Source of the DNA: Sphingobacteriales bacterium
Lineage (GTDB): Bacteria > Bacteroidota > Bacteroidia > Chitinophagales > UBA2359
Length of the DNA: 64,000 bases
Assembly (NCBI GenBank): GCA_016700115.1
Contig: CP064999.1
Span: 1,346,865-1,410,864, forward strand
Reading direction: 5' to 3'
In this document: one piece after another, positions 1-64,000 of the stretch
Layout of the letters: the number at the start of each line of letters is the position of its first letter
Numbering within the stretch: the stretch's first letter is position 1
Notes under the pieces: model-generated
Database searches by the model: none
Told to the model about the DNA's origin: nothing
What the model saw: only the letters and a program-made list of their open reading frames with translations
Made by a program: the position numbers and the translations under genes

Positions 1-298
1 TGAAGTGAGTATCCCTTATGCCGTTTTAGAAACAGACCCAACCCAAAACAGAATCCTTTCTTTTAAAGAAAAACCTGTTTACACCTACCAATCCAACGCA
101 GGAATTTACCTCCTTAAACAAAGTATGTTGGCTTATATTCCTCATAACCAATATTACAACGCCACCGACCTGATCGAAACTTTAATTCTGGAAGGAAAAC
201 AAGTGGGGTATTATCCGATTTTGGGATATTGGTTAGATATTGGAAATCCCGCCGATTACAAAAAAGCTCAGGAGGATATAAAACATATCCGGTTTTAG
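1..298 (+). CDS. sugar-phosphate nucleotidyltransferase, C-terminal part (5' end lies upstream of window)
   Basis: The ORF track begins at 5 but the frame is open to the window edge. The C-terminal motifs GIYLL...YNATD...GYWLDIGNPADY are typical of NTP_transferase (G1P thymidylyl/guanylyltransferase-like) enzymes. Confidence 0.5.
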   Translation, partial: EVSIPYAVLETDPTQNRILSFKEKPVYTYQSNAGIYLLKQSMLAYIPHNQYYNATDLIETLILEGKQVGYYPILGYWLDIGNPADYKKAQEDIKHIRF

Positions 299-424
299 CT
301 TAAATTCTTTTCTTATATTCCAACAGCCTCTGATTGTTTTTCGGGGGCTGTTTTGCTTTTTGGAAAGGGGTATTTCCCGGCAAAATCACAGGGGTTTTAA
401 AAAAAAGTTGAAAAAAACCTCCAA

Positions 425-476
425 ACCACGGTTACGAAATTCCGCCCCAATGTACCAACCTACGAAAACCGAAAGC
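425..476 (+). promoter_or_regulatory. conserved upstream motif (TTCCGCCCCAATGTACCAACCTACGAAAACCGAAAG) 67 bp before the small secreted-protein gene
   Basis: The same ~40-nt motif sits at the same distance upstream of the paralogs at 12155 and 13368. It is followed by a G-poor A/C-rich leader. Its function is inferred only. Confidence 0.35.
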
Positions 477-541
477 AAACAAAAACCAAAAACAATATCA
501 ACTCTTTAAATTTAACAAAACCAAAAAACAAAACAATCACC

Positions 542-1075
542 ATGAGAAAGTTAATGAATTTCGCAGCAGTCGCTATCGCTCTTTTGAGCAGTTTCTTTGC
601 AACGTCTAACGCTCAGGCACAAACTATCCTTGCCACTCCGAGCCTTACTCCCGAACAAGTGGTGAACTATGTGGTTCAAAACTACAACAACGTGTCGTTT
701 TCAATCGCCACCAACGAAACCGCCGATGCCAAAATTATCCCCGTCAGCACTTGGGCAACCGGAAGCATGACCAAAACCAACGCCGCTTGTAAATCATTGA
801 AAAGCGCACCCACCAACCGCTACCACACGCAAGCCGACTACACCGATGATTTGTTCGACCAACAAGATCAGGTAGAACTGACCCTTAAAGGAACAGGCTG
901 TGCCGGCGAGGCTACGTTGAAAAGAGGAGCCACTGTGTTCAACATCACCATAATGGGCGTAATTAAAGGCACTCCCGGAGCAAACGGAAAAGACACTTAC
1001 CTGCTCTATGGTACTTACGGAAACGGCAGAAGCTTCATCACCATCAGTTTGTGGAACTATGTTCCGGTAGGATAA
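542..1075 (+). CDS. small secreted protein, paralog family member 1 (signal peptide MRKLMNFAAVAIALLSSFFATSNAQAQ, 2 Cys), unknown function
   Basis: Clear Sec signal peptide. Near-identical paralogs at 12155..12688 and 13368..13901 plus a 3' fragment at 11236..11490. A strong rho-independent terminator follows. Confidence 0.75.
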   Translation: MRKLMNFAAVAIALLSSFFATSNAQAQTILATPSLTPEQVVNYVVQNYNNVSFSIATNETADAKIIPVSTWATGSMTKTNAACKSLKSAPTNRYHTQADYTDDLFDQQDQVELTLKGTGCAGEATLKRGATVFNITIMGVIKGTPGANGKDTYLLYGTYGNGRSFITISLWNYVPVG

Positions 1076-1101
1076 TCTCCCCCCGCTAACCAAAATACCA
1101 A

Positions 1102-1137
1102 CAGCCCCCGACAGTTTTTGTCGGGGGCTGTTTTTGA
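1102..1137 (+). terminator. rho-independent terminator (CAGCCCCCGACA-GTTTT-TGTCGGGGGCTG + T5)
   Basis: Perfect 12-bp GC-rich stem with a T-run directly after the stop of 542..1075. The same hairpin recurs after each paralog. Confidence 0.8.
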
Positions 1138-1177
1138 TTTGGGGTGAGGTGTTGATGGTAACAATAAGCATTTCTCT

Positions 1178-3319
1178 CTACCGCACCACCGCCACCTTCC
1201 CCCGCGCCAAAACTGCACCGCCGCCATATCCGCCCTTGTCAGTGCCCCCGTTATTGCCATTGCCGCCGTTATTGCCGTTGTCGCCGTTGTCAGTGTCCCC
1301 ACTGACGACACCATCCGCACCACTCACAACATAAAAATACACCCCCACCGGCAAATGAGCAACCGAAAGGCTATGACTTGTCTGTCCTGCCGGAATGGTT
1401 GTGTGTAAAACTTGTTGACCGGTTGGGGAGAAGAGAGATATCTCTAAGACCCCTAAATCCCCTGAAGGGAACTTTGACCCTTCGGGTAGGGCAAAGGTTA
1501 TGGTGTTTGTGGCGGGGTTGGGATATACTACCACCCCTTGCCCCTCCGAAGGAGGGGAATTTTCAGGGATGCCCACCGGTTTTGCTATCGCTATTGTTTC
1601 GGTATAAACCGAAGTGTCCTGACACACGATAACTGTTAAGGTAACGGTAAAGTTGCCGTTGTCGGGGTAGGTGTGAACTGGGTGTTCTTCGGAAACCGGC
1701 GGGCTGCCGTCTCCGAAATCCCAGATGCAGTAGCCTCCTTGGGAGAAGTATGTGTTTTGGCTCAGGTTGGTGAACAACACGGTGTAATTTAATATTTCGT
1801 GACCGAAAGCTGCCTGCGGATTTGGCTCGAAATCTATGCACGCGGCACGGGTGAGAGTTGAAGTATCGTTGCAAACTATGGCTTGTAGGGTAACCGGGAA
1901 TAGCCCGGCGGACTGATAAGTATGAGTGGGCAGGCTGCCGCTGCAAGGTTCGTAGCCCTGACCACAAAGCAAGGGTGGGCTGCCGTCTCCCCAATCTAAA
2001 ATATAATGCCCCCCGTCTATACTGTCTGGATAAACATATTGACTTTGATTGGCAAAGGCTATGACATGGGGCATAGATAGATAAGGTAACGCTAAAAAAT
2101 CAGCCTTTGGCTCTGTAAGCAAACCCATGCAGTTTAAGCGCACCAACCAGGCGTCTGCCCCCCCTGAAGGTGCGCTACTTTCTGTTCTTCCACAAAGCAC
2201 ATAACCGCTTTTACCACTTTGGTCGTGGTTTTGGACTATGGCATCATAAACATAATCATCGCCATTTCCGCCAAATTGCCGTCGCCATAGTAAATTGCCC
2301 TCTTTATCTAACTTAACTATTTCGGCATCTAAATTGTATAAACCATTGTTCAAATAGAAACCATTAGCCAAAAAAAAGCTGCTGTCAGACAATTGAATTA
2401 AGGAAGGACCTATCCCACCTCTAAAGTATTGATCTTTTATCCATTCGGTTTGAAACTGGGCGTTGAGTTTGTGCGTGTAGCTTATGCGCGTGGAAATATC
2501 GGGTTTGTCTGCCACATAGCTAAACATGATGCCGCCATCGGAAGTGGAAATGATATTTCCTGCCACATCACGAGACATCCATGAAGAAGTAGTGGGATTA
2601 TATACCTGATGCCATTGCCAGTTGCCAAGAGAGTCTATTTTGATAAGGGCAATATCGCCAGTGTCACCAGCATAGTTGATAGTGGCAAGAAGATAGGCAC
2701 ATCCGTCGGGTGTGGCGGCTATATCTTGTATCCAGTTAGATTTATTAGTAGTGTTAAAGTAATAGTAAACTGTATCTAACATGACTTCGGCTGTGGTGGG
2801 GTATAGTTTAACTAATTGTAATCGCTTTCCTGGTGAGCTAATTTCGTTGTGATATCCCCCAACATATAATATGCCATTCGTACTTAAGGCAGATGTTATA
2901 CCATTATTGCTACTCCCTCCACCTCCAAACATAATATTTTCAAAATTACTATTGCTCTGAATTATTGATATGTTTAAATGCCAAGGCGTGTATTCATCAA
3001 CAGCTAAAGAACCAATAGCAATATAACTGCCTTGGAAAATTTCTAAATCTGTAAATTTCCCCTGTAAACTGTCCGGCGCTACACTTAATATAGAAACAAG
3101 ATTGCCTTCGGAATCTGTTTCTAATAAATATGGTTTCCATTTATTAGTCGTATTATTTCTTACTTCACATGAAAACGCATATCCACCATCTTCTTTTTGT
3201 TTAATGCTCCACGCATTATGAATATCCAACCAACTTACGCCTTTGCTAAAATACTTAGCGGGCTGTGCGTAGGAAAATAATGGAAGAACAATTAACCATA
3301 TTAACAATGACATTCTCAT
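1178..3319 (-). CDS. T9SS C-terminal-domain cargo protein A1 (beta-propeller-like N-half, two PKD-like GDGSPP modules, CTD with Gly/Asn-rich insert)
   Basis: Probable start at the internal MRMSLLIWLIVLPLFSYAQ signal peptide (the ORF track extends to 3379). The C-terminal ~330 aa are nearly identical to 3929..6061. The CTD is YPNPATNTITF...VAHLPVGVYFYVV...VLARGKVAVVR. Confidence 0.75.
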   Translation of the reverse strand: MRMSLLIWLIVLPLFSYAQPAKYFSKGVSWLDIHNAWSIKQKEDGGYAFSCEVRNNTTNKWKPYLLETDSEGNLVSILSVAPDSLQGKFTDLEIFQGSYIAIGSLAVDEYTPWHLNISIIQSNSNFENIMFGGGGSSNNGITSALSTNGILYVGGYHNEISSPGKRLQLVKLYPTTAEVMLDTVYYYFNTTNKSNWIQDIAATPDGCAYLLATINYAGDTGDIALIKIDSLGNWQWHQVYNPTTSSWMSRDVAGNIISTSDGGIMFSYVADKPDISTRISYTHKLNAQFQTEWIKDQYFRGGIGPSLIQLSDSSFFLANGFYLNNGLYNLDAEIVKLDKEGNLLWRRQFGGNGDDYVYDAIVQNHDQSGKSGYVLCGRTESSAPSGGADAWLVRLNCMGLLTEPKADFLALPYLSMPHVIAFANQSQYVYPDSIDGGHYILDWGDGSPPLLCGQGYEPCSGSLPTHTYQSAGLFPVTLQAIVCNDTSTLTRAACIDFEPNPQAAFGHEILNYTVLFTNLSQNTYFSQGGYCIWDFGDGSPPVSEEHPVHTYPDNGNFTVTLTVIVCQDTSVYTETIAIAKPVGIPENSPPSEGQGVVVYPNPATNTITFALPEGSKFPSGDLGVLEISLFSPTGQQVLHTTIPAGQTSHSLSVAHLPVGVYFYVVSGADGVVSGDTDNGDNGNNGGNGNNGGTDKGGYGGGAVLARGKVAVVR

Positions 3320-3385
3320 TTTAGTGAAATTAATTTTAAAGCCGGAGCTAAAATAACTCCGGCTATAAATGTTATACAATACTAA

Positions 3386-3850
3386 CTACTTAATCACAGA
3401 TAGTTTGCTGTTGCGGAAAACCGTACCATTTACGCTAAAAACACAGAAATATAAGCCGGTTTGAAAATTGCTTATATCAACATTTTGACTGGATTCGCCT
3501 ATAAAAACATAGTTACCCATTTCTTTGCCCATTAAAGAAAAGATTTGAAGTGTTCCTGTTTCTCCTGTTTGCAAATGATGACTAAAACTTACATTGTTTT
3601 GAGTTGGATTTGGATAAAGGGCAGATATCCTGTCCTGTCCGCCTTTAAACGAGCTATACCAGTTATCGCCTCCGCTTGCAAGGGCAGGCAACACTACCGG
3701 AAAATCTGTTCCCCGTGCGGCATATAAAATTGCTTGTGCCTTATAACTTGTCTTTGTCCCGCTTCCGGCTATTTCCAACAATTGTTCTTCTTCGGAATTT
3801 GTTATTGCAAATATGGTGCGGTTTCTTTGAGAGTCCATAATTTTCTGCAA
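3386..3850 (-). pseudogene. remnant/cassette: 154-aa T9SS CTD fragment paralogous to the C-terminus of the giant protein 6117..10958; no signal peptide
   Basis: The block SGTKTSYKAQAILYAARGTDFPVVLPALASGGDNWYSSFK is identical to the giant protein. It retains the YPNP...GLYF...KLSVIK CTD but lacks an N-terminal signal peptide. Confidence 0.5.
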
Positions 3851-3928
3851 TATGGTTTGGACAAAGATAATTGTTTTGATAATTGCCTGTATTTGCCAAA
3901 ACTATAAGGTTTAAACTCCAAATCAAAA

Positions 3929-6061
3929 CTACCGCACCACCGCCACCTTCCCCCGCGCCAACACTGCACCGCCGCCATATCCGCCCTTGTCAGTGCCCCC
4001 GTTATTGCCATTGTCGCCGTTATTGCCGTTGTCAGTGTCCCCACTGACGACACCATCCGCACCACTCACAACATAAAAATACACCCCCACCGGCAAATGA
4101 GCAACCGAAAGGCTATGACTTGTCTGTCCTGCCGGAATGGTTGTGTGTAAAACTTGTTGACCGGTTGGGGAGAAGAGAGATATCTCTAAGACCCCTAAAT
4201 CCCCTGAAGGGAACTTTGACCCTTCGGGTAGGGCGAAGGTTATGGTGTTTGTGGCGGGGTTGGGATATACTACCACCCCTTGCCCCTCCGAAGGAGGGGA
4301 ATTTTCAGGGATGCCCACCGGTTTTGCTATGGCAATGGTTTCGGTATAAACCGAAGTGTCCTGACACACGACAACTGTTAAGGTAACGGTAAAGTTGCCG
4401 TTGTCGGGGTAGGTGTGAACTGGGTGTTCTTCGGAAACCGGCGGGCTGCCGTCTCCGAAATCCCAGATGCAGTAGCCTCCTTGGGAGAAGTAAGTGTTTT
4501 GGCTCAGATTGGTGAACAACACGGTGTAATTTAATATTTCGTGACCGAAAGCCGCCTGCGGATTTGGCTCGAAATCTATGCACGCGGCACGGGTGAGAGT
4601 TGAAGTATCGTTGCAAACAACGGCTTGGAGGGTAACGGGGAACAGCCCGGCGGACTGATAAGTATGAGTGGGCAGGCTGCCGCTGCAAGGTTCGTAGCCC
4701 TGCCCGCAAAGCAGGGGCGGGCTGCCGTCGCCCCAATCCAAGATATAATGCCCCCCGTCTATACTGTCTGGATAGACATACTGGCTTTGATTGGCAAAGG
4801 CTATGACATGGGGCATGGACGGGTATGGCAGCGCCAAAAAATCAGCCTTTGGCTCTGTTAGCAAACCCATGCAGTTTAAGCGTACCAACCATGCATCTGC
4901 TCTGCCGGGGGGTAAATCGCTCTCGGTTCTGCCACATAAGACATAGCCACTTTTGCCGCTGTAATCGTGGTTTTGGACGATGAGGTCGTAAAAATAGTTG
5001 TTTTTATTGCCGCCATATACCCGCCGCCAGAGTGTATTTCCGTCTTCGTCTAATTTTGTAATCTCTCCTTGTGCCTTTTGGTTATTCGGATTCATACTCC
5101 AACCTCCAATTACAATGCTTTGGTCTGTTATTTCTACTAGTCCAATAGGCTCTCCTTTATGAAAATTAACTTGATTATGCCACTGTGTCGTAAATTGTGG
5201 TGTAAGTTTAAATATTTCACCAAAAGCCTGTGAGTTACTTGATTGTTTTCCCGAAAAGACTAATCCTCCATCTTGAGTAGTGATTATACTACCTGCCACA
5301 TCACGAGAAAGCAATGAAGAGATGTTGAGGTTATACACCTGATGCCACTGCCAGTTACCAAGCGAATCTATTTTTATGAGGGCAATATCACCAGTACCAC
5401 TGACATTATAATTTACAGTAGCCAGTAAGTAAGCACCTCCATCGAGGGTTGTTGCTATATCTTGTATCCAGTTTAAGGTGTATTGAGTGTTGAAGTAGGT
5501 ATAGATGGTGTCAATTAGAGGCATGCCTGTTGCTAAACTAATTTTATTAAAATATAAGTTAAAGCCGTCTGAATCTAGCTTTTCAATCCAGCCACCTACT
5601 AATATCAAACTATCGTAAGTTACTGATGCACAATAGGTTTGATTCTGTTGTAATTGCCATTCCTCATTCGAGATGCTATTACTAATCTCCAAATTTTCAT
5701 TTAACAGGAAAAACAAACTAAATCCGGTTTCGGTATTTAGATTTTTTGCAGCATTTACCAAAAAGTAATTGTTGTTGTTGTTATAGGCTATTAAATCCTG
5801 CACATTGCTTTCAAAAAAGGATCCTATATAGTCTGTTCTATTCCAGTTCGTTCCGTCAATATTAACATTAGCAGTGAAAGAAACTACTAATTCTGTAGAT
5901 AGGCTTCTGAATGAACCGCCTAAAACATAAACAGAGTCTCTTTGTAATATTTTTTTAGCTTGTTGCACATCTACCCATGAATAATTTTGCATAAAATAGG
6001 GCTGTGAATTTGCTATGAAAACATTCAATAAGCATAAAACAAGAAAAATTAAAATTTGCAT
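3929..6061 (-). CDS. T9SS C-terminal-domain cargo protein A2 (paralog of 1178..3319)
   Basis: Signal peptide MQILIFLVLCLLNVFIANSQ. The C-terminal half is almost identical to A1, including the PKD-like modules and the G/N-rich CTD insert. The N-terminal half is diverged. Confidence 0.8.
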   Translation of the reverse strand: MQILIFLVLCLLNVFIANSQPYFMQNYSWVDVQQAKKILQRDSVYVLGGSFRSLSTELVVSFTANVNIDGTNWNRTDYIGSFFESNVQDLIAYNNNNNYFLVNAAKNLNTETGFSLFFLLNENLEISNSISNEEWQLQQNQTYCASVTYDSLILVGGWIEKLDSDGFNLYFNKISLATGMPLIDTIYTYFNTQYTLNWIQDIATTLDGGAYLLATVNYNVSGTGDIALIKIDSLGNWQWHQVYNLNISSLLSRDVAGSIITTQDGGLVFSGKQSSNSQAFGEIFKLTPQFTTQWHNQVNFHKGEPIGLVEITDQSIVIGGWSMNPNNQKAQGEITKLDEDGNTLWRRVYGGNKNNYFYDLIVQNHDYSGKSGYVLCGRTESDLPPGRADAWLVRLNCMGLLTEPKADFLALPYPSMPHVIAFANQSQYVYPDSIDGGHYILDWGDGSPPLLCGQGYEPCSGSLPTHTYQSAGLFPVTLQAVVCNDTSTLTRAACIDFEPNPQAAFGHEILNYTVLFTNLSQNTYFSQGGYCIWDFGDGSPPVSEEHPVHTYPDNGNFTVTLTVVVCQDTSVYTETIAIAKPVGIPENSPPSEGQGVVVYPNPATNTITFALPEGSKFPSGDLGVLEISLFSPTGQQVLHTTIPAGQTSHSLSVAHLPVGVYFYVVSGADGVVSGDTDNGNNGDNGNNGGTDKGGYGGGAVLARGKVAVVR

Positions 6062-6116
6062 TTTAGTTTATGAAATGCCACGCAATTTTTAATTGCGTGG
6101 CATTAATTTAAAGATG

Positions 6117-9100
6117 TTATTTAATGACTATAAACTTGTTATTAACAACCGGTTTTCCATTAATACTAACCGTATAAAAATACAAGCCTGAGGTGTATTT
6201 ATGAATATCCAACAGATAATTACCACTATGAGTAAATACAGTAGTTTCCAAAATCTGCCCTAAAGGACTATAAAAAGAAAATATTGCCTCTTCTCCTGTT
6301 TGCAATTCATAACTAATGGTTGCAGTATAGTTTGATGGGTTGGGATAAAGTGGCGATATTTTGCTATTTACACTTTTAAAGGAACTATACCAGTTATCGC
6401 CCCCGCTTGCCAAGGCAGGAAGCACCACCGGAAAATCTGTACCTCGAGCAGCATATAAAATTGCTTGTGCCTTATAGCTTGTCTTTGTCCCGCTTTCGGC
6501 TATGTCTAAAAGTAGGTCTTCTTCTGCCTGAGAGATTTCAAAAATAGTTCTGTTATCGGCACGCAGGTCTAAAAGCAGTTGGTTTAGCTCAGTAAATCGG
6601 ATGTCTTCCTCTTTATCAGCACTAATCTGGTCAAGCAGGTTCTGAGCTATGACAAGGCTATCAACGCCTATATAATAAGGGATAAGGCGGCGTTGGGCTA
6701 TAAGACTTGTATTATGCCGGCGCAACAAATCTATGGCTTCGGTATAGCTGCTATCTGCCAATAGGCGCAAAATTTCTTGCGCAAGGTCGCGGTCGTCCAT
6801 AATTTCCAATCCTACATATTCGCTTACATCTTCAAAGGGAGTATATCCTTGGTTTGAACAATAAGGATTTAAGTCAATGGGGTTACAATCAAACGCTGAA
6901 AAACCACCTAAAGAGGAGAGGTCTGTTACTGAGAGCGTAGTAGCATCTACATCGTAATATATGAGGGTTTCTACACCAAACCCACCGAAAAGTTCGGGAC
7001 CAAGTCTTACATCCGAAACGCCCATGCCTGCGGCAGCCATAAAGGTGTTGGCGGCTGGGATTTGGTCAAAATCATCACACAATCCTTGTTGTGGCAAGAT
7101 GCCATTGGAAGAGGAGAATGCCCGATGATCTAATCCGTGCAGGAGGTAATCTAAAAGGTGGTTGCACCATAGTTGTGCCTGTGAGTTGTCACCCTCTGTA
7201 ATGATAGCTTCCATGGTGTTGTTTACCAAATTACCGGCTATTAGTGTGCCAGTAACATCGCTTTGGTTGAGAATAATGCCAAAATGGGTGCGGTGCAAAA
7301 AGTTGTTTACACAATATACATTAGATCCTCGGAAGTAAAATCCGGCGGTAAGATCTGCAAAAGCGAGGATGCTGTTGCCGGTTTCGTTTACGATGTTGTC
7401 CGTTATTCTGCAAAACTCATTACCATCCACTTGTACTGAGAGTTGGCAGTCGGTAAACTCGTTGTCTGAAATAGTGCTGTACTGGGACATTAAGTCCTTA
7501 TAGTGTCTGGAAGAAATACCCACTACATCGTTTTCAAATTTGCTTCCGGAGACTACCAAACTGTTTATAAAATTAGCCCTTACTCCATACTTCTGTTTTT
7601 CGAAAAAACAATTGATGATGCCCACCCTGTCGCACCAATGGGCATAGATACCTGCTTCGGGTTGTGTGGTGATGGCATTAAAAGGGAACCAAAGCGTTGA
7701 GGATGGGTAGAGAAACTCATTATCCTGAAAAGTATAAGGCAACAAATTGTTCCAACTGACATTGATGCCTTGGAAACAACCGGTAAAGCTGGAGGAAATT
7801 ATGTTGAGCAAGCCACCTGATGTAGATTTGGCGGGAACATCTTCAAATAATGAAGGCAATACCAGCGAAGAAATGTTAAAATAAGGGTTATTGGGTGGCG
7901 AAATATCGGCCATTTCGGCATTGTTGAGCGGGGCTAAGTTCATATTGACAACACCTAATACGGCATTTTTCACGTGAGACTGTTCCATAGATAATTTACC
8001 CGCATTGTTAGAATTGGGTTGAATGTCCATGCCTGGTCCTTCTACCTGTATTCCTGTCCACATCACTTCACACACTCCGTCAATAATGGTATTCTTGAGA
8101 GCTAAAGTGGCACCGGGTTGTACTAAAATTCGTTTATCCGGGGCAAATAAGAGTTGCATACCGTCAATTGTCAGGTCTATTCCTTGCGGAATTACCAAGT
8201 CCACATTAAAGGAAATAACAGGCAAAGAGCCGGTAATACTGACAAAGGGGTGTGAACCGGGTTCCCATGTTTGAGAAGAGGAAGGTGCATAACTGATTCT
8301 ATCTTCACCATACTCGCTCAGGGTATATACTTCGGGATTACCGGTGTTTACGGTGAAGAAGTTGGTCATATCAAGGCAATCATAAGGAGGATCTATGGGG
8401 CCGCAGTCTATAATGGTTAGAACAACCTCCAATCCCTCGCTGTTTGGAAAAGTACAGTAAAGTTGATTGGTGGAAGCATCAACATTGGTAAGTTCCGCAG
8501 TAATAGTAACCTGTTGTCCGTCGGTAAAAGCTATACCCACTAATAGGTTGAGGTCAATCGTAATGCATGGATCGTCATAAGAAAGGGTAACTTCTGCTGT
8601 TCCTGTTTCGGTGAATAAGCCGCCCGGTATGACAGATATTCCGGGAATTGCGGACACATTGGTTTGAATTGTGGTATTGACGACACTCCCAATGTCGGAA
8701 TTTTCGAAGCAGAGGGTATATGGAATACTCACCGAAGTGCCTCGGCAAATTTCATCGGGATCGTCAGCAGCAATGTTCACTTTACCCTTACATTCTAAAT
8801 AGGCTTCGAGGTTGTCAATAACAAGGTATTGAGTCTGAATGTTTCCATCTACAAAATTACCAACAGAATTGTTTCCGGTAAGCAGTAAAGTTGTAATATC
8901 AAAACCGGTATTATTTGTCCATGTAAAAGTATAAAATGGCGTTTGGGTGAAATCTAGTGTACTGAGCGTTGGGTTGATTATAGAACTAAGTGGAGAACTT
9001 GTTACAATGGGATCTTGAAGTTCTATACCACAAGGTTCTGTGGTCATATTGAAATGATAAACAGGTGGCGTACAAATTGATGATGTCGGCGTTATACAAT

Positions 9101-10958
9101 TTATACTTTCATAAGGGAAAGCAGGGCATGGATAATCTGTAAGGGCAGTAATTAATAATGTTGGGGCAGCAGTAAGACCAGAAGCAGAGATGGTTTGCTG
9201 AAATGCAAATGCATTAAAACTGACCGTTACTGTGCACTGATCAGGTATAGGGTCAGAAAGTGGAATGCTTGCAGATTCTTTATGACAACCTGTACAGTCA
9301 ATCCAGCCTATACCTAAGACATTATTATCAGTGTTGGCAATTTTAACATCTGGGGTATTACCACTAAATAAATCAGAAAAAACAAAATTGTCAACACCAA
9401 GTCCAGGATAATAGTTTGAAGAGTTATCATCATTATCAGGAAAAGTTTCAAAGTCCTCAAAATCGCCAAAGCAAATAATATTGCAGTATGGATCGTAACA
9501 TTGAATTTCTACCGGACTATTATTAACCAACACAGTCACTTCTTCTATCTGACAGATTCCGTTGCAATTTTCAACTGTATAGCAAAACTTATAGATGCCG
9601 GGTTCGAATGCTTCAATTTCTATAGAGATCGGAAAGTTTGAAACATCAATGTCAAGGCTGCCAATATACATACAATCAAAGTCAAAGCTAAAAGGAGCGC
9701 CTACAGGTACGACATCGTTGGCAAGTAAGCTGGATATAGGTATAACAAGAGGATTGTTGGCATCTTCGCCTTCTAAATAGATTTGGTAGGTATCAGGGTT
9801 GGTGAAAACCTCACAGGGTTGATCGCAGTTTTCTACACCAGGTAGGTCTATAATATGGTAGCCCAATGCACAAAGGATGTGGAGTTCTGCATCGGTAAGT
9901 GTTCTTCTTATTTCTCCAGCACTGATTGCAGGGTGCATAACATAGTTCATTGTGCCGGTTATACCAATTTCATCTGCACAAGAATTATCCAAGTGAGACA
10001 ACTTATTAAGGAAAATATTTTCGCCTGAACCTCCCGAAAAATTGGAATAATTAGCCACATTCACTGGCGCTAAAATAACCTGATCGTCATTGCGAAAGGC
10101 AAGTTCTAATGGACACCCATAAGCAAAATCATTGGGCATATAGTCAAAGTCAATATCATTAAACTCATAAGCGTTGCAACATTCGGTTATTGGTGCATGG
10201 TAGATAAGTCGAGAATCCTCGACTACGGAATAAAGAAATCTGTCCCATTGCGAGTAAAATCCATTCATGGCTGCACCGGTTGTACTAATACGCGAACCAA
10301 AGCCCAAAATATGTAAGGCTTCGTGCAGGGCAACTGAATACAAATCGTAATTGTTGGGATTAATACCTAAATTAGGGTCTCCCGTATCATCCTCTGGATA
10401 TGTATGCCATTGCCATTGGTCGGGTTCATGTATCTGCATCAATCCCAAATACCCTTCAGGATATTCATCCACAAAAATATTGTTGAGTCGTTCTATTATC
10501 CTGCTGTCAGCAATTCCACATTCTGCTTCCCATACTGGAGATCCTGTACCCAATATACCATTATTTAAAGGTGTTTTTTCTATCAACAGATTTATAGATT
10601 CCCCTGAAGGGTTGTCTATCGCTGCCGACAAATCAAAAAATACCCGACAGATAGTTGCTTCCTCGTTAGGTGTCCAAGTGCCTATAAAGACTAGGTTAAA
10701 ATAACTATCTATGCACGTTAGTTTGTACGCACCCGAACCATCTCCCGGATATGGGAAACCATATTCAGTATATTCATTACCGAACCGGTCGTAAAATCGG
10801 GCTACTTGTCCATTTTCTAAAGGCGGCTTTACAATCACCCCGCAAAATTCAATCGGTGTTTGCCCCATTAACACATTACCCCCCCCCCCATATATATAGG
10901 GAAAGCAAAACAAACAAGACCATAGTTTTGCAAAGAAAGCTGTTCTGAAATTGAACAT
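6117..10958 (-). CDS. giant (1613 aa) T9SS cargo protein with zincin-like HEALHILGFG motif and beta-helix-like region; G11 tract at residues 24-27
   Basis: Long uninterrupted ORF. It contains an HExxH motif and a WTGIQVEGPG block shared with 24585..28067 and 62077... The T9SS CTD is ...YTSGLYFYTVSINGKPVVNNKFIVIK. A poly-G(11) tract encodes GGGG right after the signal-like N-terminus. Confidence 0.8.
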   Translation of the reverse strand: MFNFRTAFFAKLWSCLFCFPYIYGGGGNVLMGQTPIEFCGVIVKPPLENGQVARFYDRFGNEYTEYGFPYPGDGSGAYKLTCIDSYFNLVFIGTWTPNEEATICRVFFDLSAAIDNPSGESINLLIEKTPLNNGILGTGSPVWEAECGIADSRIIERLNNIFVDEYPEGYLGLMQIHEPDQWQWHTYPEDDTGDPNLGINPNNYDLYSVALHEALHILGFGSRISTTGAAMNGFYSQWDRFLYSVVEDSRLIYHAPITECCNAYEFNDIDFDYMPNDFAYGCPLELAFRNDDQVILAPVNVANYSNFSGGSGENIFLNKLSHLDNSCADEIGITGTMNYVMHPAISAGEIRRTLTDAELHILCALGYHIIDLPGVENCDQPCEVFTNPDTYQIYLEGEDANNPLVIPISSLLANDVVPVGAPFSFDFDCMYIGSLDIDVSNFPISIEIEAFEPGIYKFCYTVENCNGICQIEEVTVLVNNSPVEIQCYDPYCNIICFGDFEDFETFPDNDDNSSNYYPGLGVDNFVFSDLFSGNTPDVKIANTDNNVLGIGWIDCTGCHKESASIPLSDPIPDQCTVTVSFNAFAFQQTISASGLTAAPTLLITALTDYPCPAFPYESINCITPTSSICTPPVYHFNMTTEPCGIELQDPIVTSSPLSSIINPTLSTLDFTQTPFYTFTWTNNTGFDITTLLLTGNNSVGNFVDGNIQTQYLVIDNLEAYLECKGKVNIAADDPDEICRGTSVSIPYTLCFENSDIGSVVNTTIQTNVSAIPGISVIPGGLFTETGTAEVTLSYDDPCITIDLNLLVGIAFTDGQQVTITAELTNVDASTNQLYCTFPNSEGLEVVLTIIDCGPIDPPYDCLDMTNFFTVNTGNPEVYTLSEYGEDRISYAPSSSQTWEPGSHPFVSITGSLPVISFNVDLVIPQGIDLTIDGMQLLFAPDKRILVQPGATLALKNTIIDGVCEVMWTGIQVEGPGMDIQPNSNNAGKLSMEQSHVKNAVLGVVNMNLAPLNNAEMADISPPNNPYFNISSLVLPSLFEDVPAKSTSGGLLNIISSSFTGCFQGINVSWNNLLPYTFQDNEFLYPSSTLWFPFNAITTQPEAGIYAHWCDRVGIINCFFEKQKYGVRANFINSLVVSGSKFENDVVGISSRHYKDLMSQYSTISDNEFTDCQLSVQVDGNEFCRITDNIVNETGNSILAFADLTAGFYFRGSNVYCVNNFLHRTHFGIILNQSDVTGTLIAGNLVNNTMEAIITEGDNSQAQLWCNHLLDYLLHGLDHRAFSSSNGILPQQGLCDDFDQIPAANTFMAAAGMGVSDVRLGPELFGGFGVETLIYYDVDATTLSVTDLSSLGGFSAFDCNPIDLNPYCSNQGYTPFEDVSEYVGLEIMDDRDLAQEILRLLADSSYTEAIDLLRRHNTSLIAQRRLIPYYIGVDSLVIAQNLLDQISADKEEDIRFTELNQLLLDLRADNRTIFEISQAEEDLLLDIAESGTKTSYKAQAILYAARGTDFPVVLPALASGGDNWYSSFKSVNSKISPLYPNPSNYTATISYELQTGEEAIFSFYSPLGQILETTVFTHSGNYLLDIHKYTSGLYFYTVSINGKPVVNNKFIVIK

Positions 10959-11235
10959 TTTTTTTCATTTTTTTTGAATTTTAAATTAAAAATCAGTTAG
11001 CTTTTAGATGATGAAAAAAGTGTCCCATAGTTGTTGTATCCCTTGTGTTGGCAATATACAAAACAGCTTTATTACTTGTAATGAAAAAAATAGAAATAAA
11101 ACCGGGTTTCTTGAAAATTTCAGCGATTTTCAGTTGTTTTTTAGCGGGTTTGGTGTGAAAATGTATTGATTTTCAGGGAGTTACATTATCTCCCTGTCTA
11201 TTGAGGAGAGAGGGTTACGAACAAAAAAAATTTCC

Positions 11236-11490
11236 TACCACACCCAAGCCGACTACACCGATGATTTGTTCGACCAACAAGATCAGGTAGAACTGACCCT
11301 TAAAGGAACAGGCTGTGCCGGCGAGGCTACGTTGAAAAGAGGCGCTACCGTGTTTAACATCAATATTATGGGCGTAATTAAAGGTGCACCCGGCGTTGGC
11401 GGAAAAGACACTTACCTGCTCTACGGCACTTACGGAAATGGTAAAAGCTTCATCACCATCAGTTTGTGGAACTTCATCCCCGTAGGATAA
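11236..11490 (+). pseudogene. 3' fragment (last ~85 codons) of small secreted-protein paralog; first unit of tandem array
   Basis: Homology to the paralogs begins abruptly at HTQADYTDDLFDQQDQ. There is no start or signal peptide. The downstream terminator stem is degraded (CAGCCTTCGACA). Confidence 0.6.
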
Positions 11491-12050
11491 TCTCCCCCTG
11501 CTAACCAAATTACCAACAGCCTTCGACAGTTTTTGTCGGGGGCTGTTTTGTTATGGAGAGGTTCCATCGAAACACTTTCTACCGAGGATTTCCACAATCT
11601 ATCCTACGATGTGCATCCTTAACTTCAGTTTGCAGAATTTATAGATTAGAAAATTGACTAAAAGAGTTAAAGACTAAATTTTCAATGTTTTCTGTAAGAG
11701 TTCAATTTAACCCTTGAATGTGGTTTGAAAAACAGGTAGTGACGGAACTTGTTCCGTCTGATGTTAATAACGGAACAAGTTCCCTTGCTACCGGTATAAA
11801 ACAGATTTAGCCACTCTTTTCTAAAGGAACGACTACGGAAATTTGAATTTATAAAAGCATAAAAGAGGGGGGCGTAAAGTGATATCTATTACCCCTCAAA
11901 AACCACCGTTCAAAATCTTTTTTCAAAAAAACTTCCAACCCACGGTTACGAAATTCCGCCCCAATGTACCAACCTACGAAAACCGAAAAAACAAATCGTA
12001 AATCGTTGTTTCGACAAGCTCAACAACCAATCGTAAATCGTAAATCGTAA

Positions 12051-12088
12051 AATTCCCCCCGATGTACCAACCTACGAAAACCGAAAGC
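12051..12088 (+). promoter_or_regulatory. conserved upstream motif copy (AATTCCCCCCGATGTACCAACCTACGAAAACCGAAAGC) 67 bp before ATG
   Basis: Same motif and spacing as 437..475. It is preceded by an (ATCGTAA)x3 heptamer run. Confidence 0.35.
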
Positions 12089-12154
12089 AAACAAAAACCA
12101 AAAACTAAATCAAAACATAAAATTTAACAAAAACCAAAAAACAAAACAAACACC

Positions 12155-12688
12155 ATGAAAAAGTTAATGAATTTCGCAGCAGTCGCAATCGCTCTTTTGA
12201 GCAGTTTTTTTGCAACGTCTAACGCTCAGGCACAAACTATCCTTGCCACTCCGAGCCTATCTCCCGAACAAGTGGTGAACTATGTGGTTCAAAACTACAA
12301 CAACGTGTCGTTTTCAATCGCCACCAACGAAACCGCCGATGCCAAAATCATGCCCGTCAGCACTTGGGCAACCGGAAGCATGACCAAAACCAACGCCGCT
12401 TGTAAATCTTTGAAAAGCGCACCCACCAACCGCTACCACACGCAAGCCGACTACACCGATGATTTGTTCGACCAACAAGATCAGGTAGAACTGACCCTTA
12501 AAGGTACAGGCTGTGCCGGCGAGGCTACGTTGAAAAGAGGTGCCACCGTGTTCAACATCAACATTATGGGCGTAATTAAAGGCGCACCCGGCGTTGGCGG
12601 AAAAGACACTTACCTGCTCTATGGCACTTACGGAAACGGTAAAAGCTTCATCACCATCAGTTTGTGGAACTTCATCCCCGTAGGATAA
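12155..12688 (+). CDS. small secreted protein, paralog 2
   Basis: About 95% identical to 542..1075. It has a signal peptide and is followed by a terminator at about 12706..12740. Confidence 0.75.
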   Translation: MKKLMNFAAVAIALLSSFFATSNAQAQTILATPSLSPEQVVNYVVQNYNNVSFSIATNETADAKIMPVSTWATGSMTKTNAACKSLKSAPTNRYHTQADYTDDLFDQQDQVELTLKGTGCAGEATLKRGATVFNINIMGVIKGAPGVGGKDTYLLYGTYGNGKSFITISLWNFIPVG

Positions 12689-12705
12689 TCAAACTCTCAA
12701 CAAAC

Positions 12706-12740
12706 CTTTTTACTAACAGCCTCCGACAGTTTTTGTCGGG
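12706..12740 (+). terminator. rho-independent terminator (one stem mismatch)
   Basis: CAGCCTCCGACA-GTTTT-TGTCGGGGGCTG followed by T5. Confidence 0.65.
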
Positions 12741-13250
12741 GGCTGTTTTTGGTTTGGAGAGGTTCCATCGAAACACTTTCTACCGAGGATTTCCACAATC
12801 TATCCTACGATGTGCATCCTTAACTTCAGTTTGCAGAATTTATAGATTAGAAAATTAACTAAAAGAGTTAAAGACTAAATTTTCAATGTTTTCTGTAAGA
12901 GTTCAATTTAACCCTTGAATGTGGTTTGAAAAACAGGTAGTGACGGAACTTGTTCCGTCTGATGTTAATAACGGAACAAGTTCCGTTGCTACCGGTATAA
13001 AACAGATTTAGCCACTCTTTTCTAAAGGAACGACTACGGAAATTTGAATTTATGAAAGCATAAAAGAGGGGGGCGTAAAGTGATATCTATTACCCCTCAA
13101 AAACCACCGTTCAAAATCTTTTTTCAAAAAAACTTCCAACCCACGGTTACGAAATTCCGCCCCGATGTACCAACCTACGAAAACCGAAAAAGCCAATCGT
13201 AAATCGTTGTTTCGACAAGCTCAACAACCAATCATAAATCGTAAATCGTA

Positions 13251-13289
13251 AAATTCCCCCCGGATGTACCAACCTACGAAAACCGAAAG
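13251..13289 (+). promoter_or_regulatory. conserved upstream motif copy
   Basis: Same motif, 79 bp upstream of the ATG at 13368. Confidence 0.3.
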
Positions 13290-13367
13290 AAAGCCAAGAA
13301 AAAACCAAACCAAAAACAAAATCAAAACATAAAATTTTTTAAAAACAAAAAACCAAACCAAAACACC

Positions 13368-13901
13368 ATGAAAAAGTTAATGAATTTCGCAGCAGTCGCT
13401 ATCGCCGTTATCGGCAGTTTTTTTGCAACCAACCACGCTAACGCACAAACCATCCTTGCTTCTCCGAGCCTTACTCCCGAACAAGTGGTAAACTATGTGG
13501 TTCAAAACTACACCGTTGTTCACTTTACCATCGCCTCCAATGAAACAGCCGACAACAAAATTATGCCGGTAAGCACCTGGGCAACAGGCAGCATGGCAAA
13601 AACCAACGCCGCTTGCAAATCGCTCAAAAGCGCAGCAACGAACCGCTACCACACGCAAGCCGACTACGCCGATGATTTGTTCGACCAACAAGATCAGGTA
13701 GAACTGACCCTTAAAGGTACAGGCTGTGCCGGCGAGGCTACGTTGAAAAGAGGTGCTACCGTGTTTAACATCAACATTATGGGCGTAATTAAAGGCGCAC
13801 CCGGCGTTGGCGGAAAAGACACTTACCTGCTCTATGGCACTTACGGAAACGGTAAAAGCTTCATCACCATCAGTTTGTGGAACTTCATCCCCGTAGGATA
13901 A
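13368..13901 (+). CDS. small secreted protein, paralog 3 (N-terminal half more diverged)
   Basis: Signal peptide MKKLMNFAAVAIAVIGSFFATNHANAQ. The C-terminal ~90 aa are identical to paralog 2. A terminator follows at about 13930..13965. Confidence 0.75.
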   Translation: MKKLMNFAAVAIAVIGSFFATNHANAQTILASPSLTPEQVVNYVVQNYTVVHFTIASNETADNKIMPVSTWATGSMAKTNAACKSLKSAATNRYHTQADYADDLFDQQDQVELTLKGTGCAGEATLKRGATVFNINIMGVIKGAPGVGGKDTYLLYGTYGNGKSFITISLWNFIPVG

Positions 13902-13929
13902 TCAAACTCTCAACAAACCTTTTTACTAA

Positions 13930-13965
13930 CAGCCTCCGACAGTTTTTGTCGGGGGCTGTTTTTGT
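13930..13965 (+). terminator. rho-independent terminator
   Basis: Same hairpin followed by T5. Confidence 0.65.
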
Positions 13966-14015
13966 GTTAGCGTTATTCCGGTAAAACAATTTAGTTCAGG
14001 CAGACAAAGCGCCAC

Positions 14016-15302
14016 TCAAACTAATTCAGAATGTAGTGAGGAGGGTTCGGTATCTGCTTCCTGCTGTTGAAGGGCATGATAATATAAAACCGAGCAGTTT
14101 TGCGGTGTAAAAATCTGACGCGACAGCCGCTGAACTTCACCTGCAGTTATTTTATCGTACTTTTCAATTTCCTGGTTGATTCCATTAGCATCTCCCAAAA
14201 CCTCATAAAAGGCCAAGGTAAATGCCTTCATCCACAGGTTGGTTTCTGAGAAAATGATGGAAGATTCCACGCGGTTTACTACTTTTTGTAGTTCTTCAGA
14301 CGGAACAGGTTGGTTAATCAGCGTTTCCAATTCAATCCAAATGGCAGCTTCTGTTTGTTCAAGCTTGATTCCTTTGTTCAATTTGGCTTCTATAATCAAA
14401 GCACCTTCGTCAAACTCTCCGTAACAATGAGTGCTTATAGAGTTGCAAAGTTGTTGTTCTTTGACCAAAGCGCGGTATAATCTTGCAGATGAGCCGGTTG
14501 AAAGCAGGTCATTGACAACATCTGTAGCAGGAAAATCGGGATGAGTGCGGTTGCAGACATGAAAACTCATATACAAAGCATCTAACGGAACATCCGCATT
14601 GACATGAAGGGTTCGTTTTTCGGTTTGGGGAAGTTCTTTGGGCAGATTCCGGTTGTTGGGAACACCGGCGGGAATATCACCAAACCATTTTTCTATTAAA
14701 GGCAGGATAGTTTGGGCCTCAATGCCTCCTGCTATACACAAAATGGCATTGTTGGGGCGGTAATACCGGTAGAAGAATGCTTCGACATCGGCTAATTCAG
14801 CCTGTTCAATATGTTCGGGAATCAAACCTATGACCGGCCATTGGTAAGGATGCCTTTTGTAACTCAAGGCGCGGAGCTTATGCCATACATCACCATAAGG
14901 TTGGTTGAGGCTCGTTTCTTTAAATTCTTCGACTACCACACTTTTCTGAACATCTAACGAAGCCTGACTGAAATTGAGCTGCATCATGCGGTCAGATTCG
15001 ATCCAAAAGGCAGTTTCGATATTTGCAGCTGGCAACTGTACGTAGTAATTTGTCATATCGGGGCTGGTAAATGCATTGCACTCGCCTCCCGCATGGTGAA
15101 TTACTTTGTCGTAATGCGGCACATTGGCCGAACCGCCAAACATCAGATGCTCAAACAGGTGGGCAAATCCCGTTTTGTCGGGTGTTTCATCTCTTGACCC
15201 CACATCATACAAAATATTGACGACTGCCAAAGGAGTGGTCGGGTCTTCATGAATCAGTACGCGCAAACCGTTGGATAGTGTAAACCTCTGAAAACTAATC
15301 AT
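14016..15302 (-). CDS. M16 (pitrilysin/insulinase) family zinc peptidase
   Basis: Inverted zinc motif HLFEHLMF followed by GGxxNAFT. The 428-aa length is typical. Confidence 0.8.
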   Translation of the reverse strand: MISFQRFTLSNGLRVLIHEDPTTPLAVVNILYDVGSRDETPDKTGFAHLFEHLMFGGSANVPHYDKVIHHAGGECNAFTSPDMTNYYVQLPAANIETAFWIESDRMMQLNFSQASLDVQKSVVVEEFKETSLNQPYGDVWHKLRALSYKRHPYQWPVIGLIPEHIEQAELADVEAFFYRYYRPNNAILCIAGGIEAQTILPLIEKWFGDIPAGVPNNRNLPKELPQTEKRTLHVNADVPLDALYMSFHVCNRTHPDFPATDVVNDLLSTGSSARLYRALVKEQQLCNSISTHCYGEFDEGALIIEAKLNKGIKLEQTEAAIWIELETLINQPVPSEELQKVVNRVESSIIFSETNLWMKAFTLAFYEVLGDANGINQEIEKYDKITAGEVQRLSRQIFTPQNCSVLYYHALQQQEADTEPSSLHSELV

Positions 15303-15450
15303 ATTGACATCCCTGTATTAAAAAAAAGAACCGCAAATATAAGAAGATTGACTTAATATGAGGGGTAAAGCTCGGTACAGATAAAGTCCACCGGTTTTTT
15401 ACTTACATTTCGGGCTTGTTTGTAACCCTAAAAATTGCAGGATTGTTTGG

Positions 15451-16080
15451 ATGAAAGTGATTTCTGTTAATATAGGTCGGACTCAATCAACAATATGGGA
15501 AGGGAAAGCAGTGCGAACCGGGATCTTTAAAACTCCGGTAAGCGGGGCTCAGATGGTTACTTTCAATGGTTTTAAAAATGATGAACAAGCCGATCTGAAA
15601 CACCACGGCGGTGCCGATAAAGCCGTTTACTCTTATGACCTGGATTATTACTCCCATTGGCAGCAACACCTACAACGACATGAGTGGGAGGCGGGTTTGT
15701 TTGGTGAAAACCTGACCACACAAGGATTGTATGACAGCGATGTTTTTATTGGAAGTGTCTATCAAATCGGAAGTGCTATTTTACAAGCTGTTCAGCCGCG
15801 TATTCCATGTTTTAAACTCAGTATCCGATTTGGAGTGCCCGACATGGTAACGAAATTTTTTGAACACAAAAGGCATGGAGTATATTTTAAGGTACTGCAA
15901 GAAGGAGCTATTGCACCGGGCAATGCCATTGAACTGATTAAAGCACCAGACTCTGCAATCACCATCACAGATGTGGTAGAATGTTTAACCTCAAAGGGGG
16001 AAGACCGCCAGAAATTAAGTCTGATTTTGGAAAATCCGGTAATACCGGACACACTGAAGGATGTGTTTGGCCGGTTCTAA
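15451..16080 (+). CDS. MOSC domain protein (YiiM-like)
   Basis: The N-terminal pattern ...SVNIG...GIFK.PV and the ADLKHHGG.DKAVY motif are MOSC-like. Confidence 0.65.
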   Translation: MKVISVNIGRTQSTIWEGKAVRTGIFKTPVSGAQMVTFNGFKNDEQADLKHHGGADKAVYSYDLDYYSHWQQHLQRHEWEAGLFGENLTTQGLYDSDVFIGSVYQIGSAILQAVQPRIPCFKLSIRFGVPDMVTKFFEHKRHGVYFKVLQEGAIAPGNAIELIKAPDSAITITDVVECLTSKGEDRQKLSLILENPVIPDTLKDVFGRF

Positions 16081-16173
16081 ATTTTTTTTCAGCCTTTACT
16101 TTTTTCATAAAATAGAGGGGACTTCATGCATCTGGGAGTTGATTATTAAGTTCCGTAATAATTTTTTAGAAAT

Positions 16174-17340
16174 ATGGCAGTCAGTTTATTGCCGGATGAA
16201 GCGAGGAAGTTAGTGTTAGTGTCCCAACTGCTGTACCAATCTTTGGACGGATTGGGTAAATCAGCCGTTTTAAGCGTTATAGAACAATTGGGCTATGTGC
16301 AGATTGACACTATTTCGGTGGTTGCGAGAGCACATCATCATACACTTTGGTCAAGGCTTCCCGGCTGTTATTCAGAAGAGCATTTACATGAATTGCAGGC
16401 AACAGACAAGACCATTTTTGAATATTGGAGTCATGCGGCATCTTACCTGCCTATGCGCGATTTCCGGTTTTCGTTGTTAATCAAAGAACATTATGCAAGC
16501 GGGCAATCGCATTGGTTTGAACAGGACAAGCGCATGAATCGGTTTGTGTTAGACCGTATTACGGCAGAGGGCGAACTGCAAAGTAAAGACTTTGAAGGGG
16601 ATGAAGGCCGAAACGGCCAAACCTGGTATGAGTGGAAATCTGCCAAACGCGCCCTTGAGCAATTGTTTATGGAAGGACGGTTAATGGTTAGCCGGAGGCA
16701 AGGGTTTCAAAAAGTATATGACCTTAGTGAGCGGGTTTTGCCTGCCGGAATCAACACAAGTCGCCCCTCACCCCTTGAATATGGACAGTATCTTGTCCAA
16801 ACCGCTTTAAAGGCACATGGAATATGCACCGAGGCGGAAATATACTATCTGCGTCCGAAATGGAAAAAAACAGTTCAACAAGTGCTGCAGCAAGCTGTAG
16901 AATCCGGCAAAATCAAAGAAGTTGCCGTAACCGGTTTTGAAAAAGAACGTTTTTATGCAGTTCCGGAGGTATTGGAAAGCGTGTTGAACAATCCGGCACC
17001 TGTGCCATCATTTCCGCAATTACACCTGCTTTCACCATTTGACAATTTAGTAATTCAGCGCAAACGCCTCCTGCGTTGGTTTGGGTTCGACTATCAGATT
17101 GAGTGCTATGTGCCGGAGCCGAAACGAAAGTTTGGTTATTTTGTCCTTCCTGTACTTTGGGGAGATTCATTTATAGGAAGACTCGACTCAAAAGCTGACA
17201 GGAAGTCTGGTACGCTGTTTGTCAAAAAATGGTTTACCGAATCCGGCGCACCATCTGAAACAGAATGGATGCCCCGACTAAAAGTAAAACTCCACGAGTT
17301 CGCCCGATTTAATGCTTGCAAAGAAGTCATATTTGAATAA
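16174..17340 (+). CDS. winged-helix DNA glycosylase YcaQ-family (DUF1006) protein
   Basis: 388 aa with the conserved ...GYVQIDTISVV.RAHHH.LWSR... block characteristic of the YcaQ/crosslink-repair glycosylase family. Confidence 0.6.
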   Translation: MAVSLLPDEARKLVLVSQLLYQSLDGLGKSAVLSVIEQLGYVQIDTISVVARAHHHTLWSRLPGCYSEEHLHELQATDKTIFEYWSHAASYLPMRDFRFSLLIKEHYASGQSHWFEQDKRMNRFVLDRITAEGELQSKDFEGDEGRNGQTWYEWKSAKRALEQLFMEGRLMVSRRQGFQKVYDLSERVLPAGINTSRPSPLEYGQYLVQTALKAHGICTEAEIYYLRPKWKKTVQQVLQQAVESGKIKEVAVTGFEKERFYAVPEVLESVLNNPAPVPSFPQLHLLSPFDNLVIQRKRLLRWFGFDYQIECYVPEPKRKFGYFVLPVLWGDSFIGRLDSKADRKSGTLFVKKWFTESGAPSETEWMPRLKVKLHEFARFNACKEVIFE

Positions 17341-17440
17341 ATACCTCAGAGTTTGTTTAGATTTAAGTCCGACCCTCAACTTCAAAATAGGTTTTTCACT
17401 CATTTCCGCAGGTTTCACATACGGCTATTCATGTTTCTTG

Positions 17441-17745
17441 CAATTAACAATTAACAATTAACAATTAACAATTAACAATTAACAATTAACAATTAACAAT
17501 TAACAATTAACAATTAACAATTAACAATTAACAATTAACAATTAACAATTAACAATTAACAATTAACAATTAACAATTAACAATTAACAATTAACAATTA
17601 ACAATTAACAATTAACAATTAACAATTAACAATTAACAATTAACAATTAACAATTAACAATTAACAATTAACAATTAACAATTAACAATTAACAATTAAC
17701 AATTAACAATTAACAATTAACAATTAACAATTAACAATTAACAAT
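17441..17745. repeat. perfect octanucleotide microsatellite (AATTAACA)~38
   Basis: 305 bp of uninterrupted CAATTAACAATTAACA... lying between the convergent 3' ends of 16174..17340 and 17835..19595. Confidence 0.95.
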
Positions 17746-17840
17746 GGCTATTCATATTAACTCTTTCAGGTTTTTCACTTTTCACTTTTAGTTTTTCACT
17801 TTTTTGCTTTTCACTTTTAGTTTTTCACTTTTCACTATCT
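17746..17840. repeat. intergenic repeat family member (GTGAAAAGTGAAAAAC-type with CTGAAAG/ATATGAATAGCCATTGTTAA core)
   Basis: Reverse-complement match to units of the 130-bp tandem repeat at 50645..51010. A copy is also at 22735..22785, directly 3' of paralog B2. Confidence 0.7.
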
Positions 17841-19595
17841 AACCACCGCCACCTTCCCCCGCGCCAACACACTGCCCGCCTGCTCGGCCACATAGAGATA
17901 CATCCCAACCGGAAGGTGTGCTACCGAAATGGTTTTGTTTGTTTCACCCGCCGCAAGGGTGGTTTGCAATACCATTTGACCGGTGAGGTTGTAGATGCTT
18001 ACCCCTAAATCCCCCTCTACCCCCCAGCCCCCTGAAGGGGGAGTTAAGCCTTCGGGTAGGGCAAAGGTAAGGGTGTTTTGTGCGGGATTGGGATAGACGA
18101 GGATGGAAGAACCCCCTGACCCCTCCCAAGAGCTATCGGGGATGCCTACCGCAATACCGCTCCCCGAACGTGCATATACAAGCTGTTGGGTAACACTGGT
18201 ATCGGAACAAACTATGGCGGTGAGGGTAACGAGGTAGTGGCCTTCTTCGGGATAGATGTGAGTGGGGTGGGTTGAGTTGCTGACAGCCCCGTCGCCAAAT
18301 TCCCAGATATAATGCCCGCCGTCTATGCTGTCGGGATAAACATATTGGCTTTGATTGAAGAAGGTGAACAATGCCGGCGGGGTGGTATCTTGCACGAATG
18401 TAAAATCTGCCTGCGGAAGACTGAGCAGCCCCATACAGTTGGTTTTAACGACCAACATATTGGCGGAACCGACCGGCTCGGTGCGGCCCACGCACAGAAA
18501 GCCTCCATCGGGGGCAGGGGTGAAATTGTAAAAATAATCGTTATTGGGTTCTGCGTCAAAATAGCGCACCCATAACGGCTCGCCGTCCGAGCCGCGCACT
18601 TTCATCAGAAAGGCTTCAATTTTTGCTCCGTCACGTTTGCTGCTTCCTGAACATACAATATTTTCACCCACTTGAAAAACAGCAGAAGCTTCATTAAAAC
18701 CATTGCCAAGTTGATAATGTCTGTCCCAAATAGTATTTCCAAGCGTGTCAACTCTTAACAAAAGTACTCGACCACTATAATAATCCATATAACTTGTACC
18801 GGCTATTATAAAATTATTTTCGTTGAAGCTGTTAAAACGATTGGCTAGTGCTTTTTTCCCTCCCCAATCATTAATTGTGCTGTGAAGAATATCGCCATCG
18901 TTGTTTATACGCATAAACAGCACATCTCCTTCAGAACTCATTATATTTCCATGATTTACCATTCCAACTAGAAAACATCCTCCGTCTGAGGCTGGCTGTA
19001 AGTCCGTAATCTTATTTTTGTTGGTAAAATTGTCATAATACCTGCGCCAAACCATTTCACCATCGGTTATTTTGGTCATCATTAAACGGTAGGGGTCGGA
19101 GGCGGTGGTTGCTGACTCGCCACCAAAATAGTAAGTGTTCGATTCTGGATAATATAAAAGTGCTCTGCCATTTGACAAAATTGGAGGATCGGGAAATTGG
19201 TAGAGGTTTAACACCTCTCCTGCGTGGTTGACTTCCATTAAAAAGGGATAACCGGTAGGAGGATAAGTGCCATAAGGATCATTATTTATTTGACCGCTAA
19301 ATGCATAGCCAAATGGTGTAATTACTAATCCTTGTAAGATAAATATTCCAAATTCTAAACCGTAATTTAGTTTATCAAAACTGCTTACTTCGCTATCTGA
19401 AAAAAACAGAAATGACTTAATATGGGATTCGGTAGTTAATTGAGTGGCTCCCCCGATAATTAACGTGCTGTCTGTCGTGTAATATGTTTTTAATGCAGAA
19501 GAATTAAAGGCATCAATACCTAACGATTTGATGAAATACTTTTCCTGTGCGTGTACAATTTGTGCGAACAAAAATATAATTATTATACGAAACAT
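17835..19595 (-). CDS. T9SS C-terminal-domain cargo protein B1
   Basis: Signal peptide MFRIIIIFLFAQIVHAQ. The C-terminal ~230 aa are nearly identical to 22775..24562. The CTD is YPNPAQNTLTFALPEG...VLARGKVAVVR. Confidence 0.8.
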   Translation of the reverse strand: MFRIIIIFLFAQIVHAQEKYFIKSLGIDAFNSSALKTYYTTDSTLIIGGATQLTTESHIKSFLFFSDSEVSSFDKLNYGLEFGIFILQGLVITPFGYAFSGQINNDPYGTYPPTGYPFLMEVNHAGEVLNLYQFPDPPILSNGRALLYYPESNTYYFGGESATTASDPYRLMMTKITDGEMVWRRYYDNFTNKNKITDLQPASDGGCFLVGMVNHGNIMSSEGDVLFMRINNDGDILHSTINDWGGKKALANRFNSFNENNFIIAGTSYMDYYSGRVLLLRVDTLGNTIWDRHYQLGNGFNEASAVFQVGENIVCSGSSKRDGAKIEAFLMKVRGSDGEPLWVRYFDAEPNNDYFYNFTPAPDGGFLCVGRTEPVGSANMLVVKTNCMGLLSLPQADFTFVQDTTPPALFTFFNQSQYVYPDSIDGGHYIWEFGDGAVSNSTHPTHIYPEEGHYLVTLTAIVCSDTSVTQQLVYARSGSGIAVGIPDSSWEGSGGSSILVYPNPAQNTLTFALPEGLTPPSGGWGVEGDLGVSIYNLTGQMVLQTTLAAGETNKTISVAHLPVGMYLYVAEQAGSVLARGKVAVVR

Positions 19596-19735
19596 GATTG
19601 TATTAGTTTTTGATGAACACTAAAGTTTGAGAATGATTTTTGACCTACTTCTTTAAGAAAAAAGAAGAATAAGAAAATAGAATTATCTAACCTGCCAAGC
19701 TCGAATTTAAACATGGCAGGTTAGATACAATAATA

Positions 19736-20428
19736 TTACTTTACGACCAAAATTTTACTGCTGCTTATTATTGCTCCGTTACTGGTAACCCGACAAAAAT
19801 ATAGCCCGTTTGGCCAATCGCTCATGGGTACGAATGTTTTACCGCTTTCTGTAACTGAAAGGCTGAATGTTAATTTGCCCAAGGCATCATATATGTTAAT
19901 GTCGGCGGTCGTTCTTGAAGGCAGGTTAGCGTTAATTTGTAGATACTCTGATGCCGGATTGGGCGTAATGCTGATGTTTGGAGCATCAAAAACACCGGTT
20001 TTAAACTGAATCGGCATCCCTTCCGTCAGGTCTTCGGGCAACGGGGGCAGTTCAACTATTATCTCTTCGCCATAAGCTAAATAGCGCAGCACTTTGGCAC
20101 TCATTGCTGAGGTGGTCTGACTTTGGGCAATCTGGCTCAAGAGGGCATCTTCTTCGGGGCTGAATTGTGTGTAGCTGCGGTTGTTTTGTGACATTTCTAT
20201 CTGCAAAGTCAACAATTGGCGGAAATGTTGATTGTCCAATCCCGTCTGCGGCAGGGTGTTACATATACTGTCTGCTTTGCTATACTGCCCTTGCTGCATA
20301 GACAGTGCAATTTTCATGCGTTTTGCAGTTTGAGTGTTAACACTTTCCAACAGCGACATGGCTTCAGCAGTATCGGAGGTTTCGGTCATGTAAAATAAAG
20401 TTTGGGTGGTGGTAAAAAATAATCGCAT
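19736..20428 (-). pseudogene. remnant/cassette: 230-aa C-terminal fragment paralogous to residues ~930-1160 of giant protein 24585..28067; no signal peptide
   Basis: Collinear with giant2 from ...YMAETSDTAEAMSLLESVNTQTAKRMKIALSMQQGQYS... through the T9SS CTD. Homology breaks exactly where the upstream repeat R abuts. Confidence 0.5.
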
Positions 20429-20577
20429 CTTCTTAGTTTTATCAATCGGCTAAGACAGGGTTTTGGGTTGCTTTACTTATTTTATTCCTTTTCACAGAAA
20501 AAAATCAGCTTAAAATCGCACTTTTTTTCATTTTTTTTGAAAAAAAGTTTTTTTGAGCATCAGATGCCTGCTTTTCT
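20416..20577. repeat. 162-bp direct repeat, left copy (candidate long target-site duplication of the IS1634-family element)
   Basis: AAAAATAATCGCATCTTCTTAG...CAGATGCCTGCTTTTCT is identical to 22427..22589, and the two copies immediately flank the IS inverted repeats. Confidence 0.75.
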
Positions 20578-22426
20578 CCTGACTTTGACAGTTAAATGAG
20601 ATAACCCGTTAATAATCAATGATAATAAGAAATAAGAAACCGCAATTGTAGTGGCAACTTTTTTTCTTAGGCTATTGTTTTTAAGACAATATGCTTACAT
20701 TTGCGGTATGTTTGTAAAAGCCACTAAATCTAAAAACCATACGTATATTCAGTTAGTGGAATCTTTTCGTGAAGGAAAGACTACCAAGCACAAGGTAATT
20801 GCCAACTTTGGTCGCCTTGACCAGTTGCGTGATTCAGGATTCCTACTATCAGTTGGGCAGAAATTGCTGTCATTGAATAACACGCCTTGCATTGGGGCAG
20901 AGAATTTGCAGGAAACTGCACGCTTCTGTTATGGTCATTTGGTCTATAAAAAAGTATGGGAGCAACTTGGCATCGGAGAAATTATCAAAAAATGTGCTAA
21001 GGGAACAAGGATAAAGTTCGATATAGAAGAGGTGATTTTCTATTGTGTGATTCATCGTCTGTTGAAAAGCAAATCAAAACATCAAGCATTTAAAGATCAG
21101 AAATTGTTTTATGGGCTAGGAAACATAATTGGGTTGCAAGAAATTTACCGAAGTTTAGATTTTTTGTGTGATAAAAAGCAGGCAATTGAGACACAACTGT
21201 TTTACCATAAAAAAGGCGTTTATGCTAAGCCCATCGAAGTTGCTTTTATGATGTAACGAATTATCACTTTGAGACAAACAGAGCAGATGCTTTACGCGAA
21301 TTTGGGTTTAGCAAAGCTGGAAAGTTTAATGAAGTACAAGTGGTGATGGGCTTATTTATAGATAGCACAGGCAGACCGATAGGCTACGATCTTTTTCCGG
21401 GTAATACTTTTGATGGTCAGACGATGGTAGATGCGCTGAAAATGTTAGAAAAGCAGTTTAATATAAGAAAAGTCATTGTAGTAGCCGACAAAGGTCTCAA
21501 CTCGAAAGAAAATTTTAATTTAATACGTCAAGCGGGCTATGACTACATTGTTAGTGCCCGCTTAAAATCGATGCCCCAAAAGTTGGTACAAAAGATTTTG
21601 GCAACTAATGATATGGAGACAAAGACTGTGTGCGAGGATACGGGTGAAGTAACATTTAGCTGGAAAGTGTTGGATTACGAAACAACCTACAGCGATGCCA
21701 ATAAAAAGAAACAAAATTGCAAGATAAACTCCTAATTACTTGGAGTGCCAAAAGGGCAGCCAAAGACGCAAGAGACAGGGAAAGACAAATACAAAAAGCA
21801 AAAGTCAAATTAGACAACGGAGCGGACTTGCAAAACAAAAAGGGGGCTAACCGATTCCTGAAAATGGCGGAGAGTACCAATACAAAAGCTGCTGAAATAG
21901 ACCAAGAACGAATAGATGAAGATGCAAAATGGGATGGTTACTACGGCATACAGTATAGTAAAACGGATATGACGAACGAAGAAGTCTTGGCAAACTACCA
22001 TCAATTATGGAAAATAGAAGAAAGTTTCCGGGTATTGAAGACCACCCTATCCACTCGACCAATTTTTCATTGGACACCCAAAAGGATAAAAGGACATTTC
22101 ATGACCTGTTTTTTAGCATTCATGCTCGAACGGACGGTGGAACTAACCCTAAAGTTTGCAAACATCAACTTAAGTCCATGCAGTATTAAAGAAGAACTCA
22201 ATCAAATGCAATTGTCTGAACTAACAATTGATGATAAAAAGTACTTGCTGAAAGGTGCTGACACAGCATTAACCAACAAAATCCTTTCGGCATTTCGTAT
22301 CCCTCCGTTCAAAGACTTAACTCCAGCGAACTAAATAACCCGTTTTGTAGTGGCAACTATGCCATTTTGAGAAAACTTAACTCGCTGATTATCAATGGTT
22401 TGTGAAATTTAACTGTCAAAGTCAGG
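20578..22426 (+). mobile_element. IS1634-family (IS4 superfamily) insertion sequence, transposase disrupted into three ORFs
   Basis: 20-bp terminal inverted repeats CCTGACTTTGACAGTTAAAT (20578..20597, inverted at 22407..22426). The N-terminus ...KSKNHTYIQLVESFREGKTTKHKVIANFGRLDQL is typical of IS1634 transposases. The ORFs 20651..21256, 21340..21735 and 21717..22334 are collinear but frame-broken. Confidence 0.75.
20651..22334 (+). pseudogene. IS1634-family transposase, interrupted by at least 2 frameshifts/stops
   Basis: Three consecutive ORFs totalling about 537 aa in different frames, which matches the ~540-600 aa of intact family members. Confidence 0.65.
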
Positions 22427-22589
22427 AAAAATAATCGCATCTTCTTAGTTTTATCAATCGGCTAAGACAGGGTTTTGGGTTGCTTTACTTATTTTATTCC
22501 TTTTCACAGAAAAAAATCAGCTTAAAATCGCACTTTTTTTCATTTTTTTTGAAAAAAAGTTTTTTTGAGCATCAGATGCCTGCTTTTCT
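22427..22589. repeat. 162-bp direct repeat, right copy
   Basis: See 20416..20577. The sequence continues (22590..22640) into TAACGAAAAATAATTTACCTGGGTTGCCTGAAAC, which matches the third copy at 28210..28355. Confidence 0.75.
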
Positions 22590-22774
22590 TAACGAAAAAT
22601 AATTTACCTGGGTTGCCTGAAACTCTTTAAACATAGGATGTTTCTGAATCATCCTATGTTTTTGCTGATTGCCTGTATTTGTCAATCCTTATAGGTTTGC
22701 CAAACCTATAAGGATTTTAAACACTACCACCTTTCAGGGTTTTTCACTTTTCACTTTTAGTTTTTCACTTTTCA

Positions 22775-24508
22775 CTACCTAACCACCGCCACCTTCCCCC
22801 GCGCCAACACGCTCCCCAATTGCTCAACGGAATACAAATACACCCCCTCTTGCAAATGGGCTATTGAAATGGTTTTATGCGTTTCCCCAGCACCGAGAGT
22901 AGTTTGAAGCACGGTTTGACCGGTGAGGGAGAGGAGTTTTACCCCTAAATCCCCTGAAGGGGACTTTGACCCTTCGGGTAGGGCAAAGGTCAGCGTGTTT
23001 TGTGCGGGGTTGGGGTAAACTTGGATGAAGTTCTCACCCTTCAGGGGGTTGGGCGGCAGCCCCACCGCAATACCACTCCCCGAACGTGCATATACAAGCT
23101 GTTGGGTAACACTGGTATCGGAACAAACTATGGCGGTGAGGGTAACGAGGTAGTGGCCTTCTTCGGGATAGATGTGAGTGGGGTGGGTTGAGTTGCTGAC
23201 AGCCCCGTCGCCAAATTCCCAGATAAAATGCCCGCCGTCTATGCTGTCGGGATAAACGTATTGGCTTTGATTGAAGAAGGTGAACAATGCCGGCGGGGTG
23301 GTATCTTGCACGAATGTAAAATCTGCCTGCGGAAGACTGAGCAGCCCCATACAGTTGGTTTTGACAACCAACACATTGGCAGCACCGACCGGCTCGGTGC
23401 GGCCCACGCACAGAAAACCTCCATCGGGAGCAGGGTTAAAATCGTAAAAAAAATCGTTATTGGGTTCTGCGTCAAAATAGCGCACCCATAACGGTTCGCC
23501 ATCCGAACCTCTTACCTTCATAAGTAAGGCTTCTATTTTATCACTCGTTTGTCTTTTAGCACTTCCTATCATGATATAATTTTCTCCCAATTGATATATT
23601 TTGTCAAATACACTTTGTTGATAATCAGGGAAATACTGCCTTGTCCATAAGTTTTCTCCTGCTTTACTTATTTTTAAAAGCCTTGCATACTTGCCGGTTA
23701 CACCGGCAAGCATAATGCAAGAATCATTTGTAAATGTAAATGTACCGGCACCAGCTTTTTGACCTGCAAAATATGTGTTGAGATTAACGATATTCCCTTC
23801 AGGGTCAATACACATAAACAACATATCCGCATTCAAAGTATTGGGTATCAAATTTACACAACCTGTCGCATAACACCCACCGTCGGCAGTGGGAAGCAAG
23901 TCCAATATATAATTTCGATTGGAAAAGTTGTCGTAATATCTGCGCCAAACTATTTCACCATCTGTTATTTTGGTAATGACCAATCGGTAAGGTTCGGCTG
24001 CTGTTGTAAAGGCATTACCACCCAAATAATAGGTATTGGTTTCGGGGTAATATAACAAAGTGTAGCCATTTCCCTCATAAGGAGGATCGGGCAACTGAAA
24101 GTGATTTATTACCTCGCCGGCATGATTAACCTCTATAATGTATGGGTAGCTGTATATATCCCAAGGAAGCGTTTCATAAGGTTCGTTGTTCATCCACCCG
24201 CAAAAGGCATAACCAAATGGCGTAGTAATCAAATCTAACACCCCAAAAGTGCCAAAATCTTCGCCATAAGTCAACAGTGTTTGGTTTTCGGCATATTGAT
24301 CGGTAAAGAGTAAAAATGTTTTTTCTAATGATGTAGTCGTCAATGCTCCGCCACAACCTAAAACCAATAGCGTATCATTAATATAATATACTTTGTTTGA
24401 ACTCTGTCCATAACCCCAACCGATAGATTTTTCGAAATACTTTTCCTGTGCTGTCAGCCTAATACATCCATACAGACATAGACATATTATTATGATTAAT
24501 TGTTTCAT
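22775..24508 (-). CDS. T9SS C-terminal-domain cargo protein B2
   Basis: Probable start at MKQLIIIICLCLYGCIRLTAQ (the track ORF extends to 24562). Paralog of B1. Confidence 0.75.
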   Translation of the reverse strand: MKQLIIIICLCLYGCIRLTAQEKYFEKSIGWGYGQSSNKVYYINDTLLVLGCGGALTTTSLEKTFLLFTDQYAENQTLLTYGEDFGTFGVLDLITTPFGYAFCGWMNNEPYETLPWDIYSYPYIIEVNHAGEVINHFQLPDPPYEGNGYTLLYYPETNTYYLGGNAFTTAAEPYRLVITKITDGEIVWRRYYDNFSNRNYILDLLPTADGGCYATGCVNLIPNTLNADMLFMCIDPEGNIVNLNTYFAGQKAGAGTFTFTNDSCIMLAGVTGKYARLLKISKAGENLWTRQYFPDYQQSVFDKIYQLGENYIMIGSAKRQTSDKIEALLMKVRGSDGEPLWVRYFDAEPNNDFFYDFNPAPDGGFLCVGRTEPVGAANVLVVKTNCMGLLSLPQADFTFVQDTTPPALFTFFNQSQYVYPDSIDGGHFIWEFGDGAVSNSTHPTHIYPEEGHYLVTLTAIVCSDTSVTQQLVYARSGSGIAVGLPPNPLKGENFIQVYPNPAQNTLTFALPEGSKSPSGDLGVKLLSLTGQTVLQTTLGAGETHKTISIAHLQEGVYLYSVEQLGSVLARGKVAVVR

Positions 24509-24584
24509 TTTACAGTAGATTTTACCATCGTATTGGCGGCTAATATTAATATTAGCCGCCAATACGATGGAGGATTAACAAATA

Positions 24585-27500
24585 TTACTTGGATACTAAT
24601 ATTTTACCGGTAGAAAGCAGGTGTCCGTTTTGCACTAAGCGGTAGAAGTAGATGCCGTTTGTCCAGTCCTCAATACTGAGTTGCAGGTTGCCGGTTTGAG
24701 ATACTGCTTGGCGATAGACACGTTTGCCCGTTGTGTTGTATATTTCTAAATCTGCCAATGTTTTGTCTGGCAGACGATACTGTATCTGTAATTGTGTGGC
24801 GGCGGGATTAGGTGCAATGCTAATTAAACTGGAATTTGCCTCTCTGGTTTTAAACTGTATGGGCATTCCTTCCGTCAGGTCTTCGGGCAGCGGGGGCAGT
24901 TCTACCAATATGTCTTCGCCGTAAGCTAAATAGCGTAGTACTTTGGCACTCATTGCCGAGGTAGTCTGACTTTGAGCAATCTGACTTAACAGGGCATCTT
25001 CTTCAGGGCTGAATTGGGTGTAGCTTCGGTTGGTTTGTGCCAACGCTATCTGCAAAGACAATAACTCACGGAAATATTGATTGTCCAATCCCGTCTGTGG
25101 CAGAGTGTTACATATACTGTCTGCTTTGCTATACTGCCCTTGCTGCATAGACAGTGCAATTTTCATGCGTTTTGCAGTTTGAGTGTTAACACTTTCCAAC
25201 AGCGACATGGCTTCAGCAGTATCGGAGGTTTCGGCCATATAATGCCAGAATTTTTGTACCAACAAACGGTCTGCCTGTTTTTCGTCTGTCATTTCGGCTA
25301 TCTCTTCTTTGGGTATTTCCTGCCAGGTTTCACAATCTACGGTTTCACCGGCACTCCAACACGGCACCAAAGTTACCACCCCGCCTGCGGCATTGCTGAC
25401 ACTGGGAGTTAGTGGGGATATTGGCCGGTGTACATAATCGAAATTGTCGTTTATCACCGAGCGGATATCTACCAAAGTAGAGTTGATAAAGAGGTTGTCA
25501 GCGGGTTCATCAACTAATGGTGGCAAAAAATAACACTCCCCCTGATCGTCTAGTTCACCTGCAACCGGGGTAGTGCTATCATCAATCAGATATATGGCAA
25601 CATATTGTTCATAAAATTGGTTGCAATAGATATAAGTGCCATCGTTGTCGCCAATCATCCAGGCGCCGAGAAAATTGTCGGTAAAAATGTTTTCGTGGGC
25701 GATATTTGTTTCGTGGTCACTGTTCATAATGACCAAACCTGCCGTTACATGACTGATGTCGTCGTTATAGATATTGAAGCGTGACTGCACGGAGGCTATG
25801 CCATAGGAAGGCGAGCTGTATCCAAAGCCCGTGATGGTGTTTTGACTGGTTACAAGACGGTTGCCGAGTGTTTGGGCGGCAAAGACACAATTGGTAAACG
25901 TATTTGAATTTAAGAAAGTGGACAACAGGGTAAAAGTAAAGGTGCCGGCAGACGACATGCCGACCGCACAGTCGGAAAAATCATTGTTGTTAAAAACCCA
26001 ACTTGATATTTCAAAACCCCTTGCGCCAAACTTGGAAGTGGTAAAATTGTTTCCGTTCAAGACTAAGCGATGGTAGTCTTCGCCATAAATACCTGCTTCG
26101 GAATCGAAAAATGTTGTACCCGAGAGAACATTGAAGGGATATAAAACTAAAGGTGCTCCCCAAAACTTAACCGTATTTATGTAGGTAACGGCTGAGGGAA
26201 TGGGGGTGTTTGTGTTTACATACCAACTCAAATTAACACCCTGAAAACATTCGAATATATAACCCTCGTCTAACTGAATAACCCCTCCGGCAGTATTGAC
26301 AGCCGATGCGGAATTGGTGCTTGGTTTCAACAATAACGGCGTAAGCGTTGGGCAGTTTGTATCAAAAGGATCGTCGCATAACAGATAAGGATGGGTTTGT
26401 AGTTCATCGGCTATATTGGCAATATCTATCATGGGCACAAACATGCCGGCAATGCCGATCAGGGCACTTTGCAATTTCAGGTCATCACAAATATACCCTT
26501 CCAATTTACCGTAATTGGGCAACGCATCGGGCATAATCGCCCGTAAAACAGTCTTTCCGGGTCCCAAAACCCTGATGCCCTGCCACATGCTGCAAACAGG
26601 TTTCAACTCAACCCCTTTATTGAAGGTCAAAACAGCACCTTGCTCTACGATTATTCTTCCGCGAGGGCCGAAGTTTATATTTAATCCGGTACCGCTTGAG
26701 CCGGTAAATCCCATAACAATATGGATGCCTCTCGGAATAATGATATCGGTATTGACCAAAAATGGAACGGCAGTACCACCAAAAACTGTTTTCAATTCAT
26801 TGCTTGCATCTGTCCATGTGCCCGAAACGGTTACGGTATAGGCCATATTGTCATAAACGAGTGATAGCCCCGATGAATTCTGGTCTATGCGAAACGCGGT
26901 TTCATGCAAACAGCATTGAAAATCTTCTTGAGACAATATTTCCGTGATTTCAAGCGGCGGCTCCGGTGGTTCGGGGCAACAATCTGCTGGAGCATTTATT
27001 TTAATTATAACAAAATCATCAATACAATTACTGCTGGTTTCGTGTTCAAAAACGGCATAGTTGGGGTTGTTTGCCAATGAACGGATAAGCCTGTACCAGG
27101 TTGGTTGAACTGGGTAAACGGTTATTTCGGGTTGAGTTTCAGACATTGGTAGCCATGTAAAGCCGTAATTGGTCGAATATTCCCAAGTAAACTGCAAATC
27201 GGTCATAAGGTCGCAATGCCACCCTATAGCAATTCCGTTTTCAGCCTGTTCGCAGGAAGCATTTATTTCTGTATTTATATCCATAAAGTCATCTTCTATC
27301 AGGTGAACTTGGTCAATATAAGCAAAAATCAATTCGTGGCAGTCGTCTTGTTGCGGGTAAATGTATAGTGTGTTCCAAGTTTTTTCGGGAGTGAAGCATT
27401 GGAATACTTTTTGCCAGTTGGTGATGGTTATACTGGTTTCATGTAGCACGTTTTCAAAGTTCGCAGGGTCTGGCTGTAAGTAATGATCGGTGTTCCACGT

Positions 27501-28067
27501 AATTTCGTCCCAATTAGTAAGTTTGATGTACATATTATCCAATTCGTTGGTAAAGGGTCCTGAATATCCGGCATAAGTTCCTACACATTCTCCCGGTGGC
27601 ATTAAAAACTCAGATCCGTCACCAACAAAATCACCACCTCCCGGATCACAATACAACAATATTCTCCTTAAATAGCTCATTATATATGGCGTTCCGCTCT
27701 GTAAATCTACCTCTGCCATAATGCCTTCACCCCGTTGGCAACATTCTGCCGGTTCGTCCACTTCGTTATCGGTTGCCCACATTCTTATCTGTGTATCGTC
27801 CGTTGGAGTATCATTCACATCACTAAAATCGGGAGAACCATAAATATTTCTCCATCCCGGAAAGTTGTAACAAGTAGTAGGGGGGGTAGTTGCAAATTTC
27901 ATTTGCTCCCAAGACAAACAATCATAATCATTTATACTGGCTGCAACAATACATGAAGGCGGAATAACTAACTCCGGATTGCAAAGCAACATACAATTAG
28001 CTGCCGGAGTACAATAGTCATCCGGCCATGTGCCTTGGGCTAAGAGGTGGTTTACCCCCCCCCCCAT
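24585..28067 (-). CDS. giant (1160 aa as read) T9SS cargo protein; 5' end lies in a G11 tract, and an upstream out-of-frame signal peptide begins at 28130
   Basis: Long ORF with the beta-helix-like WQGIRVLGPG block and a canonical T9SS CTD (...WTNGIYFYRLVQNGHLLSTGKILVSK). The ATG sits inside ATGGGGGGGGGGG. The frame MKTNQNPFFRFVAIVCISLIFNGGGG starting at 28130 is +1 relative to the body. Confidence 0.75.
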   Translation of the reverse strand: MGGGVNHLLAQGTWPDDYCTPAANCMLLCNPELVIPPSCIVAASINDYDCLSWEQMKFATTPPTTCYNFPGWRNIYGSPDFSDVNDTPTDDTQIRMWATDNEVDEPAECCQRGEGIMAEVDLQSGTPYIMSYLRRILLYCDPGGGDFVGDGSEFLMPPGECVGTYAGYSGPFTNELDNMYIKLTNWDEITWNTDHYLQPDPANFENVLHETSITITNWQKVFQCFTPEKTWNTLYIYPQQDDCHELIFAYIDQVHLIEDDFMDINTEINASCEQAENGIAIGWHCDLMTDLQFTWEYSTNYGFTWLPMSETQPEITVYPVQPTWYRLIRSLANNPNYAVFEHETSSNCIDDFVIIKINAPADCCPEPPEPPLEITEILSQEDFQCCLHETAFRIDQNSSGLSLVYDNMAYTVTVSGTWTDASNELKTVFGGTAVPFLVNTDIIIPRGIHIVMGFTGSSGTGLNINFGPRGRIIVEQGAVLTFNKGVELKPVCSMWQGIRVLGPGKTVLRAIMPDALPNYGKLEGYICDDLKLQSALIGIAGMFVPMIDIANIADELQTHPYLLCDDPFDTNCPTLTPLLLKPSTNSASAVNTAGGVIQLDEGYIFECFQGVNLSWYVNTNTPIPSAVTYINTVKFWGAPLVLYPFNVLSGTTFFDSEAGIYGEDYHRLVLNGNNFTTSKFGARGFEISSWVFNNNDFSDCAVGMSSAGTFTFTLLSTFLNSNTFTNCVFAAQTLGNRLVTSQNTITGFGYSSPSYGIASVQSRFNIYNDDISHVTAGLVIMNSDHETNIAHENIFTDNFLGAWMIGDNDGTYIYCNQFYEQYVAIYLIDDSTTPVAGELDDQGECYFLPPLVDEPADNLFINSTLVDIRSVINDNFDYVHRPISPLTPSVSNAAGGVVTLVPCWSAGETVDCETWQEIPKEEIAEMTDEKQADRLLVQKFWHYMAETSDTAEAMSLLESVNTQTAKRMKIALSMQQGQYSKADSICNTLPQTGLDNQYFRELLSLQIALAQTNRSYTQFSPEEDALLSQIAQSQTTSAMSAKVLRYLAYGEDILVELPPLPEDLTEGMPIQFKTREANSSLISIAPNPAATQLQIQYRLPDKTLADLEIYNTTGKRVYRQAVSQTGNLQLSIEDWTNGIYFYRLVQNGHLLSTGKILVSK

Positions 28068-28209
28068 TAAAAATTAAACTAATGCAAACAATCGCTACAA
28101 AGCGGAAAAACGGGTTTTGGTTTGTTTTCATACAAAAATAAAAGTTTTGGTTTAAAATTCTGCATCATCTTAAGTTTATCTTTCTCTCAGGAAAGAGTTT
28201 ATCTGGTGC

Positions 28210-28355
28210 CTTACTTATATTATTCCTTTTCACAGAAAAAAATCAGCTTAAAATCGCACTTTTTTTCATTTTTTTTGAAAAAAGTTTTTTTTAACATCAA
28301 ATGCCTGTTTTTGTTAACGAAAAATAATTTACCTGGGTTGCCTGAAACCGGATCT
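28210..28355. repeat. third copy of the ~150-bp upstream element R (5' region of giant2)
   Basis: CTTACTTATATTATTCCTTTTCACAGAAAAAAATCAGCTTAAAATCGCACTTTTTTTCATTTTTTTTGAAAAAAG... matches the repeats flanking the IS. Confidence 0.7.
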
Positions 28356-28398
28356 GTCGGGGATATATTGTACCCCCCAATAATGCTTGTCAACGGTC

Positions 28399-30438
28399 TC
28401 AGACGGAATATGGGTTGGGGATTTTTATTTCATAAAAAGCACTTGCCCACTTTGGCGGTTGGGGAGCTTCTCTTTCTTGTACAGGCAACAGGGCAGATTC
28501 TCTTGTTTCGGTTACAGGTGGCGGAAGAGCATCCTGATCGAAACTTTTGAGTGAAACGGACTTATCACTCACCACCAATAAAAATCCGAGCATGGCATTT
28601 GGGTAATTATAGTGCTTGATAAAGGCATCCTGCACAAAGTTTATCCATTCTGTACGTCCGCCACCGGGCAGGGGTACGGAAGCATAAACCGTAGCTCCCG
28701 GAAATAACGTAACGGAGGTTTCCGACAAAGTATCGGTAAACACATCGAACAGTTGCCCCAGATAAACCAAAGAACAAAAAAACACCTTAAAAGACGAAGG
28801 ATTGGTCAGGGCAATTTTTAAGGCACCCGAAGGCAGTTTGGTCAGGCTTTCTTTGGGAGGCACCTGGGCGTAGTTAACGACACCCCTGTTTTTGGGATCG
28901 AAAACAACCGGCTGTTCGTTTCCCGAAGAGGTTTTGAAATAAACTTTGAGGGTGATGTCTTTAGGAGAAATAAACGCTGAGGGAGCGTCGTTTTGAAAAC
29001 CCTTGATATAATTCCATCGGGCAATATGCTTTAAATAGCTGAAAACCGCATGTGCCGATGCCTCGTTAAAACCTTCAACCTGCCGGGCAACGGGTAGTTT
29101 ATGGGCATTGTAAACCAACTCATATTGGTTGTTTTTAGCAATAATCCGGTAAGCATTCAGGATATTTCCGCGGTTGGTTGCAAAAACGTTGGCGTGATGC
29201 AGTCCTTGTTTATGCTTGTTATAGTATTGGGCAAGTTGTTGCACTCCCGAATTTTCACCGGACATGGTAAAAAGCAAAGGTACGGAAAACAGGTTTCTGA
29301 CAACGGCCGGGTAGGTTTTGGATTTATCCAATCCGGAGCTGCTTTCAAATTTAAGGTTGGAATGACTGGCAAATACTTCAGAAATTTGTGCCGATGCGAG
29401 CACTGTTTTACTTTCTGCATCGAGAATATCCACTTTTACCTTATCGAGGCCAAAGGTCAGGATTCCGTGAATAGCCCCAAGCCCTAATTGCCAAACAGTC
29501 TTGTAAGGGTGATAATTGACACTGCCCTGAACAGGTTCTCCTTCTACCAATCCGCCCAAAAAACGCTGATACAAAACAGCAGGAGACTGGTTCAACGGGG
29601 TTTGCTTGTTCTGTTCCACCGCATAAATTTGCGGAATTTGCCGTACAGAATTTCCGTCGGCATCCTGATACCAAACATCTGAAACAGACATCAGCCGGTT
29701 ATACAAATCCTGATAGGTGATATTGCCGGAAGATTGTTGCAGCACCTCGATCAGTTTGCCGGTAAAAACACTGCCTTCTTCAAAGGCAAAAGCCAACTGA
29801 TTGGCTTCACAAGCAGCAAAATGAATATGATCGCCCTGTGGCAACACCTTATCTAATGATGACGCAGCAAGTGCCTGTGCTTCGGTTATTTCATTGGCAA
29901 AGATATACTCATGCCATTTTCGCTGACCAAAACGTTGACCCGATTTCGATTGGTTCGGCAATTGCTTCACCATTGCGCGGTTTCCACGGGTAATATCACC
30001 CGAATGACAACAATCGGTAATCACTACTACATGCGGTTTTTGTCCCGAAATCTTCTTAATCAGATACCGCAACTCTTTATCGGCCAAACCATTCACGTTA
30101 AAAAAGTCATGGCAAACTAATGTTTCGATGGCCTCATCTGTTTCTGTTTGCTTAAAAGCAGCATGAGCTCCTTCCAGAGTACCATGTCCTGAAAAATAAA
30201 ACAGGGCGACATCGCCTTCCCCTGCCTGCCCTAAATGTTGTAAAAAGGCGTTGACAATTGCATTTTTTGTAGCCTGTGAATCTGTCAGCATTTTTACTTT
30301 CAGCGTTGCCCTTGTGCGGGCAGATGCTTCTTCAAGAAAAGTTTTTATATTGTTGGCATCATTCACACAACCGGACAGCGCAGAAGATGTTTGATACTGA
30401 TTGATGCCGACCAATAAGGCATAGATGGTTTTAGCCAT
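28399..30438 (-). CDS. caspase-family (peptidase C14) protein with ~430-aa C-terminal region of unknown function
   Basis: The N-terminus YALLVGINQYQ...LSGCVNDA, the catalytic His in FSGHGT and the Cys in ITDCCHSGD form a caspase/orthocaspase His-Cys dyad arrangement. Confidence 0.7.
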   Translation of the reverse strand: MAKTIYALLVGINQYQTSSALSGCVNDANNIKTFLEEASARTRATLKVKMLTDSQATKNAIVNAFLQHLGQAGEGDVALFYFSGHGTLEGAHAAFKQTETDEAIETLVCHDFFNVNGLADKELRYLIKKISGQKPHVVVITDCCHSGDITRGNRAMVKQLPNQSKSGQRFGQRKWHEYIFANEITEAQALAASSLDKVLPQGDHIHFAACEANQLAFAFEEGSVFTGKLIEVLQQSSGNITYQDLYNRLMSVSDVWYQDADGNSVRQIPQIYAVEQNKQTPLNQSPAVLYQRFLGGLVEGEPVQGSVNYHPYKTVWQLGLGAIHGILTFGLDKVKVDILDAESKTVLASAQISEVFASHSNLKFESSSGLDKSKTYPAVVRNLFSVPLLFTMSGENSGVQQLAQYYNKHKQGLHHANVFATNRGNILNAYRIIAKNNQYELVYNAHKLPVARQVEGFNEASAHAVFSYLKHIARWNYIKGFQNDAPSAFISPKDITLKVYFKTSSGNEQPVVFDPKNRGVVNYAQVPPKESLTKLPSGALKIALTNPSSFKVFFCSLVYLGQLFDVFTDTLSETSVTLFPGATVYASVPLPGGGRTEWINFVQDAFIKHYNYPNAMLGFLLVVSDKSVSLKSFDQDALPPPVTETRESALLPVQEREAPQPPKWASAFYEIKIPNPYSV

Positions 30439-30697
30439 AGCTGTAATTAATTAAGAAAAGACAAAGCCGTGAAAGATAGAAACGGGGGCTTTCGGTAATG
30501 GGTAAAGTTAGCATTTTATTGTTCAATTGATACGGGTATTAAATTGCCAAAAAAATATAAAAGGTAAATTCAGTATAAAACCGGCGTAATTTGTCTTTCT
30601 TTTTAAAAAAAATGAATTTTTTATCCCGATAATGAGTTACAAAAAAAGAAGAACAACTAAATTGGCTGATCAATATTTTTAACCAAACCCGTAACCC

Positions 30698-31273
30698 ATG
30701 GAATGGTGGAATGCCTTAGATTTTCAGATGCAGTTTTTCTGGACTGTATCAATAATTGGTACTGTCTTGTTTGTGATTCAACTGGCACTTAATTTTCTTG
30801 GACACGATTTTGGCGCTGATGATATCACCACAGACTTTGAACTGACCGCCGAATTTGGTATTTTTTCTTTGCGCAGCCTGCTGGCCTTTGCCACATTATT
30901 CGGTTGGACGGGCATTGTCCTGCTCAACGAGGGTTATTCGCTTCCGGTGGTCATACTTTCCTCACTTATTGCCGGCGGGGTAGCCATGTTTTCGGTAGCC
31001 TATCTTTTTTTTCTGTTTTTGAAAATGCAGCATAAGGGCAGTGTATTCGACCCCTACGCCACCTTGGGGCAAGTGGCCGATGTTTACCTCACAATTCCGG
31101 CCGATATGAAGGGAATGGGTAAAATCCATATCACTATCGAAGGGAGTTTTAAAGAGTTGGATGCAGTAAGCGCGGAACTCCATCCCATTGCAACCGGCCA
31201 AAAAATCAGGATTATTGACATTAAATCGGACAATGTGGTGGTGGTTGAGCCGCTGCTGTCTCTCGAAGAATAA
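30698..31273 (+). CDS. NfeD-like (YqiJ-type) membrane protein with C-terminal OB-fold
   Basis: Three or four N-terminal TM helices followed by a ~70-aa beta-rich C-terminus. It lies immediately upstream of a flotillin gene, which is the canonical nfeD-SPFH pairing. Confidence 0.55.
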   Translation: MEWWNALDFQMQFFWTVSIIGTVLFVIQLALNFLGHDFGADDITTDFELTAEFGIFSLRSLLAFATLFGWTGIVLLNEGYSLPVVILSSLIAGGVAMFSVAYLFFLFLKMQHKGSVFDPYATLGQVADVYLTIPADMKGMGKIHITIEGSFKELDAVSAELHPIATGQKIRIIDIKSDNVVVVEPLLSLEE

Positions 31274-31300
31274 TCTATTTATACATCAAATATCCACATT

Positions 31301-32701
31301 ATGGAAGCACTTTTTTCAATTTTTGGTATCACCGCCCTACTACTGTTTGGCGTTTTGAGTTTTCTGATTTCACGCTACAAACGCTGTCCATCCGACAAAA
31401 TTCTGGTGATTTACGGAAAAACCGGAGGCAACCATGCATCCCGTTGTATCCATGGAGGGGCGGCATTTATCATTCCGGTTTTTCAGGATTATGCCTTTTT
31501 AGACCTTACCCCCCTTTCCATAGATGTTGACTTGAAAAGTGCCCTGAGCAAGCAAAACATACGGGTAGATGTGCCTTCCCGTTTTACGGTGGGGGTCTCT
31601 AAAGAAACCGGAGTGATGGAAAACGCCGCCGACCGCCTGCTGCATCTGAACATGGATACTGTCAGGTCTTTGGCTCATGATATTATTGTCGGGCAAATGC
31701 GTTTGGTGATTGCTACCATGCAGATTGAAGAAATCAATGCCGACCGCGACAAATTTGTTTCTTACGTTTTTTCCAACGTGGGGATAGAGTTGAAAAAAAT
31801 AGGGCTCGACCTGATCAATGTTAATGTTACCGACATTAAAGACGAATCGGGTTATATCACGGCCCTGGGGCGTGAAGCTGCCGCTCAGGCCATTAATGAA
31901 GCCAAAAAAATAGTGGCAGAAAAAAACAGGGATGGCGCTATTGGGGAAGCCAACGCCAAACAGGATGAACGGGTAAAAGTGGCAGATGCCGAATCAAAGG
32001 CTAAGGTGGGGGAGGCAGAAGCCAATGCAGAAATGATTAAAGGGCAAAACCTGACAAAAATTGCCATTGCCAACTCGGAGGCCGAGAGGCGGGAAAGGGA
32101 AGCGGAAGCTCAGCGCAGAGCCAGTATTGCCGAGAATGTGCAGGCGGCAGAAGCCCTTGAAGCGACCTATATTGCCCAACAAAAAGCAGAGTTAGCCCGT
32201 ATCGAATTAGAAAAAACCACTTTGAGCGCCAACGAATTGGTTCAGGCGGATATTGACAAACAAAAAATTCAAATAGAAGCAGAAGCTCATGCCGAACAAA
32301 TCCGCCGTCTTGCACAGGGTGAAGCCGATGGTATTCTGGCAAAAAGACGCGCCGAAGCTTTAGGTTTGTATGAAATTTTGAGCAAACAAGCCGAGGGGTT
32401 TGCCAAAATAATTGAAGCAGCAGGAAACAATTCACAGGATGCCGTGCTGATGATGATTACCGACAAACTGCCCGAACTGGTCAAAACTCAGGTGGAGGCC
32501 ATTAAAAACATTAAGATAGACAAAGTTACCGTTTGGGATAACGGCGGCGGAGAATCTGACGGCAATGCGACTTCCAAATTTGTGTCGGGACTTTATAAAT
32601 CCATCCCCCCTTTACAAGATTTGTTCAAAATGGCCGGCATGAACCTGCCTACTTATCTCGGTGAAAGTGCGGAAACCGGCAAAAAGGAAACGGAAAAGTA
32701 A
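31301..32701 (+). CDS. flotillin-like SPFH/band-7 protein (YqiK-type) with Ala/Glu-rich coiled coil
   Basis: N-terminal TM helix, an SPFH core (ILVIYGKTGG...) and a long EA-rich heptad region (AEAQRRASIAENVQAAEALEA...). Confidence 0.75.
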   Translation: MEALFSIFGITALLLFGVLSFLISRYKRCPSDKILVIYGKTGGNHASRCIHGGAAFIIPVFQDYAFLDLTPLSIDVDLKSALSKQNIRVDVPSRFTVGVSKETGVMENAADRLLHLNMDTVRSLAHDIIVGQMRLVIATMQIEEINADRDKFVSYVFSNVGIELKKIGLDLINVNVTDIKDESGYITALGREAAAQAINEAKKIVAEKNRDGAIGEANAKQDERVKVADAESKAKVGEAEANAEMIKGQNLTKIAIANSEAERREREAEAQRRASIAENVQAAEALEATYIAQQKAELARIELEKTTLSANELVQADIDKQKIQIEAEAHAEQIRRLAQGEADGILAKRRAEALGLYEILSKQAEGFAKIIEAAGNNSQDAVLMMITDKLPELVKTQVEAIKNIKIDKVTVWDNGGGESDGNATSKFVSGLYKSIPPLQDLFKMAGMNLPTYLGESAETGKKETEK

Positions 32702-33091
32702 GCCATCGTCTTTTCAGTTTTAACAAGAGTTGTAGTTTCTACTGTTATTGTCAAACATAAAACACAGCACTGCCCGATGTTGGTCAATGCTGTGTTTTTA
32801 CTTTGCAGTCAGTTATTTAACCAGCTTCAACATTTAAGGAAGGGCTAACAGATTTTGACAAAGTACGGCAACATTGGGAATATTGCTGTTAACAGAAGCA
32901 TTGCTCTCCCCCCTCCTGTAATCCCTAAACTTAAACCTTAATACCTAAACTCACCTCAAAGGATGTATATTTGTGCTTTCATATTTAGCAGACAGTAACT
33001 GTGTTCGCCATTGGTGTGTTAAACTGTTAAGTCTGAAACTGATGCTTTTAACCTGAAGCCCCTGTTACCAACTGCCCCTAAAAAAGACTCC

Positions 33092-35194
33092 ATGACTGCC
33101 ACAAAACGCTACTTAGTTACTGCTGCCCTGCCCTATGCCAACGGGCCTCTTCATATCGGACATCTTACAGGTGCCTATATTCCTGCCGATATTTATGTTC
33201 GATACCTCCGGCTGACCGGTGAAGATATTGTGTTTGTTTGCGGCTCGGACGAGCATGGCGCAGCAATTACCATCCGCGCCAAACAGGAAGGAATTACCCC
33301 GCGCCAGATTATTGACAAATATCACGAAATCAACAAAAAGGCTTTTGAGCAAATCGGCATCTCTTTTGACATTTACCACCGCACCTCCGACCCGCTGCAT
33401 CACCAAACCTCGCAGGCAGTTTTTAAACAACTGTTCGACCAGGGGGTGTTTACCGAAGTCAGTGCCGAACAATATTTCGACGAAGAATTTCAGCAGTTTT
33501 TAGCCGACCGTTATATCGTTGGAACTTGTCCTAAATGCTATAACCCCAATGCCTATGGCGACCAATGCGAAAAATGCGGCAGCAGCCTCAGCCCTACCGA
33601 GCTGATTGAACCCCGTTCGACCCTTAGCGGCAAACCTCCGGTTCTGAAACCAACCACTCATTGGAACCTGCCCATGAACCGGTATGAAACCTGGGTAAAA
33701 AACTGGATCGAAGACATCCAACTTAAAGAACCCTGGAAAAAACACGTTATAGGCCAATGCCGCTCATGGATTGAGCAAGGACTTCAGGAGCGCGCCATGA
33801 CCCGCGATCTGGATTGGGGTGTGCCTGTTCCTCTGCCGGATGCAGACGGCAAGGTGCTGTATGTTTGGTTAGATGCCCCTATCGGTTATATTTCTGCCAC
33901 CAAAGCCCTGTTGCCCGAAAAGTGGCAAACTTACTGGCAGGACGACCAAACCAAATTAGTCCATTTTATCGGGAAAGATAATATTGTGTTTCACTGCATC
34001 ATCTTTCCGATTATTTTACATGCCTTAGGCAATTATACCCTTCCTCTGAACATACCGGCCAATCAGTTTATGAATCTGGAAGGTGAAAAAATGTCCACCT
34101 CGCGCAACTATGCCGTTTGGCTTCACGAATATCTCCACGATTTTCCGGATAAGGAAGATGTGCTGCGTTTTGTGCTGACCGCCAACATGCCCGAGCAAAA
34201 AGACAGCGATTTTAGCTGGTCAGATTTTCAGGCAAGAAATAACAATGAACTGGTAGCAATACTCGGAAATTTAGTCAACCGTGTTCTGGTACTGATTCAT
34301 AAATATTACAACGGTATTTTACCCCAGATTTCTCAGGAAGCCAAACAGGCCATACATGCTCAGTCCGCAGAGGTGTATCAGGTTTTGCAACATGCCCCCG
34401 GACAACTGCACACCTATATTCACCAATATGAGTTCCGCAACGCCCTCAACGTGGTGTTGGATATGGCCCGCACCGGAAACAAGTTTTTAACCGACACCGA
34501 ACCCTGGAAACTATACAAAATACATCCTGAACAAACGGCTGCCGTTTTGGAAACCTGCCTGACTTTAATTGCCTGGCTGGGAGTGTTTTGCGAGCCATTT
34601 TTACCATTTACCGCCGCCAAAATCTGCCGCCTGATAAACCTGAATGAGGCAGACAAACAGGCTGTTTTGCAGGGCACTTACCGCGTGTCGGCCGGAAAAA
34701 CAGTAAACCCGCCCGAACTGTTGTTTGAAAAAATAGAAGATGCCGCCATTCAAACCCAGACAGACCGGTTAGCCCGTGCTAAGAACGGGGTTCAACAAGG
34801 TTCCGGCACAGAGCATCAGGAAACAACCACTGCCGGAGAAACAGAAACGGGAAATGTGGTGCCTTTGAAAGACCTGATTCAATACGATGACTTTGCCAGA
34901 TTAGATTTTCGAATTGCGACGGTGAAGTCTGCAGAAAAAGTGCCCAAAGCCGATAAACTGCTGAAACTAACCCTCGACCTCGGATTTGAAGAGCGAACAG
35001 TAGTATCAGGAATTGCCGAACATTATCAACCTGATGAAGTAGTAGGGCGGCAAATTCTCTTATTGGCAAACCTCGCCCCCCGAAAACTGCGCGGAATTGA
35101 AAGCAACGGCATGATTTTGATGGCTGATAGTGGGGGAAAACTGATTTTTGTTTCACCGGCGGAAACTGCCATAAACGGAAGTACGGTAAATTAG
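33092..35194 (+). CDS. metG: methionine--tRNA ligase with C-terminal EMAP/tRNA-binding domain
   Basis: The motifs ALPYANGPLHIGHL (HIGH), the CxxC knuckles and KMSTS are present, followed by a C-terminal tRNA-binding domain. Confidence 0.9.
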   Translation: MTATKRYLVTAALPYANGPLHIGHLTGAYIPADIYVRYLRLTGEDIVFVCGSDEHGAAITIRAKQEGITPRQIIDKYHEINKKAFEQIGISFDIYHRTSDPLHHQTSQAVFKQLFDQGVFTEVSAEQYFDEEFQQFLADRYIVGTCPKCYNPNAYGDQCEKCGSSLSPTELIEPRSTLSGKPPVLKPTTHWNLPMNRYETWVKNWIEDIQLKEPWKKHVIGQCRSWIEQGLQERAMTRDLDWGVPVPLPDADGKVLYVWLDAPIGYISATKALLPEKWQTYWQDDQTKLVHFIGKDNIVFHCIIFPIILHALGNYTLPLNIPANQFMNLEGEKMSTSRNYAVWLHEYLHDFPDKEDVLRFVLTANMPEQKDSDFSWSDFQARNNNELVAILGNLVNRVLVLIHKYYNGILPQISQEAKQAIHAQSAEVYQVLQHAPGQLHTYIHQYEFRNALNVVLDMARTGNKFLTDTEPWKLYKIHPEQTAAVLETCLTLIAWLGVFCEPFLPFTAAKICRLINLNEADKQAVLQGTYRVSAGKTVNPPELLFEKIEDAAIQTQTDRLARAKNGVQQGSGTEHQETTTAGETETGNVVPLKDLIQYDDFARLDFRIATVKSAEKVPKADKLLKLTLDLGFEERTVVSGIAEHYQPDEVVGRQILLLANLAPRKLRGIESNGMILMADSGGKLIFVSPAETAINGSTVN

Positions 35195-35263
35195 CAAAAC
35201 GTTATTGGGGTGGATTGGTAAATAAATGTGTATAACCATAAAGTGAAAGTAGGCGATTAGTCA

Positions 35264-37441
35264 TTGAAAACTAATTCCAAAAATCAGGTAAATGATTACC
35301 AACCTGTATCAGACACCATGAGCGACAACCGGCAACATCATATATTGGACACCCCAATTGAGTACCTGAAAGGCGTTGGCCCTAAACGGGGAGATGTGTT
35401 GCGCAAAGAGGCGGAAATATTTACCTTTGGCGACCTGCTGGAATATTATCCCTTCCGCTATATTGACAAAACCGAGCTACATACCATAGCCAATATCACC
35501 CCCGAACAAACCACCGTTCAGTTGAGAGGGGTACTGACCAACCTTCAAACTACCGGCGACCAACGTGCCAAGCGACTAACCGCCTTGTTTAATGACGGAA
35601 CCGGCAGCATCGAACTGGTATGGTTTCAAAACGTCTCTTACCAACGCGCTGCTCTAAAAGAAGAGAAAGCCTATTTGGTTTTTGGAAAACCTGTGTTTAA
35701 GTATGGCAGAATCAGCATCGTGCATCCTGAAATGCAGGCTGCTGATGAAGAGGCAGACTTTGACAGCCGCCTGGAACCGGTGTATAACAGTTCCGAAAAA
35801 ATGAAAAAAAACGGACTGACCAGCCGGGGGATTTATAAACTAATGCAGGTGCTGTTTGAAAAACTCCACCTTTTCGATGTGCCCGAAATTTTACCGCCTT
35901 TTATCCTTGATCAATACCGGCTCGCCGGCCGATTCGATGCGCTGAAAAACATACATCTGCCATCTGAAACCAATCAGGTTGCTCAGGCGCGCCTCCGTTT
36001 GATTTTCGACGAGTTCTTTTTTATTCAATCAAGGCTGCTTCAGCGTAAAAACAACCGCAAAACAGTGTCCCAGGGGTTTGTTTTTTCCGAAATCGGGCAT
36101 TATTTCAACACATTTTACCACCAATACCTGCCCTTTGAATTAACCGGCGCTCAAAAACGGGTGGTCAAGGAAATCCGGAAAGACACCCTTACCGGTCATC
36201 AGATGAACCGGTTGGTACAGGGAGATGTGGGCAGCGGTAAAACGGTGGTAGCTCTTCTGACCGCTTTAATTGCCATGGACAACGGGTTTCAGGCCTGCAT
36301 GATGGCCCCCACCGAAATTTTGGCACAGCAGCACTTTAACAACATGACCGCTTTGTTAAAAGACACAGACGTTAACATTGAATTGCTGACCGGCTCGGTA
36401 AAAGGGAAACAACGCCGCACCCTGCTCGAAAACCTTGAACTTGGGAGGATACATATTCTAATCGGTACTCATGCCCTGATTGAAAACACCGTAGTTTTTC
36501 AAAATCTCGGTTTGGTCATCATTGACGAACAACACCGGTTTGGAGTCGCTCAGCGAGCAAGCCTTTGGGAAAAAGCACAAGACAAATATCCGCATATCTT
36601 GGTCATGACCGCTACCCCGATTCCCCGAACACTGGCAATGACCGTTTATGGCGACCTCGATGTTTCCGTCATAGACGAACTGCCGCCCGGCCGCAAACCC
36701 ATCATTACCCGTCATGCCACAGACAAACACCGGCTGGAAATCTTTGAGTTTATGCGCAAACAAATTGCCGAAGGAAGGCAGGTGTATGTTGTCTATCCCC
36801 TCATTCACGAATCGGAAGCCCTCGATTACAAAGACCTTATGGACGGATATGAAAGCATCAGCCGCGCTTTCCCGATGCCGGACTATCAACTGAGCATTGT
36901 TCACGGAAAAATGAGTGCGCAAGACAAAGAATACGAGATGCAGCGCTTCAAACAGGGAATTACCCATATCATGGTTGCCACCACTGTTATCGAAGTCGGG
37001 GTTGATATTCCCAATGCCTCGGTCATGATCATCGAAAGTGCCGAAAGATTCGGGCTTTCTCAGCTCCACCAGTTGCGCGGACGGGTAGGAAGGGGCGGAA
37101 GCCAATCTTATTGCATTTTGGTAACCGGACATAAAATGACCAAGGAAGGTAAAGTGCGTATGAATACCATGGTCGAAACATCGGACGGGTTTAAAATTGC
37201 TGAAGTGGATTTAAAACTTCGCGGCCCCGGCGACATAGAAGGTACTCAGCAAAGCGGTATTCTCAATCTGAAATTAGCCGATATTGTTCGTGACTCTAAA
37301 ATTCTTCAGGCTGCAAGAGATGCTGCCACACAACTCATTCAAAAAGACCCCAACCTGAACTTCCCGGAACACAGACCTCTAAAACAGTATTTAGAAGCGC
37401 AAAGCAAAAATACACGAAGCCGGTGGAGTAAAATTTCTTAA
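35264..37441 (+). CDS. recG: ATP-dependent DNA helicase RecG (true start may be the internal MSDNRQ at 35318)
   Basis: Helicase motif I GDVGSGKT, then DExH, and the wedge domain pattern LKGVGPKRGDVL... The length is about 700 aa. Confidence 0.9.
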   Translation: MKTNSKNQVNDYQPVSDTMSDNRQHHILDTPIEYLKGVGPKRGDVLRKEAEIFTFGDLLEYYPFRYIDKTELHTIANITPEQTTVQLRGVLTNLQTTGDQRAKRLTALFNDGTGSIELVWFQNVSYQRAALKEEKAYLVFGKPVFKYGRISIVHPEMQAADEEADFDSRLEPVYNSSEKMKKNGLTSRGIYKLMQVLFEKLHLFDVPEILPPFILDQYRLAGRFDALKNIHLPSETNQVAQARLRLIFDEFFFIQSRLLQRKNNRKTVSQGFVFSEIGHYFNTFYHQYLPFELTGAQKRVVKEIRKDTLTGHQMNRLVQGDVGSGKTVVALLTALIAMDNGFQACMMAPTEILAQQHFNNMTALLKDTDVNIELLTGSVKGKQRRTLLENLELGRIHILIGTHALIENTVVFQNLGLVIIDEQHRFGVAQRASLWEKAQDKYPHILVMTATPIPRTLAMTVYGDLDVSVIDELPPGRKPIITRHATDKHRLEIFEFMRKQIAEGRQVYVVYPLIHESEALDYKDLMDGYESISRAFPMPDYQLSIVHGKMSAQDKEYEMQRFKQGITHIMVATTVIEVGVDIPNASVMIIESAERFGLSQLHQLRGRVGRGGSQSYCILVTGHKMTKEGKVRMNTMVETSDGFKIAEVDLKLRGPGDIEGTQQSGILNLKLADIVRDSKILQAARDAATQLIQKDPNLNFPEHRPLKQYLEAQSKNTRSRWSKIS

Positions 37442-37843
37442 AAAGTACCGGTTTGAATGACAGGGTAACCAAATTCCTCAGTACCTGATTTTCCTTTGTT
37501 TAAGCGTGTTTGGCGGGTACGGGAATCCTGAACCGGCATATACGTAACCAGCATCCTTTCTTATCTAACCACCTTGTCAACAATGGGTTGGAAAGAATTT
37601 TCAGAATGTTATAAGTCTATGTCAAAGTGCCAAGACAGTTCAAGCACTTTCAGCAGACCTTTGCCGTCATTCATTTTATTTTTGACATAGCCATTAAAAA
37701 CTGAAAATCCGTATTAGCTGCATTCAGTAGGGTGGTCAATTTCCAACAACATTATTTCCGAGCTTTATTATTATTATTAATTGGTACTATAAGAATTTCT
37801 AAAATTTTCATATTAAAAAAGTGCCTATAATTAAAGCAATTAT

Positions 37844-40800
37844 TCAAAATTTATCAAGTAAGGTTTCTACAACGGAAGGTAGGAGTCTGAATGAAAGCTT
37901 GTGTTGCCTAAACTTTTTTGCATTACTCACCTCTGTAAAATGCTTAATGGCTTTTTCCTCAATTTCTGTTTCTAACATGATCAGTTTTTCTTTCCAGGTA
38001 GGTTTCCATTCATCATACCAATGCTTCAAACCCAAATCTAACAGACTGATGCGAATAATGTAGTAATGGATATTGGGGTTATTATTAATGTAGTTGAGTT
38101 GAGACGTTTTTACATAAAACGGAACGGTATCTGCTCCTTCTTTTATAGATTTAATAGTGGTTTTAACATCAAAATAGAATGTTCGCTCAGTATAGTCGAA
38201 TAAAATATCATATTCAGGAGTACTTTTTGCTGTATATTCTACCTTAGCCCCTGGATATTGATTTTTTAAATAGGTATATACCAACATTTCTCCAATATAC
38301 CCAATTAAACCATTAGGGGTTGAACGGTCTTCTTTTTCTAAGTATTTCATGATTTCATCCAGGTTTTCATATATTTTTTTCAGCATTTCATCGGATTTGA
38401 TATTTTCCAATAAGCTTTGTGCAGTTTTTTTATCCATGTTTGGTGGAACATCAATATCTCCTTTTCCTATATTGGTGCCAATACCTATACTAGGTATAGT
38501 AGAAGTTTCACCGCTACCTGTAACAATAACAGGATTAGGGGAGTTAGTTTCATCTTGGGGTTTGTAAAACCTGCGTACTAATTTAACCAATACATTTCCA
38601 TCATTGGGGAATAAATCGGTTTCTTTGTCCATTAAAAATTTCACAACATCTTCTTGATGTGGATAGATATAAATATTGTACAGGTCTTTACCGTTTAATC
38701 GTTGGGCATTCCCTTTGTTGTGTACCTGCTCGTATAAAATGGAACTGCCAGCTTGCAAGATGTAGGTAAATGGTATTTCGTTGGTGCTAATGTATATATG
38801 GTAGTCTTTGGCATCTTCTTCTTTCCACTTTTGGTAATGGTGGTTTTCCCACTCATTTTTTTCTGCTTCCTTTTCGGCAAAACTGGTGTTTAGAGTAAGC
38901 TTAGTGCCTAAATGGACTTTTATGTTGTTGGTATAACTGTAGTAGGTGGCATCAATTATAGCATATTGCTTTCGGGCCTTGTCAAGGGCTTCTATCCATA
39001 TCTTTTCGGGGTGGTCAACAAGTTTTTCGTCTATATAAGCAGGGTTTTTGCTTGTATTTCGGAGGTAGATTGTAAGTATTGAAAGACTATCTGGCTTATC
39101 GAGATACATAGCCAATTGGTAATCATTTCCCTTCCTTGTAATATAGTCGGCAAGAAGTTTTTGTAGGGTGTAATAACGATAGCTGTTTCGCTCTATGTTG
39201 TTGTGCCAATCTTGTCGGCTTGACCAAAGCAGGGTATTATCGGCAAAATAGGAGATTGCTTTAAGTTGATTTAAATGAGTTTCATCAGTGTGGTCATTAT
39301 CGCGCAAATGTCGGCGTATGGTTAGTATAACAGATGAAGCAGTATGCAAACCTGCTTGTATTAAAAAGTTGCTTTTATCGTCAATTTTTCCTTCTTTAAG
39401 CCATGTTCTTATATTATCAGGTACTTTTTCGATTTCTAACAATAGTGCTGTATCTGGAGTTTCAATGCAAAGGCGGGGATTGAACCATGTATTAGGCAAT
39501 GGATAATCTGGATAAAATGACAGTTTTTTCTCAAAAACATTGCTCAATACCATTATTTCATTGAGATGAGAAAATTTTTCGATGGAGGGTTTATATGCAT
39601 CTTGGCTTAGCTGTCCACTTAAGCTCTGTGTGTAAGCCCAAATAAAACAAACTTGTTCGCTGTTTGTATAGGTTATAACAGTTTTAAGTTGGTTAGCTAT
39701 TTGGTTTATCGGAAATTTTCTGGTTTCGAATAGCTTATTGTAACGATCGTAGCCTACTCCAGCAGTACTCAACATTTTTTTAACTTTTTCCACAGTTTCA
39801 CCCTCCTCCTGATATTCCGGCAACAAAAGCGAAAGTTTAAACTGTGCGCTTTGTCCTTGAGCATGTTCTACGTACACATTGTTATTATAGATATAGTGCG
39901 ATAAGGGTTTCCCATCAATACGTATTTTTTCTCTGAACTGCTCTACCCAATTATCCTGCGAGAAATGGGAAATAACTTTTGCAGTGAGTACAGGTATGGT
40001 GGTTTGGGATGAGGATATTTCTATGTTTTCTAACCTGCTCAGGTATAATTCCTGAATATCATGGCTCCTTTTTATAATTACTTCAATAAAATCATGAGGC
40101 GCTCCATAAGTATTGATTAGGTCTCTGGCAAAATTGTCATCTTCACGAAGCAGTTGGTCATCGTGCTCATAAATTGGAAGTAATTCTTTTGGCAACAGGT
40201 AGTATTTGGGAGTAATGTTTCCACCTAATTGTTTGTGGAGATAGCTGTTCAACGGCTGATTTTGTGAGTGGTATTGTTTGTTTTTTCCTCGCGAGCTGAT
40301 GGTATATTCTTCATCGGGATTGGGCTGTAAAATGAAAGCACTTAGGAAGCTACTGCCAGATTGGATTTTGTCCAATATCTTGAGTTGAGTGAGTGAAACA
40401 GTAAAACTGTTTACCGTCCAATGGTCAATTATGTCAGCATTTTTTATGTGTAGCAATTCGGCAAACCCGATGCCGGCAAGCAGGGTTATATCAGTAAATT
40501 GGCAAACCTGTAAATCGGTACAGATCTGAATAAAATCGCTCAAATCAGCAAATTCAGATTCTGTAAGCCGAGACATTAACGGATTAAAATATACCTCCCC
40601 CATCGGATGGATTTGCCTGTCTTGGCAACGAATCCATGAGTAATCATTGGGTATAGAGGTTTCATTGGCATTTCGTGCTTTTGCAGTTTGATGCAGTTTG
40701 TTCAAATCGGTTATAACTTTTTCATAACATTGGGTGAAACGAGGCAACACCTGCACGTTCCAGTCTTGCAACAGGTTCTGCCATATTTCGTGGGGTTGCA

Positions 40801-42901
40801 TTAGAAGGCTGTCTAACTCGGGTATATCTTCGGAGGCTTTGAGGCTGTAATTTTCCAGAATACCGCTTGGGGCAATACCGGCACTGTTTTTGATTAGTTT
40901 GGATAAAGGTCTTTTCTGTTCGGAACAATTTTCAAACAACACTAATTTTGTGCGCAAATGAGGCTTGGCTTCCTGTATGTACAATAAAGTTTTGAGGATT
41001 TGGTGCTTGCTATTTCGGGTAAAATTTTTGTCGGGTAAAGAAAGAATATCGCCCAAAAACCATTCATAGTATTTATCAAGTAATTGAAAAAGTTGGTGTA
41101 AATGAGTGGCGTGGAATAGCTCAGCACCGCCATGCACAATGCCAGCTTGGTCTAATACTAAAGCCAGCTTTACAAAAGGCGGGTACAGAAAAACGATAGT
41201 TTCGTGATTTAAAATTTCATCAGGTGTTAATATACTATTATCAGTACAACGAATAAAGGGAAGGTTTTGAATCTTGGGATATTCTTTAGCTTTTTTTTGT
41301 ATTTCCTTTAACAAACTAACATATTCCTTATCAGACAGGGAAAGTAACCATTTTTCTAATCTATTGCGTTCGGCTTTGTTGAGTAATTTTAGTATAGAAA
41401 TGCGTTTAACTTTCAAATGCTCTTCAACTAAATCATAGTAATCTTCCAATGAGGGGTCTAACCAATCCCAATCGGTAATTCCTAATTTTTTGGGTGATAC
41501 TGTAAAAGGAGTATCATTTATACGCGTGTCGTCAGATTTGTCAGCATATCCTTTACTCGTGAGTAAGTTGCAGTTAAGTGTTTGTATCAGGTTTTCAAAA
41601 AAGAGTATGCGTATTTCGTTACCTTTCGGCAAATTAGACGTAACTGTTGCCAATAAGCATTTGGTAAAGGAAAGTAGTTCATCTCTTTGGTTGTTTTTGC
41701 GAAGATTTACAATGTATTCTTGAATACCTTTGCTGATTTCTAGTAGTGCTTTTTTGCTTTGAGGACGGTCTAACTGAATATCTTGACGTGCAGAATCAAT
41801 TTCGTAGGCAGCCGAATGGATAATAAACTTTAGCCCGAAATTAGTTTTTGTAATAGGGAAGAATTGGTAAAAGTTGTAAAGTTGTTGTTGGTTGTTAAGT
41901 GGGTTGTTGAGGTATAAAAGGCGGGTGAGGCAATCTCGTCCATCTCTTTTTACAAAGGGCAGCCCGTTTGCTTCTAAAAAATCTGGCTTTTCAATCTGTT
42001 TGCCATTAATAAAAACTCGTTTTAAATTTTTCAAAAACGCCAAAGAAGAAGCAATACCGATTTGTAGGTTGCCCTCTTCTAAGAGTTGATTAAGTGATTT
42101 GGCATGGCCTTGACCTAAAGGTAGATATAATAAAGTGCCGTTCTGAAAACTAAAGCCGTTAAAATGTTTCCCTCGTTCATTCAAAAAAGTTACACAGTTT
42201 TGTAGTTCTTTCTTTGAAAACAACACAATATTGTTGCCAGCAATAGTACTTCTACTTTCTTCCAAAGTTGCCGGATAGTAAGTGAAAATAGTTTTGGTTA
42301 ATAAGGGAGCATTGCTATTGCAATCTTCGGTAAAGCTTATTTTTTCGCCTCCCCAATTTTTAAATACTTCCCATTTGTTTAAATCGGACCATGAAAATAA
42401 AATGGGCGCTTTGTTTTCGTCAATAATGGCAATTTGTAACTCTTTTTCAGTTGTCTTTATTTCCTCTTTTTGTATTTTTTCCAAGGGTATTAAAAGGTCA
42501 TACATCAGTTTTGAACCTTGGCCATACTTGCCTATACTTTCAGGGTCCTCGTATTTTTCGCTTTTGTTTTTGGCAAGAAAATTTAGCAGCTGCCCTTTGC
42601 GTTCTTTGCTACCAAAGGTATCGGTATAAAAAGGCCTGCCATTGTTGATAACTGCCATTTGGTCTTTATCAAAAACAAAATATATTCTATCGGCTTCTGA
42701 ATCATCAGCATTTTGCAAAAATTCAAAGAAAATCTGTGCATTGGTTTTTATTGCAAAATTAGAAATTGTGCCCACTAATTGATCGACATTAGCCTCTACT
42801 CCGTATAGCTCTTTTAACCACTTATCTTCCGCAGATCCTAATTTATCCGGTAGATATGAGATATAAGATTTCAGATATTGTTCAATATTGCGTACTTTCA
42901 T
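37844..42901 (-). CDS. 1685-aa sacsin/NOV-like protein: N-terminal GHKL (HATPase_c_3-like) ATPase, C-terminal DUF3883-like (PD-(D/E)xK-like) domain; candidate effector of a Zorya-like system
   Basis: Bergerat-fold motifs are present: EFLQNADDSEA (N-box), VINNGRPF (G1) and GKYGQGSKLMY (G2). The C-terminus GYIGEMLVYTYLKNQY...EYDILFDYTERTFYFDVKTTIKS resembles DUF3883. It is the last gene of a tight three-gene operon with low GC. Confidence 0.65.
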   Translation of the reverse strand: MKVRNIEQYLKSYISYLPDKLGSAEDKWLKELYGVEANVDQLVGTISNFAIKTNAQIFFEFLQNADDSEADRIYFVFDKDQMAVINNGRPFYTDTFGSKERKGQLLNFLAKNKSEKYEDPESIGKYGQGSKLMYDLLIPLEKIQKEEIKTTEKELQIAIIDENKAPILFSWSDLNKWEVFKNWGGEKISFTEDCNSNAPLLTKTIFTYYPATLEESRSTIAGNNIVLFSKKELQNCVTFLNERGKHFNGFSFQNGTLLYLPLGQGHAKSLNQLLEEGNLQIGIASSLAFLKNLKRVFINGKQIEKPDFLEANGLPFVKRDGRDCLTRLLYLNNPLNNQQQLYNFYQFFPITKTNFGLKFIIHSAAYEIDSARQDIQLDRPQSKKALLEISKGIQEYIVNLRKNNQRDELLSFTKCLLATVTSNLPKGNEIRILFFENLIQTLNCNLLTSKGYADKSDDTRINDTPFTVSPKKLGITDWDWLDPSLEDYYDLVEEHLKVKRISILKLLNKAERNRLEKWLLSLSDKEYVSLLKEIQKKAKEYPKIQNLPFIRCTDNSILTPDEILNHETIVFLYPPFVKLALVLDQAGIVHGGAELFHATHLHQLFQLLDKYYEWFLGDILSLPDKNFTRNSKHQILKTLLYIQEAKPHLRTKLVLFENCSEQKRPLSKLIKNSAGIAPSGILENYSLKASEDIPELDSLLMQPHEIWQNLLQDWNVQVLPRFTQCYEKVITDLNKLHQTAKARNANETSIPNDYSWIRCQDRQIHPMGEVYFNPLMSRLTESEFADLSDFIQICTDLQVCQFTDITLLAGIGFAELLHIKNADIIDHWTVNSFTVSLTQLKILDKIQSGSSFLSAFILQPNPDEEYTISSRGKNKQYHSQNQPLNSYLHKQLGGNITPKYYLLPKELLPIYEHDDQLLREDDNFARDLINTYGAPHDFIEVIIKRSHDIQELYLSRLENIEISSSQTTIPVLTAKVISHFSQDNWVEQFREKIRIDGKPLSHYIYNNNVYVEHAQGQSAQFKLSLLLPEYQEEGETVEKVKKMLSTAGVGYDRYNKLFETRKFPINQIANQLKTVITYTNSEQVCFIWAYTQSLSGQLSQDAYKPSIEKFSHLNEIMVLSNVFEKKLSFYPDYPLPNTWFNPRLCIETPDTALLLEIEKVPDNIRTWLKEGKIDDKSNFLIQAGLHTASSVILTIRRHLRDNDHTDETHLNQLKAISYFADNTLLWSSRQDWHNNIERNSYRYYTLQKLLADYITRKGNDYQLAMYLDKPDSLSILTIYLRNTSKNPAYIDEKLVDHPEKIWIEALDKARKQYAIIDATYYSYTNNIKVHLGTKLTLNTSFAEKEAEKNEWENHHYQKWKEEDAKDYHIYISTNEIPFTYILQAGSSILYEQVHNKGNAQRLNGKDLYNIYIYPHQEDVVKFLMDKETDLFPNDGNVLVKLVRRFYKPQDETNSPNPVIVTGSGETSTIPSIGIGTNIGKGDIDVPPNMDKKTAQSLLENIKSDEMLKKIYENLDEIMKYLEKEDRSTPNGLIGYIGEMLVYTYLKNQYPGAKVEYTAKSTPEYDILFDYTERTFYFDVKTTIKSIKEGADTVPFYVKTSQLNYINNNPNIHYYIIRISLLDLGLKHWYDEWKPTWKEKLIMLETEIEEKAIKHFTEVSNAKKFRQHKLSFRLLPSVVETLLDKF

Positions 42902-42925
42902 AAAAAAGTATATTTATTAGAATAA

Positions 42926-43594
42926 TTACTTTTTGCGCAGAAGGATTCGAAACTCTACTCGCTTCGATTTGACTGTATCTGGCTTTGATTGTGTTAAGTT
43001 ACCTTTACTGTCTAACATACGTGAAAAAGAATATCCACAGGATATAGAATTCATCTTAATAAATTGCACAAAACTTTTACTAAAATTACCATCATTTTCT
43101 AACTTATTTATTATATATTTCTGCACCTCCAAAGCTCGATTACTAGATAGATTTAGGTTAAAAAGATAACTACCAACTTGGTTTGTATGACCCTCTATTC
43201 GTACTTCGCTGATTTCAAATTTAGCATCTTTTTGTTTGCTTTCTTTATAAAATTTTTGTAACTCGCCATAAAAGATTGGAATAAACACATCTATAGCTTT
43301 TAATATTTTGGGTTGGGGATTGGCATCACCGTCTAAAAACAAAGCACTTTTTACATTATCAGTGGCAAAACGTATGGTAGCATTGTCGGCTACGCTGACC
43401 ATACTTCGAATGCTTGATGATTCTAACTTGTTTTTAAATACAGTTGCCAATTCGTGATATTTCGCTTGTTCCAATTCCGTGTCTCGCTGAAACAGGGCTA
43501 AAGACACGACAATGAATATGACCATAAACCCCGAAAACAAATCGGCAAAACTTATCCAAACATTGTGTTCATCGGGTTGGTTGCGGGTAAACAT
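42926..43594 (-). CDS. MotB/ZorB-like protein: N-terminal TM helix with conserved Asp plus C-terminal OmpA-family peptidoglycan-binding domain
   Basis: WISFADLFSGFMVIFIVVSL matches the MotB plug/TM signature (W..yADlmT.lmaFF.V). EGHTNQVGSYLFNLNLSSNRALEV matches the OmpA motif (GHTD..G....N..LS..RA..V). Confidence 0.7.
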   Translation of the reverse strand: MFTRNQPDEHNVWISFADLFSGFMVIFIVVSLALFQRDTELEQAKYHELATVFKNKLESSSIRSMVSVADNATIRFATDNVKSALFLDGDANPQPKILKAIDVFIPIFYGELQKFYKESKQKDAKFEISEVRIEGHTNQVGSYLFNLNLSSNRALEVQKYIINKLENDGNFSKSFVQFIKMNSISCGYSFSRMLDSKGNLTQSKPDTVKSKRVEFRILLRKK

Positions 43595-43612
43595 GTTGTA
43601 GTAGGGTTTTTA

Positions 43613-44911
43613 TCATTGGTGGTTGGCAGATTGTTGAAGGGTGTGTAACAGACGGTCTATTTTATCGGTCATATTGGCAATGGCATTTGTGCGGTCTTGC
43701 ATTTGCTTCATTTCATCTTCCTGCAATCTCCAATTATCATACAACTGACGGGTATTTTCAAGCAATTCTTCTAATAAGGTAAATTGCTTTTGTAGCTGTT
43801 CTGTTATTGCTGAATTGCTATGACTAGCATTGCTATATTGGTCAACAGCATCTTTAAATTTTTGACTGCTTTCTTCTAATGCTGTTTGGGCACGTTGTTG
43901 TAATTCCGCTATTTTTTCAAATGTTTTACTCAGATTTTCTGTATTGTTTTTCAGGATTTCCCCTATTTTTTCCTGAATATTAGCATCTATAATGCCTAAT
44001 GTATTTTCTAAATTGGTGTAGCTATTTTTTAAATTGTTTATTTGGTTTTCAGAAGTAGTTTTAAATTCTGTAGCTATCTTTTCTTGGAGTTCCAGTGCTG
44101 CAATAGTATTATCTTTAATGCTGTCTCCAAATGTTTTGACAACTGCTTCTACCAGTTCTTTAGATTTTGTTAATTCTTCTGTCATATACACTCTCAAAGT
44201 AGTTGTTAGCTTTACAAACTCATCATTTATTGTCTTAGCTTGCTCTTTGGTTAGACTTAGAGTTTGATCACCCATAATTTTAATATATGCTTCAAGACTT
44301 ACTTTCAAATCATTAATCATTTCTCCCAATTGCTCCCGCATATATTCTCCGGCAGTAGTCATTACCCCTAATAGGTCTTTTAATTTTTGCAGTTGTTCGA
44401 AAGTTGTTTCCTTTATTGTATGACGAACAGACATTAACGCTTCATTTACATCATGACTAAAGTTGCGTAATAATCCATTGTCGGAAATTAATCTTTCTTT
44501 GACATCATGTATTAGCTCATTATTATTTTCTTGTAATTCTACCATATCCCACAAAAGTTGTTGTGGATTTTTTTTCATATACTCTTCATTCAATTCTATC
44601 TGCTCTTCCAAAGTAATCCGGTATTTAATTATGGAACTCCAAATAATACTCGCCAAAATGCCTATAAGAGAAAATAAAAATTTGTTTGACAATTGACGTA
44701 CAATTTCCGATAGATCTCCGCCGAGTTTAAAATCTTTCAGTACCCACCATAAGACCCCGAATGAAAAGAACACGCCTGTTGAAGTACAAAAAGTGGGAAT
44801 ATAACTAACAAGAGTACTCCTTATCGAATGCCTTTTGAAGACTAAATAATAAGGTACAGCAAAACATATAATTATAACAATAGGAGACAAAAACAAAGTG
44901 ATTAAATCCAT
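43613..44911 (-). CDS. membrane protein with 3 N-terminal TM helices and ~330-aa cytoplasmic coiled-coil tail (ZorA-like partner candidate)
   Basis: The hydrophobic segments span 5-25, 37-58 and 77-98, followed by an uninterrupted heptad-rich sequence. It lies 19 bp upstream of the MotB-like gene. Its topology differs from canonical MotA/ExbB. Confidence 0.6.
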   Translation of the reverse strand: MDLITLFLSPIVIIICFAVPYYLVFKRHSIRSTLVSYIPTFCTSTGVFFSFGVLWWVLKDFKLGGDLSEIVRQLSNKFLFSLIGILASIIWSSIIKYRITLEEQIELNEEYMKKNPQQLLWDMVELQENNNELIHDVKERLISDNGLLRNFSHDVNEALMSVRHTIKETTFEQLQKLKDLLGVMTTAGEYMREQLGEMINDLKVSLEAYIKIMGDQTLSLTKEQAKTINDEFVKLTTTLRVYMTEELTKSKELVEAVVKTFGDSIKDNTIAALELQEKIATEFKTTSENQINNLKNSYTNLENTLGIIDANIQEKIGEILKNNTENLSKTFEKIAELQQRAQTALEESSQKFKDAVDQYSNASHSNSAITEQLQKQFTLLEELLENTRQLYDNWRLQEDEMKQMQDRTNAIANMTDKIDRLLHTLQQSANHQ

Positions 44912-45194
44912 GCCAAAAATTTAATTTAGTTGTATCTATCAACTTTAAGTTAAAAAAATCTCACAAGATAACAAAAAGTACTTAACTTTATTTTGTTACT
45001 ATAAAAATAAAATGGCACAAGCCTCAATACTTAAGTATGCACAATTTAGAAAAACTAAACATAAAGCAATTTTTGATTAAATTAACCTGAATTATGATTA
45101 AGTGTAAAATGGTATTAGTGTTTTGTTTTTATTGTAAATTGAAGTGATTTTTAGATTTTCCTTAGGAAGTGTTAAAATCACCTACTGACATTGA

Positions 45195-45480
45195 ACTATT
45201 GTTCCTCTGCATCAAACCATCTAACCTCTGCAATGAACCATCGCACCCTTGCATTGAACCAAATCGCCCCTGAATTGAACCGTTGCATCCCTGCAATGAA
45301 CCATTGCATCCCTGCAATGAACCGTTGTGCCTCGGCATTGAACCATTGCGACTATGTTTAGAGACGTTGTGCCCTTGCATTGAACCATATCGCCCCTGCA
45401 AAGAACTATTGCGCCTCTGCATTGACTGATTGCACCTCTGCAATGAACCAATGTACCCCTGCAATAAACCATTGCACCCC
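45195..45480. repeat. degenerate 21-bp tandem repeat array (~13 units), each unit containing the palindrome TGCAATG-AAC-CATTGCA
   Basis: CCCTGCAATGAACCATTGCAT units lie head-to-tail. The two overlapping ORFs on the minus strand (45162..45464 and 45221..45472) are translation artefacts of the 7-aa periodicity. Confidence 0.85.
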
Positions 45481-45910
45481 TTGTTTTTTGCCCCGAACAG
45501 CGTTTAAATGGGGTAATCAGGCAACTTTTTGTTCATCACGTTCGCAAGTTAAAGGCGGGCAAACAGACGGTAACCAAAAATCCGGTTAATGCAAATTACC
45601 CTGTTATACCTAACCCTAAACAACACAAAATACCCGGATAAATACTTTTTGGAAATAACAACACTTCCAATTCAGATATATGGCAGGTCGGTCATTGGCT
45701 TCATATTGCCGACAACCAACAGTCTGTTTGTTCTTAAAACCTGACCTGAATAGCTCGCCTTCTTGCCTGATAGCAGCAGAAAAAGTAAACCGCCGGGTAA
45801 TTTTACAAAACCGGCAGTTTCAAAAAATTTATCCGGCATTGTAATCCTGCCGTTTGTTTTTTTGCGATGAGTGTGGGTACAGGGGATATTTCCCACCCGT
45901 TAATTTAAAA

Positions 45911-47443
45911 CTATTCCCCTTCTTTATCAAAATTGTACAAACCTTCACCGTCCGAAAATTCTTCGGAGTTTTTGGGAGTAACCTCTTTTTGTTCCTCAAA
46001 CAACTCCATATCACTTTCCTCGATAGGGCTGTAAAAATGATGATGGTTATCGGAAACGCTGTGATGGGCAGGGGTTCCGTCAGAAGGGGGTGTTTCCGAT
46101 TCGGAATTTTCGGAAATATCCTGAGTTTCTGTTTTGTCTTCAACGGTAGTTGTTTCTTCAGATACCTGTTCGGCATTATCTCCGGCAATGGTTTCTTCGT
46201 TGCCCGATTCCTGAGTTGTTGCTATGTCAGGGGCAGGCATGCTGTTCGCGTTTTCCTCATTTTCAAAGTCTTCAAGCACCGGCACAACCGGATTTTCTGA
46301 CGAAGAAACGGCTTCTTTGCTCTCGTCTTTGTTTTGCTTTACCGGCTTTTTGTTTTTTTGGTGATGTTTGTTGCCTTCGGGTTGTTTTACCGGTTCCGGC
46401 TTTTCTTTTTCTTTTGGTTGGACTTTCTCCAATTTTTTCTGTTCCTGCTGCAATTGTCTGTTCAGGTCGTTCAACACCTCCTGCATTTCTTTCAGTTTAG
46501 CTTCATTCGCCTCTAATTGGGTGGTAATCATTTTAATTTTGGCTTCCCGAAGTTGCGCTTCTAATTTGCCATCGGTAGTTTTGAGGCGGTTATGCTGAAA
46601 CTGTAGGTCGTTTCTGTCGTCTCTGATTGTTTTTTCGCTTCTCGCAATAATATCTTTCACCCCTCTAATCCGGTGTTCAATCCGGCGGAGGTTGCCTTTT
46701 TGCCTTTCTTCTTTCACTAAGGTAAAGGCATCATTAAACAGCACCCTCAGTTGTTCGCGTAAAGCTCCGGCAAGTCTTAGCCGGTTGGATTCATCCTGCA
46801 ATCCCTTTAGTTTATCAAAAATGACATTCAGGTTTTGGTTCGGTGAAACAGATTCCATGATTTTCTGAATCCGGGCTTGTATGGTTTCGACGGCTTGTCT
46901 GGCCTCGTGGTTGGCTTCTTTGCGCAGGGATTTCAATATATCAAACGCCTCGTTTATCTTGTCGCGCAACCACCCTGTATGTTCGCGGGTCAGGTCTTTT
47001 TCCTGAAAATAGTTGTTCACCTTGTCCCAAAAGGCTTTGGTGAGTTGCCACATTTCGTTGTCGTATTCGGTCAGAGATTTTACCTGTTCTACAAGCCCGT
47101 CAATTTCCTTGGTCAGTTTCTGGGATAATTTGTTCGACAAAACCCTTACCCGCCATTGGGTTTCGGCAAGTTTGACCAAATCGGTGTTCCGGGTTTTAAC
47201 CTCGTCCGGCAGCAGGTTTTCTTCCATCACCGAGCGTTCGATATAGGTGTGGTTTTCGGGCAGTTGTGTCAAATCAATCTGATCCGTGTTTTCCAATGCC
47301 TTTTTCTCAAACTCGTCTGTGATGGTTTCTTTGGGAAGTGTCCATACATCTATAATATCATCGGCAAGCCGAAGACGGACAATCACCAAACATTCTGCAT
47401 CATTTTCGTTTGCGCCCCAAAAGGCTATTTTATCCTTAATCAT
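45911..47443 (-). CDS. hypothetical coiled-coil protein with acidic C-terminal tail
   Basis: 510-aa ORF with extended heptad regions and a Glu/Asp/Ser-rich C-terminus. No motif was recognised. Confidence 0.5.
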   Translation of the reverse strand: MIKDKIAFWGANENDAECLVIVRLRLADDIIDVWTLPKETITDEFEKKALENTDQIDLTQLPENHTYIERSVMEENLLPDEVKTRNTDLVKLAETQWRVRVLSNKLSQKLTKEIDGLVEQVKSLTEYDNEMWQLTKAFWDKVNNYFQEKDLTREHTGWLRDKINEAFDILKSLRKEANHEARQAVETIQARIQKIMESVSPNQNLNVIFDKLKGLQDESNRLRLAGALREQLRVLFNDAFTLVKEERQKGNLRRIEHRIRGVKDIIARSEKTIRDDRNDLQFQHNRLKTTDGKLEAQLREAKIKMITTQLEANEAKLKEMQEVLNDLNRQLQQEQKKLEKVQPKEKEKPEPVKQPEGNKHHQKNKKPVKQNKDESKEAVSSSENPVVPVLEDFENEENANSMPAPDIATTQESGNEETIAGDNAEQVSEETTTVEDKTETQDISENSESETPPSDGTPAHHSVSDNHHHFYSPIEESDMELFEEQKEVTPKNSEEFSDGEGLYNFDKEGE

Positions 47444-47644
47444 TTGAAAAAAGTTAGGTCTGTAAAATCGTTTTTGCCGGATATTCAGACTATAAATTTA
47501 AAAAACTGATCGCATGGTTTCAAGGTTAATCCGGCAGGTTGTAAGATTTGTGCATGTTTGTTGAAAAAACTTACCCCTTAAAGGTTTGCAAAGATAGCAG
47601 ATAATTGTTGAACCGAGTTACAAAACAGCCTGTAAAATGGGGTT

Positions 47645-48847
47645 TTAGCATTTTTCGTAGATAACGGCGGCACCCTGGCCCACCCCGATACACATAGTCG
47701 CCAAACCATATCGGGCATTTGGCCGCCTTTGAAGTTCATGCAATAGGGTTGCACTAATCCTGGCTCCCGAACATCCGAGGGGATGCCCCAGGGCGATTGC
47801 TCCGCCATTCACATTGACAAGGCCGGGGTTCAGATTCAGGTCGCGCATACAGGCAATGGCTTGCGCTGCGAATGCCTCGTTCAGTTCTATCAGGTCAATA
47901 TCAGATATGGTTAGCCCGGCTCGTTGAAGGGCTTTGTTGGTTGCCGGAACCGGCCCTATGCCCATATATTGGGGATGTACTCCTGCCACAGCCATGCTGA
48001 CAACCCTTGCTAAGGGGGTCAATTGATGTTGTTTGACCATCGCTTCATTCACAATGAGCAACGCAGCAGCACCGTCGTTAATGCCCGATGAGTTGCCTGC
48101 CGTTACCGTTCCGTCTTTGATAAAAGCAGGAGGGAGTTTTGCCAGCTTTTCGGCAGATGTTTGGCGGGGATGTTCATCGGTGGCGATATATGAAGGGGGA
48201 ACTTTCTTGTTTAGCTGTACTTCCACGGGCACTATTTCGGAGGTAAACTTCCCTTCGGCAAAAGCTTTCCAGTATTTTTCCTGAGAAGCTAAGGCAAATT
48301 CGTCTTGTTCCAATCTGCTGATGTTCCATGCCTTGGCCACATTTTCGGCGGTTTCGCCCATTGTATAAGGATGGTACAATCTCGAAAGTTCGGGGTTTAT
48401 AAACCTCCATCCCATCGTGGTGTCGTAAATATGGGCTTGCCTGCTAAAAGGAGTATCGGACTTTGGCATCACAAAAGGCGCGCGGCTCATGCTTTCCGAG
48501 CCTCCTGCAATAAAGGCCAACCCTTCTCCCAATTTGGCTGCTCTTGTTGCATCCATAATTGCCTGCAATCCCGAAGCGCAAAGACGGTTGACCGTAACAC
48601 CGCCGGTTTCTATGGGCAAACCGGCCAAAAGCAGCGCCATTCTGGCCACATTGCGGTTATCTTCGCCCGCCTGATTGGCCGCACCCAAAATCACATCTTC
48701 AATATCTGCCGGTCGTATAGCGGGGTTTCGCTGCAACAGAGCTTTTATCACAGTTGCCGCCAAATCGTCAGGGCGAACACTGCTGAGTACTCCTCCATAA
48801 CTTCCAATCGGAGTGCGCACTGCATCAATCACATAGGCATCGAACAT
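47645..48847 (-). CDS. acetyl-CoA C-acyltransferase (thiolase)
   Basis: [11 protein letters not shown], the [11 protein letters not shown] active-site Cys region and the C-terminal [12 protein letters not shown] are present. The likely start is MFDAYVID (the track ORF extends to 48901). Confidence 0.85.
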
Positions 48848-49287
48848 GGTAAAAGTCCGGTTTGATGGAAATATGTGGCCAAGATACACTGTTTTAGGCA
48901 TTCAGGGGATATGAAGTTTACAGATGGCGGCAAAATGTCATTCTGTTTTTAGCTGTTTTGAGAAAGAACTGAAGGCAAAACTTCAAGATAACAAACCGTT
49001 TTTAGTCTGGCAACAACAACCTGCAAGTCTGCCATACATCGGATTTTTGCACTTTTTACAAGGATTTGAACACTGCCATATAGACTGAAAAAACATGCTT
49101 GCTCAATATGAATGGCCTGTATAAGTAAAAACCATCACTCTTTATTGTTGAAATTCTAAAATGTGATAAGTTGGAACAGGGGTGGGAAAGAAAAATAAAG
49201 TCAGTCCAAAGGCTTACTTTTTATTATTGTTTGTCAGATTATATCCGTACATTTGCCCTCGTTTAGTCAAAGCATAACTTTACTATC

Positions 49288-49746
49288 ATGGGCAAAAAGT
49301 CATTACAGATACAGCAACTTAACAGTAAAATGCGGGCTTATGCAAGCCTGCAAAAGGTAGCCCCACCGCCTACAGGGTGGATAAAAGCTATCCGTACTGC
49401 ACTTGGAATGAGTATGCAGCAGTTGGGCAACCGCCTTTCCATTACCAAACAAAGTGTGCAGGATGTTGAACGCAGAGAAAAAAACGGCTCCATTACCATC
49501 AAATCCCTTCGGGAAGCGGCTAAGGCTTTGGATATGCAGTTGGTATATGGTTTTGTTCCGGTTGATGGCAGTTTGGAAGAACTGATAGACCGCAAGGCAA
49601 AAGAACTGGCAATACAAATTGTTTTGCGTACCAGCAACACTATGAAACTGGAAGACCAGGAAAATACAAAGCAACGCATTGAAAAAGCAATTCGGGAAAT
49701 GGCAACAACCCTTAAAAACGAAATGCCTAAAACTTTATGGGATTAG
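49288..49746 (+). CDS. mobile mystery protein A (XRE-type HTH, Fic-partner/antitoxin-like)
   Basis: HTH ...ALGMSMQQLGNRLSITKQSVQDVE... and a 10-bp overlap with the downstream Fic gene. The pairing matches TIGR02612/TIGR02613. Confidence 0.6.
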   Translation: MGKKSLQIQQLNSKMRAYASLQKVAPPPTGWIKAIRTALGMSMQQLGNRLSITKQSVQDVERREKNGSITIKSLREAAKALDMQLVYGFVPVDGSLEELIDRKAKELAIQIVLRTSNTMKLEDQENTKQRIEKAIREMATTLKNEMPKTLWD

Positions 49747-50333
49747 ATTTAGAGTACATATACGGGCAAACACCGTTGGATGAAGACGAAAAAGAAGGGT
49801 TGCTAATCCCCACCATTGCTACACGCGGCGAGTTGGACGAGTTTGAACAGCAAAATATTGAACAAGCAGTATTGTGGTCACTCAATCGTTCTTTCAAAGC
49901 AGAAAATGTGTTCACCGAAGAATTTTTGGAAGCAGTGCATAAGCGTATGTTTGGCAACTTATGGGCATGGGCAGGCGAGTTTCGCAAAACGAATAAAAAT
50001 ATTGGAGTTGACAAATGGCAAATTCCTGCTGCGCTATGGACATTGCTTGATGATGTAAAGTTTTGGTATGCCAACGGAATTTACAGTCCCGATGAAATTA
50101 CCATACGCTTTAAGCACCGTTTGGTAAGCATACATTGTTTTCCTAACGGCAACGGCAGGCATAGCCGCCTGATGGCTGATATTGTGATTGAGAAGATTTA
50201 CAAACAGCCGCATTATACATGGGGTGCCGGCAATTTGGTTAAGCAGGGCGACCAACGCAGCAATTACCTCAGTGCCATTAAAGCAGCCGACAGCGGAGAC
50301 ATTAAACCATTGATAAATTTTGCAAGGTCTTAA
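49737..50333 (+). CDS. Fic/Doc family protein (mobile mystery protein B)
   Basis: Fic motif HCFPNGNGRHSRL (HxFx[DN]GNGRxxR). Confidence 0.75.
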   Translation: MGLDLEYIYGQTPLDEDEKEGLLIPTIATRGELDEFEQQNIEQAVLWSLNRSFKAENVFTEEFLEAVHKRMFGNLWAWAGEFRKTNKNIGVDKWQIPAALWTLLDDVKFWYANGIYSPDEITIRFKHRLVSIHCFPNGNGRHSRLMADIVIEKIYKQPHYTWGAGNLVKQGDQRSNYLSAIKAADSGDIKPLINFARS

Positions 50334-50644
50334 CTAAAATTCAATTCCATCGGGTTTAGCTCTAAGGAACGCAGTATCACATTTTCGATCAATGCCTTGG
50401 CTGAAGTTGTTTTTTTGTCCATGTTTTTGTCTTCTTTTTTTAATAGGCTCTCCTTTTCTACCCCGGTTAACATCCGCCAACATAACCTCTGTATTTGATT
50501 TTCCATAAAAAGTTTTGTTTGATATTCCTCTTTTTTCACGCTACTTTATGCTTGGATGAATGGGTTACCTCCCGGCATACAGGTATCTATGGCGGTTGGC
50601 ATTTCCGGGCGGGTTTGATCGGTATGAGAGTACAGGGAAGATTT

Positions 50645-51010
50645 TGGTAAATGAAAAGTGAAAAACTAAAAGTGAAAAGTGAAAAACCTGAAGGGTTGAA
50701 TATGAATAGCCATTGTTAACTGTCAATGGTTAATTGTCAATTGTCATTTGCAAAAAACCCTGAAGGGGTTAAATTTGATTAGCCGTATGTGAAACCTACG
50801 GGAATATGTGAAAAGTGAAAAGTGAAAAACCTGAAGGGTTGAATATGAATAGCCATTGTTAATTGTCAATGGTTAATTGTCAATTGTCATTTGCAAAAAA
50901 CCCTGAAGGGGTTAAATTTGATTAGCCGTATGTGAAACCTACGGGAATATGTGAAAAGTGAAAAACCTGAAGGGTTGAATATGAATAGCCATTGTCAATG
51001 GTCATTTGCA
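50645..51010. repeat. ~130-bp tandem repeat, about 2.7 copies, with internal GTGAAAAGTGAAAAAC direct repeats and CCATTGTTAACTGTCAATGG palindrome
   Basis: Units begin near 50672, 50808 and 50943. The last is truncated at the IS256-like left end. It is related to the sequences at 17395..17440, 17746..17840 and 22700..22785. Confidence 0.8.
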
Positions 51011-51019
51011 AAAAACCTT

Positions 51020-52541
51020 GGGGGAATGTTCAAAAAAGTGTGTCAACACAAATTACAGAAATAAAAATTTTAATTATGAAAAAGGACAAGAGAGAAAGTA
51101 GATCAGCTTCCCCATTGGAAGACTTTGATTATCCGTCATTTGAAAAGAAGCGATAAAACGCCTCACGTCTGGGGATCGGTTATTAGGCAAAGAAGGCGTA
51201 TTAACGGGTATGGTACAGCGTTTGGTGAATGCAGCTTTATCAGGCGAGATAGACAACCACATCAAGACCGACCGTTCGCAGGGTGTTAGCAATCGCAGGA
51301 ACGGCTATACTTCGAAGACCTTAAACACGGAGTTAGGGGCAGTGCAGATTTCGCCTCCTCGGGACAGGCGTGGCGAGTTCAGTCCGATTATTGTAGGGAA
51401 ATGGGAGCGTGAGTTGGGTACAGGCTTAGAGCAACAGGTTCTGATGATGTATGCTTATGGGAACAGTTATCGGGATATTCAGCTGCAACTTATGGAGCTA
51501 TACGGTGTAGAGTTTGGGGTATCGTGGATAACAGAGATAACAGACCAGGTACATGTGGAGGTGTCATCGTGGCAGCAGCGCGCCTTATTACCCTTTTATG
51601 TGGTGGTCTATTTAGACGGCATTTATTACACAAGTCGGGAAAGTGGTCGGTCAGCTAAGAGAGCTGTTTATTCGGTCTATGGAATAGACGCAGAGGGAAA
51701 TCGATGTATTGGGCATTTACGTTCGCAATACAGAGGGGGCTTCTGAGTGGGGTCTGATTCTGGAAGACTTAAAAAACGAGGTGTTGAAGATGTGCTATTC
51801 TTTTGTATAGACGGGCTTAGCGGTTTAGATGAGGCCATACTTTCGGTTTTTCCTCAATCCTTCGTCCAACGCTGTATTGTCCATATGCTCCGCAGCAGCA
51901 CTAAATTTGTTGCCAGAAAAGATATTAAGCAAGTCAGTGCAGACCTTAAAAAGATATACAATGCTGCCGGCGAACCCGAAGCGAGAGCAGCCTTAGCAGG
52001 TTTTGAGCAAACCTGGGGAAAGAAATATCCCGGTATCGCAAGGGCTTGGGAACAAGAATGGGCAAATTTAATGGTGTTTATGGATTTCGGAGCAAATATC
52101 CGCCGAATGATTTATACGACTAATCCTGTGGAAGGTTTGCACCGGCAAATACGCAAAGTAACGAAAAGCAAAGGTTCATGGGTAAACGACAAGGCTTTAG
52201 TCAAACAAATTTATCTCATCCTGATATATGGGAGAGGCGGGTGGAAAACTAAAGTTACAAATTGGACCTCAGTATCACACGAATTGCGTACCCGCTTCGA
52301 AGACCGTTTTACAAAGCATGTGGATGTTTAACTAACCGATGAGTAGGAAGTAAAGGAATTGAAAACAGCGTTGTTTCCCACATTCCAACAGCCTTTACTA
52401 CTCAAAAAAAAGAAGGGTTTGAGTAGTAGGCTATTGAAATGTGGAAAACTATATAACTAAAGTACTCTTAAATTTAACATGTTAAATCCACTCTTGATTT
52501 TCAAAAATAATCGCTTTTGACACACTTTTTCGAACATTCCC
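51020..52541 (+). mobile_element. IS256-family insertion sequence, degraded
   Basis: Imperfect terminal IRs GGGAATGTTCAAAAAAGTGTGTCAACA and, inverted at the right end, GGGAATGTTCGAAAAAGTGTGTCAAAAGCG. The internal IS256-type transposase is split over at least 3 frames. Confidence 0.65.
51075..52331 (+). pseudogene. IS256-family (Mutator-like) transposase, frameshifted
   Basis: The segments MKKDKRESRSASPLEDFDYPSFEKKR*, LGKEGVLTGMVQRLVNAALSGE...LRSQYRGGF* and then MGSDSG...FCIDGLSGL...VQRCIVHMLR... are collinear with IS256 transposases but lie in different frames. Confidence 0.65.
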
Positions 52542-52645
52542 AGTTTATTGCGATAAAACCTACTATTTGGAGGTGGGTTCGGGTTAAAAACTTGCAGAGC
52601 GAATAAAAGGAACAGGTAAAACCGGAAACGTAAAATTTCAAGGAT

Positions 52646-52981
52646 ATGAAATTTATCATGAGTACCAATATTGCAGTTCAGACAACCCAACCAAACGAAG
52701 CGGTTGAGTTTTATACCAATGTACTTGGTTTTAAAAACAGAACAGACGAGCCGGATTTTTTCGGAATAGATGCAAACTCTTTGCGGATGTTTATCCAAAA
52801 AGACGAACAGGTTTCGGGTTTGGTCATGGAGTTGTTTGTGGAAGATTTGGAACAAGCAAAGGAATATTTGCTGAATAATGGCTGTAAAATCATACGTTGG
52901 GAAGGGATTGGCAGGGATTGTTATGTGGAAGACCCTTTTGGGTTGAGGTTTAATATTTGGCAGATTAGAAATCAAGGGTAA
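52646..52981 (+). CDS. VOC/glyoxalase-bleomycin resistance family protein
   Basis: 111 aa. The blocks VEFYTNVLGF and the C-terminal EDPFGLRFNIWQ are typical of the betaalpha-betabetabeta glyoxalase fold. Confidence 0.6.
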   Translation: MKFIMSTNIAVQTTQPNEAVEFYTNVLGFKNRTDEPDFFGIDANSLRMFIQKDEQVSGLVMELFVEDLEQAKEYLLNNGCKIIRWEGIGRDCYVEDPFGLRFNIWQIRNQG

Positions 52982-53034
52982 ACATTGCCTGTATTTTTGT
53001 TCAGCATCATGCTGTTCTGTAATTGGTTCATTGC

Positions 53035-53892
53035 TCACTTTCTTTTCTTAATTTTCTCTATCATTTGTTTGACCTCCGAAACCGGCAGATTTACAATCTT
53101 TGATATAAATTCGGGCGACATGTTTTCTTCAAGACATCTTTCTACCACTCCTTCCTTTTCTTCTAACTTACCCTCTGTCTTGCCCTTCTTTTCTGCTGCT
53201 ATCAATCTCCCCCGTTCATCCTGTTCGGCAATCGAAGCGTTGTCATACGCTATCAGTTCCTCTTTCTTCCAACTATGTTTATCCGCATCTTTATACGCTT
53301 CTACCAGACCTTCGTCATCTGTATTCTCCGGAATAACCTCCAGTTTCTCTGCATTCTTGATAAAAAATATCCACTTATCTGTCAGTGTTTCCATTTCATC
53401 TGCCTTTTTATCAAATTTCCTCAACTCGATAAACGTGAACTGAATATCTTTCAATTTGTGTTCATAGGTCTTTTCGTTCAAAATTAAATGGTTGGACAAA
53501 TATTCGGCACTTTCAAAAAAATCAAAGTCCAATATCCCTATAAAATAGGTCGGTTTCAACAGTGGATATTGTTCACCTCGGTCAATTTGCGTCGAATAGT
53601 CTTTGGATGCGTAGTATTGTACCCTTTTGTCGAACCCGTCAACATCAGCCATTTGCATCTCAATCACAAACTGTCTCACTTTTTTATCTTTTGCCCTTAT
53701 AGCTATGACGGATGCATTTTCTCCTGCTACCCTCGGCAAAAGATACGGGTTGATGATCGTTACCTCTTCTATTCTTTGGTCGCCTTCCAATTTCAGAACG
53801 GCATTTAGAAACGAAATCAGAATGTTGGTCTTTTTCTCGTTGCCGAACATCTTTCTGAAGGCTATATCATTTTTGACATCTACAAATTTCAT
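53035..53892 (-). CDS. Rpn-family recombination-promoting nuclease / PD-(D/E)xK putative transposase (YhgA-like)
   Basis: The N-terminus MKFVDVKNDIAFRKMFGNE...ILISFLNAVL and the central IEMQ motif are hallmarks of the TIGR01784 family. Confidence 0.65.
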   Translation of the reverse strand: MKFVDVKNDIAFRKMFGNEKKTNILISFLNAVLKLEGDQRIEEVTIINPYLLPRVAGENASVIAIRAKDKKVRQFVIEMQMADVDGFDKRVQYYASKDYSTQIDRGEQYPLLKPTYFIGILDFDFFESAEYLSNHLILNEKTYEHKLKDIQFTFIELRKFDKKADEMETLTDKWIFFIKNAEKLEVIPENTDDEGLVEAYKDADKHSWKKEELIAYDNASIAEQDERGRLIAAEKKGKTEGKLEEKEGVVERCLEENMSPEFISKIVNLPVSEVKQMIEKIKKRK

Positions 53893-54042
53893 CCTGCATT
53901 TTTAGTTTGAACCCAAATTTGCTGAGTTTTTCCTTTGATTGTTGTCTGATTTTTTCATTTGTTTTTTTTGGGGTGCAAGTTGGCAGAAGCATGTAGTCCA
54001 TAAGGAGTCTTTTCTTAAAGCTATGCCAATTCAATATTCACC

Positions 54043-56226
54043 TTACCGCATTTCCGAAACGCCTATGATGCCTGCATTTTGACGGAACAGGGTAAAATCC
54101 TGAAGATTGATGTTCCCATCTAAATTACAATCGGCCGGGTCATAAACAGGAGGGGTTGTACTGACCTGAACCGCATACTGGTCGTAGTCGTGAACGTTGA
54201 TGATGGCGTTGGCATTGATATCGGCTGCAAATAAAGCATAATCGGAATTGCCCATAAAAACAAGTTGGGAACTGCCCATTTTTACCTGTGCGGGGTTGGT
54301 GAAATCGTGGGGCACAAGATTGGGCAGGTTGACCGGATTGGCACTCATAACCGGCAGATGATTGCGGGTTCGGACAGAAATATAATAAGGGGCGTTTTGG
54401 GTCAGGGTATAAAATACGACTCCATCGGGTTCGTTGTCCAAATCGGCGATCGTTCCGTTTTGGAGCAGCCATGCGGCGCGGCGCTCTATGACCTGATAGG
54501 GGTTGGAAGGATTCCGCACTTCCAGCAAAACCCAATCGGTGGTGTTGGCGGGGATTTCGCTTGCAGAAATGACACTCTCTTCGCCGGCATAGTTCCAGGG
54601 CGGGCGGTTAAAAGGTTGTTGCAAAGGCAACAGATTGTTGGTGCGAAGGGTGTTGTGCATTTGGCCTTCGGTAATATAGGCTCCCTGAAGCAACACCTGA
54701 GCCTGCACCCTGACAGGAGGAATATGGACAGGGCAAACGGTCAGTTCACCGGCCAAAAAACGGGTTTTTGCCGGATTGGTTCCACTGTTGAGGGCGTTGG
54801 GATACCCAATTGTAGGCCAGGTACCGGCAATGTTCCAATATTCAGGAGCCTGAGTCAGGTAATAAGAAATATCATTCACCGTTCCGGTGCCCGAAGGGGT
54901 TGCCGTTCCTTTGATGTTGTTGCCGTGTTGAATATGATTGCTGCCGGTGATGGTATAAAAACCCTGAAGAAGGGCGGTGCTTGTTACTTCGTTGCCCACA
55001 AAATGCTGCATATTCGAGCCTGATGAGGACATATAAATCCCATAGGTGGTAAACCGGTTTCTAAACATGGTATTGTATGGGCCGGATGGACCCCAATAAT
55101 CGTCAATCCAAAACAGTTCACAAATATTACCTTCAAACAAATTGGCAAAAGCATAATGGCCATGCAAAGAAATATCGGCGGCAAAATTGTTGGGGAACTC
55201 GCTTCTGTACCCGTCAAAGGCATAGTTGTAGGCTAACACATTTCCGTTTGCCCCCTGTTTGATGGACATGGCATGGCGCAAATGTTCAAACACGTTGTTT
55301 TCAATCAGACATTGCCCGCTATGATGGTTGAGCATCACCCCATAACCCCGGGTTCCGCTGCCGTCGTAGGTAAAGGCATGGTGAAAATAAGACCCCGATA
55401 CTTCGATATCGGTACTTGCGGTGATAGAAATATGAGCGCCTACACTTTTGTTGCTATGTACCCCTTTTACCCAGCAATTTGCCGAAAAATTAAAACTGAT
55501 ATTGTATCCGGCACCGGTTCCGCTGTCGGCAACCCGCTCTAAGTACAAACATTCAATCCCGATATTGGAAGCAGGAGTGATCGGTCTGATTCGGGGAGCA
55601 AATCCGGCATCATAATCTATCCTCAGCGCATACGCCAAATTCAATACATTCCCTTCTATTCCCGAAATTCTGACGATTTGACCTTTTGAGTTGTCCGCCC
55701 ATGATGCCGGTGCTGTATCCCATGCCGGATTGTTGTCCTGAACCAGTTCGGCATAGCCTCCAACAGTAAAAGAAGCCGCGTTTTCGACAGTAATTGCAAC
55801 AGAGCCTTTGGTATAGCCCGAAGAAATGGCCACAAAACTGCCGGAAGCCGAACCGCCAATGTTGATTCCATTGACCCCTGAACTGGACTGGTCAAATAAA
55901 AGCCTCGAAGTTTGCGCACTTTCACCCCGCAACACCACACCGGAGGGCAAAGAAATGGTTGACAATAAACGGTAATTTCCTGCCGGAAAATAAACCACCC
56001 CCGGCGCACCGGACAAAGAAGCGATGGCAGCGGCAATGGCAGGAGAATCGTTGGTTGTTCCGTTTCCGGTTGCGCCGAGTTCAATCACATTGACTATGGT
56101 TTGCGGATTGGGCAACATAAAATCAAGCCCTGATATGGTCCAGTCCACCTGCCTGTTGATGGGTATGATTTGAGCAAAAACCTGAAATCCCGATAACAAA
56201 ACAAGCAGTATGGATAACTTTTTCAT
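54043..56226 (-). CDS. secreted right-handed beta-helix (pectate-lyase-superfamily) protein with dockerin-like C-terminal repeat
   Basis: Signal peptide MKKLSILLVLLSGFQVFAQ. NDSPAIAAAIASL...VVYFPAGNYRL is the Pectate_lyase_3-type N-cap. The C-terminus DCNLDGNINLQDFTLF resembles a dockerin Ca-binding repeat. Confidence 0.55.
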   Translation of the reverse strand: MKKLSILLVLLSGFQVFAQIIPINRQVDWTISGLDFMLPNPQTIVNVIELGATGNGTTNDSPAIAAAIASLSGAPGVVYFPAGNYRLLSTISLPSGVVLRGESAQTSRLLFDQSSSGVNGINIGGSASGSFVAISSGYTKGSVAITVENAASFTVGGYAELVQDNNPAWDTAPASWADNSKGQIVRISGIEGNVLNLAYALRIDYDAGFAPRIRPITPASNIGIECLYLERVADSGTGAGYNISFNFSANCWVKGVHSNKSVGAHISITASTDIEVSGSYFHHAFTYDGSGTRGYGVMLNHHSGQCLIENNVFEHLRHAMSIKQGANGNVLAYNYAFDGYRSEFPNNFAADISLHGHYAFANLFEGNICELFWIDDYWGPSGPYNTMFRNRFTTYGIYMSSSGSNMQHFVGNEVTSTALLQGFYTITGSNHIQHGNNIKGTATPSGTGTVNDISYYLTQAPEYWNIAGTWPTIGYPNALNSGTNPAKTRFLAGELTVCPVHIPPVRVQAQVLLQGAYITEGQMHNTLRTNNLLPLQQPFNRPPWNYAGEESVISASEIPANTTDWVLLEVRNPSNPYQVIERRAAWLLQNGTIADLDNEPDGVVFYTLTQNAPYYISVRTRNHLPVMSANPVNLPNLVPHDFTNPAQVKMGSSQLVFMGNSDYALFAADINANAIINVHDYDQYAVQVSTTPPVYDPADCNLDGNINLQDFTLFRQNAGIIGVSEMR

Positions 56227-56405
56227 AATGAGTTCGTTTTAATACTAAAATTCCGGAACAATTTTAAGCCAATTATCCGAAATACTAAACAATTATATTT
56301 GTCTGTTTTAACAAATCGCTTTACTTTTACGTACCGGATTAAACTATTATCCAAAAAATACTATCTACTTACCTTGTCTTTATCACTTCTCTCATCCTAA
56401 ACCTT

Positions 56406-57044
56406 TTGTATTTTCTCATGAATCCATCTGTTTCGTTTCGCTCCCTTGTTTTATTGTTAATCGTCAGCAGTTTTGCCCTTGCATTTACAGTTTTGCCCCA
56501 AAACGACTGGGAAATTGCCAAAGAACAAAACGGGATAAAAGTGTTTACCCGAAAAAACAGCGGCGAAATGAAAGAATACAGAGGAGAAACCACCATTTCA
56601 GCCTCTGTAAATGATGTGTTTACCCTGCTCAGCAATTTTGAAAACTACGCTTCCTGGATGCCGAGTTGTATTGAAAACAAAGTGCTCAAACGCATTTCAG
56701 ACACCGAATTATACCAGTACAACGTTACTGATGCCCCTTGGCCGGTAAATGACAGGGACAGTGTGATTAAAACAAAAATTACCAAACAAACAACGGGGGT
56801 CATTTTGATAGAATTAGCCGCAGCTCCCGACTATATACCGGCTAAAAGCGGAAGGGTACGGGTTCCAAGTTTTAAGGGTTATTGGAAACTGACCCCCAAA
56901 GATGCCAAAAGCACCCAAATAGTTTACGAAGGCAAACCCAGTGCCGGAGGAAGTATTCCCGCATGGTTGGCCAATTCTTCGGTCATTGACGTTCCGTTTA
57001 ACACCCTGGCTAAAATGAAATCGCTTTTAAACGGAAAAAATTAA
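56406..57044 (+). CDS. START/SRPBCC lipid-binding domain protein, secreted
   Basis: Signal peptide MNPSVSFRSLVLLLIVSSFALA. The W-rich core ...FENYASWMP... is START-like. Confidence 0.5.
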   Translation: MYFLMNPSVSFRSLVLLLIVSSFALAFTVLPQNDWEIAKEQNGIKVFTRKNSGEMKEYRGETTISASVNDVFTLLSNFENYASWMPSCIENKVLKRISDTELYQYNVTDAPWPVNDRDSVIKTKITKQTTGVILIELAAAPDYIPAKSGRVRVPSFKGYWKLTPKDAKSTQIVYEGKPSAGGSIPAWLANSSVIDVPFNTLAKMKSLLNGKN

Positions 57045-57112
57045 AAGCCCGTCTGCCGTGATTGTTGAAAACGAACCGGTTAGAACAAATCTGACATACA
57101 AAATCAAATATT

Positions 57113-58000
57113 ATGCGAACATCTTTTATTACAACCGGCGAAAAAAGATTAAACCACCGTCTTCCTGCCATGCGGTTATGGCAAAAAGCAAAACGCTACG
57201 GGATATGGAATCCCAACGACCTCGTTTTTGATCAGGACGCAGAAGACTGGAAACATTTGGATGACCTTGAAAAAGATGTGGTGTTGAGGTTGACAACCCT
57301 GTTTCAGGCAGGTGAAGAAGCTGTTACGCTCGATTTGTTACCCCTTATCATGGTCATTGCAAAAGAAGGAAGGTTGGAAGAGGAAATGTTTCTGACCTCG
57401 TTTTTGTGGGAAGAAGCCAAACATGTAGATGGGTTTAACCGCTTTTTTTCCAAAGTTTGTCCCGATGCCGGAGATTTAAGCCGTTATTATACACCGAGTT
57501 ATCATACCATTTTTTCGCAGGAATTGCCGCAGGTGATGAGTGCTTTGCAATATGACAGCTCCCCCATTGCTCAGGCCAGGGCTTCTGTTACCTACAACAT
57601 GATTGTCGAAGGGGTTTTAGCCGAAACAGGTTACCATGCCTACTATTCGGTATTGAAAAACATGAATATTTTTCCGGGGATGCTCGATTTTGTCGGAAAA
57701 CTGAAACAAGATGAATCCCGTCATATTGCCTACGGGGTTTTTCTGCTTTCAAGACTGACGGCCGAACATGGCGAAACGGTATGGAAAGCCATCGAAGACC
57801 GCATGAACGAACTGCTCGAACCGGCCATTGGAGTAATTATGGAAGGCATCGGCGTTTATGAAGTATTGCCTTTTGGCTTAAAATTGGAAATGTTTTTAGA
57901 CTATGCCATGGATCAGTTCCAAAAACGAATGGATCGGATCGAAAAAGCAAAATCACAAACGCTGGAAGAGATTTGTAACATCTCCATTTCGGAACTTTAG
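57113..58000 (+). CDS. R2-like ligand-binding oxidase (ferritin-like di-metal, RNR-R2 relative)
   Basis: The metal-ligand helices are present (FLWEEAKHVDGF and QDESRHIAYG). The length is about 290 aa. Confidence 0.65.
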   Translation: MRTSFITTGEKRLNHRLPAMRLWQKAKRYGIWNPNDLVFDQDAEDWKHLDDLEKDVVLRLTTLFQAGEEAVTLDLLPLIMVIAKEGRLEEEMFLTSFLWEEAKHVDGFNRFFSKVCPDAGDLSRYYTPSYHTIFSQELPQVMSALQYDSSPIAQARASVTYNMIVEGVLAETGYHAYYSVLKNMNIFPGMLDFVGKLKQDESRHIAYGVFLLSRLTAEHGETVWKAIEDRMNELLEPAIGVIMEGIGVYEVLPFGLKLEMFLDYAMDQFQKRMDRIEKAKSQTLEEICNISISEL

Positions 58001-58026
58001 GTCAACATTCTCCCATACAGGAGCTA

Positions 58027-58818
58027 TTATATCAATGCCTGTTCCAAAATTTCAGACAGTGCGTTTTGGGTGATGTTCATTGTCAGTTTTCCTTTTTGAG
58101 CCGCCGAAATACGTCCGGTTTGTTCAGAAATAACCACCACAAAAGCGTCAATTTTTTCGGTAATGCCCGTAGCGGCGCGATGTCTCATACCGACTCGTGT
58201 GGGCAAATCGGGATTTTCAGAAACCGGCAACACACATCCGGCGGCCAAAATTCTGTTTTCGGCAATCACCATCGCCCCATCGTGAAGGGGGCTGCCTTTG
58301 TCAAATATGCTTTCAATCAGTTTACTGCTGATTTCCCCGTTAATGGTTACCCCGGTGTCGGAAAAGAAATTTTTCTCTGAAGCATCGGTAAATACCAACA
58401 GCCCCCCTGTTTTGGTGTTCGACATATTGTTGATTGCCCGCATCACCTCTTCTTTTAGCTCTTGTTTTTGAGTTGGGGCATCACGGTTTAAAAACCATAG
58501 CCAAACTTTGTTTTTTCCGATTCCACTGCCCCGACCAAGGTAAAACAAGAACCGGCGGATTTCCTGTTGAAACAAAATGACCAACAAAATAAAACCGGCT
58601 TCGACAAACTGCCCCAAAATATTGGTCAGCATTTTCATTTCCAGCAAACCTACGATTGCCGACATCAGGTAAATCAATAAGACCCCAATCAGAATATTGA
58701 ATGCCAAAGTGCCCCTGAGCAGTTTGTACAGCCGGAAGATGAGCAAGCCCACCAACACAATGTCAATCAAATCCCAGATATGGAATTCCAAAAAACCGAT
58801 GCCCGGATTAGTTTGCAA
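58027..58818 (-). CDS. cdaA: diadenylate cyclase (c-di-AMP synthase) CdaA
   Basis: Three N-terminal TM helices plus a DAC domain with the motifs ...GSPLHDGAMVI... and RHRAATGITE. Confidence 0.8.
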   Translation of the reverse strand: MQTNPGIGFLEFHIWDLIDIVLVGLLIFRLYKLLRGTLAFNILIGVLLIYLMSAIVGLLEMKMLTNILGQFVEAGFILLVILFQQEIRRFLFYLGRGSGIGKNKVWLWFLNRDAPTQKQELKEEVMRAINNMSNTKTGGLLVFTDASEKNFFSDTGVTINGEISSKLIESIFDKGSPLHDGAMVIAENRILAAGCVLPVSENPDLPTRVGMRHRAATGITEKIDAFVVVISEQTGRISAAQKGKLTMNITQNALSEILEQALI

Positions 58819-59022
58819 GCAAAATCAACTTTAGATGAATAAATGAACCTTGATAAGGTAACAATGTTGTATAAAACACAAAGAAAAAAACCACATCATT
58901 CCTGTTCAGCTAAAAAAACAGCGCAAAACCAACTCTCTAAACAATTAGCCGCCGTTTGGCAAACCGCCGCTAAAATACTAATTTTGAGCCATCCTATTCA
59001 TTATTTTACCACATCCCGCAAT

Positions 59023-59244
59023 ATGAGTCCTCAAAAAGTAATAATTAAAGTTGATACAATGACCTGCAAGCACTGTACCAACTATGTCAGCAATAGCATA
59101 AATACGTTAAACGGAATCCTAAAAACCGAAACCGATATCCCTTCAAGTACCGCTACGGTAGAGTTTGATGCCGATATTGTCAGTAAAGAATCCATCATCA
59201 GTGCCATTAATGAAACGCATTACAAAGCGGTGGAACTGGTATGA
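59023..59244 (+). CDS. heavy-metal-associated (HMA) domain protein / metallochaperone
   Basis: MTCKHC metal-binding motif. The probable start is the internal MSPQK of the track ORF 58843..59244. The exact start coordinate is uncertain by 1-2 nt from my reading. Confidence 0.55.
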   Translation: MSPQKVIIKVDTMTCKHCTNYVSNSINTLNGILKTETDIPSSTATVEFDADIVSKESIISAINETHYKAVELV

Positions 59245-59372
59245 TTTGTCCATAGTTTTTGTCTGACTATTAAATCCCAAATCTTCTATCGGTTTTTAAG
59301 GTCGGTTTTCGCAAAATCCGGAATATACTCAAGAATAACTCCACAAGATTAGAACACTCCTACTTCTTTAAC

Positions 59373-59876
59373 ATGAAAAAAATCACCTTTAATGCGGTAT
59401 ATGTACTACACGAACAATACAGCGCATTTGATCAGGAAGAGATAACCCTGTTCAGATTAGCACAACAAGCCTGTTTTCAGGCCTATGCTCCCTACTCAAA
59501 ATTTCAGGTAGGCGCTGCCGTTTTGCTGGAGAACGGGGTGATGATTTCGGGCAATAATCAGGAAAATGCAGCCTATCCCAGCGGTTTATGCGCCGAGCGG
59601 GTGGCTTTGTTTTATGCTTCGGCAACCCATCCCGAAGTGCCGGTTAAAGCCCTTGCAGTTACGGTAAATTATTCCCATACCGATTTTGATCAGGTGGTTG
59701 CACCTTGCGGAGCCTGCCGGCAGGTAGCTGCTGAATATGAGCAAAAAACAGGGCAAAACATCAAGGTTTACCTGTTGGGTAAACACGAAAAAGTGTTGGT
59801 TATTCCTTCCGTAAAAACCCTCCTCCCCTTGTTGTTCAGCGGAGATGTGCTGAGCAAATTCGGCACATTAGAATAA
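59373..59876 (+). CDS. cdd: cytidine deaminase
   Basis: The zinc-ligand motifs CAER (CAERVALF) and PCGACRQ are present in a ~160-aa protein. Confidence 0.8.
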   Translation: MKKITFNAVYVLHEQYSAFDQEEITLFRLAQQACFQAYAPYSKFQVGAAVLLENGVMISGNNQENAAYPSGLCAERVALFYASATHPEVPVKALAVTVNYSHTDFDQVVAPCGACRQVAAEYEQKTGQNIKVYLLGKHEKVLVIPSVKTLLPLLFSGDVLSKFGTLE

Positions 59877-59927
59877 TTGCCCCCTTTACCAAAATCCAAT
59901 CAACCGGCTTTGACCGGTTTGTTTTAT

Positions 59928-61814
59928 TTAAACCTTTCCGTTTTCCACAGGCTGTACCGAAAGAATAAAACTCAAATATCTTTCTGCGGTTTTCCCGTCT
60001 ATTTTATAGGCGCGATTGGCGATAAACTGCTCCTGTTTTTCAGGATCTATTTTACGGCGCTGATGTATTACATCACCCAAAAGCGCGGTCAGCTCCCCGC
60101 CATTATGAAACCCCAAGCCCACTCCTTCTTTGATATATCCGGCAGCATCGTTGTGATGATAGTCGGCCACTAAAAGCGGTTTTTTGAAATAAACCGCTTC
60201 GGCACCTGCCGTGCTGTGATAGGTAATGACAATATCGGCCACAGCCAAAAGCAGATAAAGTTCCTGTGTGAGCAGCAACAAGGGTTGGTGTCCGGTTTGT
60301 TGGGCAATCTGATAAAAAAAGCGATGATCGGTTTCCAAAGGGTGGGGTTTGATGGCAAACTGAAAATCGGGATAATGTTGTTTGAGGAGTAAAAAATCGG
60401 TGGCAAGTGTTTGGCGCAAAGGCTGTTCAGTGCCTACCAAAGGTTGGGAAAGGTAAAGAATTAAAGGGCGGTCATCCTCTAATTGAGGATGTATCCTGCT
60501 TTTTTTTGCTGTTTGCGCAAGCGAAGCAATGGCATCGGTTCTCAATTGACCAAGGCATACGGAGTTTTCGGAATGATAGTCCGGGTTGATATTCCTGACT
60601 TGTCGAAGATATTCTTCACCCCAAAAAATGGTATGATGCGGAAGATGTTGATAGCCCCTGTCGGACGGATGATGGCATTGGTAAAAAACCGAAAGCGTGC
60701 CGTGTTGTATGCCAATAGTTGTTGCACCGTTTTTTTTTACCTCGTTCATAATGGGTTTGTTGTTAACGGCATGTTCGTTTGGTGAGCAAATCGCACTAAC
60801 CTTTGCAAGACGGGCAAACAAACGGGCTGCTCTGTGCCGGAAAACCCCCTGCAATATTAGCGGATAAGCACCCGGTAATAACCGGTACAAACATTGGTTT
60901 GCCGGACTTAAACCGAGGTGAGGTTGTATTGCTTTCAGCTTTCGATAAACCCGGTAGAGTTGAATATAGGTCAGTGGATTTAGCAATGTTAGAAAGGTAA
61001 ATACATCAAAGTTCAACGTTTTACCGCGGTATGCAGGAAAGATTAGTTTTCGGGAAAATTGGCGCAGACGTGCATTTTCTAACCTTGGCGGTTGAATTTC
61101 AGAGAGGATTAAAAAATCGGAACGGTTTTTAACGGTTTCCAACAGGTAGCTAAAATAAGTATCGGTTAGGATGGTTGAATCGGGCGAATTAATGGAAGCC
61201 ATCTCCTGAAGCAGTTCGGGGTCTGTTACCAATATGTTTTTGGGTGTTCGGGAAATCAAGAGCCTTAATTGCCAAAAACCCAAAATTGCACGAATTAAAA
61301 ACAGGATCAGGTAATGCAATATTTGCCCTGAAGAAGTCTTTTGGGTAGCAGGTTTTGCCGGTAAATGGTTTTGAACCGGTAAACCGGGAAGCAGTGAAGG
61401 CAGGGAAGTGTGAACATGAAAAACATGCAAGTTTTCGACTTGTATTTGTTCGGGTATCACCTTAAAGAGCGCATTTTTCACCCTTTCGGCTGCTACAACC
61501 ACACTTTGGTAGCGGTAAAACAACGACATGCGGAGGTAAAACCAATGTTCGGTTTGTTCAAAAGACAAATTTTCGATCAAGGTTTGCCCGTTGTTGGTGA
61601 TCGTATAAGCTAATGCAGCAACGTCCTTAAGGCATTGTTGATGGATAGCGGCAGATTGGTTAGTCAGGGCAGGAGAGAGGGAGCTTTTCAAAGGCTGAAG
61701 CCCTTCGGGGATAAAAGTTTCGTCTTCGTATATCACCCAGTCAGGTTGAAGGCTCAAACCTAAAGCTTGCCACTCATTAAGGCTGACTTTTCGCGCAAGG
61801 TAATATACGTACAT
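59928..61814 (-). CDS. hypothetical protein, possibly CDP-glycerol glycerophosphotransferase-like (TagB/TagF family)
   Basis: The C-terminal half (...FAIKPHPLE...ITYHSTAGAEAVYFKKPLL...) resembles the Glyphos_transf region. The N-terminal half is unassigned. Confidence 0.3.
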   Translation of the reverse strand: MYVYYLARKVSLNEWQALGLSLQPDWVIYEDETFIPEGLQPLKSSLSPALTNQSAAIHQQCLKDVAALAYTITNNGQTLIENLSFEQTEHWFYLRMSLFYRYQSVVVAAERVKNALFKVIPEQIQVENLHVFHVHTSLPSLLPGLPVQNHLPAKPATQKTSSGQILHYLILFLIRAILGFWQLRLLISRTPKNILVTDPELLQEMASINSPDSTILTDTYFSYLLETVKNRSDFLILSEIQPPRLENARLRQFSRKLIFPAYRGKTLNFDVFTFLTLLNPLTYIQLYRVYRKLKAIQPHLGLSPANQCLYRLLPGAYPLILQGVFRHRAARLFARLAKVSAICSPNEHAVNNKPIMNEVKKNGATTIGIQHGTLSVFYQCHHPSDRGYQHLPHHTIFWGEEYLRQVRNINPDYHSENSVCLGQLRTDAIASLAQTAKKSRIHPQLEDDRPLILYLSQPLVGTEQPLRQTLATDFLLLKQHYPDFQFAIKPHPLETDHRFFYQIAQQTGHQPLLLLTQELYLLLAVADIVITYHSTAGAEAVYFKKPLLVADYHHNDAAGYIKEGVGLGFHNGGELTALLGDVIHQRRKIDPEKQEQFIANRAYKIDGKTAERYLSFILSVQPVENGKV

Positions 61815-62076
61815 AGTTTCTTGTTTACTTCCGGCACAAAGATAGGTTGGCCTCAGTGGATTTTAACCTTACCGACACCTTTCCCATTTTTAAACTTGCA
61901 TTTGAAGGCCGGTAAGAATTGGCCATGTTATGAAATCGCAAATAAAGTGTAAAAAGAAACATGCGGCCATATAAACGACAATGCTTTTTTGTGCAGGTAT
62001 AGTTTTTCTCAAAATGTTGAAGTAGTTTTGTAAGGTGTAAAATATTTTTATTTTTTACCACAAACATTGCTTTATT

Positions 62077-64000
62077 ATGAAAAAGACACTAACTTTAATG
62101 AGTCCGACCTGCCGACGAAATTGTTTTAATTCAATCCGATTCCTCATTTTGTTATTGATTTTGCCCAATTTATTTATAAGAGCGCAAGAGAGTGGATATT
62201 GTTATACTACACCATCATTATCCAATTATTTGGAAACAATAAGTACTTCTACACCACCTGCGAGCATCCAGCAATCTGCCTATACTTTTCGTATTTATGT
62301 TCATATTATAAGAAATAACGACGGCACGGGAGGGAGGTCTGTTAAAGATGTAAAAAGCGCAGTAGAAAAGCTGAACGAAGACTTTAGCCCTCACAATATT
62401 CAATTCGATTTGTCCTGCATAGAATATCTGGATAACAACATATTTTTCAATATTCCGGAATTGTTGCCTTGCGATGAATCTAATGTTTGGATACTTGTAC
62501 TTGGACTGTATCCGATTTTCTTACAAAATACTCATACTGACGGGCTGGACATATATTTATTGCCAGAAAGCAGCAATTTTAAGGGCGGATTGGCAAATGG
62601 TGTTCCTGGGACAGCTTTTGTTGTTGGAGGAACAACTTCTATGGACAATGTTGATGTAGGCTTATCGAGTGCGCTCTCTCATGAAATGGGGCATTGTTTG
62701 GGTTTGTTTCATACTTTTCATGGCTCTATAGCTGAACCTTATGGATGTCCGGAATTAGTTAACCAACCTATTTCTTCCTTATATTGTCAACCCGATGTTG
62801 TTGAGCCAAACTGTTGTGACTGTGGAGATTATGTTTGCGACACACCGGCAGATCCATTCTTAGGGTTTAATGTAGATCTTGTAACCTGTAATTGGCTCGA
62901 GCCTGTAACTTTTTGCGATGGTAGCACAGTACCAATTCAAGATGCAGAGGGCAACTATTATAGTCCTTCAACTACAAACATAATGGCTTATTCCCCTATC
63001 TCTTGTTATGAAGGTTTTACATTAGGGCAAGAAATACGGATGAAGATGCACATTTTGTATAATCCTGACTTACAGGCAAGATTAACGAACTCCCCGCAGC
63101 AAAACCTGCTTGTTGATGATAATTGGGATATAGTTTGGAACACCCCTACGAGAGTGTTTGAAACAATTAATATTCTCGCAGGAAGCACATTAACTATACA
63201 GAACACAAACGTTGTATTTGAGGGTGATGATGCCGGCCTTCTTGTCATGCCTGGAGGGAAACTATTAGTTTCAAATTCTACTTTATCAAATGACATTTGC
63301 TTAAACACTCACTGGAAAGGCATTCAAGTCTTGGGCAACCCCGACGAACCGCACCCCGCCGAGCCATTCAACCCGCAGACTGGTACAGCACTATCGCATG
63401 GGATTGCATACCTATACAACAACACCAAAATAGAAAACGCCAGAATAGGCGTAGCAACTGCTATGTTGGACAATGAGGACAAGATAATTGCCAATACAGG
63501 CGGTATCGTATGGGCAGAGGGCAATACCTTGTTTAAAAACAACCAAGTGGGAACCCTGATTGCAAACCCGAACAATGCCCTTTTGCGCATCAGCCGCATG
63601 CAAAATTGCCGTTTTGAAACTACAGACGACTATATAGAAGGTAGTATCGGCATATACGGAAACGGACGACCGGTAGGCATAGTAAGCAGAGGCGGCAAAC
63701 TTTCTGCGGTCATAAAAAACAATGTTTTTATCAATTTACAAAGCACGATTGAAACAAAAGAACGAGGTATTGGTATATATAATGCCAGTACAGGTATGCG
63801 GATAGGAGAACCCGGTGCCGGCAATCGTTTTGAAAATCTGTATAAAGGAATTGACTATTACGCCGGACCTTCATTGATTTCTGTCATTAGCATAAATAGC
63901 AATGAATTTATACATACAAACAAAGAGGTTACTTTAAACGGAGGCATTTTTGCCCAAATAGAGAACAACCATTTTGATGTAACCCACTTTGGCAATAACA
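62077..64000 (+). CDS. large secreted metzincin-like (M43/pappalysin-type HEXXHXXGXXH) protein with beta-helix-like region; 3' end beyond window
   Basis: I translated this frame by hand from the ATG at 62077 and found no stop before the window end. It is absent from the ORF track because it has no stop. The signal-like N-terminus is MKKTLTLMSPTCRRNCFNSIRFLILLLILPNLFIRAQE. The metzincin motif is SHEMGHCLGLFHTFHG. The block WKGIQVLGNPDEP is shared with both giant T9SS proteins. Confidence 0.6.
   Translation, partial: MKKTLTLMSPTCRRNCFNSIRFLILLLILPNLFIRAQESGYCYTTPSLSNYLETISTSTPPASIQQSAYTFRIYVHIIRNNDGTGGRSVKDVKSAVEKLNEDFSPHNIQFDLSCIEYLDNNIFFNIPELLPCDESNVWILVLGLYPIFLQNTHTDGLDIYLLPESSNFKGGLANGVPGTAFVVGGTTSMDNVDVGLSSALSHEMGHCLGLFHTFHGSIAEPYGCPELVNQPISSLYCQPDVVEPNCCDCGDYVCDTPADPFLGFNVDLVTCNWLEPVTFCDGSTVPIQDAEGNYYSPSTTNIMAYSPISCYEGFTLGQEIRMKMHILYNPDLQARLTNSPQQNLLVDDNWDIVWNTPTRVFETINILAGSTLTIQNTNVVFEGDDAGLLVMPGGKLLVSNSTLSNDICLNTHWKGIQVLGNPDEPHPAEPFNPQTGTALSHGIAYLYNNTKIENARIGVATAMLDNEDKIIANTGGIVWAEGNTLFKNNQVGTLIANPNNALLRISRMQNCRFETTDDYIEGSIGIYGNGRPVGIVSRGGKLSAVIKNNVFINLQSTIETKERGIGIYNASTGMRIGEPGAGNRFENLYKGIDYYAGPSLISVISINSNEFIHTNKEVTLNGGIFAQIENNHFDVTHFGNN

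What the first reader, a model, noticed from the sequence alone, without database searches (positions are those of the whole stretch)
45195..45480. Array of ~13 head-to-tail 21-bp units each carrying the palindrome TGCAATG-AAC-CATTGCA, ~280 bp upstream of the candidate defense operon
A periodic array of short perfect palindromes without unique spacers is not a CRISPR array and is not coding. The ORFs through it are periodic GSLQGCN artefacts. Arrays of identical dyad sites are what iterons and arrays of transcription-factor or partition-protein binding sites look like. They can also form a cruciform-prone or recombinogenic region. The position immediately 5' of the A/B/effector operon suggests regulation of it, for example cooperative repressor binding, or a phase-variable or copy-number-variable switch.
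Basis: seen in the sequence. Interest (0 to 1): 0.6.

Follow-up and report, generated by a model that had tools for sequence, protein, structure and literature searches.

The report
Decaying 21-bp intergenic minisatellite
A real but degenerate run of fourteen 21-base repeats sits between two genes in a wastewater Bacteroidota genome; it looks like an ordinary decaying tandem repeat, not a control element of the neighbouring phage-defence operon.

Summary
The array is real: 14 head-to-tail units of exactly 21 bp at 45187-45480, 276 bp upstream of a ZorA/ZorB/TmtA defence operon on the minus strand. The stated content is overstated. Only one unit (45292-45308) carries the perfect palindrome TGCAATG-AAC-CATTGCA. 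Units are 67% identical to each other. The two arms pair no more often than column shuffling gives (59 of 98 against 58.6). The link to the operon is not conserved: the other operon copies recovered (53-58% ZorA identity; three distinct upstream sequences) have 175-264 bp upstream regions without any such repeat. A sister strain has the orthologous array next to the 510-aa gene on the other side, with one unit fewer. Its array diverges 6.9% against 2.5% in adjacent unique non-coding DNA. No second array was found in 185,579 species genomes, JGI metagenomes, IMG/VR, plasmids or phages. There is no Rep, Par or cas gene, DnaA box, Rfam hit or coding signal. Best reading: an orphan, lineage-specific, decaying minisatellite at the edge of a hypervariable spot downstream of recG. 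A binding-site array or a low-copy dispersed palindromic element in the unseen rest of the genome cannot be excluded. Interest is low.

The parts
45187..45480 (.). Array of 14 head-to-tail 21-bp units, consensus TGCAWTGAACCATTGCRCCYC, 48% GC
   Evidence: Tandem Repeats Finder. Register and column counts. Enrichment over shuffles. Unit identity matrix. GC content.
45292..45308 (.). The only unit with the perfect palindrome TGCAATG-AAC-CATTGCA. The right arm of one unit and the left arm of the next form a second palindrome around the YCCC spacer.
   Evidence: The alternative register with 4-nt loops appears in the DNA fold.
44912..45186 (-). Unique, very AT-rich spacer (23% GC) between the array and the zorA-like ATG. 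This is the probable promoter region of the operon.
   Evidence: GC content. Relaxed Bacteroidota -7-like motifs (TAnnTTT) lie 12-152 bp upstream of the ATG, and none lies in the array. Homologous operons manage with 175-264 bp of upstream DNA.
45481..45910 (-). Unique non-coding stretch between the stop codon of the 510-aa gene and the array. It is 97.5% identical in the sister strain.
   Evidence: 11 mismatches in 433 positions.
45911..47443 (-). Context: 510-aa coiled-coil protein of unknown function. The array lies downstream of this gene, and it is the neighbour the array keeps in the sister strain.
37844..44911 (-). Context: ZorA-like (43613-44911), ZorB-like (42926-43594) and TmtA-like (37844-42901) defence operon, 36% GC.
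   Evidence: PADLOC matches: TmtA 4.6e-153, ZorB 6.4e-28, ZorA 3e-12. GC content.

Best explanation
The array is a lineage-specific, non-coding minisatellite. A 21-bp unit with a 7-3-7 hairpin potential was amplified head to tail, by replication slippage or unequal recombination, in the long spacer downstream of the 510-aa gene. It has since been decaying by point mutation and occasional whole-unit gain or loss. It lies at the edge of a hypervariable, island-accepting spot downstream of recG. The ZorA/ZorB/TmtA operon is its neighbour in this strain, not its functional partner. The operon's own promoter most likely lies in the 275-bp AT-rich stretch between the array and the ATG.

Shown: the structure, the degeneracy, the lack of dyad maintenance, the faster divergence, the one-unit difference between strains, absence from homologous operons, and absence from large collections.

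Inferred: the amplification mechanism, near-neutrality, and the position of the island boundary.
For: - Exact 21-bp period with no indels, but 67% mean unit identity and star-like divergence with no neighbour effect.
- Arm complementarity is 59 of 98 cells, against a column-shuffle mean of 58.6 +/- 2.5. The palindrome is therefore inherited from the founder unit and is not selected.
- The sister strain (510-aa protein 99% identical) has the orthologous array at the same place, with one unit fewer at the end next to the 510-aa gene.
- Between the two strains the array differs at 12 of 173 positions (6.9%). The adjoining unique DNA differs at 11 of 433 (2.5%; Fisher p = 0.017), and the 510-aa gene at 17 of 1533.
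- The other ZorA/ZorB/TmtA operon copies recovered (53-58% ZorA identity) lack any such repeat. Where an upstream gene is visible (L007, L009, L010) it is a divergent MFS transporter gene; the 175-264 bp upstream stretches fall into three distinct sequences.
- A related species has the thiolase/510-aa pair with no array downstream of it.
- The region downstream of recG differs in three relatives, so this is a rearrangement and insertion hotspot.
- Array GC (48%) resembles the core side (41-44%), not the operon (36%) or its upstream spacer (23%).
- The window carries many other intergenic tandem repeats, so the genome is prone to them.
- No Rfam match, no Pfam match, no plasmid or phage similarity, and no DnaA boxes.
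Against: - Absence of conservation among operons only 53-58% identical does not exclude a strain-specific regulatory role.
- The 21-bp spacing equals two helical turns, so all units face one side of the helix, as in real binding-site arrays.
- Some positions are invariant in all 14 units (A8, C19), and the CCYC spacer is as conserved as the arms.
- Bacteria tend to delete useless DNA, yet 294 bp has persisted long enough for units to diverge about 33%.
- I could not see the far end of the array in the sister strain. I therefore cannot show that the array exists without the operon.
- Only 64 kb of a 5.97-Mb genome was searchable for dispersed single units.
Confidence: 0.6

Rival explanations
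1. The array is a set of in-phase binding sites for a host DNA-binding protein, such as a repressor, a nucleoid-associated protein or a xenogeneic silencer. Cooperative binding would modulate the ZorA/ZorB/TmtA promoter lying 125-275 bp away.
For: - The 21-bp spacing is two helical turns, and the array is upstream of and adjacent to the AT-rich promoter region.
- The core TGAACCAT and the spacer C19 are highly conserved among units.
- The array is retained in two strains.
Against: - No array upstream of the other homologous operon copies recovered.
- The dyad symmetry is not maintained.
- The array evolves 2.8 times faster than the neighbouring non-coding DNA.
- No regulator gene is adjacent. 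The nearest helix-turn-helix gene is paired with a Fic gene 4 kb away.
- No second site exists in 64 kb of this genome or 53 kb of related DNA.
Confidence: 0.13
2. The array is a tandem cluster of a small mobile palindromic element, like REP/REPIN elements or cyanobacterial small dispersed repeats. Single copies would be scattered elsewhere in the unseen 5.9 Mb of the genome.
For: - The unit is about 20 bp, palindromic and extragenic.
- REP sequences can form evenly spaced tandem arrays (PMC3116915).
- Tandemly repeated 'small dispersed repeats' of about 20 bp are described (PMC2884548).
- The genome does carry another dispersed hairpin element (window 11727-11803 and 12928-13004, also in a related species) and many heptamer arrays.
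Against: - No other copy within 3-4 mismatches in the remaining 63.7 kb of the window, nor in 53 kb from a 99%-identical strain and a related species.
- No two-unit match forming an array in 185,579 species genomes, JGI metagenomes or IMG/VR; there were only 5 + 5 + 0 single hits, consistent with chance.
- No REP-associated tyrosine transposase (RAYT-type) gene was noticed among the window genes that were scanned.
Confidence: 0.12
3. The array is a recombination substrate or scar that marks the right-hand junction of the inserted defence operon. It would be either a hotspot where islands are exchanged or a by-product of the insertion.
For: - The array lies between low-GC operon DNA and core-like DNA.
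- The opposite boundary of the variable region is at about 37538, just after recG, and three relatives carry three different contents there.
Against: - No direct or inverted repeat links the two island ends.
- There is no integrase or recombinase in the island.
- The other operon copies recovered (a different upstream neighbour where one is visible) have no array.
Confidence: 0.08
4. The array is a plasmid- or phage-type iteron set or a partition centromere (sopC/parC-like), or it encodes a small heptad-repeat protein.
For: - Directly repeated units of about 21 bp next to an AT-rich stretch resemble the layout of a plasmid replication origin.
- Open frames of 100 and 83 aa cross the array.
- A gene caller called an 83-aa ORF in the sister contig.
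Against: - The locus is chromosomal and flanked by metG, recG and a thiolase gene on a 5.97-Mb contig.
- No Rep, ParA or ParB gene in the neighbourhood.
- No DnaA box in the spacer.
- No similarity to 72,556 plasmids or 50,697 phages.
- The ORFs have no Pfam match and no true homologue.
- The ORF start is not conserved between strains.
- Substitutions fall 4/6/2 across the three codon phases.
Confidence: 0.03

Closest known systems
Bacterial intergenic minisatellites / VNTR loci (e.g. MIRU-type loci used for strain typing)
   Same: Head-to-tail units of tens of base pairs in intergenic DNA. Whole-unit copy-number difference between close strains. Units that diverge from one another. No dedicated protein partner. 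Minisatellites are described as a class of small variable segment in PMC2884548.
   Different: Only one locus of this unit is seen, so it is not a family. The units are much more degenerate (67% identity) than typical typing VNTRs. The founder unit was a near-perfect 17-bp palindrome.
REP / REPIN / BIME palindromic extragenic elements and cyanobacterial small dispersed repeats
   Same: Short (about 20 bp) imperfect palindromes in extragenic space that can occur in evenly spaced tandem arrays (PMC3116915; mention in PMC2884548).
   Different: Those are defined by tens to hundreds of dispersed copies and, for REPs, an associated RAYT transposase. No second copy was found in 117 kb of this and related genomes, and none of the large-collection scans found another array.
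Plasmid iterons and partition centromeres (F sopC, R1 parC)
   Same: Direct repeats of about 20 bp phased with the DNA helix, next to an AT-rich stretch. sopC units also contain a short inverted repeat (from my own knowledge of these systems).
   Different: There is no rep or par gene, no DnaA box and no plasmid context, and the units are poorly conserved. This is a resemblance of form only.

Membership tests
Bacterial minisatellite / VNTR | Head-to-tail repeats of a unit of roughly 10-100 bp | tested here: met
   14 units of 21 bp with no indels.
Bacterial minisatellite / VNTR | Copy number differs between strains by whole units | tested here: met
   The sister strain has one unit fewer at the end next to the 510-aa gene. 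Shifting by one unit lowers mismatches from 52 (ten sister units, unshifted) to 12 (the nine that remain comparable after the shift). Only 9.3 units of the sister array are visible.
Bacterial minisatellite / VNTR | Non-coding, intergenic | tested here: met
   It lies in a 999-bp spacer between two minus-strand genes. There is no Pfam match, homologue or codon-phase signal.
Iteron array of a replication origin | Adjacent rep gene whose product binds the repeats | tested here: not met
   Pfam and PADLOC scans of the neighbouring genes show ZorA/ZorB/TmtA, a coiled-coil protein, a thiolase, an HTH+Fic pair and transposases, but no Rep.
Iteron array of a replication origin | DnaA boxes and a plasmid or phage replicon context | tested here: not met
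   No DnaA box (up to 1 mismatch) between 44912 and 45911. The locus is on a 5.97-Mb contig flanked by metG and recG. No plasmid or phage similarity.
Partition centromere (sopC/parC/parS array) | Adjacent parA/parB (or parM/parR) genes | tested here: not met
   None was found among the genes scanned across about 50 kb of the window.
REP / REPIN / small dispersed repeats | Many dispersed copies in extragenic DNA of the same genome | tested here: inconclusive
   There are zero further copies in the window and in 53 kb of related DNA. The remaining 5.9 Mb of the genome could not be read.
REP / REPIN / small dispersed repeats | Associated RAYT (Y1) transposase | not tested
   No such gene was seen among the ORFs scanned. 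The rest of the genome was not available.
CRISPR array | Repeats separated by unique spacers of similar length; cas genes or a leader | tested here: not met
   Units abut with no spacers. There are no cas genes nearby.
Phase-variable simple-sequence contingency locus | Near-identical units that slip at high frequency and alter a promoter or reading frame | tested here: not met
   Units are 67% identical. Unit order and private variants are conserved between strains. The array is at least 125 bp from the nearest promoter-like motif.
Conserved cis-regulatory element of the ZorA/ZorB/TmtA operon | Present upstream of homologous operons | tested here: not met
   Loci L007-L012 have 175-264 bp upstream regions (three distinct sequences; some loci are the same sequence from different samples), with no 21-bp repeat and no motif hit.

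The most novel reading that the evidence does not exclude
The array is a strain-lineage-specific platform of helically phased sites for an unidentified host protein. That protein would silence or insulate a horizontally acquired ZorAB-TmtA defence operon. Alternatively, it is the first tandem cluster of a small mobile palindromic element in this Bacteroidota lineage.
Probability: 0.1. Interest if true: 0.5.

Novelty: new member of a known kind. Interest (0 to 1): 0.15.

Why it matters
It matters little for biology at large. The useful result is negative: a striking periodic array next to a defence operon is not part of that operon's conserved anatomy and should not be annotated as its regulator, as an iteron set or as a CRISPR-like array. 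It could serve as a strain-typing marker for this wastewater Sphingobacteriales lineage. It also breaks short-read assemblies, since nine sister-strain contigs end at or inside it. The neighbourhood is more interesting than the array itself: a rare ZorA/ZorB + TmtA hybrid operon sits in a hypervariable spot downstream of recG.

Tried and rejected
- **Two-unit degenerate pattern (TGAACCNTTGNNNNNNTGCANTGAACC).** I scanned genome contigs, metagenome contigs and viral contigs. Only 5, 5 and 0 isolated single hits came back, in unrelated taxa and with no periodicity around them, as expected by chance. These scans cannot detect diverged arrays or single dispersed units. The source genome itself is not in genome contigs.
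- **Whether the sister strain has the operon beyond the array.** The sister contigs stop in the array. An exact look-up of ZorB found only the source strain. The RecG cluster route led to a 99%-identical strain (L028) whose DNA downstream of recG is entirely different and lacks both the array and the 510-aa gene within 8.6 kb. ZorA has no variant at 90% identity or more in the protein collection. This is weak evidence, because the sister's RecG is not on record either.
- **Coding hypothesis.** Within-array variation by unit position split 27/19/14 across the three codon phases. That is my own tally from the column counts, and my hand-computed chi-square gives p of about 0.12. It hinted at a CRGAMVH frame. 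Between-strain substitutions put only 2 of 12 at that frame's third positions.
- **phmmer with the 100-aa ORF.** It returned only unrelated GS[LI]Q heptad proteins. The look-up of one of them (P0179) found nothing.
- **Rfam.** No match at gathering threshold or at E <= 1.
- **Island-end repeats.** No convincing direct or inverted repeats link the ends.
- **Higher-order periodicity.** Tandem Repeats Finder reports 84- and 42-bp periods, but the unit identity matrix does not support them.
- **Folding.** RNA z = -2.4 and DNA z = -4.3. This is what any palindrome-derived repeat gives and is not evidence of function.

Full report
**What is there.**
- Tandem Repeats Finder reports one array at 45189-45481 with period 21, 14.0 copies, 69% matches and no indels.
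- In register with the one perfect palindrome, there are 14 units from 45187 to 45480. The consensus is TGCAWTGAACCATTGCRCCYC.
- With up to 3 mismatches the 17-mer TGCAATGAACCATTGCA occurs 9 times in the 64-kb window, all inside the array. The expectation is 0.39, and 0 of 100 shuffles reach 9.
- A Logan short-read contig from SRR11674018 is identical to the window over 9.3 kb including the array. The structure is therefore not an assembly artefact.
- The array lies in a 999-bp spacer between two minus-strand genes. It begins 276 bp upstream of the ATG (44911) of a 432-aa gene. It ends 430 bp downstream of the stop codon (45911) of a 510-aa gene.

- Only one unit (45292-45308) has the perfect 7-3-7 palindrome. 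Two units have 6 of 7 complementary positions. The mean is 4.2 of 7.
- Across all units 59 of 98 arm positions are complementary. Shuffling the right-arm letters among units gives 58.6 +/- 2.5. There is no covariation, so the dyad is a relic of the founder unit and is not maintained.
- Conservation is asymmetric. The left TGCA is much better kept than the right TGCR, and the CCYC spacer is as conserved as the arms.
- Mean pairwise unit identity is 67%. It does not depend on the distance between units.
- Because both arms are the same word, adjacent units also form a second palindrome around the 4-nt spacer. This explains the moderately low folding energies (RNA z = -2.4, DNA z = -4.3).

**Context.**
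- PADLOC identifies the downstream minus-strand genes as ZorA-like (43613-44911), ZorB-like (42926-43594) and TmtA-like (37844-42901; E = 4.6e-153).
- The flanks are housekeeping genes: metG and recG on one side, and the 510-aa coiled-coil gene and a thiolase on the other.
- The exact ZorA protein is recorded from 'MAG: Sphingobacteriales bacterium' on a 5.97-Mb contig.
- Several neighbouring proteins carry type IX secretion sorting domains, which fits Bacteroidota.
- No Rep or Par protein was found in the genes scanned and no cas gene near the array. There is no DnaA box in the spacer. There is no tRNA gene or Rfam family. There is no similarity to plasmid or phage records.

**Is it tied to the operon?**
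- Only four other ZorA relatives exist among 5.8 billion protein clusters, at 53-58% identity.
- Their loci (L007-L012) all carry the same ZorA/ZorB/TmtA trio. Some are the same sequence recovered from different samples.
- L007, L009 and L010 have a divergent MFS transporter gene just upstream. In L008, L011 and L012 the contig ends before any upstream gene.
- Their upstream regions are 175-264 bp, fall into three distinct sequences, and contain no 21-bp repeat and no match to the unit core.
- The array is therefore not part of the operon's conserved anatomy.
- In the window, relaxed Bacteroidota -7-like motifs lie 12-152 bp from the ATG, inside the 23%-GC stretch. None lies in the array.

**Is it tied to the other neighbour?**
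- A sister strain, whose 510-aa protein is 99% identical, was assembled in nine Logan samples.
- All nine contigs end within about 30 bp before the array's edge or inside the array. Three extend into it.
- The array is orthologous. After allowing one unit fewer at the end next to the 510-aa gene, units match in order and share private variants such as GAGGTGCAATCAGTCAATGCA.
- Divergence is 12 of 173 (6.9%) in the array. It is 11 of 433 (2.5%) in the adjoining unique DNA (Fisher p = 0.017), and 17 of 1533 in the gene.
- In 9 of the 12 differences the sister carries the consensus base. This count is my own reading.
- The array thus changes faster than neutral-looking neighbouring DNA and gains or loses whole units. 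It is not turning over rapidly.
- A related species (61% identity for the 510-aa homologue) has the thiolase/510-aa pair but no array. Instead it has a long-hairpin dispersed element and a convergent TPR gene.

**The locus is a variable spot.**
- A strain 99% identical across metG-recG (L028) diverges completely from window position about 37538 onward. It carries a toxin-antitoxin pair with a duplicated recG 3' end, a PLD nuclease and other genes.
- The related species has DsbA and HRDC genes after recG.
- Array GC (48%) matches the core side (41-44%), not the operon (36%) or its upstream spacer (23%).
- I infer that the array belongs to the core side of the junction. I could not prove this, because the far end of the sister's array was not recoverable.

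**Is it dispersed?**
- A degenerate two-unit pattern found only 5, 5 and 0 isolated hits in genome contigs, metagenome contigs and viral contigs. They are in unrelated taxa and show no periodicity, which is the chance expectation.
- No single unit within 3-4 mismatches occurs elsewhere in the window or in 53 kb from the 99%-identical strain and the related species.
- The remaining 5.9 Mb of the source genome could not be read. A low-copy REP-like family is therefore not excluded.
- REP sequences are known to form evenly spaced tandem arrays (PMC3116915). Tandemly repeated 'small dispersed repeats' of about 20 bp are described (PMC2884548).

**Is it coding?**
- Three frames are open through the array, as expected for a stop-free repeat.
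- They have no Pfam match.
- A phmmer search of the 100-aa ORF against 1.84 billion representatives gave only unrelated GS[LI]Q heptad proteins.
- Substitutions between strains fall 4/6/2 across the three codon phases.
- The frame that a gene caller used in the sister contig is closed by a TAA just 5' of the array in the window.

**Verdict.**
- The best-supported reading is an orphan, lineage-specific, decaying intergenic minisatellite at the edge of an island-accepting hotspot (confidence about 0.6).
- A helically phased protein-binding array (about 0.13) and a tandem cluster of a low-copy mobile palindrome (about 0.12) remain possible. Both are cheaply testable on the full genome and with long reads.
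- Iteron, centromere, CRISPR, contingency-locus and coding readings each fail a defining test.
- Novelty is low: a new member of a known kind. Interest is low.

Noticed in passing
window 37844-44911 (- strand): The 'candidate defense operon' is a hybrid. ZorA-like and ZorB-like genes are followed by a 1685-aa TmtA (Tiamat)-like sacsin-type ATPase (PADLOC E = 4.6e-153). Only five ZorA relatives exist among 5.8 billion protein clusters, and every recovered locus shows the same three-gene order (truncated by the contig end in L010).
   Followed up: partly
window ~37169-37538; L028 3171-4368: The region downstream of recG is a hypervariable insertion spot. A 99%-identical strain carries a UPF0175/DUF3368 toxin-antitoxin pair with a duplicated recG 3' end, then a PLD-family nuclease and unrelated genes. 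A related species has DsbA and HRDC genes there (L030).
   Followed up: partly
window 17441-17745: A perfect heptamer array, CAATTAA x 43.6 copies at 100% identity, lies in a convergent intergenic region. More heptamer arrays are nearby (TTTTCAC at 17772-17836 and 22741-22776). Unlike the 21-bp array, this one looks recently expanded and highly mutable.
   Followed up: no
window 11727-11803 and 12928-13004; L027 9793-9866: A long-hairpin element of about 77 bp occurs twice in the window, upstream of paralogous 177-aa ORFs. It is 85-87% identical to a copy in a related species, located right downstream of that species' 510-aa homologue. It is a dispersed MITE- or REP-like element.
   Followed up: no
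window 50649-51004: A 143-bp repeat (2.4 copies, 94% identical) is itself built from heptamer runs (TGAAAAG, ATTGTCA, GTGAAAA). It lies just upstream of an IS256-family (Transposase_mut) gene that is split into two ORFs (51210-51746 and 51747-52331).
   Followed up: no
window 542-1075, 12155-12688, 13368-13901: Three paralogous 177-aa ORFs have no Pfam match (only the copy at 12155-12688 was scanned). The copies at 12155 and 13368 are each preceded by A-rich short tandem repeats (AATCGTA, AAAACC-type) at 12029-12155 and 13230-13368.
   Followed up: no
window 45911-47443 (- strand); L027 9397-9530: The 510-aa coiled-coil protein with an acidic tail has homologues that stay next to a thiolase gene in the relatives examined, but it has no known domain. 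In the related species its C-terminal region contains a coding 21-bp (7-aa) repeat that is unrelated in sequence to the intergenic array.
   Followed up: partly
window 49288-50333 (+ strand): An HTH_3 (Xre-type) gene overlaps a Fic/DOC gene by 10 bp, a probable toxin-antitoxin-like pair. It is conserved in the sister strain (L018).
   Followed up: no
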